DNA from: Chthoniobacteraceae bacterium | GTDB taxonomy: Bacteria; Verrucomicrobiota; Verrucomicrobiia; Chthoniobacterales; Chthoniobacteraceae | Reading direction: 5' to 3' | Length of the DNA: 29,585 bases | Assembly: GCA_049692655.1 (NCBI GenBank) | Contig: JBAVPB010000013.1 | Span: 1 to 29,585, forward strand | Shown here: positions 1 to 29,585 of the stretch, piece by piece | Numbering within the stretch: position 1 is the first letter of the stretch | How the letters are laid out: each line of letters begins with the position of its first letter | The notes under the pieces: generated by a model | Database searches by the model: none | What the model was told of the DNA's origin: nothing | Seen by the model: the letters and a program-made list of their open reading frames with translations, nothing else | Translations under genes and position numbers: made by a program

Positions 1-9
1 CCCATGGAG

Positions 10-31
10 GGACATGCTCTGTCATGTCCCA
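10..31 (-). terminator. Hairpin element (34-bp dispersed repeat) downstream of the acyltransferase gene; candidate terminator/REP-like
   Basis: GGGACATG-ctctgt-CATGTCCC, an 8-bp stem with a 6-nt loop. The extended 34-bp unit TGGAGGGACATGCTCTGTCATGTCCCAGTCCCAA recurs, reverse-complemented, at 18476-18509. Confidence 0.45.
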
Positions 32-117
32 GTCCCAAAAACTCTTCACTTAACCCCAGCCGTCAGCTTTCCACGAACCCTCTTTTCGGAAATTTCTTTC
101 CGCAGATGCTCTGGATT

Positions 118-1344
118 TCACAGCGACGCCAGACGCCGCGCAAAATCCGAGGCGATCGTCACCGCCTGCTCTTTTGTAAAAACGGCATCGCGGTGCGTGA
201 CACACAGCGAAAGCCGGTCGCGAATGGTGCTGAGCGTGAACACGGCGGGAATCAGCGGCCCTGTGGGCGAGACCCGGATGTAATCCACGATGCGCCCGTC
301 CCGGCCGATCCATGTGTCCGTGAGATTCACGTTTGAAATACCACCGAGGAACGGCACCGCACGGTGCATCATCAGCGCCTTTTGCCACGGATTTTTCAGA
401 TGGTCCCAAAACATCAGGCTCGTCTTGAATCCCTGGAAAAAGCGAAGCGCTTTCCGGTCGGCTTTCATGGACTTCGTGCAGGCGGCGATCTGGCGTGTGA
501 GGTCCGGCATCGAAATTTTCTCCGGGCTCTTCACCACCACGCTGAAATAACTGATGAGACATCCGAACTGGTCCTCCAGCGATTCATTGGCGAGCGGACG
601 GAGATCGACGGCCGTGGTGAATGCCACATCATCGCGCCCCGGGCGGAAAAGCCGGCTCGGTTTTGATGATCGCGCCGCCGAGGTGTAGTCCCCCATCGTT
701 TGCAGGAGCGCGGCGAGAAAAACGTCGTTCACCGTGGCGTCCATTGTCTTCGCAAATTGATAAATGTGGCCGATCAATCCATCCGCCAGTCGCATGTGTT
801 GAAACCCCGAGGAGAGATTGAGCGGATCGTGGATGGGAATCCGATAGGCGTGACTGTGCCGCAGATAAGTTTGGACGCTCTCCACCACAGCCGCAGGCCA
901 GGACGCCCTTCCAAAAAGAGAATCAAACGGCTTCTGGCAGACGCTCAGCGGCGGCAATTTCGAAGCAACCCCGGGCGCTTCGTAATTTTCAAAAGCCCGG
1001 CGCGTCAGGAACCGGAAGGACGGGCTGTCGGCGATCCAATGATCGAACGTAACGCCGAAATAATGACTCCCGCTTTCCCCATCGATCAGAAAAAAACGCA
1101 GCGGCACATCTTCCGGCGCAAACGGCTTGTTCAATTCCGCGGTGATCCCGGCGATGAGTTCCGGATACGTCGTTGCTATGCTGTCCGGGGGCGGAAACCC
1201 AAGCTCGATCATCGGCTGGACAATGGCATCGCGCCACCGGGCGGCATCCGCGCTGCCGGGCAATTGAATGAGATCGATCGCATTGTATGGACCGAGGGTC
1301 GTCCATCGTTGCATCAAGGTCTGAAAATCATTCGTGGGCTGCAT
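118..1344 (-). CDS. Condensation-domain-like (CoA-dependent) acyltransferase, putative
   Basis: 408-409 aa ORF. It has an HxxxD-type motif (FDHWIADSPS) resembling the HHxxxDG active site of condensation / WS-DGAT / PapA-type acyltransferases. The ATG at 1344 overlaps the lpxB stop (TGATG), suggesting translational coupling. The track's extra N-terminal M comes from a GTG at 1347. Confidence 0.55.
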   Translation of the reverse strand: MQPTNDFQTLMQRWTTLGPYNAIDLIQLPGSADAARWRDAIVQPMIELGFPPPDSIATTYPELIAGITAELNKPFAPEDVPLRFFLIDGESGSHYFGVTFDHWIADSPSFRFLTRRAFENYEAPGVASKLPPLSVCQKPFDSLFGRASWPAAVVESVQTYLRHSHAYRIPIHDPLNLSSGFQHMRLADGLIGHIYQFAKTMDATVNDVFLAALLQTMGDYTSAARSSKPSRLFRPGRDDVAFTTAVDLRPLANESLEDQFGCLISYFSVVVKSPEKISMPDLTRQIAACTKSMKADRKALRFFQGFKTSLMFWDHLKNPWQKALMMHRAVPFLGGISNVNLTDTWIGRDGRIVDYIRVSPTGPLIPAVFTLSTIRDRLSLCVTHRDAVFTKEQAVTIASDFARRLASL

Positions 1345-2528
1345 CACGGTTTTTTGGCCCGTTCCGCCAGCATTTCCTCGAGGATCTCCGCGGTGCGCGC
1401 GGTTGCGGTATGCGGCAGTTTTGCACCCAGTTTTTCACGGATCTCCGCGTAATCTTCCGCCAGGCGCGTGCGCTTTGCGTCGTCGCCGAGAAGTGTCCGC
1501 ACTTCCTCCGCGATAGCGGCAGGCTTGCATTGCGGCCCGAGCAATTCCCGGATCGCCATGCGCTGGAGGATCACATTCGGCATGGCGATGAAGGGGATGT
1601 TCTTTTTCCACATCCATAAAAACAGCCACTCGATCCTTCCCACCCAGGGAAAATCATAGACCATCACTTGCGGCGCTCCGATCACCGCAGCCTCCAGGGT
1701 CGCCGTGCCGCTTTTTACAATGGCCGCATCACTGGCAAAGAGAACATCCGCCGCACGATCGCTTACGATCTTCACCCACTCGGGAAAATAGCTCCTCACG
1801 TTTTCCACGCGATTGTGCGAGGCGGCGACTATGAAGTGCATGCCCCCGTTTTTGCGCAAAATCTCCGCGGTTTCCGCAAGGCGCGGGCTGAGACAGGTGA
1901 TCTCCGCCATGCGCGACCCGGGCAGGAGCGCGACGAGTTTCTCCCCCGCGCCGATTCCAAACTCACGCCGCAGCGCCTCGCGCTTTTCCTCATCGTAACG
2001 GATTTCCAGCATCGGGTGGCCGACCCATTCCGCGTTGCTTCCGGCGGCGATCAGGCGTTGTGCTGACCACTCGAACGGCGTGGCAATGCGGGCCGCAACC
2101 TGTGCGATCCCCAAGCCTCCGCGACCGCGGCGGCGCCACGAACCGGGCGGAAAATAGAACAATCCCGGCACACCCGCATTTTTCAGGAATTCCAGCGCGG
2201 GACAATTGAACGCCCCCCAGTCGCATAAAACCGCCGCGTCGATTTTGTTTTCGCGCACAAATGCCTTGAGCGAGTACCAGAGTTTTCTGGCCCGTGGATA
2301 CATACGGATCGACGAATAAATCCCCACACCGCTGAGATCGGTCGTATCTCCGATCCACTTCCCGCCGGGCGATTTTTCAGCTTCACCTCCAAGATGCTCT
2401 CCCCCGACCGCATAAAGCGTCCAATCCGGATGCCGCTCGCGCAAGGTTTTCGCGAGCCGGGCGGTATTGATGTCGCCGGAAACGTCGCCTGCCAGCAAAA
2501 GAATGGAAGTTTTTGGAGTCGTCGTCAC
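1344..2528 (-). CDS. lpxB: Lipid-A-disaccharide synthase (glycosyltransferase family 19)
   Basis: 394 aa. N-terminus ILLLAGDVSGD matches the LpxB AGExSGD motif. LLPGSR...E and SDAAIVKSGTATLEAA blocks match E. coli LpxB. The start is a GTG at 2528. Confidence 0.88.
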   Translation of the reverse strand: MTTTPKTSILLLAGDVSGDINTARLAKTLRERHPDWTLYAVGGEHLGGEAEKSPGGKWIGDTTDLSGVGIYSSIRMYPRARKLWYSLKAFVRENKIDAAVLCDWGAFNCPALEFLKNAGVPGLFYFPPGSWRRRGRGGLGIAQVAARIATPFEWSAQRLIAAGSNAEWVGHPMLEIRYDEEKREALRREFGIGAGEKLVALLPGSRMAEITCLSPRLAETAEILRKNGGMHFIVAASHNRVENVRSYFPEWVKIVSDRAADVLFASDAAIVKSGTATLEAAVIGAPQVMVYDFPWVGRIEWLFLWMWKKNIPFIAMPNVILQRMAIRELLGPQCKPAAIAEEVRTLLGDDAKRTRLAEDYAEIREKLGAKLPHTATARTAEILEEMLAERAKKP

Positions 2529-2684
2529 AATAGGAAAAGTTTCTCGGGTGCTTTGGTCGGATTCAGTCAGATAAGTTCAACGCTTGTCCGTTGCAGTCTT
2601 TGCCATCGTCGAATGCCTTGCAACCTGCATTTTTCCCCTGCCACACCTTGCCTTGACACGCCTCGCTCTTCTTCAAGACAATCC

Positions 2685-2723
2685 GGGCTAATCAACCGTT
2701 GCCAACCCTTGCCAACCGTCAGC
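2685..2723 (-). repeat. Dispersed intergenic repeat, copy A (inverted relative to copies B and C)
   Basis: The reverse complement reads GCTGACGGTTGGCAAGGGTTGGCAACGGTTGATTAGCCC. It is near-identical to 11708..11752 and shares a 30-bp core with 23998..24027. It sits in the divergent lpxB/MBOAT promoter region. Confidence 0.7.
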
Positions 2724-2747
2724 TTTCCCACATCGTTACATCAGTAA

Positions 2748-4151
2748 ATGCTTTTTCAATCGTTCGGTTTTTTCGTTTTTTTCTGGATCGCATTTGCCGT
2801 CTATTGGAAGTTGCGCGCCCACGATCACCGCATGGGCTGGCTGCTCGCGGCGAGCATCCTTTTCTACGCACTTTGGAATCCATGGCTGATCACGCTCATC
2901 ATCTTCACAGCCGGCCTCGATTACATTTGCGCGCTGCGGATCGAGTCGGCGGCAAATGACCGCTCAAAACGCGCATGGCTGCTCCTGAGCCTTGTCGCGA
3001 GCCTGTCGCTGCTTTGCTTTTTTAAATACGCGCAGTTTTTCGTAGAGTCCGCCTTCGGCCTCCTCGGGATATTCGGCCTCCACGCCTCCCCTCCCATGTG
3101 GCACATGGTCCTCCCGCTCGGCATTTCCTTCTACACGTTCGAGACAATCAGTTACGTCGTCGATGTCTATCGCGGCCGGCTGAAGGCCGAGCGGAATGTG
3201 CTCCACTACGCGCTCTACATCATGTTTTTCCCGCACCTCATCGCGGGCCCCATCGTCCGGCCGGAACAATTCCTGCCGCAAATCCGTCGCCCGAAACACT
3301 TCGACTGGCTGCGGCTGCAGCTCGGCGCGCAACTTTTCATGCGCGGTCTTTTTAAAAAGACCGTGCTTTCCGACCGGCTTGCCTCCATGGCGGACCCCAT
3401 CTTCCATGCCCCTGGCGATTTCTCCACGGCGACCCTGTGGCTGGCAGCCATCGGCTACGCCGGGCAAATCTATTGCGACTTCTCCGGCTATACCGACATG
3501 GCGATCGGCGCGGCCCACGCCTTCGGCTTCAAGCTCCCGCAGAATTTCAACCGCCCGTACCTCGCCGACAGCGTCGGTGAATTCTGGCGGCGCTGGCACA
3601 TCACGCTATCCACATGGCTGCGCGATTATTTGTACATCCCCAGCGGGGGAAGCCGCGGCGGAACCTGGCGCACCTATCGCAATCTCATCCTCACCATGGG
3701 CATCGCCGGGTTGTGGCATGGGCCGGGCTGGAATTTCATCATCTTCGGCCTCATGCATGGCGTCGCGATGGCCATCGAGCGCATGCTGCCACAATGGGAA
3801 TGGGCCCGCCTCGCCCCGGTGCGCGTCGTGCGGATCGTGGCGACCTTTTTGTTCTGGTCGATCAGCCTGGTGTTTTTCCGCGCCAAAACCCTGGCCGCCG
3901 CGCTCACCACGCTCACCCGCATGTTCCACCCCGCAGTGGGGCAGAGCCCGGCACAGGGCGTCATCGCCATGGCGCTCGTCATCCTCGGCTGCGTCTTCCT
4001 CGGGCAGATCGTTGGTGGGCTCACCCTATGGCGGCGCATCGAGACGCGCGTGCCGGCACCCATCATCGGCTTCGCCCTCTGCTGCCTTTTTCTTTTGATC
4101 CAGTTGCTAAACCCGGAATATGACAGCCCGTTCATTTACTTCCAATTCTGA
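2748..4151 (+). CDS. MBOAT-family membrane-bound O-acyltransferase (AlgI/PatA/DltB-like)
   Basis: 467 aa polytopic membrane protein. It carries the MBOAT hallmark blocks GPIVRPEQFLPQ and WRRWHITLSTWLRDYLYIPSGGSR, with the conserved His in HGPGWNF. Confidence 0.88.
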   Translation: MLFQSFGFFVFFWIAFAVYWKLRAHDHRMGWLLAASILFYALWNPWLITLIIFTAGLDYICALRIESAANDRSKRAWLLLSLVASLSLLCFFKYAQFFVESAFGLLGIFGLHASPPMWHMVLPLGISFYTFETISYVVDVYRGRLKAERNVLHYALYIMFFPHLIAGPIVRPEQFLPQIRRPKHFDWLRLQLGAQLFMRGLFKKTVLSDRLASMADPIFHAPGDFSTATLWLAAIGYAGQIYCDFSGYTDMAIGAAHAFGFKLPQNFNRPYLADSVGEFWRRWHITLSTWLRDYLYIPSGGSRGGTWRTYRNLILTMGIAGLWHGPGWNFIIFGLMHGVAMAIERMLPQWEWARLAPVRVVRIVATFLFWSISLVFFRAKTLAAALTTLTRMFHPAVGQSPAQGVIAMALVILGCVFLGQIVGGLTLWRRIETRVPAPIIGFALCCLFLLIQLLNPEYDSPFIYFQF

Positions 4152-4191
4152 ACCGCCACGCCACCGCTCACACCGGCGCGCCAGGGTAGCC

Positions 4192-5211
4192 ATGCTCTGG
4201 TTCGGAGCGGCGTTGCTTCTTTCGCCGGTCCCCGGCGCCTTGCTCGTGGACCACTGCCCGCTTCGCTTCCGTTTTCCCGAGGCCGCCGCGCTGCAGGAGG
4301 CGTGGAACAAAACCGACCCGCGGTCGAGCATCCTGTTCCTCGGCAGTTCGCGCATGGAATCCTTCATGCAAAGCAGCGCGTTCACTGCCGATGCGCAACA
4401 GGCCACGGGCGACCACTCCCTCATCGCGTTCAATGCCTCCGTCCCCGCTGCCGATCCCGTGACCTCCGACTTTATCACTTCCAGACTGCTTGCGGATGGC
4501 CGGGTGCCTCAGCTCGCCATCGTGGAAATCAGCCCCGATTTCCTGGCGCGCAAAAATCCGTTTTTCTCCGTCACCATCAAGCGTCAATTCACTGCCGGTG
4601 ACCTGCCGCGCTACCTGCGCGACATCTTTTATTCCGGCCCGAAAGACGTCTCCAGCCTTGCCTCCTCTGTGCTCACGCCTTTTTACCGCCATCGCACGAT
4701 CCTGCTCGACTGGTTCCTGTCCCATTTCACTTCGGCACCAGTGACTGCGCCGGGCATCGTCACCGTTCCGGCGGAAATCGCGCCTCCTTCAGCAACGTCT
4801 TCGACACCCTCCCCTGCGGAGATCGCAAAGAATACCGCGTGGGAAGAGGCGCTAAAGAACGCCGCACAAATCTACGCGCACTCCTTGCGTGATTATAAGC
4901 TCGAAGGCGCCACCTCCGCCGCGCTGGAACACACTGTCGCCATGCTCCATGCACACGGTTGCAAAGTCGTGCTCGTGGAACTCCCGCTCACCGCCCCTTT
5001 CCGCGCAATGCAACCCCCGCAAATCGAGGCTCAATTTCCTCCTTACCTCCGGCATTTGCAGGAGAAATACGGCTGTTCCTATGTGAATCTGTGGGACCGC
5101 GTTCCCGACACCCATTTCATGGACGGCCACCACGGCGACATGGAAGGGAGCCGCGAGTTCAGCGAAATACTCGCGCGGGAAGTCGTTGCACCGGTTTGGG
5201 TAAAGCAGTGA
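4192..5211 (+). CDS. SGNH-like periplasmic partner of the MBOAT (AlgJ/AlgX/PatB-like O-acetyltransferase), putative
   Basis: The ORF track starts at 4120, but a signal-peptide-like MLWFGAALLLSPVPGALL begins at the ATG at 4192. An SGNH block-I-like LFLGSSRMESF and a block-V-like DGHHGD are present. It lies immediately downstream of the MBOAT gene, in the same orientation. Confidence 0.55.
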   Translation: MLWFGAALLLSPVPGALLVDHCPLRFRFPEAAALQEAWNKTDPRSSILFLGSSRMESFMQSSAFTADAQQATGDHSLIAFNASVPAADPVTSDFITSRLLADGRVPQLAIVEISPDFLARKNPFFSVTIKRQFTAGDLPRYLRDIFYSGPKDVSSLASSVLTPFYRHRTILLDWFLSHFTSAPVTAPGIVTVPAEIAPPSATSSTPSPAEIAKNTAWEEALKNAAQIYAHSLRDYKLEGATSAALEHTVAMLHAHGCKVVLVELPLTAPFRAMQPPQIEAQFPPYLRHLQEKYGCSYVNLWDRVPDTHFMDGHHGDMEGSREFSEILAREVVAPVWVKQ

Positions 5212-5246
5212 AAATTCCCGGCCGTTTTTGAACGGTGAAGCTTTCC

Positions 5247-5867
5247 CTACCCCCGGTTGTCCTGCAGCCCATCCGCAGTCGCCGGTTGCTTCCCACGGGA
5301 AGCGGAAGAGCCTTCGTTTTCCACGAATGCGCCTGCAAAATCCATTACGCACATGGTGCCATAGCGGGCATGCGGGCCACAAGCCACGCCTGCCACGCCG
5401 AAATCCCGGCAGAAGATATTCCGGCGATGCCCGCGGTTTCTCACGTTTGCATCCACGATCAGGCTCACCACGATCTGCCTCGGGCTTACCATGCCGTAGG
5501 AGATATTCTCGCCAGCCGTCCCGAGCCATTTGCCAAAGCGTTTCATGCGATCCCATGGAGAGCTGTGATCATCCCCATAGTGACCCGTCGCACCTGTCCC
5601 GCCCTGGCCGAGCACCTGCGCCATAGCGCCCATCGCCAGCCCGTTTGAAAACGTCAGCGGCGGCAGCGGCTTTGTGTGGTTCAAAAAATTAATGGCCTCA
5701 CCGTAAGAGGACCCGCCTCCTTGTGATGCAATGATCTGCGCGTATTCCTGGGGGTGCATGCGCGCCATGTTCACCTCCCGCAGCACCGCCTCAGCCTGCC
5801 CATCCGCACGGCACACCCCACCCGCGCAGAGCACGAGGAGAAATAGCAGCGTAAGGAACGTTTTCAC
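5247..5867 (-). CDS. Secreted CAP/SCP/PR-1-like (YkwD-type) domain protein
   Basis: 206 aa. N-terminal signal peptide MKTFLTLLFLLVLCAGG (GTG start). CAP-like motifs include GHYGDDHSS and a C-terminal GxxACGxH-like region. Confidence 0.65.
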   Translation of the reverse strand: MKTFLTLLFLLVLCAGGVCRADGQAEAVLREVNMARMHPQEYAQIIASQGGGSSYGEAINFLNHTKPLPPLTFSNGLAMGAMAQVLGQGGTGATGHYGDDHSSPWDRMKRFGKWLGTAGENISYGMVSPRQIVVSLIVDANVRNRGHRRNIFCRDFGVAGVACGPHARYGTMCVMDFAGAFVENEGSSASRGKQPATADGLQDNRG

Positions 5868-5959
5868 GCGTGCTATAAAGCAGTTCCGATGCCATCCCGA
5901 AAAGGATAAAACTTACTTCCGGCAATTTAGGGAAAATTACGCGGATTTTCCCGCCCCCA

Positions 5960-6340
5960 TCACCCTGTAGGCTGGAGATTTGCCTCAATGCAATCGATCA
6001 CCTCATCCACATCAACAGGCTTGGCGATGAACGGAAATTCGCCCAGCTTTTCGTGGGCCATCGACCTCTCCCTGGGCACGATCCCCGTCACAAAAATGAT
6101 CGGCGTCCCGTGCAATTGCGGGTGCGAGCGGATGCTCGACGCAATGGTGGTGCCGTCGATATGCGGCATCACGATATCCATCAGGACCAGGTCGGGTTTC
6201 AATTCCATGGTGGTCTTCAGCGCCCTGGTGCCATCGTTTTCCACCGACACTACATACCTGCCGGTCCGCTCCAAAAGCTTCTTCAACAGAGCCGCTGCAT
6301 TCACCTCATCATCCACAATCAGGATTTTTCGCTGCTCCAT
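5960..6340 (-). CDS. Stand-alone response regulator receiver domain (CheY-like)
   Basis: 126 aa. ILIVDDE acidic pocket, phospho-acceptor Asp in LVLMDIVMP, conserved T (IIFVTG) and K (IAKP). No output domain. Confidence 0.85.
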   Translation of the reverse strand: MEQRKILIVDDEVNAAALLKKLLERTGRYVVSVENDGTRALKTTMELKPDLVLMDIVMPHIDGTTIASSIRSHPQLHGTPIIFVTGIVPRERSMAHEKLGEFPFIAKPVDVDEVIDCIEANLQPTG

Positions 6341-6463
6341 ATTTTAGTGATCGTGTTGAAAACAAAATCCGGTCGTAGCAATCGTCAGCCGCGCCTTCCT
6401 GGATGCCTGGGATCGCCGTTACTTTATTGACAGTTTCGCGGCAATTCGTTTCACTGTTATACA

Positions 6464-7219
6464 GTGTCACCGCTCCAAGCAACCCATCCGGTTAAAAAAG
6501 GCGTCGGCTCATTTGGCAAAACCATTTCCGCCACTGACCTCAGCCGGTTGAATCTCCGCTGGTATTACAACTGGACCCCGTTCCCCAAGAAAACCTCCGT
6601 GCTCGACCTGGAGTTTGTCCCCATGTTCTGGTGGGGAGGCGACGTGAACCCGAAAAACCTCGCAGCCGTGTACAACAGCGGCGCAGACAACCTGCTCGGC
6701 TTCAACGAGCCCGACCTCGGCGGCCAGTCAAACATGACGGTCGATGATTGCATCGCCCTCTGGCCCCAGCTCATGGAACTCCCGCAGCGGCTGGGAAGCC
6801 CCGCCCCGGCCAGCCCACCGTGGCTCGAACGGTTCATGGCCGAGGCAAATAAGCGCGACCTCCGGATCGACTTCATCTGCCTCCACAGCTATCCCGATTT
6901 CACAGATCCCCAGGCGATCGAGAATCTCGAGATCATGCTCAGGGGCGTCCACGAAAAATACAAACTCCCCATCTGGATCACGGAATGCGGCACCGCCGAC
7001 GTGAAGGCCTGGTATCTGCCGCAAATCGGCCAGCCCACCGCCGAAAAAGCGCAGCTCTTCCTGAAACGCTATGTCAACCTCATGGCCCGGCTCCCGTTTG
7101 TGGAACGCTATGCATGGTTCGCCGACCAGGTGGACAAGGAATACGCCCACGGCTCCCTCTTCGAGATGGAGAGCAACACGCTGACACCGATGGGCGCAAT
7201 CTACCGCGACGCTCCCTAG
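6464..7219 (+). CDS. Glycoside hydrolase, GH-A clan, glycosyl-hydrolase-catalytic-core type
   Basis: 251 aa. A GFNEPD (acid/base NEP) motif and a WITECG (nucleophile Glu) motif are spaced as in (beta/alpha)8 GH-A enzymes. GTG start; the true start is uncertain. Confidence 0.6.
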   Translation: MSPLQATHPVKKGVGSFGKTISATDLSRLNLRWYYNWTPFPKKTSVLDLEFVPMFWWGGDVNPKNLAAVYNSGADNLLGFNEPDLGGQSNMTVDDCIALWPQLMELPQRLGSPAPASPPWLERFMAEANKRDLRIDFICLHSYPDFTDPQAIENLEIMLRGVHEKYKLPIWITECGTADVKAWYLPQIGQPTAEKAQLFLKRYVNLMARLPFVERYAWFADQVDKEYAHGSLFEMESNTLTPMGAIYRDAP

Positions 7220-7422
7220 AGAGTGTTCTCAGCCCCAACGGGGTGTAATGTGATAGCCTGGGGTGAAGCCCCAGGAATAACGTTCCTGAAATTCTTCCAG
7301 CCCTGTAAGGGCGACACAATCCTCCCTTGAAATAGCACAATACCAACACGCAGCAATCGCTCATCGGAGGATTACTACCCGCAATTTTTCCATCACCGGA
7401 ATTCTGGCCAACCCTGTGCGTG

Positions 7423-7581
7423 GTGAACGATGAAGACTATTCCACGGCCATGAATCTTCTCCGCGATTTCAAGGACCCAGGAAAAGAAGTGACGCCCGAA
7501 TGGACCTGCACACAATGCAAAGAAACGGTCCCCGGCCATTTCGCAGTCTGTTGGAACTGCGGCAACGCACTGAATCAATAA
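7423..7581 (+). CDS. Small zinc-ribbon protein (CxxC...CxxC), putative
   Basis: ORF of about 43-53 aa, not in the track because it is under 60 aa. It ends ...EWTCTQCKETVPGHFAVCWNCGNALNQ* with two CxxC pairs. Alternative starts are GTG 7420/7423 or ATG 7450. Confidence 0.3.
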   Translation: MNDEDYSTAMNLLRDFKDPGKEVTPEWTCTQCKETVPGHFAVCWNCGNALNQ

Positions 7582-7688
7582 TGCCGGTTTGTAGCGGATT
7601 ACACCCGATTCCCGTTTGACGCCGCCCGCCGTGGCGCGATAACCTTTTTGCGTTCGACTCCTCCAATTCATCCCCCGGCCAACCCATC

Positions 7689-8504
7689 ATGTTGAGTATT
7701 TTCGCTCTGTTGCACGCCCTGAAATACGCCGACTTCAGCGGAATTATTGGAATCATACTCGCGTGCGTTTTATTTACGGTCACCTATTCCAAGCTCAAGA
7801 CCGCCCGTTTGGCATTGCGGTTTCAATGGCTTTTGCTTTTTGCCGTTCTATCAATTCCAACGATTTTGTATGTGGCTTATTACTCTCACAAGCTGCCCGA
7901 AACGGAGGCATTCTATGAATTCCGCTCGTGGCGCGGCACGGAGCTTCTCGTTGCATTCACAGGCGGGCTTGCCGGGGTTGTCACAACATTTTTGCACAGG
8001 ACTCTTCTCCCGATTCCACTGGCTTGCCTGGTGGTTGTGGCGTTGATCCCGTTTGCCAAGCCCCTCTTCGGACCGATTCCGGATTCTGATTTCCAGGACC
8101 GATGGAATGGTCCGGTATGCCTGCAAAGCACCGCCTCGACATGTGGCCCGGCGAGTCTCGCAACAATCATGACTCGCCTTGGAATCAAGGTGACGGAACT
8201 GGAAATCGCGCGGGCCGCTTACAGCTACGAGGGAGGTACCGAGGCCTGGTATCTGGCCCGTTATGCGCGAAAACGGGGTCTGAAGGCAGAATTCATTATC
8301 CGAAAAGGCTTTTCACCGGATATTTCCCTGCCGGCAATTGCAGGAGTCGGTCTCGGTTCGGTGGGACATTTCATTCCCATCCTCGCTAGGGAGGGGGACT
8401 TCTATATCACCGGCGATCCAGGCCACGGGGAGTCCCGGTTGACGCGCGAGCAGTTGTTGAAAATATACCGTTTTACAGGCTTCTACATGCCGGTGTCGAA
8501 GTAG
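7689..8504 (+). CDS. Membrane-anchored papain-like cysteine peptidase, C39-like domain
   Basis: 271 aa. About four N-terminal TM helices, then QSTASTCGPASLATIM (C39 Q...CG.A.LA.I catalytic-Cys motif), followed by VGHFIPIL (His) and GDFYITGDP (Asp). There is no ABC-transporter fusion. Confidence 0.7.
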   Translation: MLSIFALLHALKYADFSGIIGIILACVLFTVTYSKLKTARLALRFQWLLLFAVLSIPTILYVAYYSHKLPETEAFYEFRSWRGTELLVAFTGGLAGVVTTFLHRTLLPIPLACLVVVALIPFAKPLFGPIPDSDFQDRWNGPVCLQSTASTCGPASLATIMTRLGIKVTELEIARAAYSYEGGTEAWYLARYARKRGLKAEFIIRKGFSPDISLPAIAGVGLGSVGHFIPILAREGDFYITGDPGHGESRLTREQLLKIYRFTGFYMPVSK

Positions 8505-8556
8505 GTATCCGGCTTGTGAGCAGAAGACTTCCATCACCAAATCGGCGCAATTTACA

Positions 8557-9216
8557 ATGAAGAAGCCCACTCCTCTCTTCACCCGGTTGCTGTTCCTCGT
8601 GGTCGCGGCAATTCTGATACCCCTACTCGCCCTGCTTTGGTTTTTCCCCGCAGGATCACACCCCGCGACCCTCGATGTCACCTTCAAGCTCACCGACCTT
8701 GATTACCACCCTCTCCCGCATGTGCCTGTGCGGGTCGTCTTCGGATCCGATCCGGATTGGCGGAGTCCGGACGCCGGGTATCGGCTCGAGACCGACGACA
8801 ACGGGCAGGCCAGATTCACCGCCCGCGTCATGATCGACAAGCGCCGCCGCAAGGGAAATTTCAGCTTCCTCGGAAATCTGTTCAGCTTGGGAGAACTTAC
8901 GGATCACCTCATGGCCGGGGCCGAACTCGGATACGCAAACCATCACTGGCTGTACAACGTGGATATGGATCACTTCGCCAACGGCGACGTGTTGCAGGAC
9001 GACTTTTCCGTCTATACGCCGGATATCTCGCGCCGGTTCAGCGACAAGGCAAAAGAAACCGAAAACGGGTGGGCAATGAAAGACTTCGGGGGGATGATGC
9101 TCAGCGGCCCCGGTTACGAGCCATGGGATTTCAGGCTGGATGTTGACCCCAATGATTCCACCAAATGGACGCTGCAATTCGCCTTCAAAAAATCCCCGGA
9201 ACCCGTCCAGTGCTGA
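8557..9216 (+). CDS. Secreted/membrane-anchored hypothetical protein
   Basis: 219 aa. N-terminal hydrophobic signal/anchor (LLFLVVAAILIPLLALLWFF). No recognisable catalytic motif. Same orientation as the C39-like gene, 53 bp downstream of it. Confidence 0.55.
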   Translation: MKKPTPLFTRLLFLVVAAILIPLLALLWFFPAGSHPATLDVTFKLTDLDYHPLPHVPVRVVFGSDPDWRSPDAGYRLETDDNGQARFTARVMIDKRRRKGNFSFLGNLFSLGELTDHLMAGAELGYANHHWLYNVDMDHFANGDVLQDDFSVYTPDISRRFSDKAKETENGWAMKDFGGMMLSGPGYEPWDFRLDVDPNDSTKWTLQFAFKKSPEPVQC

Positions 9217-9292
9217 GCCATTTCTAGGAAATGTCATTTCTCTTTCCGGCAGATAGAGGAGCTCAAACAGTAATTTTACAGATATTCTGCGA

Positions 9293-9316
9293 TTGTTAAT
9301 TACAAATAATTAACAA
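9293..9316. repeat. Perfect palindrome TTGTTAATTA-caaa-TAATTAACAA in AT-rich DNA (candidate operator)
   Basis: 10-bp arms with a 4-bp spacer, read directly from the sequence. It lies immediately upstream of a sigma70-like promoter. Confidence 0.6.
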
Positions 9317-9320
9317 TTAC

Positions 9321-9349
9321 TTGACGCAATTCGGCAAATTTGCTAATTT
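9321..9349 (+). promoter_or_regulatory. Sigma70-like promoter: TTGACG, 17-bp spacer, TAATTT
   Basis: -35 TTGACG at 9321-9326 and -10 TAATTT at 9344-9349 with a 17-bp spacer, located in a locally AT-rich stretch. Confidence 0.35.
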
Positions 9350-9538
9350 TATGGGAAATGAAGAAACTGTATTCCATGCCCCTCTCCGGTTCCCAAAACT
9401 CGTTCAAGGCGCGCTGGCGTAAAAACGATGACCTCCCCTCTTTTACTTCCTAACCCGACTCTTGGAGATTCGACTCAGGGAGAAGTCGAGGGGCAAGGGC
9501 GGCAATCCTAAATCTTATTTCCTAAATATTTCCGACTT

Positions 9539-9699
9539 TATCCGGCTCAATCCGGGTGAATCCGACCAAATCCGGGTAAAAAAAACTCCAAAACCATGAA
9601 CTCAAACCTCTTCTATTCAAAATTGGATGTTGGAAGTTGAGCGTTGGACGTTCGCTCCCTTATCCCACTCAATCCCGGTTTATCCCACTTTATCCCACT
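9539..9699. repeat. Three phased short tandem repeat arrays in the ABC-F 5' region
   Basis: (a) 9539-9578: four 10-bp units of (T/A)ATCCG(G/A). (b) 9623-9657: five 7-bp units of TTGGANG. (c) 9660-9699: four 10-bp units, three of them TTATCCCACT and one CAATCCCGGT. Read directly from the sequence. Confidence 0.7.
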
Positions 9700-9784
9700 C
9701 AAAATTACTACGCGATCCTGTTCATCCTGCCCTTTAAAATGAGAAGAGTTGCGGCACACGCCGCGCGCCGTTACAACCACACCA

Positions 9785-11689
9785 ATGTTACAAGCCTCAC
9801 CATCGCTCCTTTCCGCCAATGAAATCGTCCTTGCTTACGGACACCAGCATCTGCTCAACGGCGTGACGCTCGCGGTCGCCCCGCGCGAGAAGGTCGGCCT
9901 GGTCGGGCGCAACGGTTGCGGAAAGACGAGCCTCCTGAAAATCCTCGCGGGCACGAACGAGGCCGATGCCGGTGAAATCTCCCGCCGCCGCGGACTGCGC
10001 ATCGGATATCTCCCGCAGGAATTCGAGCTCGATGGCACAAAAACCGTCCTGGAAAACATCGAGTCCGGCACGGCGGATCTCATGGAGTGGCTGCGCAAAT
10101 ACGAGGAAGGCGAAGGCACCGAACTCGAGCTTGCCGACATGCTCCACGACATCGAAATGGCCGATGGCTGGAACCTCCAGAGCCGCATCAAGTCCAGCAC
10201 GACCGCGCTCGACGCGCCGCCATTGGATGCGCTGGTAGGATCGCTCTCCGGCGGTGAAAAACGCCGCGTCGCTCTCTGCCGCGCCCTGGTCGCCCAGCCC
10301 GATCTGCTGCTGCTCGACGAACCTACGAACCACCTCGACGCGGAATCGATCCGCTGGCTCGAGGATTTCCTCCAGAAATTTGCGGGCGCGGTGATCTTCG
10401 TGACGCACGACCGCTATTTCCTCGATGTCATTGCGACACGCATCATCGAGATTTCCGAGGGGCGCGCGTTTTCGCACCCCGGCAATTACACCGCGTTCCT
10501 TGAGTCGAAGGCAATCCGCCGCCAGATCGCCGAACAATCGGAGCGGAGACGCCAGCGATTTTTGCGCGAGGAACTTGAGTGGGTGCGTGCAGGCGTACGC
10601 GCGCAACGTTCGAAGTCGCGGAATAGGATCGAATCGTTTTACCAGGTGGAGGGCCTCGAGGCGCCGCCCGAGGAGCGCGAGATGGATCTGCTGATTCCGC
10701 CGGCTCCCGAGCTCGGAAACATCGCCGTGAATCTCGTCAATGCCGGGGCAAAAGTCGGCGAGGGCGCGAATGAACGGTGGCTCTTTCGCAATCTCAACTT
10801 TTCGCTGAAGCCGGGACAATGCACGGGCGTCGTCGGCCGCAACGGCGTGGGCAAGACAACGCTGCTGCGCCTCTGCCTCGGCGAACGCGAGCCGGACGAG
10901 GGCACGGTGACGATCGGCAAGCGCGTGAAGTTCAATTACATCGACCAGTCGCGCATGCATCTCGACCTCGACAAGACGGTGCTCTACGAAATCTCAGGCA
11001 ACAACGAGACCGTTTTCTTCGGGGAGACGGCGATGAGCGCGCGGGCTTATCTGCGGCGGTTTCTCTTCACCGACGAGCGGGTGAAGGAGCCGGTGAAGAA
11101 TCTATCCGGCGGCGAACGCGCGCGGCTTCTGCTCGCGAAAGTGCTGCGACGTGGCGGCAATTTGATCGTGCTCGACGAGCCGACGAACGACCTCGATCTC
11201 GCAAGCCTGCGCATGCTGGAGGAAGGGATCGCGGGGTTCGATGGCAGCGTGCTGGTGGTGAGCCATGACCGTTATTTTCTCGACCGGGTCTGCGACCAGA
11301 TCGTGGCGTTTGAGGATGGCGAGATATTCGTACAGCCTGGCAATTACTCCTACTACCTCGAGAAACGGAAGGCGCGCCAGCAGCAGGAAAAAAGCTGGGC
11401 AAATGTGGCGGCGACCCCGGGTAAGGAATCGGAAACCCAGAAGGGAGCCAAGGTGCGCAAGCTGAGTTTCAAGGAGCAGAAGGAACTCGCGTCGATGGAG
11501 GCGACACTGCTCGTGGTGGAGACGCGGGTGGAGGAGTTGAATACTTTGTTAAACAACCCGGAGTTTTTTGTCACGCGGGCGAAGGAGGCGCCGGGGTTGA
11601 TCGCCGAGCTGGAGGAAAAGAAGATCAAGGTCGCGAAACTCTATGCGCGGTGGGAGGAACTGGATGCCATCGACCAGGCTGGCCGGTAA
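9785..11689 (+). CDS. ABC-F family ATPase (two tandem ABC domains, Uup-like with C-terminal coiled coil)
   Basis: Two Walker A motifs (GRNGCGKTS and GRNGVGKTT). Two signature motifs (LSGGEKRR and LSGGERAR). Two Walker B motifs (LLLLDEPTNHLD and LIVLDEPTNDLD). No transmembrane domain. Charged coiled-coil C-terminal extension. The start is chosen at the ATG at 9785 (MLQASPSLLSANEIV), which aligns with ABC-F N-termini. Confidence 0.9.
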   Translation: MLQASPSLLSANEIVLAYGHQHLLNGVTLAVAPREKVGLVGRNGCGKTSLLKILAGTNEADAGEISRRRGLRIGYLPQEFELDGTKTVLENIESGTADLMEWLRKYEEGEGTELELADMLHDIEMADGWNLQSRIKSSTTALDAPPLDALVGSLSGGEKRRVALCRALVAQPDLLLLDEPTNHLDAESIRWLEDFLQKFAGAVIFVTHDRYFLDVIATRIIEISEGRAFSHPGNYTAFLESKAIRRQIAEQSERRRQRFLREELEWVRAGVRAQRSKSRNRIESFYQVEGLEAPPEEREMDLLIPPAPELGNIAVNLVNAGAKVGEGANERWLFRNLNFSLKPGQCTGVVGRNGVGKTTLLRLCLGEREPDEGTVTIGKRVKFNYIDQSRMHLDLDKTVLYEISGNNETVFFGETAMSARAYLRRFLFTDERVKEPVKNLSGGERARLLLAKVLRRGGNLIVLDEPTNDLDLASLRMLEEGIAGFDGSVLVVSHDRYFLDRVCDQIVAFEDGEIFVQPGNYSYYLEKRKARQQQEKSWANVAATPGKESETQKGAKVRKLSFKEQKELASMEATLLVVETRVEELNTLLNNPEFFVTRAKEAPGLIAELEEKKIKVAKLYARWEELDAIDQAGR

Positions 11690-11707
11690 TGGCAGGGATG
11701 CGGGATA

Positions 11708-11752
11708 GCTGACGGTTGGTAAGGGTTGGCAAGGGTTGATTAGCCCTGCCAA
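11708..11752 (+). repeat. Dispersed intergenic repeat, copy B
   Basis: GCTGACGGTTGGTAAGGGTTGGCAAGGGTTGATTAGCCCTGCCAA. It contains the half-sites TTGGCA-N15-TGCCAA. It lies 19 bp after the ABC-F stop and about 90 bp before jetA. Confidence 0.7.
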
Positions 11753-11841
11753 AACGGATGTTTTTAAATGAATGTGTTTGATTGCTTTTGGGCGCGGTTT
11801 TCTTTGTAATTTTGCGGCCCGACCCTGTTTCGTGACACAAA

Positions 11842-13269
11842 ATGAGTGGACTTGGCCATAGTTTATTTTCCGAAATCTCCCCGAAGTTCTTCGGCGTCCT
11901 CACCGGGCCGAATGCGCGGGTGTACCTCGACGTCGTGGACTGGATCGAGCGGGAAATGCCCGCGCGCGGGGATGCCATGGAGCGCGGCGAGATGCTGGAA
12001 ATCATCGACCGCGTGCTGGCTTCCGGCGCGGTGCTGCAGGCCGATGCCGAGGAGGAGGTCCACGAGGCGGAGGCGGACCATCCAGCGAGCCGCATCCTTC
12101 GCCGGCTGATCACGGCGGGCTGGATTTCGGAGGAAAAGCGGTCGGACTACCGGCATATCGTCACCCTGGAGGCCGCTGCGCAGATATTACTGGAAGCCAT
12201 GCGCAAAATCCTGAGCGACAATGTTGCCGCGTTTACCGGAAGCCTCCGGCTTGTGTGCGACCGGCTGGAGTTGTTGCGGTATCCGCATTCCCGCATGGAG
12301 TTGCCCTGGGAGGAATTGAAGAGCTGCCTCACCGAGGTGCGCTCCGGGTTGCGGGAATTGCTGAAAATCCGCAAGCAGGTGGAACGCTACGCCCAGCGCC
12401 AGTTGAAGACCGTCACCATCGCGGAGGCGCTCGACATTATTTACAACGAATTTTCCACGCTCATCACGCAGCAATGCTATCGCGAGTTGATCCACGCCCG
12501 GCTGCCCGAGCGGCTGCGGCAGGCGATGGAGGGACTCACGAATCTGGAGCAGGATGACCTCGCCCTCCAGAAATTACGTGACGATTTCATCCGCACCGCG
12601 CCGGATGCGACCGGCGCCATGCACGAGATCCTGCGGACAATCGAGGAGCTGTCGCTCGCCCTGGGGGATGTCGAGCCGACTGCGGACCGCGTCGATACCA
12701 GCACCGCCGATTTTGCGCGGCGCTCGCGGTCACGCATCCGCTACATCCAGGATGTGGGTTCGGCGCGCAGGCAGCAGATCAAGACGATCTTCGACTACGT
12801 GCGGGAACACCTTGCCCATGTGCGCCTCGGCGACCTGGAGGACAAATTCTCGCTGCCACCCATCAGGCTCGCGGAAGTCGGACTCGTCGGCAACAGCTCG
12901 CTGGCAAAAAGCCGCAAGCCCACGGACGCAGCGGCCCGGCGCCAGGTGGCTTTGCCCTTGAGCGAGGAGGAGAAAGAGGAAAGCCTGCGCGAAATGGAAA
13001 AGAACATGCGCAACGCGCTGCGCCTCGACCGGGCAAACCGGTTCGTGGACCGTCTGGAACTGAAGCGCGGCGAGAGCATCACCTCGGACCAGATGACGAT
13101 CTTCGCGGAGGATGACATCCTTGATGTGATCTCGTGCCTTGTCTTTGCTCCGGCGGGCGGCGCGAATTACCGGCTCTCCACCCTGCGGCAAATGCACCCG
13201 GAGGAACCTGTGGTGATGGATGCCAAGGGGGAATTTGAAATCGAACGGTTCACCGTGGAGAAAAAATGA
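11842..13269 (+). CDS. jetA: Wadjet JetA (MukF-like kleisin subunit, DUF3375-type), putative
   Basis: 475 aa. It is the first gene of a four-gene operon with the Wadjet size pattern (~475/210/1116/407 aa). Its stop overlaps the jetB start (ATGA). The assignment rests on operon architecture and on the recognisable JetC/JetD partners, not on a visible catalytic motif. Confidence 0.7.
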   Translation: MSGLGHSLFSEISPKFFGVLTGPNARVYLDVVDWIEREMPARGDAMERGEMLEIIDRVLASGAVLQADAEEEVHEAEADHPASRILRRLITAGWISEEKRSDYRHIVTLEAAAQILLEAMRKILSDNVAAFTGSLRLVCDRLELLRYPHSRMELPWEELKSCLTEVRSGLRELLKIRKQVERYAQRQLKTVTIAEALDIIYNEFSTLITQQCYRELIHARLPERLRQAMEGLTNLEQDDLALQKLRDDFIRTAPDATGAMHEILRTIEELSLALGDVEPTADRVDTSTADFARRSRSRIRYIQDVGSARRQQIKTIFDYVREHLAHVRLGDLEDKFSLPPIRLAEVGLVGNSSLAKSRKPTDAAARRQVALPLSEEEKEESLREMEKNMRNALRLDRANRFVDRLELKRGESITSDQMTIFAEDDILDVISCLVFAPAGGANYRLSTLRQMHPEEPVVMDAKGEFEIERFTVEKK

Positions 13270-13898
13270 GCGACGAACTTGCATCTTTGCCACTAGCAGC
13301 GGGACTGCTGCCGGAGCTGTCGGATTCCGACCGCGAGAATCTCCAGGCCGCCGTGAGCGAACTTTTCAACCGTCAGGCAATCATCCGCGACCTCCCGGGG
13401 GAGCGCGAACTCTACGAATGGGCGCGGCTGCATTTCAACTGGGTGAAGGAAATCTGCCTGCTGACCGGGTTCGACGTGATCCTGAACGAGGACGAGCAAT
13501 TGATCCATGCGCTGCCGAAGGAGCGCGCCACGCTGCGCAAGCTGCGGGTCGAGTGGACGCTGGTGTTGCTCGGCCTTTGGTACGATTACGACGTGCAACT
13601 CCGCTCGGAAGGCGCACCTGTCATCTTTACGGTCGAGACATTTAACGAGTCGCTCCGGGACAAGCTGGGCGACCGCCAGCCGGCGCTGACTTCGCTCAAG
13701 GAAATCCTGTCGTTCTTCGCCTCGCGGAAACTGGTGCGCATGGAATACGACGACGAGTTTCACCGTTCCCGGATCGAGGTGCTGCCGACCATCCGGTTCG
13801 TATTGCCCTTCGGCGAACTGGAGAAAGTATCGATCATGCTGGATGACCTCATGGCAACCGGCACCGCATCCGAGAGCCCACAGGAGGAATCGCACTGA
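13266..13898 (+). CDS. jetB: Wadjet JetB (MukE-like subunit, DUF4194-type), putative
   Basis: 210 aa acidic protein. ATGA start/stop overlap with jetA, and its stop TGA overlaps the jetC ATG (tgATG). Size and position fit JetB. Confidence 0.7.
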   Translation: MSDELASLPLAAGLLPELSDSDRENLQAAVSELFNRQAIIRDLPGERELYEWARLHFNWVKEICLLTGFDVILNEDEQLIHALPKERATLRKLRVEWTLVLLGLWYDYDVQLRSEGAPVIFTVETFNESLRDKLGDRQPALTSLKEILSFFASRKLVRMEYDDEFHRSRIEVLPTIRFVLPFGELEKVSIMLDDLMATGTASESPQEESH

Positions 13899-16800
13899 TG
13901 GCCAGCCGCTGCATCCGCCTCACGCGCATCCATGCCATCCAGTGGTTTGGGTATTGCGACACATTCGACATCCACGGGAACCTCTTGATTGCGGGCCGCA
14001 CCGGAGCGGGAAAATCGGTGCTCATGGACCTGATCCAGCTCGTGCTGATCGGCGACCAGCGGTCGAAATACAACGCCGCCTCGGACGGGCGCGGACACAC
14101 CTCGGGCCGCGACAAGAAAAGCTACTGCCTGTGCGACACGCAGGAGGACATCAACGGCGTGCCGCAGTATGCGCGGGATGGCGGCATCACCTACATCGCG
14201 CTGGAATTCACCTGGCCCGACGGGGAGCAGGTCGAGACATGGGGCATGCGGGTCGATTATCCCAACACCGAGACCCAGACGCCCGAGGAGGAATTTTTCA
14301 GGATTTCCGAAAGGCTGGAACGCGCGGATTTCGTCACGCCCGAGGGATACGCGCTCGATCTCGACGGCTTCCGCATCCTAGTCCGGAAAAAAGACGGCGA
14401 AACGTTCCGCAATGTCACCGAATACCGGAAGCGCCTCTCCGAGCACCTGAATTTCCACCGCGACACGATCGATTTTCTCATGCCATCGGCGATGTCGTTC
14501 GCGTTCCTGCCGAAGTTCGACGAGTTCTGCCGCCGGTACATCCTGCAGGCCGAGGATATCAAGATCGAGCCGGTGCAGCAGAGTTACCGGAGCTACCTGC
14601 GCATCCGCGAGGAACTGGAAAAACTGCGCGACAAGGCGCAGCGGCTCGAGGAGACGATCGCCGCGAGGAAGGAATGGGAGGACGCGCGCAAGGATGCCGA
14701 CGCGTGCCGGTTCCTCGAGGCGGAGTTCCAACGCGCAGCCGTGCGCGAGGAAGTCGCCACGCTTGAGAAGAAGCTGGCGGAACTCAACCGGCGCCAGGAG
14801 CAGCAGCAGAAGGATTACGAAGAAGTCTGCCAGTCGCTCACCACAAAATCGCAGGACCTGGAATCGCTGAAAAATCTTTTCAGGGACGAGGGCGGGGCGC
14901 TCCTGCTGGAACTCCAGGAGCAGATCCGCACCAAGGCCAGCCAGATCAGGCAACTCGAGCAAATCGGGAAAACCGTGGAGGAAGAGAAGAAGCGCCGCGT
15001 GCGCGTGACTGGCGAGTTTGCAAAGAAAGCGGCTGAGTTTCTTGCGGAACGCAATGCCGGATCGCCCGCGGAGTTGCTGCTGGCCATCAAGTCCCTAGAG
15101 GAGGGCCGCACTGCGGACATGCGCGCCGCACTGCGCCAGACCGCGCAGGCTGTGAAAGCTGTCGTCGCCCGGGTGAGGACGTCGATCCAGAACGAGAGCG
15201 AAAAATTTGCACAGACTAAAGGCGAGCTTGAGGCGCTGCAATCGCAGATCAAGAATCTCGACCGCAACCGGGTGATCCCCTCGCCGCTGCTGGACGAACT
15301 CAACCGGCAACTGCCAAGGAAGGGACGCGAAAATACGGCGCGGCAGCTTCGCGAGCTGTGCGAGGTGACGGACGAGGAATGGCGTCCCGCGCTGGAGCTG
15401 GCTTTCACCCGCAAATTCGCAGTGGTGACGAGCGCGGATGATTACCCGGCGGCGATGCGCATCTACAAGGATTTCCAGCAGGACAGCCAGCATGAGTCGC
15501 TGGTCGATCCGGACCGCGCGCTGTCGAAAAAACCGAAGGTGCTCGAGCATTCGCTCGCGGAAAAAATAGAATCGAAGCATCCGGTCGCCCGCGCTGTGCT
15601 GGATGAGTTGTTCGGTGGCGTCATTTGCGTGACCGCGCTCGACGACCTGCGGAAACATCCCGACGCAATCATGCCCGACGGGTTCCGGCAGCGGGGGATG
15701 TTTGCCGAGCGTCCGCGCCGGTACGACGGGTTTCCATGCATCGGCGCGAAGGGGATCGAGCGGCTCAAGGCGATGCTCGGCGCGAAGGCGGATGAATGCT
15801 CGGCCACGATCCGGCGCATCGAACCGCTGCTGGCGAGGGCGGAACAAATCCAGCGGATGGTTTCCGAGCAAAAGCTGGACTCCGAGGACATCGAGGGGGA
15901 CATCAATTCCGCATCGCGCCTGACGGAACTGGAAAAGGAGCGGGATACGCTGATCGCCCGGAACTCTGCGGCTTCCACGCCGGAGATGGAGAAACGGATC
16001 GAGGCGATCACCGCACTGACCAACCTCGTGAGGTCGCTGGACGAGCGCCGTCTTGAGTTGCACGGGAAGCTTCAATCCACGGAAAAGAACGATATCTCGG
16101 AACGTCTGGACGATGCGAAGCGAAGCCTCGACCGCGCGGAAAAAGCGTACCAGGAGACGATGACGAGCGTGGCAGCCGCGATCGACGTGGCACGGTGCGA
16201 TGCGTTGCGCGCCGAACTGACCGCGCAATACCCCACGGACGAATCGCGTGCGACGAAAGCGGGCCAGCGTTACCGGGAATTTGAAATCCGGCTGCCTGAA
16301 ATCAAAAGCCGTCTGGATTTGCTGAGGAAAGGGCTTGTCGATCAGCATGTGGACCTGCTTGCCGAGCCGGATTTCGATCCTAATACGGAATGGAATCCGT
16401 CTTACCGCAAACTCCTGGAACGCATCAAGGTGGAGGACATGCCGATGAGGCAGAAGCAGGCACTCGACGAGGAGCAGCGGTGGCAGGAATTGTTCAAGAC
16501 CACGGTGGCTGCACGTCTCTCGCAATCGCTGGGGAAGGTGCGGGACACAATCCGCGACCTGAATTTCCAGCTCAAGAATCCGATCGGCGACAGCCTGTAC
16601 CACATCCGCGTGGATGAAAGTCCGTCGCGTGAATTCCAAGAATACCGGCGGGTGCTGGAGGCGTGCTCAGTCACGCAGGAGGGGGACAGCATTTTTGCCT
16701 CGCTGGAAACCGAGGCGCGGGCGGGGGTGGAAAAAGTTTTCAAGGCGCTGGTGGATGAGCCCGAGGGGAAACTGGCGCAGGCGTTTCTCGATTACCGGAG

Positions 16801-17248
16801 TTACTACCGGTACGACATGGACGTGAGCGATCCGAAGCGGCCGGAGCTCCCGGCGAAAAGCCTGAACCGGCATGCGGATAAATTCAGCGGCGGGGAGAAG
16901 CAGACGCCTTTCTATATCTCGATCCTGGCGTGTTACCTGCGGGCTTACAAACGGCACCTGCCGCAGCGCTATACGGAGCCTTCCATCGGCCTCGTGCCGA
17001 TTGATGAGGCGTTTTCGAAGATGTCGGGCGAGCGCATCACGGACGCAATCCGGGCGCTGCGCGACACGGATCTGCAGGGCATCCTTTCGATGTCGAGCGG
17101 CAACTGGCCTTATGCGATCGGCGAATGCGACCAGGTGCTGGCGGTGCATCAGCGCGATACTTTTGAGAACGGGCGGAAATCGATCCGGAACATCGGCGCA
17201 CTGCTGGACCGGAAGGAGGCATTGAAACGCTCGGAGGAGTGGGGATGA
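13898..17248 (+). CDS. jetC: Wadjet JetC (SMC/MukB-like ATPase)
   Basis: 1116 aa. N-terminal Walker A in LLIAGRTGAGKSVLMDL (~13994-14017). Very long heptad-rich coiled-coil middle region. C-terminal ABC/SMC signature FSGGEKQ (~16884-16904). Walker B/D-loop in GLVPIDEAFSKMSGERI. Confidence 0.85.
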   Translation: MASRCIRLTRIHAIQWFGYCDTFDIHGNLLIAGRTGAGKSVLMDLIQLVLIGDQRSKYNAASDGRGHTSGRDKKSYCLCDTQEDINGVPQYARDGGITYIALEFTWPDGEQVETWGMRVDYPNTETQTPEEEFFRISERLERADFVTPEGYALDLDGFRILVRKKDGETFRNVTEYRKRLSEHLNFHRDTIDFLMPSAMSFAFLPKFDEFCRRYILQAEDIKIEPVQQSYRSYLRIREELEKLRDKAQRLEETIAARKEWEDARKDADACRFLEAEFQRAAVREEVATLEKKLAELNRRQEQQQKDYEEVCQSLTTKSQDLESLKNLFRDEGGALLLELQEQIRTKASQIRQLEQIGKTVEEEKKRRVRVTGEFAKKAAEFLAERNAGSPAELLLAIKSLEEGRTADMRAALRQTAQAVKAVVARVRTSIQNESEKFAQTKGELEALQSQIKNLDRNRVIPSPLLDELNRQLPRKGRENTARQLRELCEVTDEEWRPALELAFTRKFAVVTSADDYPAAMRIYKDFQQDSQHESLVDPDRALSKKPKVLEHSLAEKIESKHPVARAVLDELFGGVICVTALDDLRKHPDAIMPDGFRQRGMFAERPRRYDGFPCIGAKGIERLKAMLGAKADECSATIRRIEPLLARAEQIQRMVSEQKLDSEDIEGDINSASRLTELEKERDTLIARNSAASTPEMEKRIEAITALTNLVRSLDERRLELHGKLQSTEKNDISERLDDAKRSLDRAEKAYQETMTSVAAAIDVARCDALRAELTAQYPTDESRATKAGQRYREFEIRLPEIKSRLDLLRKGLVDQHVDLLAEPDFDPNTEWNPSYRKLLERIKVEDMPMRQKQALDEEQRWQELFKTTVAARLSQSLGKVRDTIRDLNFQLKNPIGDSLYHIRVDESPSREFQEYRRVLEACSVTQEGDSIFASLETEARAGVEKVFKALVDEPEGKLAQAFLDYRSYYRYDMDVSDPKRPELPAKSLNRHADKFSGGEKQTPFYISILACYLRAYKRHLPQRYTEPSIGLVPIDEAFSKMSGERITDAIRALRDTDLQGILSMSSGNWPYAIGECDQVLAVHQRDTFENGRKSIRNIGALLDRKEALKRSEEWG

Positions 17249-18462
17249 GCCCGGTGACCGACGTGATCGCGCGGCGCTATCTGGCGAGCCGGGCGGGACG
17301 CACGGGTGCAGGCAGGCAGGACTTGATTTTTCCATTCAACGATCTGCTCCGCGATGCGGAGAGTCTCCAGGGGTCGGCGCGCCACGAGGCGATCGGGCAA
17401 CTGGAGAGGCTGGAGAAGGAGGAGTTGCTCGTGATCGAGCGTCATGCGCGGGACCGCTCTGCGATTCTCAAAGTGCGGCTGCCGGTTGGCAAAGGAGAGG
17501 CTTTCATCGAGCGGATCGGGCGGCAGGGACCGGAAAGCCAGCGGCGCGGGTTTGCGGAGATGATGGGCGCGGAGTATGCGCAGGCTGCGGTGCCGGAGGA
17601 ATATCGCGAGGATTGGCTGCGGTATTGCAGGCAGACTGCGGAAGCGGCGGCGCGGGGCGTTTCCATAGCGCCGCTGGACAGCGCCAATGTGGACGCGAGC
17701 CGGGAGTTGCTCGATGTCTCGGTGAAACTGCTGAACTGGAAGGGGGAATCGTATCTGCGGTTTGCGAGTTGCGTGGTGTGCGGCGACTCGAAGCGGCTCG
17801 GCAATTTGAAGAGCGGTATCGACCGGCTGCTGGAGCAGATCACGCAGGGGCGCGTGCGGTCGCTGGGCGACCTGGGAATCACCGAGACGGGCGGCGGATG
17901 CTGGTTGCACGGGCCGGGGACATTGATCACGCAGCGGGGGCAGGTGGATCTCGGGGCGCTGAATCTGCCGGGGCATTTTTCGAAGTCGGACCTTGCCGCG
18001 GGGCGGATCGAGTCGGACGCGCAACGCTGGATCACCGTGGAGAATGAGACGATGCTGCTGGAGCTTGCGAAGCTGCACAGCGGCGTGATGCTGATGAGCA
18101 GCGGGTTCCGGGGTGGCGTGGCGAACTCGGCTGTGGTGGGTCTTTTGCAATCGGCTCCGGACTCGGCTGAGTTGTGGCACTTTGGGGATTCGGACCCGAA
18201 GGGGTTTGATATCCTGCGCGATTTGCGGGAGCGGACGGGGAGGCGCATTCGTTCGTTGCACATGGTTTTCCGGCCGGCGGGTGATTCGCCGGCGCTTTCG
18301 GCGGAGGATCGCAGGATCATCCAGCGGTTGATGGTGTCGGAGGCGATGACTGTGGAGGAGAAGGCGGAGATCGGGGTGATGCTTGAGGCTGGCGTGAAGG
18401 GGTTGTATGAGCAGGAGAGCCTGGGACGGCCGGGGGCGGCTTGGATGTTTTACCAAGTGTAA
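17245..18462 (+). CDS. jetD: Wadjet JetD (Toprim/Topo-VI-A-like nuclease subunit, DUF2220-type)
   Basis: About 405 aa. Toprim signatures: Glu in WITVENETML (~18031-18060) and DxD in HFGDSDPKGFDIL (~18181-18210). The ATG at 17245 overlaps the jetC TGA (ATGA). The track start at 17239 is an upstream GTG. Confidence 0.85.
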   Translation: MSPVTDVIARRYLASRAGRTGAGRQDLIFPFNDLLRDAESLQGSARHEAIGQLERLEKEELLVIERHARDRSAILKVRLPVGKGEAFIERIGRQGPESQRRGFAEMMGAEYAQAAVPEEYREDWLRYCRQTAEAAARGVSIAPLDSANVDASRELLDVSVKLLNWKGESYLRFASCVVCGDSKRLGNLKSGIDRLLEQITQGRVRSLGDLGITETGGGCWLHGPGTLITQRGQVDLGALNLPGHFSKSDLAAGRIESDAQRWITVENETMLLELAKLHSGVMLMSSGFRGGVANSAVVGLLQSAPDSAELWHFGDSDPKGFDILRDLRERTGRRIRSLHMVFRPAGDSPALSAEDRRIIQRLMVSEAMTVEEKAEIGVMLEAGVKGLYEQESLGRPGAAWMFYQV

Positions 18463-18487
18463 CATTGTTATGATCGTTGGGACTGGG

Positions 18488-18509
18488 ACATGACAGAGCA
18501 TGTCCCTCC
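18488..18509 (+). terminator. Hairpin element (second copy of the 34-bp repeat) immediately after jetD; candidate operon terminator
   Basis: GGGACATG-acagag-CATGTCCC lies 26 bp after the jetD stop and is followed by a moderately T-rich tail (ctgttgttt). It has the same orientation relative to its upstream gene as copy 1. Confidence 0.45.
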
Positions 18510-19210
18510 ACGCGGCTGTTGTTTGAATGGAAAATCGTGGATTGCAGAGGGCGCAGCGAGGTTCGGAGAATGAGGCGGAGTTAGGTGTTAGATTCTGGTG
18601 CATGTCATGCCTTCTCTACATGAATGTGACGAGCATTCAGCGGGCACAACCCCGGTGGAGTTGGTGTGTTTTTCTTGTGGTTACCCAGGGTAGCCGCGTT
18701 GCGGCAACCCTGAGATGGAGGGCGGAACACCGTTGGTGTTCGGGGACATTTCTGTGTAGATGGTTGGGAGTTACCTATCATATCCGATTATAAACAAATA
18801 TATTTTGGCGACCGAGAAACGTAATAATGAAGATAAGAAGAACGTGCCGTTTCCCTCTGTGTTTTACTTGCGATAGCTTATTTGATGCCACTTTGTTTGT
18901 GGCAGGAGTGTTATTCCGAGTTCGATTGACTTGGAGTTACCGTATTAGTTATTCTAGCCACAGTTCTTTATAGCTTAATGGCCCGGCCTGGCGCCGGGTC
19001 AGCGGGGGAACCAAATATTCCGCAAGTGCGGATCGGGGCTTATGGCGCCTGCGGCGTCAGGAACACTTGGTAGTTCCAGCCCGACAGCTAACCTCGTCAG
19101 CATTACCGGGTATAAGGGCTGTCCTGAAAAGGCTGCACCTGACTCGCAATAAAACAAAAGCTCCAGCTCACGCAGGGGCCGGAGGAAGATAGTTAGGAAG
19201 AGGCAGTGTT

Positions 19211-20518
19211 ATGAAACTTCTCACGAAGTTTGCTATGTTAGGTGTGTTGTGCGCCCTGATATGGGGCGCGGAAACTTACTGGGTGAATGTGATGCAGTCG
19301 GATATCTCCAGGGAACTGGCGATCCGGCAACTGAATGGAGGCAACGGCGCGTTTGACAGGTTGCGCGCGTTTGAATCCACAAAAGACATCATCCATACGG
19401 CTTGCACGGTCGCGATGATCGTGGGGGCGTGCGTCGTATTCTCCACGCCACCGTCGAGGAGCCGGCATCTCACGATGTGGCCGATGCTCATCCTCATGAT
19501 GAGCCTCACCGGCTGTGTGCGGCAGTTTGACAAGCCGGAGTATGCTCTGATCGATACTTCCGAGACGGGATTCCTGATCCCGCTGGAAGGCAACAGTGGC
19601 GAACAGGCGAAATTTGAGTCAGAAGAATACTTGAAGGCCAACAAGGCGCCGTCGAAACGCGTGCAGATCACGCACCGGTGGTCGCAGGAGGGCCGTTTCC
19701 CGACGGATGGGCAATGGATACCCAACGTGCGCCTGATCAAGGTGGACCGCTCGCCGGTGACGCGCGAGTGGACTGCGGACTCGACGACAGGCACATCGAA
19801 CAAAAACCAGGCGATCTGGATCGAGAGCGCGGACAGCGTGGGGTTCAGCATGGGCTTTACCTGCACGGCTTACATCCCCGAGGAATCGGCTGCGAAGTTC
19901 CTCTACTGGTACCCGAGTGGGTCGCTTGCGCAGGTGATGGACACGGAGATCCGGGGCCGAATCCAGCAGGCGGCGTCGGAAGTTGCCGCGAAATATCCGC
20001 TCGATTCGTTGCGGGAAAAGAAACAGGAAATCTGCGATGCGGTGCGCAGCAATGTGACCGATTTCTTCCTCGCGCGCGGCGTGGTGGTGACCACGATCGG
20101 CATGTTTGGCGGCATGACGTACGAGAACCAGGAGATCCAGAAATCGATCGATGCCACGGTGATCGCGCAACAATTGAAAGTGGTGAACCAGGCAAAATTC
20201 GAGGCGCAGCAGAAGGACAATGAGCGCGTGGAACTGGAAGCCAACGCGACGGCCGAGAAGGCGCGGCGCATTGCCTCGGGTGAGGCCGATGCGAAGAAGA
20301 CCATCGCGCTTGCGGAAGCGCAGGCGATCCGCGAGATCAACAAGGCGCTGAGCGAAGGTCAGCAGAATCCGCTGCTCTACCAGTTCAAAACGCTGGATGT
20401 GGAGAAGGCGCGGGTGGAAAAATGGAATGGTGCGTATCCGAACTACTACATCAGCTCCGGTGGCGGGAATGGCGCCGCGGCCATGCTGCTGCAAGTGCCG
20501 CCTCCATCCGTGAAGTAA
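19211..20518 (+). CDS. SPFH/band-7 (prohibitin/HflC-like) domain protein; possible lipoprotein from an internal start at 19475
   Basis: 435 aa. The C-terminal region (RIASGEADAKKTIALAEAQAIREINKALSEGQQNPLLYQFKTLDVEKARVEKW) resembles the HflK/C-prohibitin coiled-coil tail. An internal ATG at 19475, preceded by GAGGAG, gives MWPMLILMMSLTGC (lipobox L-T-G-C). The upstream 88 codons encode two hydrophobic helices. Confidence 0.6.
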   Translation: MKLLTKFAMLGVLCALIWGAETYWVNVMQSDISRELAIRQLNGGNGAFDRLRAFESTKDIIHTACTVAMIVGACVVFSTPPSRSRHLTMWPMLILMMSLTGCVRQFDKPEYALIDTSETGFLIPLEGNSGEQAKFESEEYLKANKAPSKRVQITHRWSQEGRFPTDGQWIPNVRLIKVDRSPVTREWTADSTTGTSNKNQAIWIESADSVGFSMGFTCTAYIPEESAAKFLYWYPSGSLAQVMDTEIRGRIQQAASEVAAKYPLDSLREKKQEICDAVRSNVTDFFLARGVVVTTIGMFGGMTYENQEIQKSIDATVIAQQLKVVNQAKFEAQQKDNERVELEANATAEKARRIASGEADAKKTIALAEAQAIREINKALSEGQQNPLLYQFKTLDVEKARVEKWNGAYPNYYISSGGGNGAAAMLLQVPPPSVK

Positions 20519-20542
20519 CGGGTACAGCGACTATGTCCTCGA

Positions 20543-20580
20543 AACGGAAGGCGCCGGGATGGGCCTTCCGTTTTTGTTCA
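20543..20580 (+). terminator. Rho-independent terminator after the SPFH gene
   Basis: CGGAAGGC...GCCTTCCG stem followed by TTTTTGTTC. It begins about 25 bp after the stop at 20518. Confidence 0.6.
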
Positions 20581-20762
20581 ATCAGATGCTTTTAAGAATT
20601 TAACCGCAAAGAGCGCGAAGGACGCAAAGGGGGGAGGAGGGAACTTCCAACTTCCAATTGCCGCCCACGCTCTTTTAAAAAAAACGCCGACTGCTGCATA
20701 TCATTATTTCAAACTATCGCGGGATCAGGTAGTCTGGATTCTGATTCTGGATATTTTGAAAC

Positions 20763-20960
20763 ATGGACTACGATATTTGCGATCCTTCCATCCGTTGCCG
20801 GGCCGACAAGGTCGGTGCGACGGTATTTGTCATCGAGCGGGGCTCAGGAAGGGCGTGCCGGGTGCTGGCTTACAATGAGCGCGATGCGGAGCGGCTGGCG
20901 CGCGAACATTTAGCGGATGAAAAGCCTGCCGATGAGGGGCCGTCGTTGTTTGATTTTTAA
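20763..20960 (+). CDS. Small hypothetical protein (65 aa)
   Basis: ATG-initiated ORF after a terminator and an AT-rich promoter-like stretch (tttaaaaaaaacgcc...gatattttgaaac). No recognisable motif. Confidence 0.35.
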   Translation: MDYDICDPSIRCRADKVGATVFVIERGSGRACRVLAYNERDAERLAREHLADEKPADEGPSLFDF

Positions 20961-21085
20961 AACGACGCGATGTTTTTGAAACCGGAGACCGGCAGGCGAA
21001 CCATGTTTAATTTTTGTGGTCGCGTGCGGGGTGGAGCGGAGTTACTTTCGGTCCAGCACAGAAAAATCCAACCGAGGCAAACCCC

Positions 21086-21823
21086 ATGACTGGCAATCCA
21101 ACTCTGAATCAAAACACTTTCACCGATGTAAGAGGGGCGACGGGGCAGGAGGCGATGACGGTGCAGGGGACGGTGAACAAGGCCTCGATCCTGCTGATCC
21201 TGGTGACGCTGGCGGCTTCCTACACATGGCACATGATGGCGACGGGGGATACGCAGAATGCGTCAATGTGGATAACCGGGGGAGCGATCGCTGGTTTTGT
21301 TTTTGCGATGATCACGATCTTCAAGAAAGACTGGTCGGCGGTGACTGCGCCGATTTATGCGATTTGCGAGGGGCTTTTCATCGGGGCGTTGTCCGCGATG
21401 TTTGAGAAGATGTATCCCGGGATCGTGCTGCGGGCGGTGATGCTGACATTTGGCACGCTGGCGGCGCTGCTGTTTGCCTACAAGACACGGCTGATCGTGG
21501 CCTCGGATAATTTCAAGCGCGGGATCGTGGCGGCGACGGGCGGGATATTCCTGCTCTACATGGCGACGTGGATCCTGAGTTTTTTCCATGTGAATGTGTC
21601 GTTCCTGTACGGGAACAGCATGCTGAGCATCGGGATCAGCCTTTTCGTGGTGGTGATCGCGGCGCTGAACCTGGTGCTGGACTTTGATTTCATCGAGCAA
21701 GGGGCGAGGGCGGGCGCGCCAAAATACATGGAGTGGTATGGGGCGTTTGGCCTGCTGGTGACGCTGGTGTGGCTCTACCTGGAGATCCTGCGCCTGCTGT
21801 CGAAGCTGAACCGGCGGGATTGA
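21086..21823 (+). CDS. Bax-inhibitor-1/YccA-family seven-TM membrane protein
   Basis: Start chosen at the ATG at 21086 (GAGG 8 bp upstream). The track ORF begins at 21014. N-terminus MTGNPTLNQNTF...GQEAMTVQGTVNKASILLILV followed by about seven hydrophobic helices is typical of the BI-1/YccA family. Confidence 0.6.
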   Translation: MTGNPTLNQNTFTDVRGATGQEAMTVQGTVNKASILLILVTLAASYTWHMMATGDTQNASMWITGGAIAGFVFAMITIFKKDWSAVTAPIYAICEGLFIGALSAMFEKMYPGIVLRAVMLTFGTLAALLFAYKTRLIVASDNFKRGIVAATGGIFLLYMATWILSFFHVNVSFLYGNSMLSIGISLFVVVIAALNLVLDFDFIEQGARAGAPKYMEWYGAFGLLVTLVWLYLEILRLLSKLNRRD

Positions 21824-21828
21824 GGATT

Positions 21829-21861
21829 CGACGCCCATAGGGCGTAGGCACGCTACTTTTT
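21829..21861. terminator. Hairpin between the convergent BI-1 and GH38 genes (candidate bidirectional terminator)
   Basis: ACGCCC-ata-GGGCGT stem-loop at 21831-21845, then CTACTTTTT. Confidence 0.4.
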
Positions 21862-23979
21862 CAAGCCGGGCATTCCCCGGGTGACATCGGCGATGAGGGG
21901 CTCACGTTGCAATGCGAGGGCATCCTGCTCAAGCCGCGCGGCAGTGACATTCCCCGGGGGATAGAACCGGAAGGTGAACGATTGTTCGCCCTGGTCGCTG
22001 AAGGCCAGGCGCTTCTCCATGATCTTCGGGTACGGCTCGTGGTGCGCCATGATTGCGGAGCGCAGGAGCGTCAACCGAATTTCGCGCTGCGTGCCGCCGA
22101 GTGAAAATGTGTCGGGTAAGACGACGCCGGCCTTGCGGCCATCGCCGAGCGTGAGGAGCGTGCGATCCCGGACGGGGCGCTCCCGGCCATCGCTCTCGCG
22201 CAGCAAGCCGCCGCCGGAGACGCCGTCTTCGCGGTGGAGGATGGTGTCGCCGGGCTGCCAGTTGAGCCTGAGCACGCGGTGCGCCTCGAGCCAGGTGACG
22301 CGCAGGCGCAGCTCCAGGAATGGTTCACCGGAGTAGCGGCGCCATTCGGCAAACAGTGGGCTGGCGCCGATCTTTCCTTTCACCAGCCATGCGTGGCGCA
22401 AGGGGCCGGCCTCGATCATTTCGGGGCGGTTCCATTTTGGCTCCGCGACCACTTTTCCATCGTAGGAATGCACGCCGTGCGACCATGTGTCGCTTTTGTC
22501 GGCGATCAATTGCAGCGCGGGAACTTCCCAATCCAGATCGGCGGCGATTATTCGCAGGGCTTTTCCTTTTGATTGCAGCGAGAAGGCGGCGGTATCCCGC
22601 AGTGCCGGAGCTTTCTTTTTGCGCACGCAGATTCGCAGGATACGCAGTTCGTTCTTTTTGACTTTGACCTTGAAAAGCAGGGCGGGGATGCGCCATTCCA
22701 CGACCGCCTTGTGCTGGATGCGCTGATGAGGAATCTCGCGGTTTTTTTCATCGAGCAGGCAAAAGTCGGTTCCCCACGGCAGGCCTTCCATCCAGGGCTC
22801 GTGCTCGAGCCAGCCGTCGAAATCGGCGCCGCTGAAATTGCCGATGACGAGGCGCTGACGGATGTCGGGCACGAGCTTCGGCGCACGGCGGCGGAGGGCA
22901 AGCTGGAGGACTTCGTCGCCGACGGCGCGGGCCATGCCGAGTTGCGCATCGGCCTGCACGTAGGAAGCGGGCAGGCATGTGCCGCCGAGCGTGTCGTGGA
23001 AATGATTAAAGCAGGTCCATTTCCACGCCTTCTCGATTTCGGGCGCGGAGGCTTTTGCGAGGGAAGGATCGTGGCGCAGCGCTTCCTCCGCCTGGGCGAG
23101 CAGATTCTCGGCGGAGCGCACGCCGGTCTTGATGGAACGATGGACGCTATAGCAACCGACGGCGTGCATCTGGAGCTCGCCGGTGACGAGCGGCAGTTTG
23201 TTTTTTTCACGGGCCACCGCCTTGAAAAAACGGGAGGGGGATGAGAACTCGATGCGCGCGCCGGGGATGATGTCGCGGTTTGCACGGAGCCATGCGATCA
23301 TTTCCTCCGTGGGGCCGCCGCCGTGATCGCCGACGCCTGCGAAACACATGGTGTGATTTATTCCCGGAGGCAATCCGGTAAGGCTCTTCTCAAGCAGGTC
23401 GGGCTTGAAGCCGGTTTTCAGGTTGTCGCCATTGTAGGCACCGGCGATGCGGAAGGTGACGATCTCGTTTCCGCCCGGGGCGGTGCGCCAGCGGAAGAGG
23501 CGCGCGGGCAATTCCATTTCGTGCTCCTGGGGACGCATCATTATGTAGTGCTTCTGCCCTGCGGCGGCGATCAATTGCGGGAGGTAGGCGGTGTGGCCGA
23601 AGGTGTCCACGTTGTAGGCGGTGGCGGGGAAAATTCCGAAGCGGCTTTTGAAGTAAGCGCGGCCGAGCTCGATCTGCTTTTGCAATCCCTGGTAGCCGGG
23701 GAGGTTGCAGTCGGGCTGCACGTACCAGCCGCCGACAATTTCCCAGCGGCCGGCCTTGATGTGGCGGGCGATGCGCTGGAAGAGAGCGGGGTCGATGCGC
23801 TCGACCTGCTCGTACACCCAGGCTTCGCCGCGGGTGAAGGTGAGGTCGGGGTGACGGTCGAGCATGTTGCACATGCTGTCGCAGGTGTTGAGGATTTCAT
23901 CCAGGCCCGATGACCAGTGCCAGAGCCAGACGGGATCGATGTGGGCGTTGAAAATGATGTGGATGGTCTTGAGGCTCAT
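21853..23979 (-). CDS. Glycoside hydrolase family 38-like (alpha-mannosidase-type N-terminal domain) protein
   Basis: About 708 aa from the ATG at 23979 (MSLKTIHIIFNAHIDPVWLW, resembling the GH38 HxHxDxxWLW metal-binding start; GGWYVQPDCNLP). The 16 extra N-terminal codons in the track are a translated copy of intergenic repeat C. Confidence 0.55.
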   Translation of the reverse strand: MSLKTIHIIFNAHIDPVWLWHWSSGLDEILNTCDSMCNMLDRHPDLTFTRGEAWVYEQVERIDPALFQRIARHIKAGRWEIVGGWYVQPDCNLPGYQGLQKQIELGRAYFKSRFGIFPATAYNVDTFGHTAYLPQLIAAAGQKHYIMMRPQEHEMELPARLFRWRTAPGGNEIVTFRIAGAYNGDNLKTGFKPDLLEKSLTGLPPGINHTMCFAGVGDHGGGPTEEMIAWLRANRDIIPGARIEFSSPSRFFKAVAREKNKLPLVTGELQMHAVGCYSVHRSIKTGVRSAENLLAQAEEALRHDPSLAKASAPEIEKAWKWTCFNHFHDTLGGTCLPASYVQADAQLGMARAVGDEVLQLALRRRAPKLVPDIRQRLVIGNFSGADFDGWLEHEPWMEGLPWGTDFCLLDEKNREIPHQRIQHKAVVEWRIPALLFKVKVKKNELRILRICVRKKKAPALRDTAAFSLQSKGKALRIIAADLDWEVPALQLIADKSDTWSHGVHSYDGKVVAEPKWNRPEMIEAGPLRHAWLVKGKIGASPLFAEWRRYSGEPFLELRLRVTWLEAHRVLRLNWQPGDTILHREDGVSGGGLLRESDGRERPVRDRTLLTLGDGRKAGVVLPDTFSLGGTQREIRLTLLRSAIMAHHEPYPKIMEKRLAFSDQGEQSFTFRFYPPGNVTAARLEQDALALQREPLIADVTRGMPGLKK

Positions 23980-23997
23980 GGGATACGCAATAGCAGA

Positions 23998-24027
23998 GGG
24001 TTGGCAAGGGTTGATTAGCCCTGGCAA
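23998..24027 (+). repeat. Dispersed intergenic repeat, copy C (direct relative to copy B)
   Basis: GGGTTGGCAAGGGTTGATTAGCCCTGGCAA. It is identical to the core of copy B except for one base. It lies 19-48 bp upstream of the GH38 start codon. Confidence 0.7.
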
Positions 24028-24036
24028 ATGAATGAT

Positions 24037-25128
24037 TTATGAGGTGAGCGGGGGGTCGGCGTCGCCGGGGTTGCCCCAGGTGGATTCGGTGGCGTGGCTG
24101 GTGGTGGTTCGCACCAAGCCGGGGAGGACGGCGATGTATTTGCCCTGCTTGACGATGGACTGGGGACTCCATTGGGAGATCCACCAATCCTCGTCGGCGC
24201 CGCGATGCGGGGCGCCGGGGCGGTGGCGGGGGGCCTGGTAGTATGCGGTGGGGATGGGGAGCATTTTTTCCCAGTAGTGGCGGTGGGCGTGGAGGTGGAT
24301 GCCGGGGCTCATGCGTTGCAGGAGGATTTTGGTGCCGTTGATTTCGCGTTCGCCGTAGGTTTTGTGGAGGGGGTTGTGGCGGCCGGTGAGCAAGGGGTAT
24401 TCGACGGGGTGCTGGACGCGGGCGAGGGCGGTGAGAAGGTCTGGGCGGACTTCGACGTCGTCCTGCAGGTAGCAGATCCACTCGACGCCGGGATCGGCAA
24501 GCCAGTAGGAGAGGCCGATGTTGAGGGCGGCTGATAAGCCGCGGTTTGCGGGGAGGTTGAAGAGGCGGGCGCCGAAGTGTGCGGCGAGGCGGGCGTAGGG
24601 GGCGGCGTGTTCCGGGGCGGAGCCGTCGTTTACTACCAGGATGGGGGCTTTGAGGAGGGAGATGCTTTGCAGGGAGTGCTCGAGGCGGTCGGGGCGGTTG
24701 AAGGTGGTCATGAGGATGACCGTGGTGGGGCGGGAGAACTCGGAGTTGTTCCGGAAGGAGGGGGTGTAGAAAGTGTCGGGATCCCGGATTTTGTCGCGGA
24801 AATTTTGGATATGCTCCCTGCCGCGCGGTTCGGTGGGGGCGGGGTGATTGAATGTGTAGATGACGAAGACTTCGTTTCCAAAAAGGGGGACGGCTTCGCG
24901 GAGGAGGAGGTCGCAAATTTCCCTGCCGACCTCCTCGATGGCACCTTTGTGGATGACGAGGGCATCGAGCTGGCGGATGTCCACATGGCGGGAGACGCTG
25001 TAGGGGTAGGTGCGCGGGTACATCTCGTGAAATTCATTTGGCGCGAGGATGGTGGCGCTTTCGTCGAAATGCGCGGCGAGAAAATCGGCGGCGGATTTCC
25101 AGTATTCGTCGTGGTAGGGAAAATTCAT
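24037..25128 (-). CDS. Glycosyltransferase family 2
   Basis: 363 aa from the ATG at 25128 (MNFPYHDEYW...). GT2 blocks: TTVILMTTFNRPDRLEHSLQSI, VVNDGS, LPANRGLSAALNIG, and DDVE (acceptor/DXD). The track ORF extends to 26259 only as a frame-shadow over the opposite-strand GT4 gene. Confidence 0.75.
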   Translation of the reverse strand: MNFPYHDEYWKSAADFLAAHFDESATILAPNEFHEMYPRTYPYSVSRHVDIRQLDALVIHKGAIEEVGREICDLLLREAVPLFGNEVFVIYTFNHPAPTEPRGREHIQNFRDKIRDPDTFYTPSFRNNSEFSRPTTVILMTTFNRPDRLEHSLQSISLLKAPILVVNDGSAPEHAAPYARLAAHFGARLFNLPANRGLSAALNIGLSYWLADPGVEWICYLQDDVEVRPDLLTALARVQHPVEYPLLTGRHNPLHKTYGEREINGTKILLQRMSPGIHLHAHRHYWEKMLPIPTAYYQAPRHRPGAPHRGADEDWWISQWSPQSIVKQGKYIAVLPGLVRTTTSHATESTWGNPGDADPPLTS

Positions 25129-25227
25129 TGCGGATCGTGCCGGCAGGTCGCAATGTTTCGCGAACTTCCCAAGCAGTGAAAGTTTGTTAGCCTCAAAAGC
25201 GGAGGCAAGAAAGCCTTTTTCCACAGA

Positions 25228-26502
25228 ATGCCAGAATCGAAACCGTCCATAGTTTTTTTGAGTCCTGTGATCCCGGCTTTTTCCGGGAATGGGCTTGCGA
25301 TGCGGGCGGGGCGGAACCTGCAGGCGCTGGCGGGGGAGTTTACGGTGCATCTGCTGGTGGTGGCGATGTACGGGGGGCAGGAGGGCGAGCCGGAGGAGGA
25401 GGTGATTCGCCTTTGTGCAAGCTGGAGACGCATCCTGGCGCCTGTGCCGGCGGCAAAGAAATGGCGCTGGTCGTTGTTCAATTTCCTGAAATGGGGACAG
25501 GGGCGGCTGCCTGCGGAGTGGAGCGGCTGGACGGCGCGCAATGAAAAGGAGGCTGCGGCTTATTTTGCCGAGACAAAGTGTGAGCGGCTGTGGGTTTTCC
25601 GGTTTTATCTGCTGCCTTGGGCGCGGGCGTGGCTGGATGGCGGCGGGGAGGCCTGGCTGGATATCGATGAGATGGAATCGGGGGCGCGGGAGAGCCAGGC
25701 GGGGCTGCTGTCGCTCGCGGGGGAGAAAACCGCGGCTGCGCGGTTGCGCGGGGATGCGGGGCTTTATCGCGGGCTTGAGGAGAGGCATTTGCGGAGGTTT
25801 GGGCGGATCGTGACGGCGTCGGAGCTGGAGGCGGAAAGAGTAGCAGCCAAGCTGCAGGAGGAGGCCGTGGTGACCTGGCCGAATGTGGTGGCGATTCCGG
25901 ATGGGGTTCCGGGGGCGTCGAAGGATTCCGGCGATTCTGTATGGCGGCTGCTTTTTGTGGGGAGTCTGGGCCATTTTCCGAACCGGGAGGCGATTCATTT
26001 TGCGGCGCGCGAGGTGTTGCCGCGATTGCAGGCGTTGATTCCGCAGCCGGTGGTGCTGTGCGTGGCGGGCGCGGGGGCAGATGCGCACCGGGAGGCGTTT
26101 CGCGGCCTGCCACATGTGGAATGGCTGGGGACGGTGGCTGACCTGGGGCCCACGTATGCGATGGCGGATCTCGTGCTGGTGCCGTTGCGCGCGGGGGGCG
26201 GGACGCGGATCAAGATCCTGGAGGCATTTGCGCATGGGAAGCCGGTGGTTTCCACGCATACCGGGGCGGAGGGGTTGCGGGGGCTGGAGCGTGGGCGGGA
26301 GTTGCTGCTTGCGGATGACCCGGCGGAGATCGCGGCGGCGTGCGCGGATTTATTTTACGATGCGCAAAAGCGGGAGGCGCTGGCGGCGAATGGACGCGCA
26401 TGCGTGGCGGAGCGGTACTCCCCGGCGAACCTCGGGGCGCTCGCGGCGGCATTGCGTGGGGAGATGGACGCTACGCGTGCGGGATCACGAGGCCGGGAAT
26501 GA
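25228..26502 (+). CDS. Glycosyltransferase family 4 (GT-B, 'group 1')
   Basis: 424 aa. C-terminal GT-B signature GGTRIKILEAFAHGKPVVSTHTGAEGL (E-x7-E region). Divergent from the GT2 gene. Confidence 0.8.
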   Translation: MPESKPSIVFLSPVIPAFSGNGLAMRAGRNLQALAGEFTVHLLVVAMYGGQEGEPEEEVIRLCASWRRILAPVPAAKKWRWSLFNFLKWGQGRLPAEWSGWTARNEKEAAAYFAETKCERLWVFRFYLLPWARAWLDGGGEAWLDIDEMESGARESQAGLLSLAGEKTAAARLRGDAGLYRGLEERHLRRFGRIVTASELEAERVAAKLQEEAVVTWPNVVAIPDGVPGASKDSGDSVWRLLFVGSLGHFPNREAIHFAAREVLPRLQALIPQPVVLCVAGAGADAHREAFRGLPHVEWLGTVADLGPTYAMADLVLVPLRAGGGTRIKILEAFAHGKPVVSTHTGAEGLRGLERGRELLLADDPAEIAAACADLFYDAQKREALAANGRACVAERYSPANLGALAAALRGEMDATRAGSRGRE

Positions 26503-27391
26503 CGAGCAGGGCGTCGGGCAGCGCAGTTTCATTTTGCGCGCTGCTGAACCTGCGCGTCCAATAATCGCGGTGGCCGTAAAGAAAACGGGGGTTCGGCTTG
26601 CGGGGGACGATGATTTCGAATCCGTCGCGCTGGAAGCGTTCGCGCACGCCATCGGCCGCCTCCCACCAGCCGCCGAGCAATTGCTGCGACTTTGCGTTTC
26701 TCCACTTTTCCATGACGGCGAGAAAATCGGGGCGCACGGTCACGGAATCGTCGAAGGTCGCGATCCACGTATTCTGTTCCCCGGCGAGCCAATGCGTGAC
26801 GCCAGCCTTAAGGGCATCGTTGGCGCCAGCCGGCTGGAAATCCGCGCGGTATTTTCCGCAGAGATCGCGGCAGGCCGCGTGGAAAGTTTCGTCACCCTGG
26901 ACCGGGACCACCACCACGGCCAGATGCAACAGCGAAAGGCTGCGCAGGGTTGCGTCGAGGGTTGCGGTTTTCGTACGGGCCAGCACCACGCAGGCGGTGG
27001 CTTCACTGGAGAGGGATCGTTTTGCCGCGTCGAGTTTCTCGAGCAGGACGAGGTTTTCATTGAACGCCCCGAGATGGTCGCCGGAAATGGCTGGCAGCGG
27101 CGAGGACTGCGGCATGAAGAAAAGAAAGACCGGGCTGGCGAAGACGCATTTCCACCCGTCGCGTATCGCCTGCAAAATGGGAACGGGAAGTTCGTGCATC
27201 AAGCCCTTGTGAATGGCGACCCCGCGATAATCCCGGAGAACCTCGGTCATATGAATCCAGTCGTATGAGAAGACCTTCGGGAGATCGGGAAGAAGCTCGC
27301 GCGGGCCGATAAAAGGAGCATCGTCGCCGATGGTCTGCCTGATGAAATCCGTGATTTCAGTCCAAAACGGATCACGGACTGGTAATGTCAT
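26471..27391 (-). CDS. Glycosyltransferase family 2-like protein with an unknown ~120-aa N-terminal domain
   Basis: 306 aa. The C-terminal two-thirds have ACVVLARTKTATLDATLRSL, VVVVPVQGDETF and ATFDDSVTV, resembling the GT2 start/DXD blocks. Confidence 0.5.
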   Translation of the reverse strand: MTLPVRDPFWTEITDFIRQTIGDDAPFIGPRELLPDLPKVFSYDWIHMTEVLRDYRGVAIHKGLMHELPVPILQAIRDGWKCVFASPVFLFFMPQSSPLPAISGDHLGAFNENLVLLEKLDAAKRSLSSEATACVVLARTKTATLDATLRSLSLLHLAVVVVPVQGDETFHAACRDLCGKYRADFQPAGANDALKAGVTHWLAGEQNTWIATFDDSVTVRPDFLAVMEKWRNAKSQQLLGGWWEAADGVRERFQRDGFEIIVPRKPNPRFLYGHRDYWTRRFSSAQNETALPDALLVIPGLVIPHA

Positions 27392-27489
27392 GCGACATTA
27401 CCTATGGTGCGCGGAATCGGAATGTCAACGCCTTTACATCCACCCATCTCCAGACCGCCTGCCGCCAGACAATGGGGGAAACGTCTCTC

Positions 27490-29585
27490 ATGAAACAGCC
27501 GGTCACCCCCTGGTATGCGCCGCCGGCCCAATGGATGGAAGCGCCCTGGCATGGCCGCAAATGGCGGGAGGCGATGGCTGCCGACAGCCCCTACCCTGCA
27601 GACCGATTTTCCGGACGCGGGATCGTTTTCAGCACGGGGGGAGAGACGCATTTCACGAACCTGTGGGTGAATCTCTGCCTGTTGCGGCGCATTCACCAAT
27701 GCACGCTGCCCGTGGAGGTGTGGCATTTTGGCGACAGCGAATTGAACGCCCCGATGGCCGCGCTGTTGCAGGAGTTTGACGTGCGGATCGTGAACGGTGA
27801 GGCGCTCGCGGACGATCTGCCCGGCGACCGGTGGCGGGGCTTTGCGCTCAAGAGCCTGGCGATCATCCACAGCGGGTTCCAGGAGGTGTTGTTCCTGGAC
27901 ACGGACAGCCATCCGGTGCGCGATCCCTCGTTTTTATTTGAGGAACGGGCTTACCGCTGGGCGGGCTCGTGTTTCTGGCCGGACATCTGGCGGACGGGCC
28001 CGGATTCAAAAATCTGGGAAGCGCTGGATCTTCACTTTGTGGACGAGGATGAATGGGAGACAGGCCAGCTCGTGATCGACAAGAGCCGGTGCTGGCGCGC
28101 GCTGAATCTCGTGGAGCATTTGAACCGGCATTTCACGTATTACTACCAGCACGTATATGGCGACAAAATGACCTTTTACGCCGCGTGGAAAAAACTGGAC
28201 CAGCCGTATGCGATGACGCCGCGCAGCACGAGGCTGTCGGCCACGCCCTCTTCCCGGATGTTGCTGAACCAGCATGATTTCGAGGGAGAGCTGCTGTTCC
28301 AACACCGCACGGGCTGCGAATGGAGCCTGGAGGAAGGGGCGGAGAGAGGCTCGGATTCCGTACACCAGGAGGCGTGCGAGAAGTTCCTCGATGAACTGCG
28401 TGAAAAATGGCCCCCAGGGGAAAGAACCTGCGCCCCGGCATTGCAGGGCAAACGGATGCATACATCCCCGCCGGTGGCGCAACGGTTGCTGGCGGCCATC
28501 CTGCCAAAGGCGGTGGCGGGCAAACGACAGCCGGCACGGACTTTGCCCGTGAACACGACTGCGACGCCGTGGGAGAGGATGGCGCGGCAGATCGTGCATT
28601 CCCCCCGCCTCGCGACGCCGCGCCTGATGGGCACGGCGATCGAGGGTTTGCAGGAATCCGACGAAAAGACGGGGCGCGCCATTTTTGGTTTCTTTGCGGC
28701 GTGTATATTTGTGGACCCGCGCCTTGCGGAAATGATGCCGGAGAGGCTCGATATTGAGGGAACCCCCTTGCAGGATGAGTGGGCGATCCTTGCGGAATTC
28801 ACAAAACAGGCGCGCGGGCTGCCCGGGATCACCGGGCTGCTGCCGGTGCATGGGAATTCCCCGTTTCCAAATCCCACGGCCAGACTGACTCCCCGGGAAA
28901 AAATGCTGGCTGACTGGCTGGAGGAAATTCTTCACGGGGTATGGAAAGTGAAAGGGGCCAGCAGCGATGGAAGCGCCGCCCCTTCCCGTGCAATTACAAA
29001 ACCGTGGCGTGTAAAACGGCGCGCAGAGACCGTGCTCGTGCTGACCCCGTTGAAAAATGCCGCGGATCTTGCGGAAGGGTATTGCGAACGGCTCGCTCGG
29101 CTCAGCTATCCGCCTGAATTGCTGTCCATGGGCCTGCTGGAAAGCGACAGCACGGATGGGACGCATGAAGTTTTTGACAAGGCGCTGGACCTGCTCCGCC
29201 CCCGGTGGAAAAGCACGGGACTGTGGAAACAGGATTACCATTACACCATCCCGGAGGGCATGCACCGGTGGCACTCCACGATCCAGCTCAAGCGGCGTGA
29301 GATTCTGGCGCTGGGCCGCAATGAGTTGCTGCTCCGGGCGCTGAAAGACGAGGACTGGGTGCTATGGCTGGATGCCGACGTGATGGAATACCCGCGCGAT
29401 ATCATCGAGCAGCTCCTCTCCCACGGGAAGGAAATCCTCCAGCCCCATTGCGTGCAGGACTACGGCGGCCATACCTTCGACCAGAATGCGTGGCGCGACC
29501 GCAACCGCCTCCATATGGATGCCCTGCGGGGACGGGAAATCCTGTCGCCCCTGGATGCGGTGGGAGGGACGATGCTCCTGATCCG
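27490..29585 (+). CDS. Large two-domain glycosyltransferase (N-terminal DXD nucleotide-sugar transferase domain plus C-terminal GT2-like domain), 3'-truncated by the window end
   Basis: Frame 1 is open from the ATG at 27490 (GGGGGA 9 bp upstream) to the window end, at least 698 codons. It is absent from the ORF track because no stop occurs. The N-terminal domain has GIVFSTGGETHF and LFLDTDSHPVRDPSFLF (DTD as the DXD motif). The C-terminal domain has VLVLTPLKNAADLAEGY...LLESDSTDGT...WLDADVMEYPRD (GT2-like). The opposite-strand track ORFs 27388..27912 and 28006..29274 are R/P/G-rich antisense artefacts. Confidence 0.7.
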   Translation, partial: MKQPVTPWYAPPAQWMEAPWHGRKWREAMAADSPYPADRFSGRGIVFSTGGETHFTNLWVNLCLLRRIHQCTLPVEVWHFGDSELNAPMAALLQEFDVRIVNGEALADDLPGDRWRGFALKSLAIIHSGFQEVLFLDTDSHPVRDPSFLFEERAYRWAGSCFWPDIWRTGPDSKIWEALDLHFVDEDEWETGQLVIDKSRCWRALNLVEHLNRHFTYYYQHVYGDKMTFYAAWKKLDQPYAMTPRSTRLSATPSSRMLLNQHDFEGELLFQHRTGCEWSLEEGAERGSDSVHQEACEKFLDELREKWPPGERTCAPALQGKRMHTSPPVAQRLLAAILPKAVAGKRQPARTLPVNTTATPWERMARQIVHSPRLATPRLMGTAIEGLQESDEKTGRAIFGFFAACIFVDPRLAEMMPERLDIEGTPLQDEWAILAEFTKQARGLPGITGLLPVHGNSPFPNPTARLTPREKMLADWLEEILHGVWKVKGASSDGSAAPSRAITKPWRVKRRAETVLVLTPLKNAADLAEGYCERLARLSYPPELLSMGLLESDSTDGTHEVFDKALDLLRPRWKSTGLWKQDYHYTIPEGMHRWHSTIQLKRREILALGRNELLLRALKDEDWVLWLDADVMEYPRDIIEQLLSHGKEILQPHCVQDYGGHTFDQNAWRDRNRLHMDALRGREILSPLDAVGGTMLLI

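Follow-up and report, generated by a model that had tools for sequence, protein, structure and literature searches.

The locus described here raises the question of what three arrays of short direct repeats, packed into the spacer in front of an ABC-F gene, represent: a control element of that gene, part of a replication origin, or repeats of another nature. The window, i.e., the whole stretch of DNA analysed, is the entire 29,585-bp contig of an NCBI metagenome-assembled genome of a Chthoniobacteraceae bacterium (Verrucomicrobiota). The arrays sit in an AT-rich spacer of 568 bp (9217-9784), between a gene (8557-9216) whose 219-aa product, a secreted or membrane protein, was assigned no function and a uup-type ABC-F gene on the + strand (9785-11689, 634 aa). 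The ATG at 9785 was also called as the start in L081, an independent assembly of the same strain, and the L081 spacer was identical to that of the window, arrays included. A preliminary description of this DNA had regarded the gap of ~560 bp as unusually long for the genome, a view contradicted by the other gaps in the window, which measure 748, 567, and 469 bp. A tie of the arrays to the upstream 219-aa gene was considered and rejected, as homologues of that protein were at most 53% identical and were placed in other contexts. The window also contained other dispersed elements, namely a 50-nt GGTTGG(Y)AAG element in three copies and a 34-nt palindromic element in two copies.

Three phased arrays in the spacer

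All three arrays of the preliminary description were reported by TRF at the places where it had located them. Array 1 (9538-9577, + strand) consists of the decamers TTATCCGGCT, CAATCCGGGT, GAATCCGACC, and AAATCCGGGT, and was delimited by TRF as 9540-9580, with a period of 10 and 4.1 copies. It is preceded by a degenerate lead-in on the same strand (9503-9537; AATCCTAAA, ATTTCCTAAA, and ATTTCCGAC), in which TCC occurs at 9506, 9520, and 9531, so that the spacing runs 14, 11, then 10, and in which ATCC occurs at 9505. The four ATCC decamers of array 1 are followed by an A-rich unit, AAAAAAAACT, and together with it they make up block A (9538-9587, + strand). Array 3 (9660-9699, + strand; TRF score 52) reads TTATCCCACT, CAATCCCGGT, TTATCCCACT, and TTATCCCACT, and with the following CAAAATTACT forms block B (9660-9709, + strand). 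The - strand of block B (9664-9696) carries the sole canonical G-quadruplex motif that a G4 scan found in the window. Two further ATCCTG units, 9 bp apart (9715-9729, + strand, beginning at 9715 and 9724), lie at the expected -35 position of the downstream gene.

Between the two decamer arrays lies array 2 (9623-9657, + strand), made of degenerate heptamers of the GTTGRNN type: TTGGATG, TTGGAAG, TTGAGCG, TTGGACG, and TTCGCTC. An array was indeed present where five TTGGANG units had been described, but this pattern fitted only three of the five. With a TRF score of 32 (4.3 copies, 73% match) and this partial fit, array 2 is the weakest of the three. It also holds a small inverted repeat, GAGCG-N9-CGCTC.

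The ATCC core is strongly strand-biased, with 11 occurrences on the + strand within 9505-9727 and one on the - strand (the TTGGAT at 9623). Eight of these cores form two runs of four at exactly 10-bp spacing and in one orientation. As a null model, 2000 dinucleotide-preserving shuffles of 9217-9784 were generated. Two phased runs of at least four 4-mers were observed in the real spacer, whereas none of the 2000 shuffles gave any; likewise, TRF reported three arrays in the real spacer against a mean of 0.002 per shuffle. The arrays are thus far above chance expectation.

Arrays 1 and 3 could also be placed in register at an offset of 122 bp, with 17/20, 28/40, and 35/50 positions identical over increasing lengths; after each of them comes an A-rich unit that ends in ACT. 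The 35/50 identity and the common A-rich flank identify arrays 1 and 3 as diverged copies of one ~50-bp block: blocks A and B are paralogous copies of an ATCC-decamer block. The recurrence of one motif in both 10-bp arrays, which had been noticed before, therefore corresponds to an invariant ATCC core in two paralogous blocks.

The uup gene and the conservation of its upstream region

The 634-aa protein contains two ABC_tran domains, ABC_tran_Xtn, and ABC_tran_CTD (PF16326, the Uup-type C-terminal domain), and its alignment with E. coli Uup covers both proteins over their full lengths (33% identity, 634 vs 635 aa); uup is also the name given to its relatives by JGI. As judged by domains and alignment, the gene is of the housekeeping Uup type, and the ARE resistance type is excluded. 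Attenuators of ABC-F genes belong to the resistance-type (ARE) members; being of the Uup type, the gene is not an ABC-F gene of the attenuator-carrying kind.

The segment at 9734-9761 (+ strand; TTAAAATGAGAAGAGTTGCGGCACACGC) was identical at 28 of 28 positions to 5324-5351 of L082, the locus of the closest relative, and represents the conserved core promoter and leader start of uup. It includes a -10-like TAAAAT at 9735-9740, downstream of every array. This hexamer is likely the -10 box, and the transcription start estimated from it is likely to lie at ~9747. No TTGACA-like hexamer was found in this genome 16-18 bp upstream of TAAAAT, where the two ATCCTG units stand instead. The arrays lie 85-245 nt from the uup start codon, and the ATCC cores of the two runs extend from about -48 to -209 relative to the estimated transcription start.

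The preliminary description had proposed an RNA leader or attenuation mechanism for the ABC-F gene. No family match was obtained in the spacer with Rfam 15, at gathering and permissive thresholds, or with a tRNA scan; the sole permissive Rfam match (CRISPR-DR50, E 8.8) fell by chance on an AT-only palindrome. A consensus scan found no terminator-like site on the + strand of the spacer, and neither a conserved leader peptide before uup nor a terminator/antiterminator fold was found. Folding z-scores relative to shuffles were +0.22 (+ strand) and +1.72 (- strand) for 9500-9745, and -0.75 for 9356-9790. The suggested prediction of leader secondary structure accordingly gave nothing better than shuffles on either strand; there was no RNA structure signal, and the - strand was even less structured than the shuffles. 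With a Uup-type gene, no Rfam match, no terminator, no fold, and arrays that are absent in relatives (see below), a leader or attenuator of the ABC-F gene was rejected.

The palindrome just mentioned is perfect and AT-only (9292-9317, + strand, noticed by eye; ATTGTTAATTA-CAAA-TAATTAACAAT). Directly 3' of it, a candidate promoter TTGACG-17-TAATTT (9321-9349, + strand) was recognised by eye; the consensus promoter scan did not call it, since TAATTT falls outside its rule. Together, the palindrome and this hexamer pair (9292-9349) are a candidate for an operator and promoter pointing toward the arrays.

Comparison with relatives located the arrays relative to what is conserved at this locus. The closest comparisons were with relatives whose Uup is 97%, 96%, and 85% identical, and the arrays were absent in all of them. 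The 97% relative is represented by L082, with L169-L173 being of the same or a sister species. The DNA common to the window and the 97% relatives comprised only 9734 to about 11756. Upstream of this segment, L082 has an AraC-family gene and a 327-bp spacer with an 8-bp repeat of its own, and a TTGTGT hexamer stands at 17-bp spacing, i.e., at the -35 position (by eye). For L174, the 85% relative, similarity between its upstream region and the window was not significant and the arrays were absent. In 79 distant relatives, no cluster of these motifs was found upstream of uup, and the upstream sequences there were unrelated. Since homology begins only at 9734, the arrays lie upstream of the conserved promoter, in DNA of fast turnover.

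By these comparisons the arrays were shown to be lineage-specific and not kept with uup in close or distant relatives, and at the level of sequence they are not a conserved control element of the gene. The recommended comparison of orthologous ABC-F upstream regions (79 distant and three close relatives) thus spoke against conservation. Neutral slippage had been named beforehand as the reading to adopt if the arrays were missing in close relatives with otherwise conserved upstream sequence and showed no protein binding or transcript feature; they were missing, but the upstream sequence of those relatives was not otherwise conserved.

The spacer also lies close to a change in base composition. 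GC skew on the + strand was -0.11 over 1-9784 and +0.14 over 11690-29585; its sign was negative over 1-10,000 and positive from 10,500 on, and it tracked the DNA strand and not the coding strand. The cumulative skew reached its minimum at 10539, about 750 bp inside uup. A strand-wise GC-skew switch is a signature of a replication origin, and the arrays could on this ground be non-canonical DnaA boxes of an oriC next to uup, in which unwinding would take place at the AT-rich 9260-9350. We take TTATCCACA to be the DnaA box; several repeat units begin with TTATCC, its first six bases, and the AT richness of the spacer would also suit an origin. Nevertheless, this reading is exceedingly improbable. 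Matches to TTATCCACA with at most two mismatches numbered 0 in the spacer (9217-9784) vs 2.7 per kb window-wide, dnaA, dnaN, and rep genes were not found in the window, and none of the fetched loci contained dnaA or dnaN; an iteron or oriC box cluster was rejected on these grounds. Moreover, the 97% and 85% relatives, which do not have the spacer, show the skew switch at the same point inside uup: there, skew ranged from about -0.08 to -0.19 over the 5' 750 nt of the gene and from +0.07 to +0.15 over its 3' part. Across 158 relatives the 3'-minus-5' difference in uup was 0.016 +/- 0.051. The related array in L002, described below, showed no skew switch at its position, and that in L004 was too near the locus end to judge. 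A skew switch in relatives without arrays means that its cause is not the arrays, and these data make it unlikely that the arrays are an origin. The conserved skew switch inside uup offers a separate starting point for locating the origin of replication in this clade.

Related arrays in other Verrucomicrobiota

The window and about 160 Verrucomicrobiota loci (2.16 Mb) were surveyed by TRF for arrays with a period of 6-12 and at least 3 copies. This gave 116 arrays, or about 5.4 per 100 kb, whereas neither a block-shuffled copy of the same DNA nor 150 kb of E. coli K-12 yielded any. Period 7 accounted for 58 of the 116, with periods 9, 10, and 11 next, and 22 of the 24 arrays of period 10 or 11 were intergenic. 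Several of the arrays were only a few nucleotides from start or stop codons. Clusters of three or four different arrays in one spacer were also present in L069, L154, L017, and L002. Tandem arrays with units of 7, 9, 10, and 11 bp are thus unusually abundant in Verrucomicrobiota spacers, and their unit families recur across genera; literature searches on Verrucomicrobia tandem repeats or oriC gave nothing specific. Some recurrent unit families are arranged as long hairpins, even inserted in frame into genes, and hairpin-type repeat elements occurred inside coding regions in L033/L035 and L060.

The arrays of the survey were distributed over spacers roughly by length: co-directional, divergent, and convergent spacers held 30, 17, and 6 of them vs 28.6, 13.4, and 11 expected, and a phylum-wide preference for promoter-bearing spacers was not significant. 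Tandem arrays stood upstream of roughly 5% of ABC-F genes vs 3.6% of any gene, as estimated from the array lists. A frequency near background before ABC-F genes and a length-proportional spread argue against a gene-specific role.

Among 81 distinct repeat units, ATCC/GGAT was the commonest 4-mer (16 of 81 vs about 6 expected). GTTGRNN heptamers were common in other Verrucomicrobiota loci, and array 2 belongs to this commonest heptamer type of the phylum. Its nearest copy was at 129-154 of L101 (88% over 26 nt, E 0.1). The L101 spacer, which lies upstream of a parA-like gene, was examined for homology to arrays 2 and 3, but the score of 55 was not significant (30 +/- 5 in shuffles, with a maximum of 56), and an nhmmer search built on the L101 match added only other heptamer arrays.

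Orthologous arrays in related species had changed in copy number and their units had mutated. At other loci the copy number differed by one unit (L036/L115) or three units (L049/L053); at the uup locus no relative keeps the spacer, and the copy number could be compared only with L081, which was identical. Drift of copy number and units between related species at other loci is what slippage predicts. The arrays are probably long simple-sequence repeats, with units of 10, 7, and 10 bp, in a fast-evolving, lineage-specific spacer. We consider it rather likely that they were born by slippage or duplication and have at most a generic effect at the DNA level. A seed motif would have undergone local duplication and slipped-strand expansion, followed by decay through point mutation. 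The copies, being imperfect (70-73% match), are not actively slipping perfect repeats. The arrays would not have been selected as a uup leader, and any action would be on DNA. Eight ATCC cores at exact 10-bp spacing put the same sequence on one helix face, and, as the -10 box of uup has no -35 partner, the arrays could offer several docking sites to a protein that promotes or impedes RNA polymerase, in the manner of the TTTTGAT heptads at the Vibrio ctxAB promoter.

Block A itself has relatives elsewhere. They were found by nhmmer (E 1e-17 to 1e-22) in L002 and L004, which are unrelated loci from two distant genomes. Over a 33-bp stretch, with the spacer bases counted, array 1 was 91% identical to an array of five units in L002; the Uup of that genome is only 74% identical, and the L002 array lies upstream of a Ser/Thr kinase gene. 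In addition, a lone array-1 unit, TGAATCCGACCAAA, was present on the - strand at 2552-2572 of the window, in the divergent spacer between lpxB and an MBOAT gene, where it takes part in an inverted-repeat pair (weak nhmmer match). The mismatches among the eight decamers spare the ATCC core, with p around 1e-3 by a rough hand estimate that is weakened by the common ancestry of the two blocks. The L002 match, the lone unit in the lpxB/MBOAT spacer, the likeness of array 2 to heptamer arrays of many loci, the core-sparing mismatches, and the phylum-wide excess of ATCC/GGAT go beyond plain slippage, and would be compatible with selection acting on the motif or with a family of dispersed elements.

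Selection on the motif would be expected if the ATCC decamers were putative sites for a sequence-specific protein acting on the -35-less uup promoter, a possibility that we regard as unlikely. Winged-helix response regulators bind head-to-tail repeats every 10-11 bp, and a protein of this sort, activator or repressor, might with similarly low probability be the one concerned, in which case it would use related Verrucomicrobiota arrays too. The exact 10-bp phasing, single orientation, and invariant core of the decamers agree with such sites, as do the cores that run on into the -35 region (9715 and 9724). The lack of a TTGACA-like -35 here, where the 97% relative has TTGTGT at 17 bp, points the same way. 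Further, the array-1 block is kept across genera, a second promoter spacer holds a single unit of it, repeat units are enriched in ATCC/GGAT, and ATCCG-type arrays elsewhere are found about 140-300 nt upstream of the next gene in sense orientation. However, uup has no such arrays in front of it in the 97%, 96%, and 85% relatives, and for arrays as a class no significant excess was seen in spacers that bear promoters. The preliminary description had considered iteron-like binding sites for a regulator and had pointed out that the window encodes a stand-alone receiver and no DNA-binding partner. The latter observation was confirmed (receiver at 5960-6340, - strand). As to the sites, the phasing and the shared motif are real, but neither a partner in the window nor a common function downstream of similar arrays was found; the genes there (T2SS-F, Ser/Thr kinase, PLD, GT2, and MatE) had no functional tie. 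Thus the head-to-tail repeats every 10-11 bp beside a promoter that characterise OmpR/PhoB-type operators are present, whereas a cognate regulator (in the window) and functionally linked targets (of the related arrays) were not found.

Blocks A and B could also be remnants of a dispersed repeat, mobile or REP-like, that is, insertions or duplications of a ~50-60-bp element. In both L002 and L004 the similarity continues beyond the repeats into the non-repeat flank AAAACTC..CCATGA, and the window itself carries two copies 122 bp apart. The other dispersed elements of the window (50-nt in three copies, 34-nt palindromic in two) and the hairpin-type repeats inside coding regions of L033/L035 and L060 speak for this reading as well. 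This explanation is improbable, though, in view of a block found in three genomes only among about 150 loci, with no terminal inverted repeats, target-site duplications, or transposase seen and no match in plasmids, phages, or viral contigs.

A role as RNA was the remaining alternative. Transcribed from the 9321-9349 promoter or from the opposite strand, the repeats would form an unstructured sponge or leader that presents AUCC (+) or GGAU (-) to an RNA-binding protein; GGAU is a CsrA-like core. A good promoter-like site faces the arrays, 11 AUCC (or GGAU) motifs are crowded into 220 nt, and, as expected of an unstructured sponge, the folding of the region did not exceed that of shuffles. In L002, moreover, a hairpin followed by UUUU was noticed by eye about 125 nt past the array on the same strand. 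Against this stand the missing Rfam match and the lack of conservation with the gene. The scans, too, called no promoter in L002 or L004, whichever strand was read, and between an array and the gene that follows they called no terminator, either in the window or in those two loci. In addition, the GGA motifs are not in hairpin loops, and the peptides of small ORFs after three family copies were unrelated (by eye). An RNA element is accordingly very improbable. Two specific forms of it were rejected: an sRNA gene, which found no support when the window, L002, and L004 were scanned for consensus promoters and terminators, and a CsrB/Rsm-type sponge, for which there was no covariance-model match and whose GGA motifs would lie in hairpin loops.

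A broader and doubtful proposal is that the ATCC-decamer block belongs to an undescribed family of Verrucomicrobiota cis-elements with dedicated spread or maintenance and a GGAT/ATCC-specific reader, the arrays then not being by-products of slippage. Such a family, itself hardly probable, would comprise the two copies here, those in L002 and L004, and the single unit at 2552-2572; under the same improbable assumption, GTTGRNN heptamers, ATCCGTG nonamers, and GTCAAAnnTA decamers would be added to it. If the arrays were read by protein or RNA, and were not slippage debris, they would reveal a great deal of still unexplored regulation or genome dynamics in Verrucomicrobiota, a phylum with almost no molecular genetics. 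With the reading as long simple-sequence repeats, a tempting wrong annotation (ABC-F leader or iteron site) is removed, and the true start of the conserved uup promoter is located.

Comparison with known systems

The leaders of ARE ABC-F genes share with this locus a long 5' region before an ABC-F gene. They differ from it in the features that define them: here the gene is of the Uup type, and no conserved leader peptide, terminator/antiterminator fold, Rfam match, or conservation was found.

Plasmid iterons and the DnaA-box arrays of oriC resemble the arrays in being direct repeats of one orientation with helical phasing, near AT-rich DNA and a GC-skew switch. However, plasmid iterons measure 17-22 bp vs the 10-bp units here, where neither an initiator gene nor a canonical DnaA box was found, and the arrays are absent from close relatives that have the same skew switch.

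Short repeats upstream of a core promoter are also known from the TTTTGAT heptads of Vibrio cholerae ctxAB and the phase-variable promoter repeats of Haemophilus, and such repeats can set promoter strength by recruiting a regulator (10.1101/2021.05.14.444153, PMC8262952). Unlike these perfect repeats, the units of the present arrays are degenerate, and no regulator was found for them in the window.

Closer in kind are the cyanobacterial STRR heptamers and the TAACTGA repeats of Beggiatoaceae, Cyanobacteria, and Bacteroidetes, which are likewise abundant intergenic tandem heptamers; some of them stand only a few nucleotides away from a start or stop codon (PMC4679880). The arrays of the uup spacer, in contrast, are 85-245 nt from the start codon. 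The STRR and TAACTGA repeats are dominated by one or a few fixed heptamers (PMC4679880), whereas at least 81 distinct units were counted in the Verrucomicrobiota loci.

The closest match is with long simple-sequence repeats of prokaryotes, with units of 5-11 nt, for which an excess of heptamers was described and polymerase slippage proposed (Mrazek et al., 2007, as reported in PMC4679880). Two features set the present arrays apart: the copies are imperfect (70-73% match), and several arrays of different units are packed into one spacer. In addition, the unit families ATCCGnnnnn and GTTGRNN are found again in distant genera at sites that are not orthologous, a recurrence that pure local slippage does not predict. 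The common features are head-to-tail units of 7 or 10 nt in non-coding DNA, heptamers as the commonest class, lineage specificity, and, at other loci of the phylum, drifting copy number (PMC4679880). The three arrays of the window consist of head-to-tail copies beyond chance, and a non-coding location, lineage-wide over-representation, and an excess of heptamers were all found. They are an ordinary example of the already known long simple-sequence repeats.

GC-skew switch inside uup and distribution of a 9-mer

A strong strand-wise GC-skew switch was found across the window (1-29585), with values of -0.11 on the left vs. +0.14 on the right and, for third codon positions, up to +0.47. The minimum of the cumulative skew was located at approximately 10,539, that is, about 750 nt into the Uup-type ABC-F gene (uup, 9785-11689, + strand). 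The same switch within uup, with different flanks, was identified in relatives with 97% (L082, L169, and L173) and 85% (L174) identical Uup, and it was missing from 158 relatives at greater distance (3'-minus-5' difference, 0.016 ± 0.051). The switch looks like an origin signature; neither a dnaA gene nor a DnaA-box cluster was found near it.

The window was four-fold enriched in 9-mers within one mismatch of TTATCCACA (10 vs. 2.5 expected), a count reached in 0 of 100 shuffles. All of those left of uup were on the + strand (1604, 3606, 6003, and 6309), and those on the right were mostly on the - strand (16873, 20398, 21267, and 24948 on -; 25217 and 27863 on +). None of the 10 was located in the array-bearing spacer upstream of uup.

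DNA downstream of uup

A complete anti-plasmid Wadjet system, comprising JetA, JetB/DUF4194, JetC, and JetD, was encoded directly 3' of uup (11842-18462). Further, an SPFH/Band-7 domain gene (19211-20518) was preceded by a c-di-AMP riboswitch (18962-19117, + strand), which matched Rfam RF00379 at 50.8 bits. In the 85% relative L174, the match to window positions 20759-20954 lay only about 750 bp past uup; therefore, the Wadjet genes, riboswitch, and SPFH gene (approximately 11.8-20.7 kb) look like an insertion in the lineage of the window. In the 97% relative L169, at least six clustered tRNA genes followed uup in place of the Wadjet system (8680-10357).

Upstream spacer of uup and inverted arrays in other loci

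The spacer upstream of uup contained a perfect, AT-only palindrome (ATTGTTAATTA-CAAA-TAATTAACAAT, within 9292-9453), adjoined by a promoter-like site, TTGACG-17-TAATTT. A 31-codon ORF (MKKLYSMPLSGSQNSFKARWRKNDDLPSFTS) has its ATG 9 nt past the -10 element of this site, and the three features together may constitute an operator-controlled leaderless small gene. In addition, the - strand of array 3, the four 10-bp ATCC units at 9660-9699, read GGG-N7-GGG-N7-GGG-N7-GGG (9664-9696), which was the sole canonical G-quadruplex motif in the 29.6-kb window when both strands were scanned. It was located approximately 50-85 bp 5' of the inferred uup start.

In other Verrucomicrobiota loci, inverted pairs of tandem arrays with 9-bp ATCCGTGnn or 7-bp GTTGGAT/GGTTGAG units formed long imperfect hairpins. 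Those in L019 (18564-18642), L113 (14575-14674), and L125 (5340-5420) had common ends, TTGA(C/G)CCAC(G/A)GAT...GGTT(T)GAA, and another was present in L115 (3215-3309). The L060 element (3612-3763) was located within a tyrosine-recombinase-like gene, and that of L033 (277-359) and L035 (175-257) was in frame within a leucyl-tRNA-synthetase-like ORF.

Dispersed and hairpin repeat elements

A 34-nt sequence occurred as a perfect inverted pair (5-38 and 18477-18510) with 18.4 kb between the copies, each forming a hairpin on its own (GGGACATG-CTCTGT-CATGTCCC). The copies were located immediately beyond the 3' ends of a gene at 118-1347 (- strand) and of jetD, and the sequence looks REP-like.

A spacer element of about 50 nt, GATGCGGGATAGCTGACGGTTGGTAAGGGTTGGCAAGGGTTGATTAGCCC, was dispersed in the window (2685-2734, - strand; 11697-11746 and 23997-24028, + strand) and in relatives (L082, 7278-7326; L174, 384-408). 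Two copies were placed directly 5' of start codons and one directly past the uup stop. Its core, the 10-bp tandem repeat GGTTGG(Y)AAG, is similar to the two-tetrad G-quadruplex motif of the thrombin aptamer.

Follow-up and report, generated by a model that had tools for sequence, protein, structure and literature searches.

Short repeats flanking a Wadjet operon in a Chthoniobacteraceae bacterium probably belong to a lineage-restricted family of small dispersed repeats

The Wadjet defence operon of an uncultured Chthoniobacteraceae bacterium lies between two direct copies of a short repeat, which raises the question of whether these copies delimit an acquired island or whether they are members of a dispersed repeat family that is dense in this genome. 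The window, namely the entire stretch of 29,585 nucleotides that was analyzed, contains a third, inverted copy. The true extents of the three copies were set with a profile built from family members. Copy B corresponds to a complete 62-nt unit (11690..11751, forward strand). Copy A covers model positions 8-57 and has termini that are decayed at both ends (2685..2734, reverse strand), and copy C covers model positions 6-62, has a degenerate left end and possesses one decamer fewer (23980..24027, forward strand, with the profile match ending at 24026/7). All three contain GGTTGGCAA[G/C]GGTTGATTAGCCC, for which the chance expectation is none. The 23-mer GGTTGGCAAGGGTTGATTAGCCC was found without mismatches at 11724-11746(+) and 23999-24021(+) and with one mismatch at 2685-2707(-), and no match was obtained in any of 100 shuffled sequences, which bears out the existence of three copies in the orientations that had been claimed in an earlier note on this DNA. 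Copies B and C show 97% identity over 32 nt in direct orientation. The copies described in that note are real, but each is longer than it had stated, and the match between copies A and B extends over 50 nt, with 92% complementarity, instead of 39 bp.

The intergenic placement that had been claimed was confirmed for all three copies. Copy A is located inside the divergent LpxB/MBOAT intergenic region, with its left end 13 nt from the MBOAT ATG. Copy B starts directly after the stop codon of an ABC-F gene (TAA, 11687-11689), and 90 nt separate its end from the downstream jetA ATG. Copy C fills the 57-nt gap between the stop of a GT2 gene (24037) and the start of a GH38 gene (23979); its left end adjoins the start codon of GH38 (CAT, 23977-23979), and it is antisense to both genes. 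The jetABCD operon itself (11842..18462, forward strand) is not part of the repeat, and its four-gene set is complete, comprising JetA (PF18982), JetB (PF13835, DUF4194), the SMC-like JetC (AAA_29 and SbcC_Walker_B) and a protein with the JetD_C domain (PF09983).

The family unit has a length of 62 nt (TGGCAGGGATGCGGGATAGCTGACGGTTGGYAAGGGTTGGCAAGGGTTGATTAGCCCTGSCA), sharp boundaries and a mean column identity of 94%. It begins with TGGC... and ends with ...SCCA, and its termini form 8-nt inverted repeats, TGGCAGGG...CCCTGCCA, which are perfect in about one third of the copies and contain one mismatch in most of the others. A tandem duplication had been recognized inside the unit, and its presence was verified; the core actually consists of three 10-mers, GGTTGGYAAG GGTTGGCAAG GGTTGATTAG, that are represented in copy B by GGTTGGTAAG GGTTGGCAAG GGTTGATTAG (11714..11743, forward strand). 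The left and right modules are constant, and between them family members carry from 1 to 6 GGTTGGYAAG units, with one unit in L063, L020, and L003 and six in L049, and the family member of L011 reaches a length of 82 nt. The palindrome TTGGCA-N15-TGCCAA reported for copy B was indeed found there, but it is not a conserved feature of the family because its right half-site varies: of 40 family members, approximately 26 have TGGCA in this place and approximately 13 have TGCCA. The unit also contains an internal ATAG, replaced by GTAG in L003, L009, L022, and L063, that has no stem adjacent to it.

An exact 21-mer scan identified 63 repeat-bearing metagenome stretches, and a profile search returned 72 matches that correspond to 56 non-redundant copies with unrelated flanks. 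Assembly Ga0302319 alone was found to contain 42 exact-core copies on 37 contigs with a total length of 1.14 Mb. This count of dozens stems from a sister population, related at 81-89% nucleotide identity, the contigs of which possibly derive from more than one genome. Dozens of scattered copies, which the earlier note had named as evidence against an island, were observed in this sister population but not in the genome of the window itself, for which the count covers a single contig of a metagenome-assembled genome. Copies are about 3 times as dense in the window, at 1 per 10 kb, as on repeat-bearing contigs, which have 1 per 27 kb. An exact-pattern scan of 185,579 species-representative genomes returned no matches, and the repeat was absent from 80 other Verrucomicrobiota loci, from jet loci of other Chthoniobacterales, and from viral contigs, plasmids, and phages. 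The repeat is restricted to a narrow group of uncultured Verrucomicrobia, in which it occurs in dozens of copies.

Almost all copies lie between genes: according to gene calls made with a purpose-written codon-usage caller, 53 of the 56 non-redundant copies are intergenic, and the three exceptions are located in weak gene calls. The copies show no preferred orientation with respect to neighboring genes: 14 are co-directional and antisense, 12 are co-directional and sense, 13 are convergent, and 6 are divergent. Further small repeats lie inside family members or directly beside them, resulting in a mosaic arrangement. Copies are retained at orthologous positions in relatives at 81-89% nucleotide identity, as exemplified by copy A in the related species of L017 (88%) and L019 (81%), where homology continues on both sides, by copy B in L144, and by the pairs L013/L026 and L043/L053. 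The element was present in every orthologous comparison, for loci that had been picked by the repeat itself. The copy B orthologue in L144-L148, where the ABC-F protein is 97% identical at the amino acid level, is split by an inserted foreign element of 58 nt, and the sequence shared with the window stops at CCCTGCCAAAA, at about position 11754. No GH38 or GT2 homologues were detected in any fetched locus, and hence there is no copy C orthologue among these loci.

The earlier note had raised the possibility that copies B and C are att-like direct repeats resulting from the site-specific integration of a 12.3-kb island that carries the Wadjet, SPFH, BI-1, and GH38 genes. Two direct, nearly identical copies around a segment with a defence system are reminiscent of att-flanked genomic islands, and close relatives do differ in the DNA downstream of copy B, where the window has Wadjet and L144 has a tRNA array. 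However, the hallmarks of such islands were not found here. The repeat is not unique to the ends of the block but present at 50 or more unrelated loci, Pfam annotation of all block genes revealed no integrase or recombinase, there is no tRNA anywhere in the window that could correspond to a target, and the GC content is about 0.58-0.64 both within and outside the block, with a flat profile. In L144-L148, what follows copy B is AT-rich, unrelated DNA with six tRNAs and not GT2 or the right flank of copy C; an empty site, with the flanks joined by one repeat, was not found on these contigs, which are short, so that a more distant ABC-F/GT2 junction is possible there. The ABC-F relatives in 80 GTDB genomes share 67-75% amino acid identity (tblastn best segment), which is too distant for an empty-site test, and only GHcc and, in one case, SPFH are still neighbors of ABC-F in these genomes. 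Moreover, the block is not co-inherited, as jetABCD, the riboswitch+SPFH module, and a 66-aa ORF are separate in relatives. The operon alone recurs in unrelated defence islands that lack the repeat, with homology ending at the operon ends, and in the comparison with L150-L153 nucleotide homology is limited to 11842-18431. The riboswitch+SPFH module recurs alone and independently of jet, SPFH is widespread in Verrucomicrobiota (858 homologues at E<=1e-80), and the 66-aa ORF (20763-20960), although inside the proposed island, adjoins ABC-F and a phosphoribosyltransferase gene in L149. Of the parts of the B-C block, only jetABCD shows the behavior of a transferable cassette in relatives, and an integrated island with att-like ends appears extremely improbable. 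A related proposal is that the element serves as a preferred junction for the gain and loss of cassettes, with variable DNA gathering at its CCCTGSCA end; an insertion system, site-specific or targeted, would act on it, or recombination would use it as a short stretch of homology. Copy B is placed exactly at a synteny breakpoint between the window and L144, and in two of approximately seven orthologous comparisons the shared sequence stops a few to approximately 20 nt from the right end: in the first, Wadjet in the window faces an AT-rich stretch plus six tRNAs in L144, and in the second, L008 and L012 differ by a 2.2-kb indel with a PMT_2-like gene. Homology also breaks off at the element for the homologous genes of L020, L039, and L044. 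However, nearly all operons of this lineage have breakpoints beside them, and breakpoints are equally common where there is no family copy, as at both sides of the riboswitch+SPFH module, at the upstream side of ABC-F (9734), and at the jetABCD ends in other genomes. Furthermore, four comparisons continue straight through the element, its orientation in L044 is inverted relative to L039, and the sample is too small for statistics. We consider a role as a preferred junction unlikely.

Two functional readings were also weighed. The element may be a putative binding-site array, of the operator or iteron type, in which TGGCA(A)GGG direct repeats are spaced by 10 bp and the copies would define a regulon or nucleoid-organising site. 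The three to four direct TGGCA motifs, with a 10-nt period that corresponds to one helical turn, and the conservation of orthologous copies are consistent with such an array. However, it is very unlikely given that convergent genes surround 13 of the 56 copies, that many copies directly adjoin stop codons, that no distance or orientation relative to gene starts is favored, that the decamer count ranges from 1 to 6, and that other repeats have been inserted within copies without apparent counter-selection; in copy B, neither a sigma-70 promoter nor an intrinsic terminator was found. A sigma-54 promoter was likewise rejected, as the spacing GG-N9-GC, judged by eye, falls short of the required one by a single base. 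That the element encodes a structured RNA, whether as a small RNA or in the form of a cis-regulatory hairpin with, for example, a TTGGCA...TGCCAA stem, is suggested by the 84-90% pairability of the termini and of this hairpin across copies. Nevertheless, this is almost certainly not the case, since fold energies are indistinguishable from those of shuffled sequences (MFE z of about -1.3 to +0.2), covariation is lacking, 20 of 31 distinct copies have a broken middle pair, the copies are randomly oriented with respect to transcription, and no Rfam family matches the repeat. As a separate observation, GGTTGGTAAGGGTTGG is similar to GGTTGGTGTGGTTGG, the thrombin-binding aptamer, and GGTTGGTAAGGGTTGGCAAGGGTTG is, speculatively, a candidate G-quadruplex.

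The family can be compared with several classes of known bacterial repeats. The BOX elements of Streptococcus pneumoniae are modular intergenic repeats of the form boxA-boxB(n)-boxC, with a length of about 100-300 nt and a 45-nt internal unit. Like them, the family described here is dispersed between genes in tens to hundreds of copies, encodes no transposase, and possesses conserved left and right modules with complementary ends around an internal module of variable number. It differs in its length of 62 nt and its internal unit of 10 nt, shares no sequence similarity with BOX elements, belongs to a different phylum, and has no predicted stable stem-loop. Bacterial MITEs, which include Correia/NEMIS, ERIC, and RUP (reviewed in PMC3184786), are similarly short, non-coding, and intergenic, with terminal inverted repeats, 5'-TG...CA-3' ends, and sharp boundaries, and are sometimes co-transcribed with neighboring genes, whereas the present element has inverted termini of only 8 nt, no target-site duplication, no known parent insertion sequence, and no observed insertion polymorphism among loci picked by the repeat. 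REP and BIME sequences, in turn, are palindromes of 20-40 bp that have a stem of 5-13 bp, carry GTAG or CGTC as a terminal tag, and are mobilised by RAYT transposases (PMC3733652; PMC2817692), and GTAG REPs have been reported in the verrucomicrobium Opitutus terrae (PMC3733652). The family resembles REPs in being extragenic, of high copy number, often situated just 3' of coding regions, arranged in mosaics with other repeats, lineage-specific, and without target-site duplication. However, in the 62-nt element pairing is confined to the 8-nt termini and is imperfect in most copies, and the fold is not significant; its ATAG/GTAG is internal and not beside a stem; it occurs as singletons and not as head-to-head dimers; and no RAYT was seen in the genome fragments. 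Of the genome-wide REP-like family that the earlier note had proposed, what holds are the dozens of copies on unrelated contigs, nearly all of them intergenic, but the element is not a REP because it lacks a palindromic stem-loop and a GTAG or CGTC tag. Taken together, the termini, the variable decamer, and the lack of a target-site duplication, fold, covariation, or Rfam match indicate a lineage-specific repeat that resembles BOX elements or MITEs and not a classical REP.

The explanation that we favor, and consider likely to be correct, is that the copies are lineage-restricted small dispersed repeats that probably spread non-autonomously and are found near Wadjet by virtue of their density, and not as att sites. 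The presence of dozens of copies in a narrow lineage identifies them as ordinary dispersed repeats and not as the ends of a mobile island, and the position of copies B and C on either side of Wadjet reflects nothing more than the density of the family in this genome, with 3 copies in 30 kb. As to their mobility, the flanks revealed no target-site duplication, the longest flank match averaging 1.8 nt as compared to 1.9 nt in 500 shuffled pairings. No transposase was evident between or beside the paired copies in L009, L011, L016, L031, L037, and L045, as judged by protein length and the first 60 residues only, and a long element sharing the family ends, corresponding to an autonomous insertion sequence, was not seen. 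Most likely, the element is non-autonomous and the family was spread by mobilisation in trans. Its copies persist today at fixed intergenic positions, in either orientation, over at least species-level divergence, and, as short dispersed homologies, they may aid local rearrangement.

These repeats have practical consequences for annotation. It had been noted that the ORF track translates the repeat as an artefact, and this proved correct, since GLIN(P/R)CQPL... appears in the frames 2394-2747(+), 11549-11752(-), and 21853-24027(-). In the contig, at least three spurious ORFs or N-terminal extensions incorporate the repeat (GLINPCQPLPTVSYPASLP), and GH38 is called from a TTG at 24027 instead of the ATG at 23979. 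Inclusion of the repeat in spurious ORFs can therefore give rise to false protein families and to incorrectly assigned start codons. The repeat is also unfit for drawing island boundaries around this Wadjet locus. If the element were indeed a preferred junction, the family would not be inert but would organise operon-scale genome plasticity, including where defence systems are placed, and the exchanged cassettes would include the Wadjet operon of the window, the tRNA array of a sister strain, and a glycosyltransferase-like gene at another locus. More generally, the intergenic regions of this uncultured Chthoniobacteraceae-like clade are built of several nested families of small repeats, alongside which the same clade shows very low operon-level synteny.

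Three short repeats, referred to as copies A, B and C, lie in the window, and copies B and C bracket the 12.3-kb block that contains the Wadjet genes. The shared sequence GGTTGGCAAGGGTTGATTAGCCC occurs without mismatch at 11724-11746 (+) and 23999-24021 (+) and with one mismatch at 2685-2707 (-), and it was absent from all 100 dinucleotide-preserving shuffles. A repeat finder extended the match between B and C to 32 nt (97% identity) and the complementarity between A and B to 50 nt (92%). When the extents were redrawn with a profile made from canonical copies of the family described below, copy B was complete (11690-11751), starting directly 3' of the ABC-F stop codon, copy A was decayed at both ends (2685-2734), and copy C had a degenerate left end (23980-24026/7).

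All three copies are intergenic in the Pfam-supported gene context, which comprises LpxB (1344-2528, -), MBOAT (2748-4151, +), ABC-F (9749-11689, +), jetA, jetB, jetC and jetD (11842-18462, +), an SPFH gene (19211-20518, +), a Bax-inhibitor-like gene (21014-21823, +), GH38 (21853-23979, -) and a GT2 gene (24037-26259, -). The repeats and their placement thus agree with the earlier note, as does its observation that open reading frames run through them: the repeat is translated as GLIN(P/R)CQPL... in the ORFs at 21853-24027 (-), 2394-2747 (+) and 11549-11752 (-). The TTG start at 24027 of the longest GH38 ORF is an artefactual 16-codon extension across copy C, and the true start is likely the ATG at 23979. 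A c-di-AMP (ydaO-type) riboswitch (18962-19117, +) is sited upstream of the SPFH gene; its score against Rfam RF00379, 50.8 bits, exceeds the gathering score. Between this gene and the Bax-inhibitor-like gene there is a short conserved ORF (...DYDICDPSIRCRADKVGATVFVIERGSG...; 20763-20960, +) that codes for about 65 aa.

Alignment of the matches together with their flanks defined a 62-nt element with sharp boundaries, TGGCAGGGATGCGGGATAGCTGACGGTTGGYAAGGGTTGGCAAGGGTTGATTAGCCCTGSCA, here called family-1. Mean column identity across 31 distinct full-length copies is 94%, a value inflated in the right-hand part by the 21-mer used for finding copies. The element ends on both sides in 8-nt inverted repeats (TGGCAGGG/CCCTGCCA), and its core consists of three tandem 10-mers, the number of GGTTGGYAAG units ranging from 1 (loci L003, L020 and L063) to 6 (L049). 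A weakly conserved GGGYCGCWW motif is found just left of many copies (e.g., L013, L023, L036, L052 and L060). Since its presence differs between orthologues, L013 having 12 extra nt relative to L026, it is suggested to be an optional extra module.

A scan for TTGGCAASGGTTGATTAGCCC found no match in species-representative genomes and 63 stretches in metagenome contigs, most of them from a single assembly, Ga0302319, representing a sister population. Merging split hits and dropping copies with identical flanks left 56 non-redundant copies, 53 of which are intergenic according to a simple codon-usage gene caller that recovers the Pfam-supported window genes. The copies show no bias in their orientation to adjacent genes (co-directional antisense, 14; convergent, 13; co-directional sense, 12; divergent, 6), and a stop codon tends to lie very near the left end (median of approximately 11 nt vs 52 nt for the right end). 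A check for a transposase between paired copies showed genes of housekeeping appearance, as judged by length and first residues only. Ga0302319 contributed 37 contigs totalling 1.14 Mb with 42 exact-core copies. The three copies in the 29.6 kb of the window represent a high but not unique density, since elsewhere there is about one copy per 80 kb if the count is restricted to extra copies flanking the seed matches, but L031 (2 copies in 10.5 kb) and Ga0302319_10013469 (2 copies in 15 kb) are comparable. Family-1 was absent from 80 loci of other Verrucomicrobiota, from jet loci of other Chthoniobacterales, and from viral contigs, plasmids and phages. Among species-representative genomes, the nearest relatives of the window reach only 74-75% ABC-F identity.

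The proposal that B and C are att-like repeats delimiting an acquired island did not hold. The block contains no integrase and no tRNA, and its GC content is that of the flanks. Four comparisons with relatives separate its parts, and the block as one unit was therefore rejected. In loci L144 to L148, whose ABC-F is 97% (protein) and 88.8% (nucleotide) identical to that of the window, BLAST homology is confined to 9734-11740; the orthologous copy B lies directly 3' of the ABC-F stop, split by a 58-nt foreign repeat, after which identity picks up again through AGCCCTGCCAAAA and then ends. Beyond it come AT-rich DNA and six tRNA genes, and neither jetA nor GT2. This tRNA array of the sister strain (L144 8680-10357, within 1.7 kb and preceded by the AT-rich non-coding stretch) occupies the position that Wadjet has in the window. 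In L149, the ABC-F gene (85% identical) is followed by a phosphoribosyltransferase gene and a 66-aa ORF with 80% nucleotide identity to window 20759-20954, inside the proposed island; the protein identity to the ORF at 20763-20960 is 85%. The nearest jetA homologues (77-80% identical) reside in unrelated defence islands with restriction-modification, GmrSD, AbiEii and HNH genes, where nucleotide homology is restricted to 11842-18431 and family-1 was not found. The SPFH gene is widely conserved in Verrucomicrobiota (858 homologues at E<=1e-80), and relatives at 82-90% identity share the riboswitch and SPFH module (18914-20521) alone, with different flanks on both sides. Of the parts of the block, only jetABCD behaves like a cassette, and in other genomes the repeat does not mark its limits. 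In two related Wadjet operons, a PD-(D/E)XK_3 gene (PF13366) lies between jetA and jetB (L152 11425-11880; L153 5145-5600), with a second copy upstream of jetA.

A weaker form of the boundary idea, in which the element is a recombination junction, draws on the coincidence of copy B with a synteny breakpoint and on a 2.2-kb indel with a PMT_2-like gene beside the right end of the orthologous copy in L008 vs L012. However, breakpoints border almost every operon compared, also where family-1 is absent, and in four other orthologous comparisons homology continues straight across the element, so that this reading is considered improbable. On either side of copy A the sequence is collinear with that of a related species. 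Rare loss of the block by deletion might occur through the direct copies B and C (32 nt, 97% identity), and inversion through the inverted copies A and B.

The alternative put forward in the earlier note, a REP-like family, is borne out as to dispersal and intergenic placement but not as to class. REPs are defined as 20- to 40-bp palindromes tagged GTAG or CGTC (PMC3733652). No Rfam family matched the 62-nt repeat, and its fold energy, on either strand and as RNA or DNA, differs from that of shuffles by no more than about 1.3 sd. Pairing is possible in 84-90% of cells for both the terminal stem and the previously noted TTGGCA...TGCCAA hairpin. Covariation is lacking in both, and in 20 of 31 distinct copies the third pair is disrupted, the usual ending being TGGCA in place of TGCCA. 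Neither a sigma-70-like promoter nor an intrinsic terminator was detected in copy B. No target-site duplication was detected (mean flank match, 1.8 nt vs 1.9 nt in shuffled flank pairings). Given these tests, the REP class was rejected and the likeness to MITEs is partial, comprising the inverted termini but not the duplication; modular repeats such as pneumococcal BOX elements are closest in build. Sharp boundaries, unrelated flanks and high identity among copies suggest that family-1 may be mobilised in trans; no empty orthologous site was found among the compared loci, which were chosen via the repeat itself. Small dispersed intergenic repeats are a well-known class, to which family-1 adds a new, lineage-specific member.

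Other small repeats accompany it. A perfect, internally palindromic 34-nt inverted pair, TGGAGGGACATGCTCTGTCATGTCCCAGTCCCAA, occurs at 5-38 and 18477-18510, the latter 15 nt past the jetD stop codon; it is a separate family, since it had no match among the fetched metagenome loci. At least three further short intergenic families (...TCGACTCAGGGAGAAGTCGAGGGGCAAGGGCGGCAA..., CTTATCCCACTCAATCCCGGTTTATCCCAC... and TTAACCGCAAAGAGCGCGAAGGACGCAAAGGGG...CTTCCAACTTCCAA) are common to the window (9446-9508, 9659-9700, 20595-20657 and approximately 9630-9660) and metagenome loci. Several family-1 copies (L016-, L026+, L043+, L052+ and L013-) adjoin, directly at their right end, a purine-rich repeat some 60-70 nt long, GAAGAGAAGTATAAAGGATGAAGGATAAAGGATAAAACGGGGGAGAAAATCAGCG..., with which they form BIME-like composites. 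Elements of about 35-38 nt (TTGCCGCCCTCGCCCCTCGGCCTCTCC..GAGTCGAG) and 58 nt (AATCGAGGCTTTGCGAGATGATGCCGTGGGCGGAGG...CTCGTTCCCCG) are also inserted inside family-1 copies and are present or absent between orthologous loci (L013 ~5385-5425 vs L026; L059 vs L031; L144 7221-7279; L053, L047 and L045), which provides direct evidence for mobility of small repeats in this clade. The intergenic regions of the lineage are mosaics of small repeats. Family-1 is a finding of modest interest that serves mainly as a caveat for annotation and draws attention to a clade unusually rich in repeats and poor in synteny.

Follow-up and report, generated by a model that had tools for sequence, protein, structure and literature searches.

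Does the four-gene cluster at positions 11842-18462 of the window (the whole 29,585 nt stretch of contig JBAVPB010000013.1 that was analysed) encode a complete Wadjet system, and do the ABC-F gene, the repeats and the hairpin around it belong to that system? Wadjet is a known bacterial machine that cuts invading circular plasmids. Our analysis makes it very probable that the cluster is a complete, intact type I Wadjet operon (also JetABCD, MksBEFG or EptABCD) on the chromosome of a Chthoniobacteraceae (Verrucomicrobiota) MAG, and that it acts by the mechanism outlined below. The system was already known, in that the NCBI record labels these proteins as Wadjet, and it is an intact but ordinary member of type I.

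Four co-oriented genes occupy the cluster in the order jetA-jetB-jetC-jetD, with overlaps of 4, 1 and 4 nt according to the ORF list and inspection of the sequence. Direct reading of the junctions gave a 4 nt ATGA overlap between jetA and jetB (AAAAAATGAGC), a 1 nt overlap between jetB and jetC (CACTGATGGCC) and a 4 nt ATGA overlap between jetC and jetD (GGGGATGAGCC). Stop and start codons that overlap in this way are in keeping with transcription of the jet genes as one unit and with coupled translation. The products are JetA of 475 aa, JetB of 210 aa, JetC of 1116 aa and JetD of 405 aa, the last counted from an ATG start. The layout and junctions agree with the preliminary description, with one correction: its length of 407 aa for the fourth product corresponds to a GTG start at 17239, and the ATGA overlap belongs to the 405 aa ORF that begins with the ATG at 17245, which is also the start in the NCBI record. 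No frameshifts or internal stops were found in the jet genes. The ATPase and Toprim motifs are all intact, and those quoted earlier (GRTGAGKS, FSGGEKQ, PIDEAF, VENE and the DxD stretch FGDSDPKGFDIL) were recovered by translation at the places given for them.

Profile searches bore out the proposed membership of the Wadjet/JetABCD family for all four proteins and, of types I, II and III, assigned every one to type I. The best PADLOC matches were to the type I models JetA1 (2.5e-39), JetB1 (3.7e-15), JetC1 (6.7e-153) and JetD1 (2e-23), with near full-length coverage that for JetB1 spanned residues 20-180 of 210. The Pfam matches of all four Jet proteins exceeded the curated cut-offs. In NCBIfam there is no model specific to any of these proteins, and JetC drew only sub-threshold SMC matches there. 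The exact proteins are deposited at NCBI as MGB8352368.1-MGB8352371.1, where they are named as JetA family, DUF4194, SbcC/MukB-like and JetD domain proteins.

The first gene, jetA (11842..13269, plus strand), encodes a MukF-like kleisin of 475 aa. JetA matched PADLOC JetA1 over its full length and the Pfam JetA family PF18982 over model positions 14-421 of 434 (6.5e-40, 137.4 bits; cut-off 26.2), and MGB8352368.1 carries the NCBI name 'Wadjet anti-phage system protein JetA family protein'. DUF3375 had been expected for this protein, and that expectation failed: the actual family is PF18982, the former DUF5716, which is the type I JetA family. The second gene, jetB (13266..13898, plus strand), encodes a MukE-like KITE protein of 210 aa, and the anticipated match to Pfam DUF4194 was obtained (1.2e-11, 45 bits; cut-off 32.7). 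In characterized type I systems, the literature describes an N-terminal IFDR motif of JetB that binds the arm-CAP domain of JetD. A literal IFDR is absent from residues 1-30 of the JetB described here. A LLPELSDSDRENLQ stretch is conserved in the window JetB and five relatives, and the N-terminal tail of JetB carries the conserved ELSDSDR stretch instead.

The third gene, jetC (13898..17248, plus strand), encodes an SMC/MukB-like ABC ATPase of 1116 aa. Residues 7-1087 aligned with positions 3-1077 of 1097 in JetC1, its best PADLOC model (509 bits), and Pfam recognized an N-terminal AAA_29 domain (9e-11) and a C-terminal SbcC_Walker_B domain (3.3e-17), in keeping with the initial reading of the protein as SMC/MukB-like. 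Residues 231-811 resembled the arm and hinge part of the TIGR02168 SMC model at 1.3e-11, a value under the cut-off of that model. Translation located the Walker A motif GRTGAGKS at aa 33-40 (13994..14017), the ABC signature FSGGEKQ at aa 996-1002 (16883..16903) and the Walker B motif PIDEAF at aa 1034-1039 (16997..17014), all on the plus strand. Judged by its place in the motif, E1037 would stand where the catalytic glutamate of a Walker B motif (D-E) usually lies. The corresponding glutamate of E. coli GF4-3 JetC is E1022, and the E1022Q substitution is described in the literature as abolishing plasmid restriction.

The fourth gene, jetD (17245..18462, plus strand; alternative GTG start 17239), encodes a predicted CAP and Toprim nuclease. 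Its match to Pfam JetD_C (1.7e-10) covers model positions 35-116 of 179 only, and no Pfam match to the N-terminal JetD family was found. The Toprim glutamate motif VENE (18037..18048, plus strand) begins at aa 265 in the ATG numbering and holds E266, a predicted metal-binding residue, and the DxD motif (18181..18216, plus strand) begins at aa 313 and holds D315 and D317. Residues E266, N267, D315 and D317 are invariant among 36 homologues of 41-89% identity, which sustains the earlier view that the nuclease residues are intact. A JetD profile matched topoisomerase VI-A of M. jannaschii (1d3y) at 3.2e-7, with E266/D315/D317 aligned to E197/D249/D251. Those three residues of topoisomerase VI-A are Mg2+ ligands equivalent to E248, D290 and D292 of E. 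coli JetD, in which E248A abolishes cleavage (Liu et al. 2022). The fold of JetD is that of a Toprim protein, as in topoisomerase VI-A and MksG and as had been foreseen for the fourth protein. A Foldseek search with the JetD model also returned weak matches to MukBEF entries.

Comparison with characterized systems placed the operon among type I Wadjet at some distance. It has in common with the systems of E. coli GF4-3 and P. aeruginosa PA14 (Liu et al. 2022; Deep et al. 2022; Roisne-Hamelin et al. 2023/24; Pradhan et al. 2024) the order jetA-B-C-D and the set of kleisin, KITE, SMC ATPase and CAP-Toprim nuclease. It is also similar in size to the E. coli system, as seen from the position of the Walker B glutamate, and shares the E/DxD form of the Toprim triad. 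However, when each of the four proteins served as a single phmmer query, no solved structure of a Jet or Muk protein was recovered; in sequence the system is therefore remote from the characterized ones, and its JetB lacks their literal IFDR. Unlike those systems, it belongs to an uncultured member of the Verrucomicrobiota; we found no experiment in the literature on this operon or on any Verrucomicrobiota Wadjet. The habitat of the host, within the Chthoniobacteraceae, is soil or water. JetD is 18% identical over aligned residues to MksG, the nuclease of the C. glutamicum MksBEFG system (PDB 8b7f; Weiss et al. 2023, PMC10123090). According to the literature, and in contrast to topoisomerase VI-A and Spo11, JetD lacks a catalytic CAP tyrosine and hydrolyses DNA with no covalent intermediate. 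The locus has no B subunit of the topoisomerase VI kind, and JetD serves an SMC complex as its effector rather than acting as a topoisomerase.

ATP-dependent cleavage of circular DNA or plasmid restriction is known for the systems of E. coli, P. aeruginosa and C. glutamicum and for systems expressed in Bacillus. The mechanism that we propose is drawn by analogy with the type I systems of E. coli GF4-3, P. aeruginosa PA14 and C. glutamicum, and the Wadjet family is the model for its complex assembly, loop extrusion, preference for circular DNA and anti-plasmid phenotype. The SMC ATPase JetC, the kleisin JetA and the KITE protein JetB would assemble into a dimer of SMC motors, and this JetABC complex would load on DNA and extrude loops, powered by ATP. 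If the DNA is a small closed circle, extrusion would reach completion and stall, leading to activation of a JetD dimer. The Toprim metal site of JetD (E266, D315, D317) would then hydrolyse both strands and linearize the plasmid, whilst linear DNA and the large chromosome would be spared.

The same architecture is repeated in relatives (473-475/207-208/1116/402-407 aa), and jetD is retained in every relative examined. Against an 89%-identical relative, dN/dS was 0.085 in JetC, taken over its C-terminal part, and 0.21 in JetD; by this sequence measure (0.09-0.21), the jet genes are under purifying selection. In some relatives, the operon lies within a defence island, beside GmrSD, HNH, restriction-modification and AbiEii genes. 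Nothing in the composition or codon usage of the operon points to recent transfer; GC3 is 0.79-0.80 in the jet genes versus 0.60-0.80 in their neighbours. Within the Verrucomicrobiota Wadjet clade, JetD diverges faster than JetABC. Because this clade has no phmmer link to solved structures, no literal IFDR and a faster-diverging JetD, it could join JetD to JetABC by a different interface, or differ from characterized type I systems in substrate range (size limit or topology), though we consider this unlikely.

The preliminary description regarded the chromosomal context of the operon as its special feature. The ABC-F gene, the repeats and the hairpin are indeed present; what did not hold is that they set this operon apart, as the ABC-F adjacency is not conserved, the repeats are unrelated and dispersed, and the hairpin also follows unrelated genes. 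The upstream gene (9749-11689) encodes an ABC-F protein with two ABC_tran domains, ABC_tran_Xtn and ABC_tran_CTD. The spacer between it and jetA (11690..11841, plus strand) is probably the jet promoter and 5' leader, and the close relatives L091 and L092 preserve it along its whole length. A scan for sigma-70-like promoters, uninformative for Verrucomicrobiota, returned no match in 11690..11841, and consensus sequences for a promoter or terminator of the operon were no more frequent than in shuffled sequence. The spacer contains the dispersed repeat rep1 (11697-11753), which recurs in inverted orientation at 2685-2734 and again at 23997-24028. A scan of GTDB genomes for the ABC-F gene retrieved only relatives of ≤75% identity, almost without shared synteny, and thus the ABC-F/jet adjacency is not conserved; it is kept only in near-identical relatives.

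Downstream, a 34 nt dispersed hairpin element (18477..18510, plus strand) lies 15 nt past the jetD stop codon and folds into an 8 bp stem (GGGACATG/CATGTCCC) with a 6 nt loop. Identical copies occur at window positions 5-38 (minus strand, inverted) and in the loci L088 and L090, each just 3' of a gene end and in the same orientation. The hairpin is probably a 3'-end (REP-like) element, and, being perfectly conserved over 34 nt, it may be one that has so far gone undescribed in this lineage. A specific association with Wadjet was rejected on account of the identical copies 3' of unrelated genes (window 5-38 and L090). In a blastn comparison, L088 covered 15864-18591 of the window at 88.9% identity and nothing past ~18591, which defines a 3' tail inherited with the operon (18463..18591, plus strand). 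The ORF at 18527-18793 (88 aa), which has no Pfam match, was rejected as a gene 3' of jetD; it is probably not a gene because it spans the point where the L088 similarity ends. The left and right flanking repeats are two unrelated families of small intergenic repeats, each with copies elsewhere, and the ABC-F gene and the flanking repeats are neighbours that lie outside the Wadjet system.

It is very unlikely, in our estimate, that the operon belongs with the ABC-F gene and the flanking repeats to a single functional or mobile unit, be it a repeat-bounded cassette or an ABC-F-coupled defence. Two contigs 93% identical to the window do retain the order ABC-F, rep1, jetA, and the hairpin with ~80 nt beyond it accompanies jetD in L088, but no sequence relationship links the repeat on the left to that on the right, so that they are neither inverted nor direct termini. 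Copies of both lie at unrelated intergenic sites, and a repeat-marked mobile cassette was rejected on these grounds. Moreover, jet genes were found beside none of 80 ABC-F loci from other Verrucomicrobiota (flanks up to 10 kb, several contigs ending sooner), the jet operons of more distant relatives stand beside other genes and lack an ABC-F neighbour, and no integrase or transposase was found in the window. Only slightly less improbable is a decayed or inactive Wadjet remnant that has lost DNA restriction. Such decay would agree with the failure to find a canonical promoter or terminator and with the missing literal IFDR, yet the reading frames and the ATPase and Toprim motifs are intact, dN/dS is 0.085-0.21, gene lengths equal or nearly equal those of relatives, and the sigma-70 scan is uninformative in this phylum.

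Less probable than either is a chromosome-organizing condensin of the MksBEF/MukBEF kind, in which the fourth gene would be incidental or have a role other than cleavage. JetABC are structural relatives of MukFEB, and the SMC-kleisin-KITE core and its architecture are common to MukBEF and MksBEF (review); the operon also lies amid housekeeping genes, outside any defence island, at a GC3 equal to that of host genes. MukBEF and MksBEF, however, work on the chromosome and have no fourth gene for a Toprim nuclease, whereas here jetD overlaps jetC by 4 nt, accompanies it in every relative examined and keeps an intact, invariant metal site. That all four proteins match Wadjet type I models best, and that relatives of the operon occur in defence islands, also argues for defence. 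The least probable reading assigns the operon to Wadjet type II or III or to a different SMC-like defence system, for instance Lamassu, as suggested by weak PADLOC matches to JetC2 (8.3e-13), JetD2 (4.4e-5) and LmuB (3.7e-4). The type I models scored far higher (JetC1, 509 bits versus 45 for JetC2; JetD1, 81 bits versus 20.8 for JetD2), PADLOC gave no JetA2 or JetB2 match, JetA falls in PF18982, and JetC at 1116 aa is near the length of JetC1 models (~1100 aa), not of JetC2 models (~1365 aa).

A complete type I Wadjet operon thus remains the preferred reading. With it, the known defences of an uncultured Chthoniobacteraceae lineage gain one intact system, which has little significance beyond cataloguing and opens no new mechanistic question. 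The operon is relevant to attempts at bringing plasmids into such bacteria, since transformation efficiency can rise when Wadjet is deleted or avoided, as reported for Clostridium cellulovorans (PMC12287153) and for M. smegmatis.

The window makes up an entire contig (29,585 nt) of a metagenome-assembled genome from Chthoniobacteraceae (Verrucomicrobiota). The four co-oriented genes with overlapping junctions that had been described from the sequence were borne out by an ORF scan and by sequence reading. On the + strand, jetA (11842-13269, 475 aa), jetB (13266-13898, 210 aa), jetC (13898-17248, 1116 aa) and jetD (17239-18462, 407 aa from a GTG codon) are joined by the junctions ATGA (A/B), TGATG (B/C) and ATGA (C/D). 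NCBI places the start of jetD at the ATG at 17245, giving a protein of 405 aa, and our JetD residue numbers count from this codon. Every motif quoted for JetC and JetD could be read at its position: Walker A (GRTGAGKS, aa 33), the signature FSGGEKQ (aa 996) and Walker B (PIDEAF, aa 1034) in JetC, and VENE (aa 265) and FGDSDPKGFDIL (aa 313) in JetD.

Pfam matches exceeding the curated cut-offs were obtained for JetA (PF18982, 6.5e-40), DUF4194 (1.2e-11), SbcC_Walker_B (3.3e-17) with AAA_29 (9e-11), and JetD_C (1.7e-10). DUF3375 had been suggested for JetA; the family that matches here is the type I family PF18982. The top PADLOC models were type I for all four proteins, namely JetA1 (2.5e-39), JetB1 (3.7e-15), JetC1 (6.7e-153, residues 7-1087 aligned) and JetD1 (2e-23, residues 35-395 aligned), with type II models and LmuB scoring far below them. 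An NCBIfam search of the four proteins returned no specific model, and the arm and hinge of JetC were covered by sub-threshold SMC matches only.

Because single-sequence searches against PDB sequences gave no match for any of the four subunits, an alignment of JetD homologues was made, in which 36 of the 378 homologues with E <=1e-5 were aligned (41-89% identity to the query). Residues E266, N267, D315 and D317 were invariant, as were K183 and the E389-Q390-E391 stretch. The resulting profile matched topoisomerase VI-A of M. jannaschii (1d3y) at 3.2e-7, aligning E266 to chain residue 129 (E197), and D315 and D317 to D249 and D251. These topoisomerase VI-A residues are Mg2+ ligands whose equivalents in E. 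coli JetD are E248, D290 and D292, and the E248A substitution abolishes both restriction and cleavage (Liu et al. 2022). The alignment also yielded a confident AlphaFold2 model (pLDDT 91.1), and Foldseek ranked topoisomerase VI-A and Spo11 at the top. The profile match, model and Foldseek ranking therefore place a Toprim fold in JetD, the lack of which the preliminary description had named as an argument against its own reading. The HMM, Wadjet-type and fold checks that it had proposed all favour Wadjet, and the identification is correct.

The jet genes carry no frameshifts or internal stops, and relatives share the architecture of 473-475/207-208/1116/402-407 aa. In comparison with contig L088 (89% nucleotide identity), JetD gave a dN/dS of 0.21, and the last 460 residues of JetC gave 0.085. 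Judged from these sequence comparisons, the operon is under purifying selection, and it is predicted to be functional. JetD was less conserved than JetA, JetB and JetC in every relative compared (L001, L004 and L006), with amino-acid identities of 69% vs 78-82%, 62% vs 76-79% and 54% vs 74-75%. The faster divergence of JetD might mean that constraint on this effector is relaxed or that it is engaged in an arms race.

Upstream of jetA lies an ABC-F protein gene (9749-11689). The order ABC-F, repeat, jetA is kept in contigs L091 and L092, both 93% identical to the window. Among 80 ABC-F loci of other Verrucomicrobiota (<=75% amino-acid identity), none had jet genes in the fetched flanks of up to 10 kb, and more distant jet relatives have different neighbours, two of three lying in defence islands; the genomic comparison therefore indicates that the adjacency is an accident of the window's lineage. 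In the relatives L001 (1-16721) and L004 (11355-21209), the operon sits inside dense defence islands alongside GmrSD-type nucleases, an HNH/ScoMcrA-like protein, a PLD-helicase (DUF3427) protein, an Eco57I-type methyltransferase (restriction-modification), AbiEii and a NERD protein. At 0.79-0.80, jet-gene GC3 is inside the range of neighbouring genes, and no integrase or transposase was found in the window.

The dispersed repeats said to bracket the operon and the hairpin said to follow it are present, as two unrelated families. The first repeat, rep1, occupies three intergenic sites (11697-11753, +; 2685-2734, -, inverted; 23997-24028, +), consists of three ~10-nt units (GGTTGGTAAG, GGTTGGCAAG and GGTTGATTAG) followed by CCC, and has been retained in both L091 and L092. 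The 34-nt hairpin element TTGGGACTGGGACATGACAGAGCATGTCCCTCCA, with an 8-bp stem and 6-nt loop, is 100% identical at four sites on three different assemblies: 18477-18510 (+) and 5-38 (-) in the window, 2612-2645 in L088 and 4523-4556 in L090. Every copy lies a short way 3' of a gene end in matching orientation; in L090, an unrelated metagenome contig, it is 6 nt past the stop codon of an unrelated gene. Synonymous sites near the hairpin differ by ~30% between the window and L088. The hairpin is either under strong constraint or has spread recently, and this lineage may use it as a REP-like or terminator-like element. We considered the repeats as cassette termini and rejected this, as the two families are unrelated and have copies at other sites; both appear to be small intergenic (REP-like) repeats. 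With the ABC-F adjacency not conserved and repeat copies elsewhere, the claim of a special chromosomal context is refuted.

Similarity to L088 stops at about 18591, 130 nt beyond jetD, at the start of an AT-rich spacer (18592-18960, ~370 nt, GC ~0.52 vs ~0.61 in the operon). In L088 its place is taken by another AT-rich sequence, ~2.3 kb long and without a large ORF, and the spacer may be a variable region or recombination breakpoint. A c-di-AMP (ydaO/yuaA) riboswitch (RF00379, +) occupies 18962-19117, scoring 50.8 bits (E 3.5e-9; gathering score 38). It is directly preceded by a match to a sigma-70-like promoter (TTGACT, 18 nt, TATTCT) whose last base is 18955, and it is 94 nt upstream of a gene (19211-20518) encoding a 435-aa SPFH/Band 7 domain protein. 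The pairing of this riboswitch with an SPFH-domain gene seems unusual.

Restriction by type I Wadjet acts on circular DNA up to ~100 kb, spares linear DNA and depends on ATP hydrolysis by JetC and on the Toprim glutamate of JetD. The current model for type I has a dimer of JetABC motors extruding a loop of DNA; when a small circle is fully extruded, the dimer stalls and JetD cleavage is activated. By family membership, the window system would use the same mechanism, and none of our observations argues for another. The N-terminal IFDR motif of type I JetB is reported to touch the arm-CAP domain of JetD; a literal IFDR is absent from the JetB N-terminus in the window, whereas JetB of the window's clade has a conserved ELSDSDR stretch in its tail instead. 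The four proteins match NCBI records MGB8352368.1 to MGB8352371.1 exactly, under the names JetA family protein, DUF4194 domain-containing, SbcC/MukB-like Walker B domain-containing and JetD domain-containing protein. Overall, this is an ordinary member of a well-characterised family, and the public record already annotates it.
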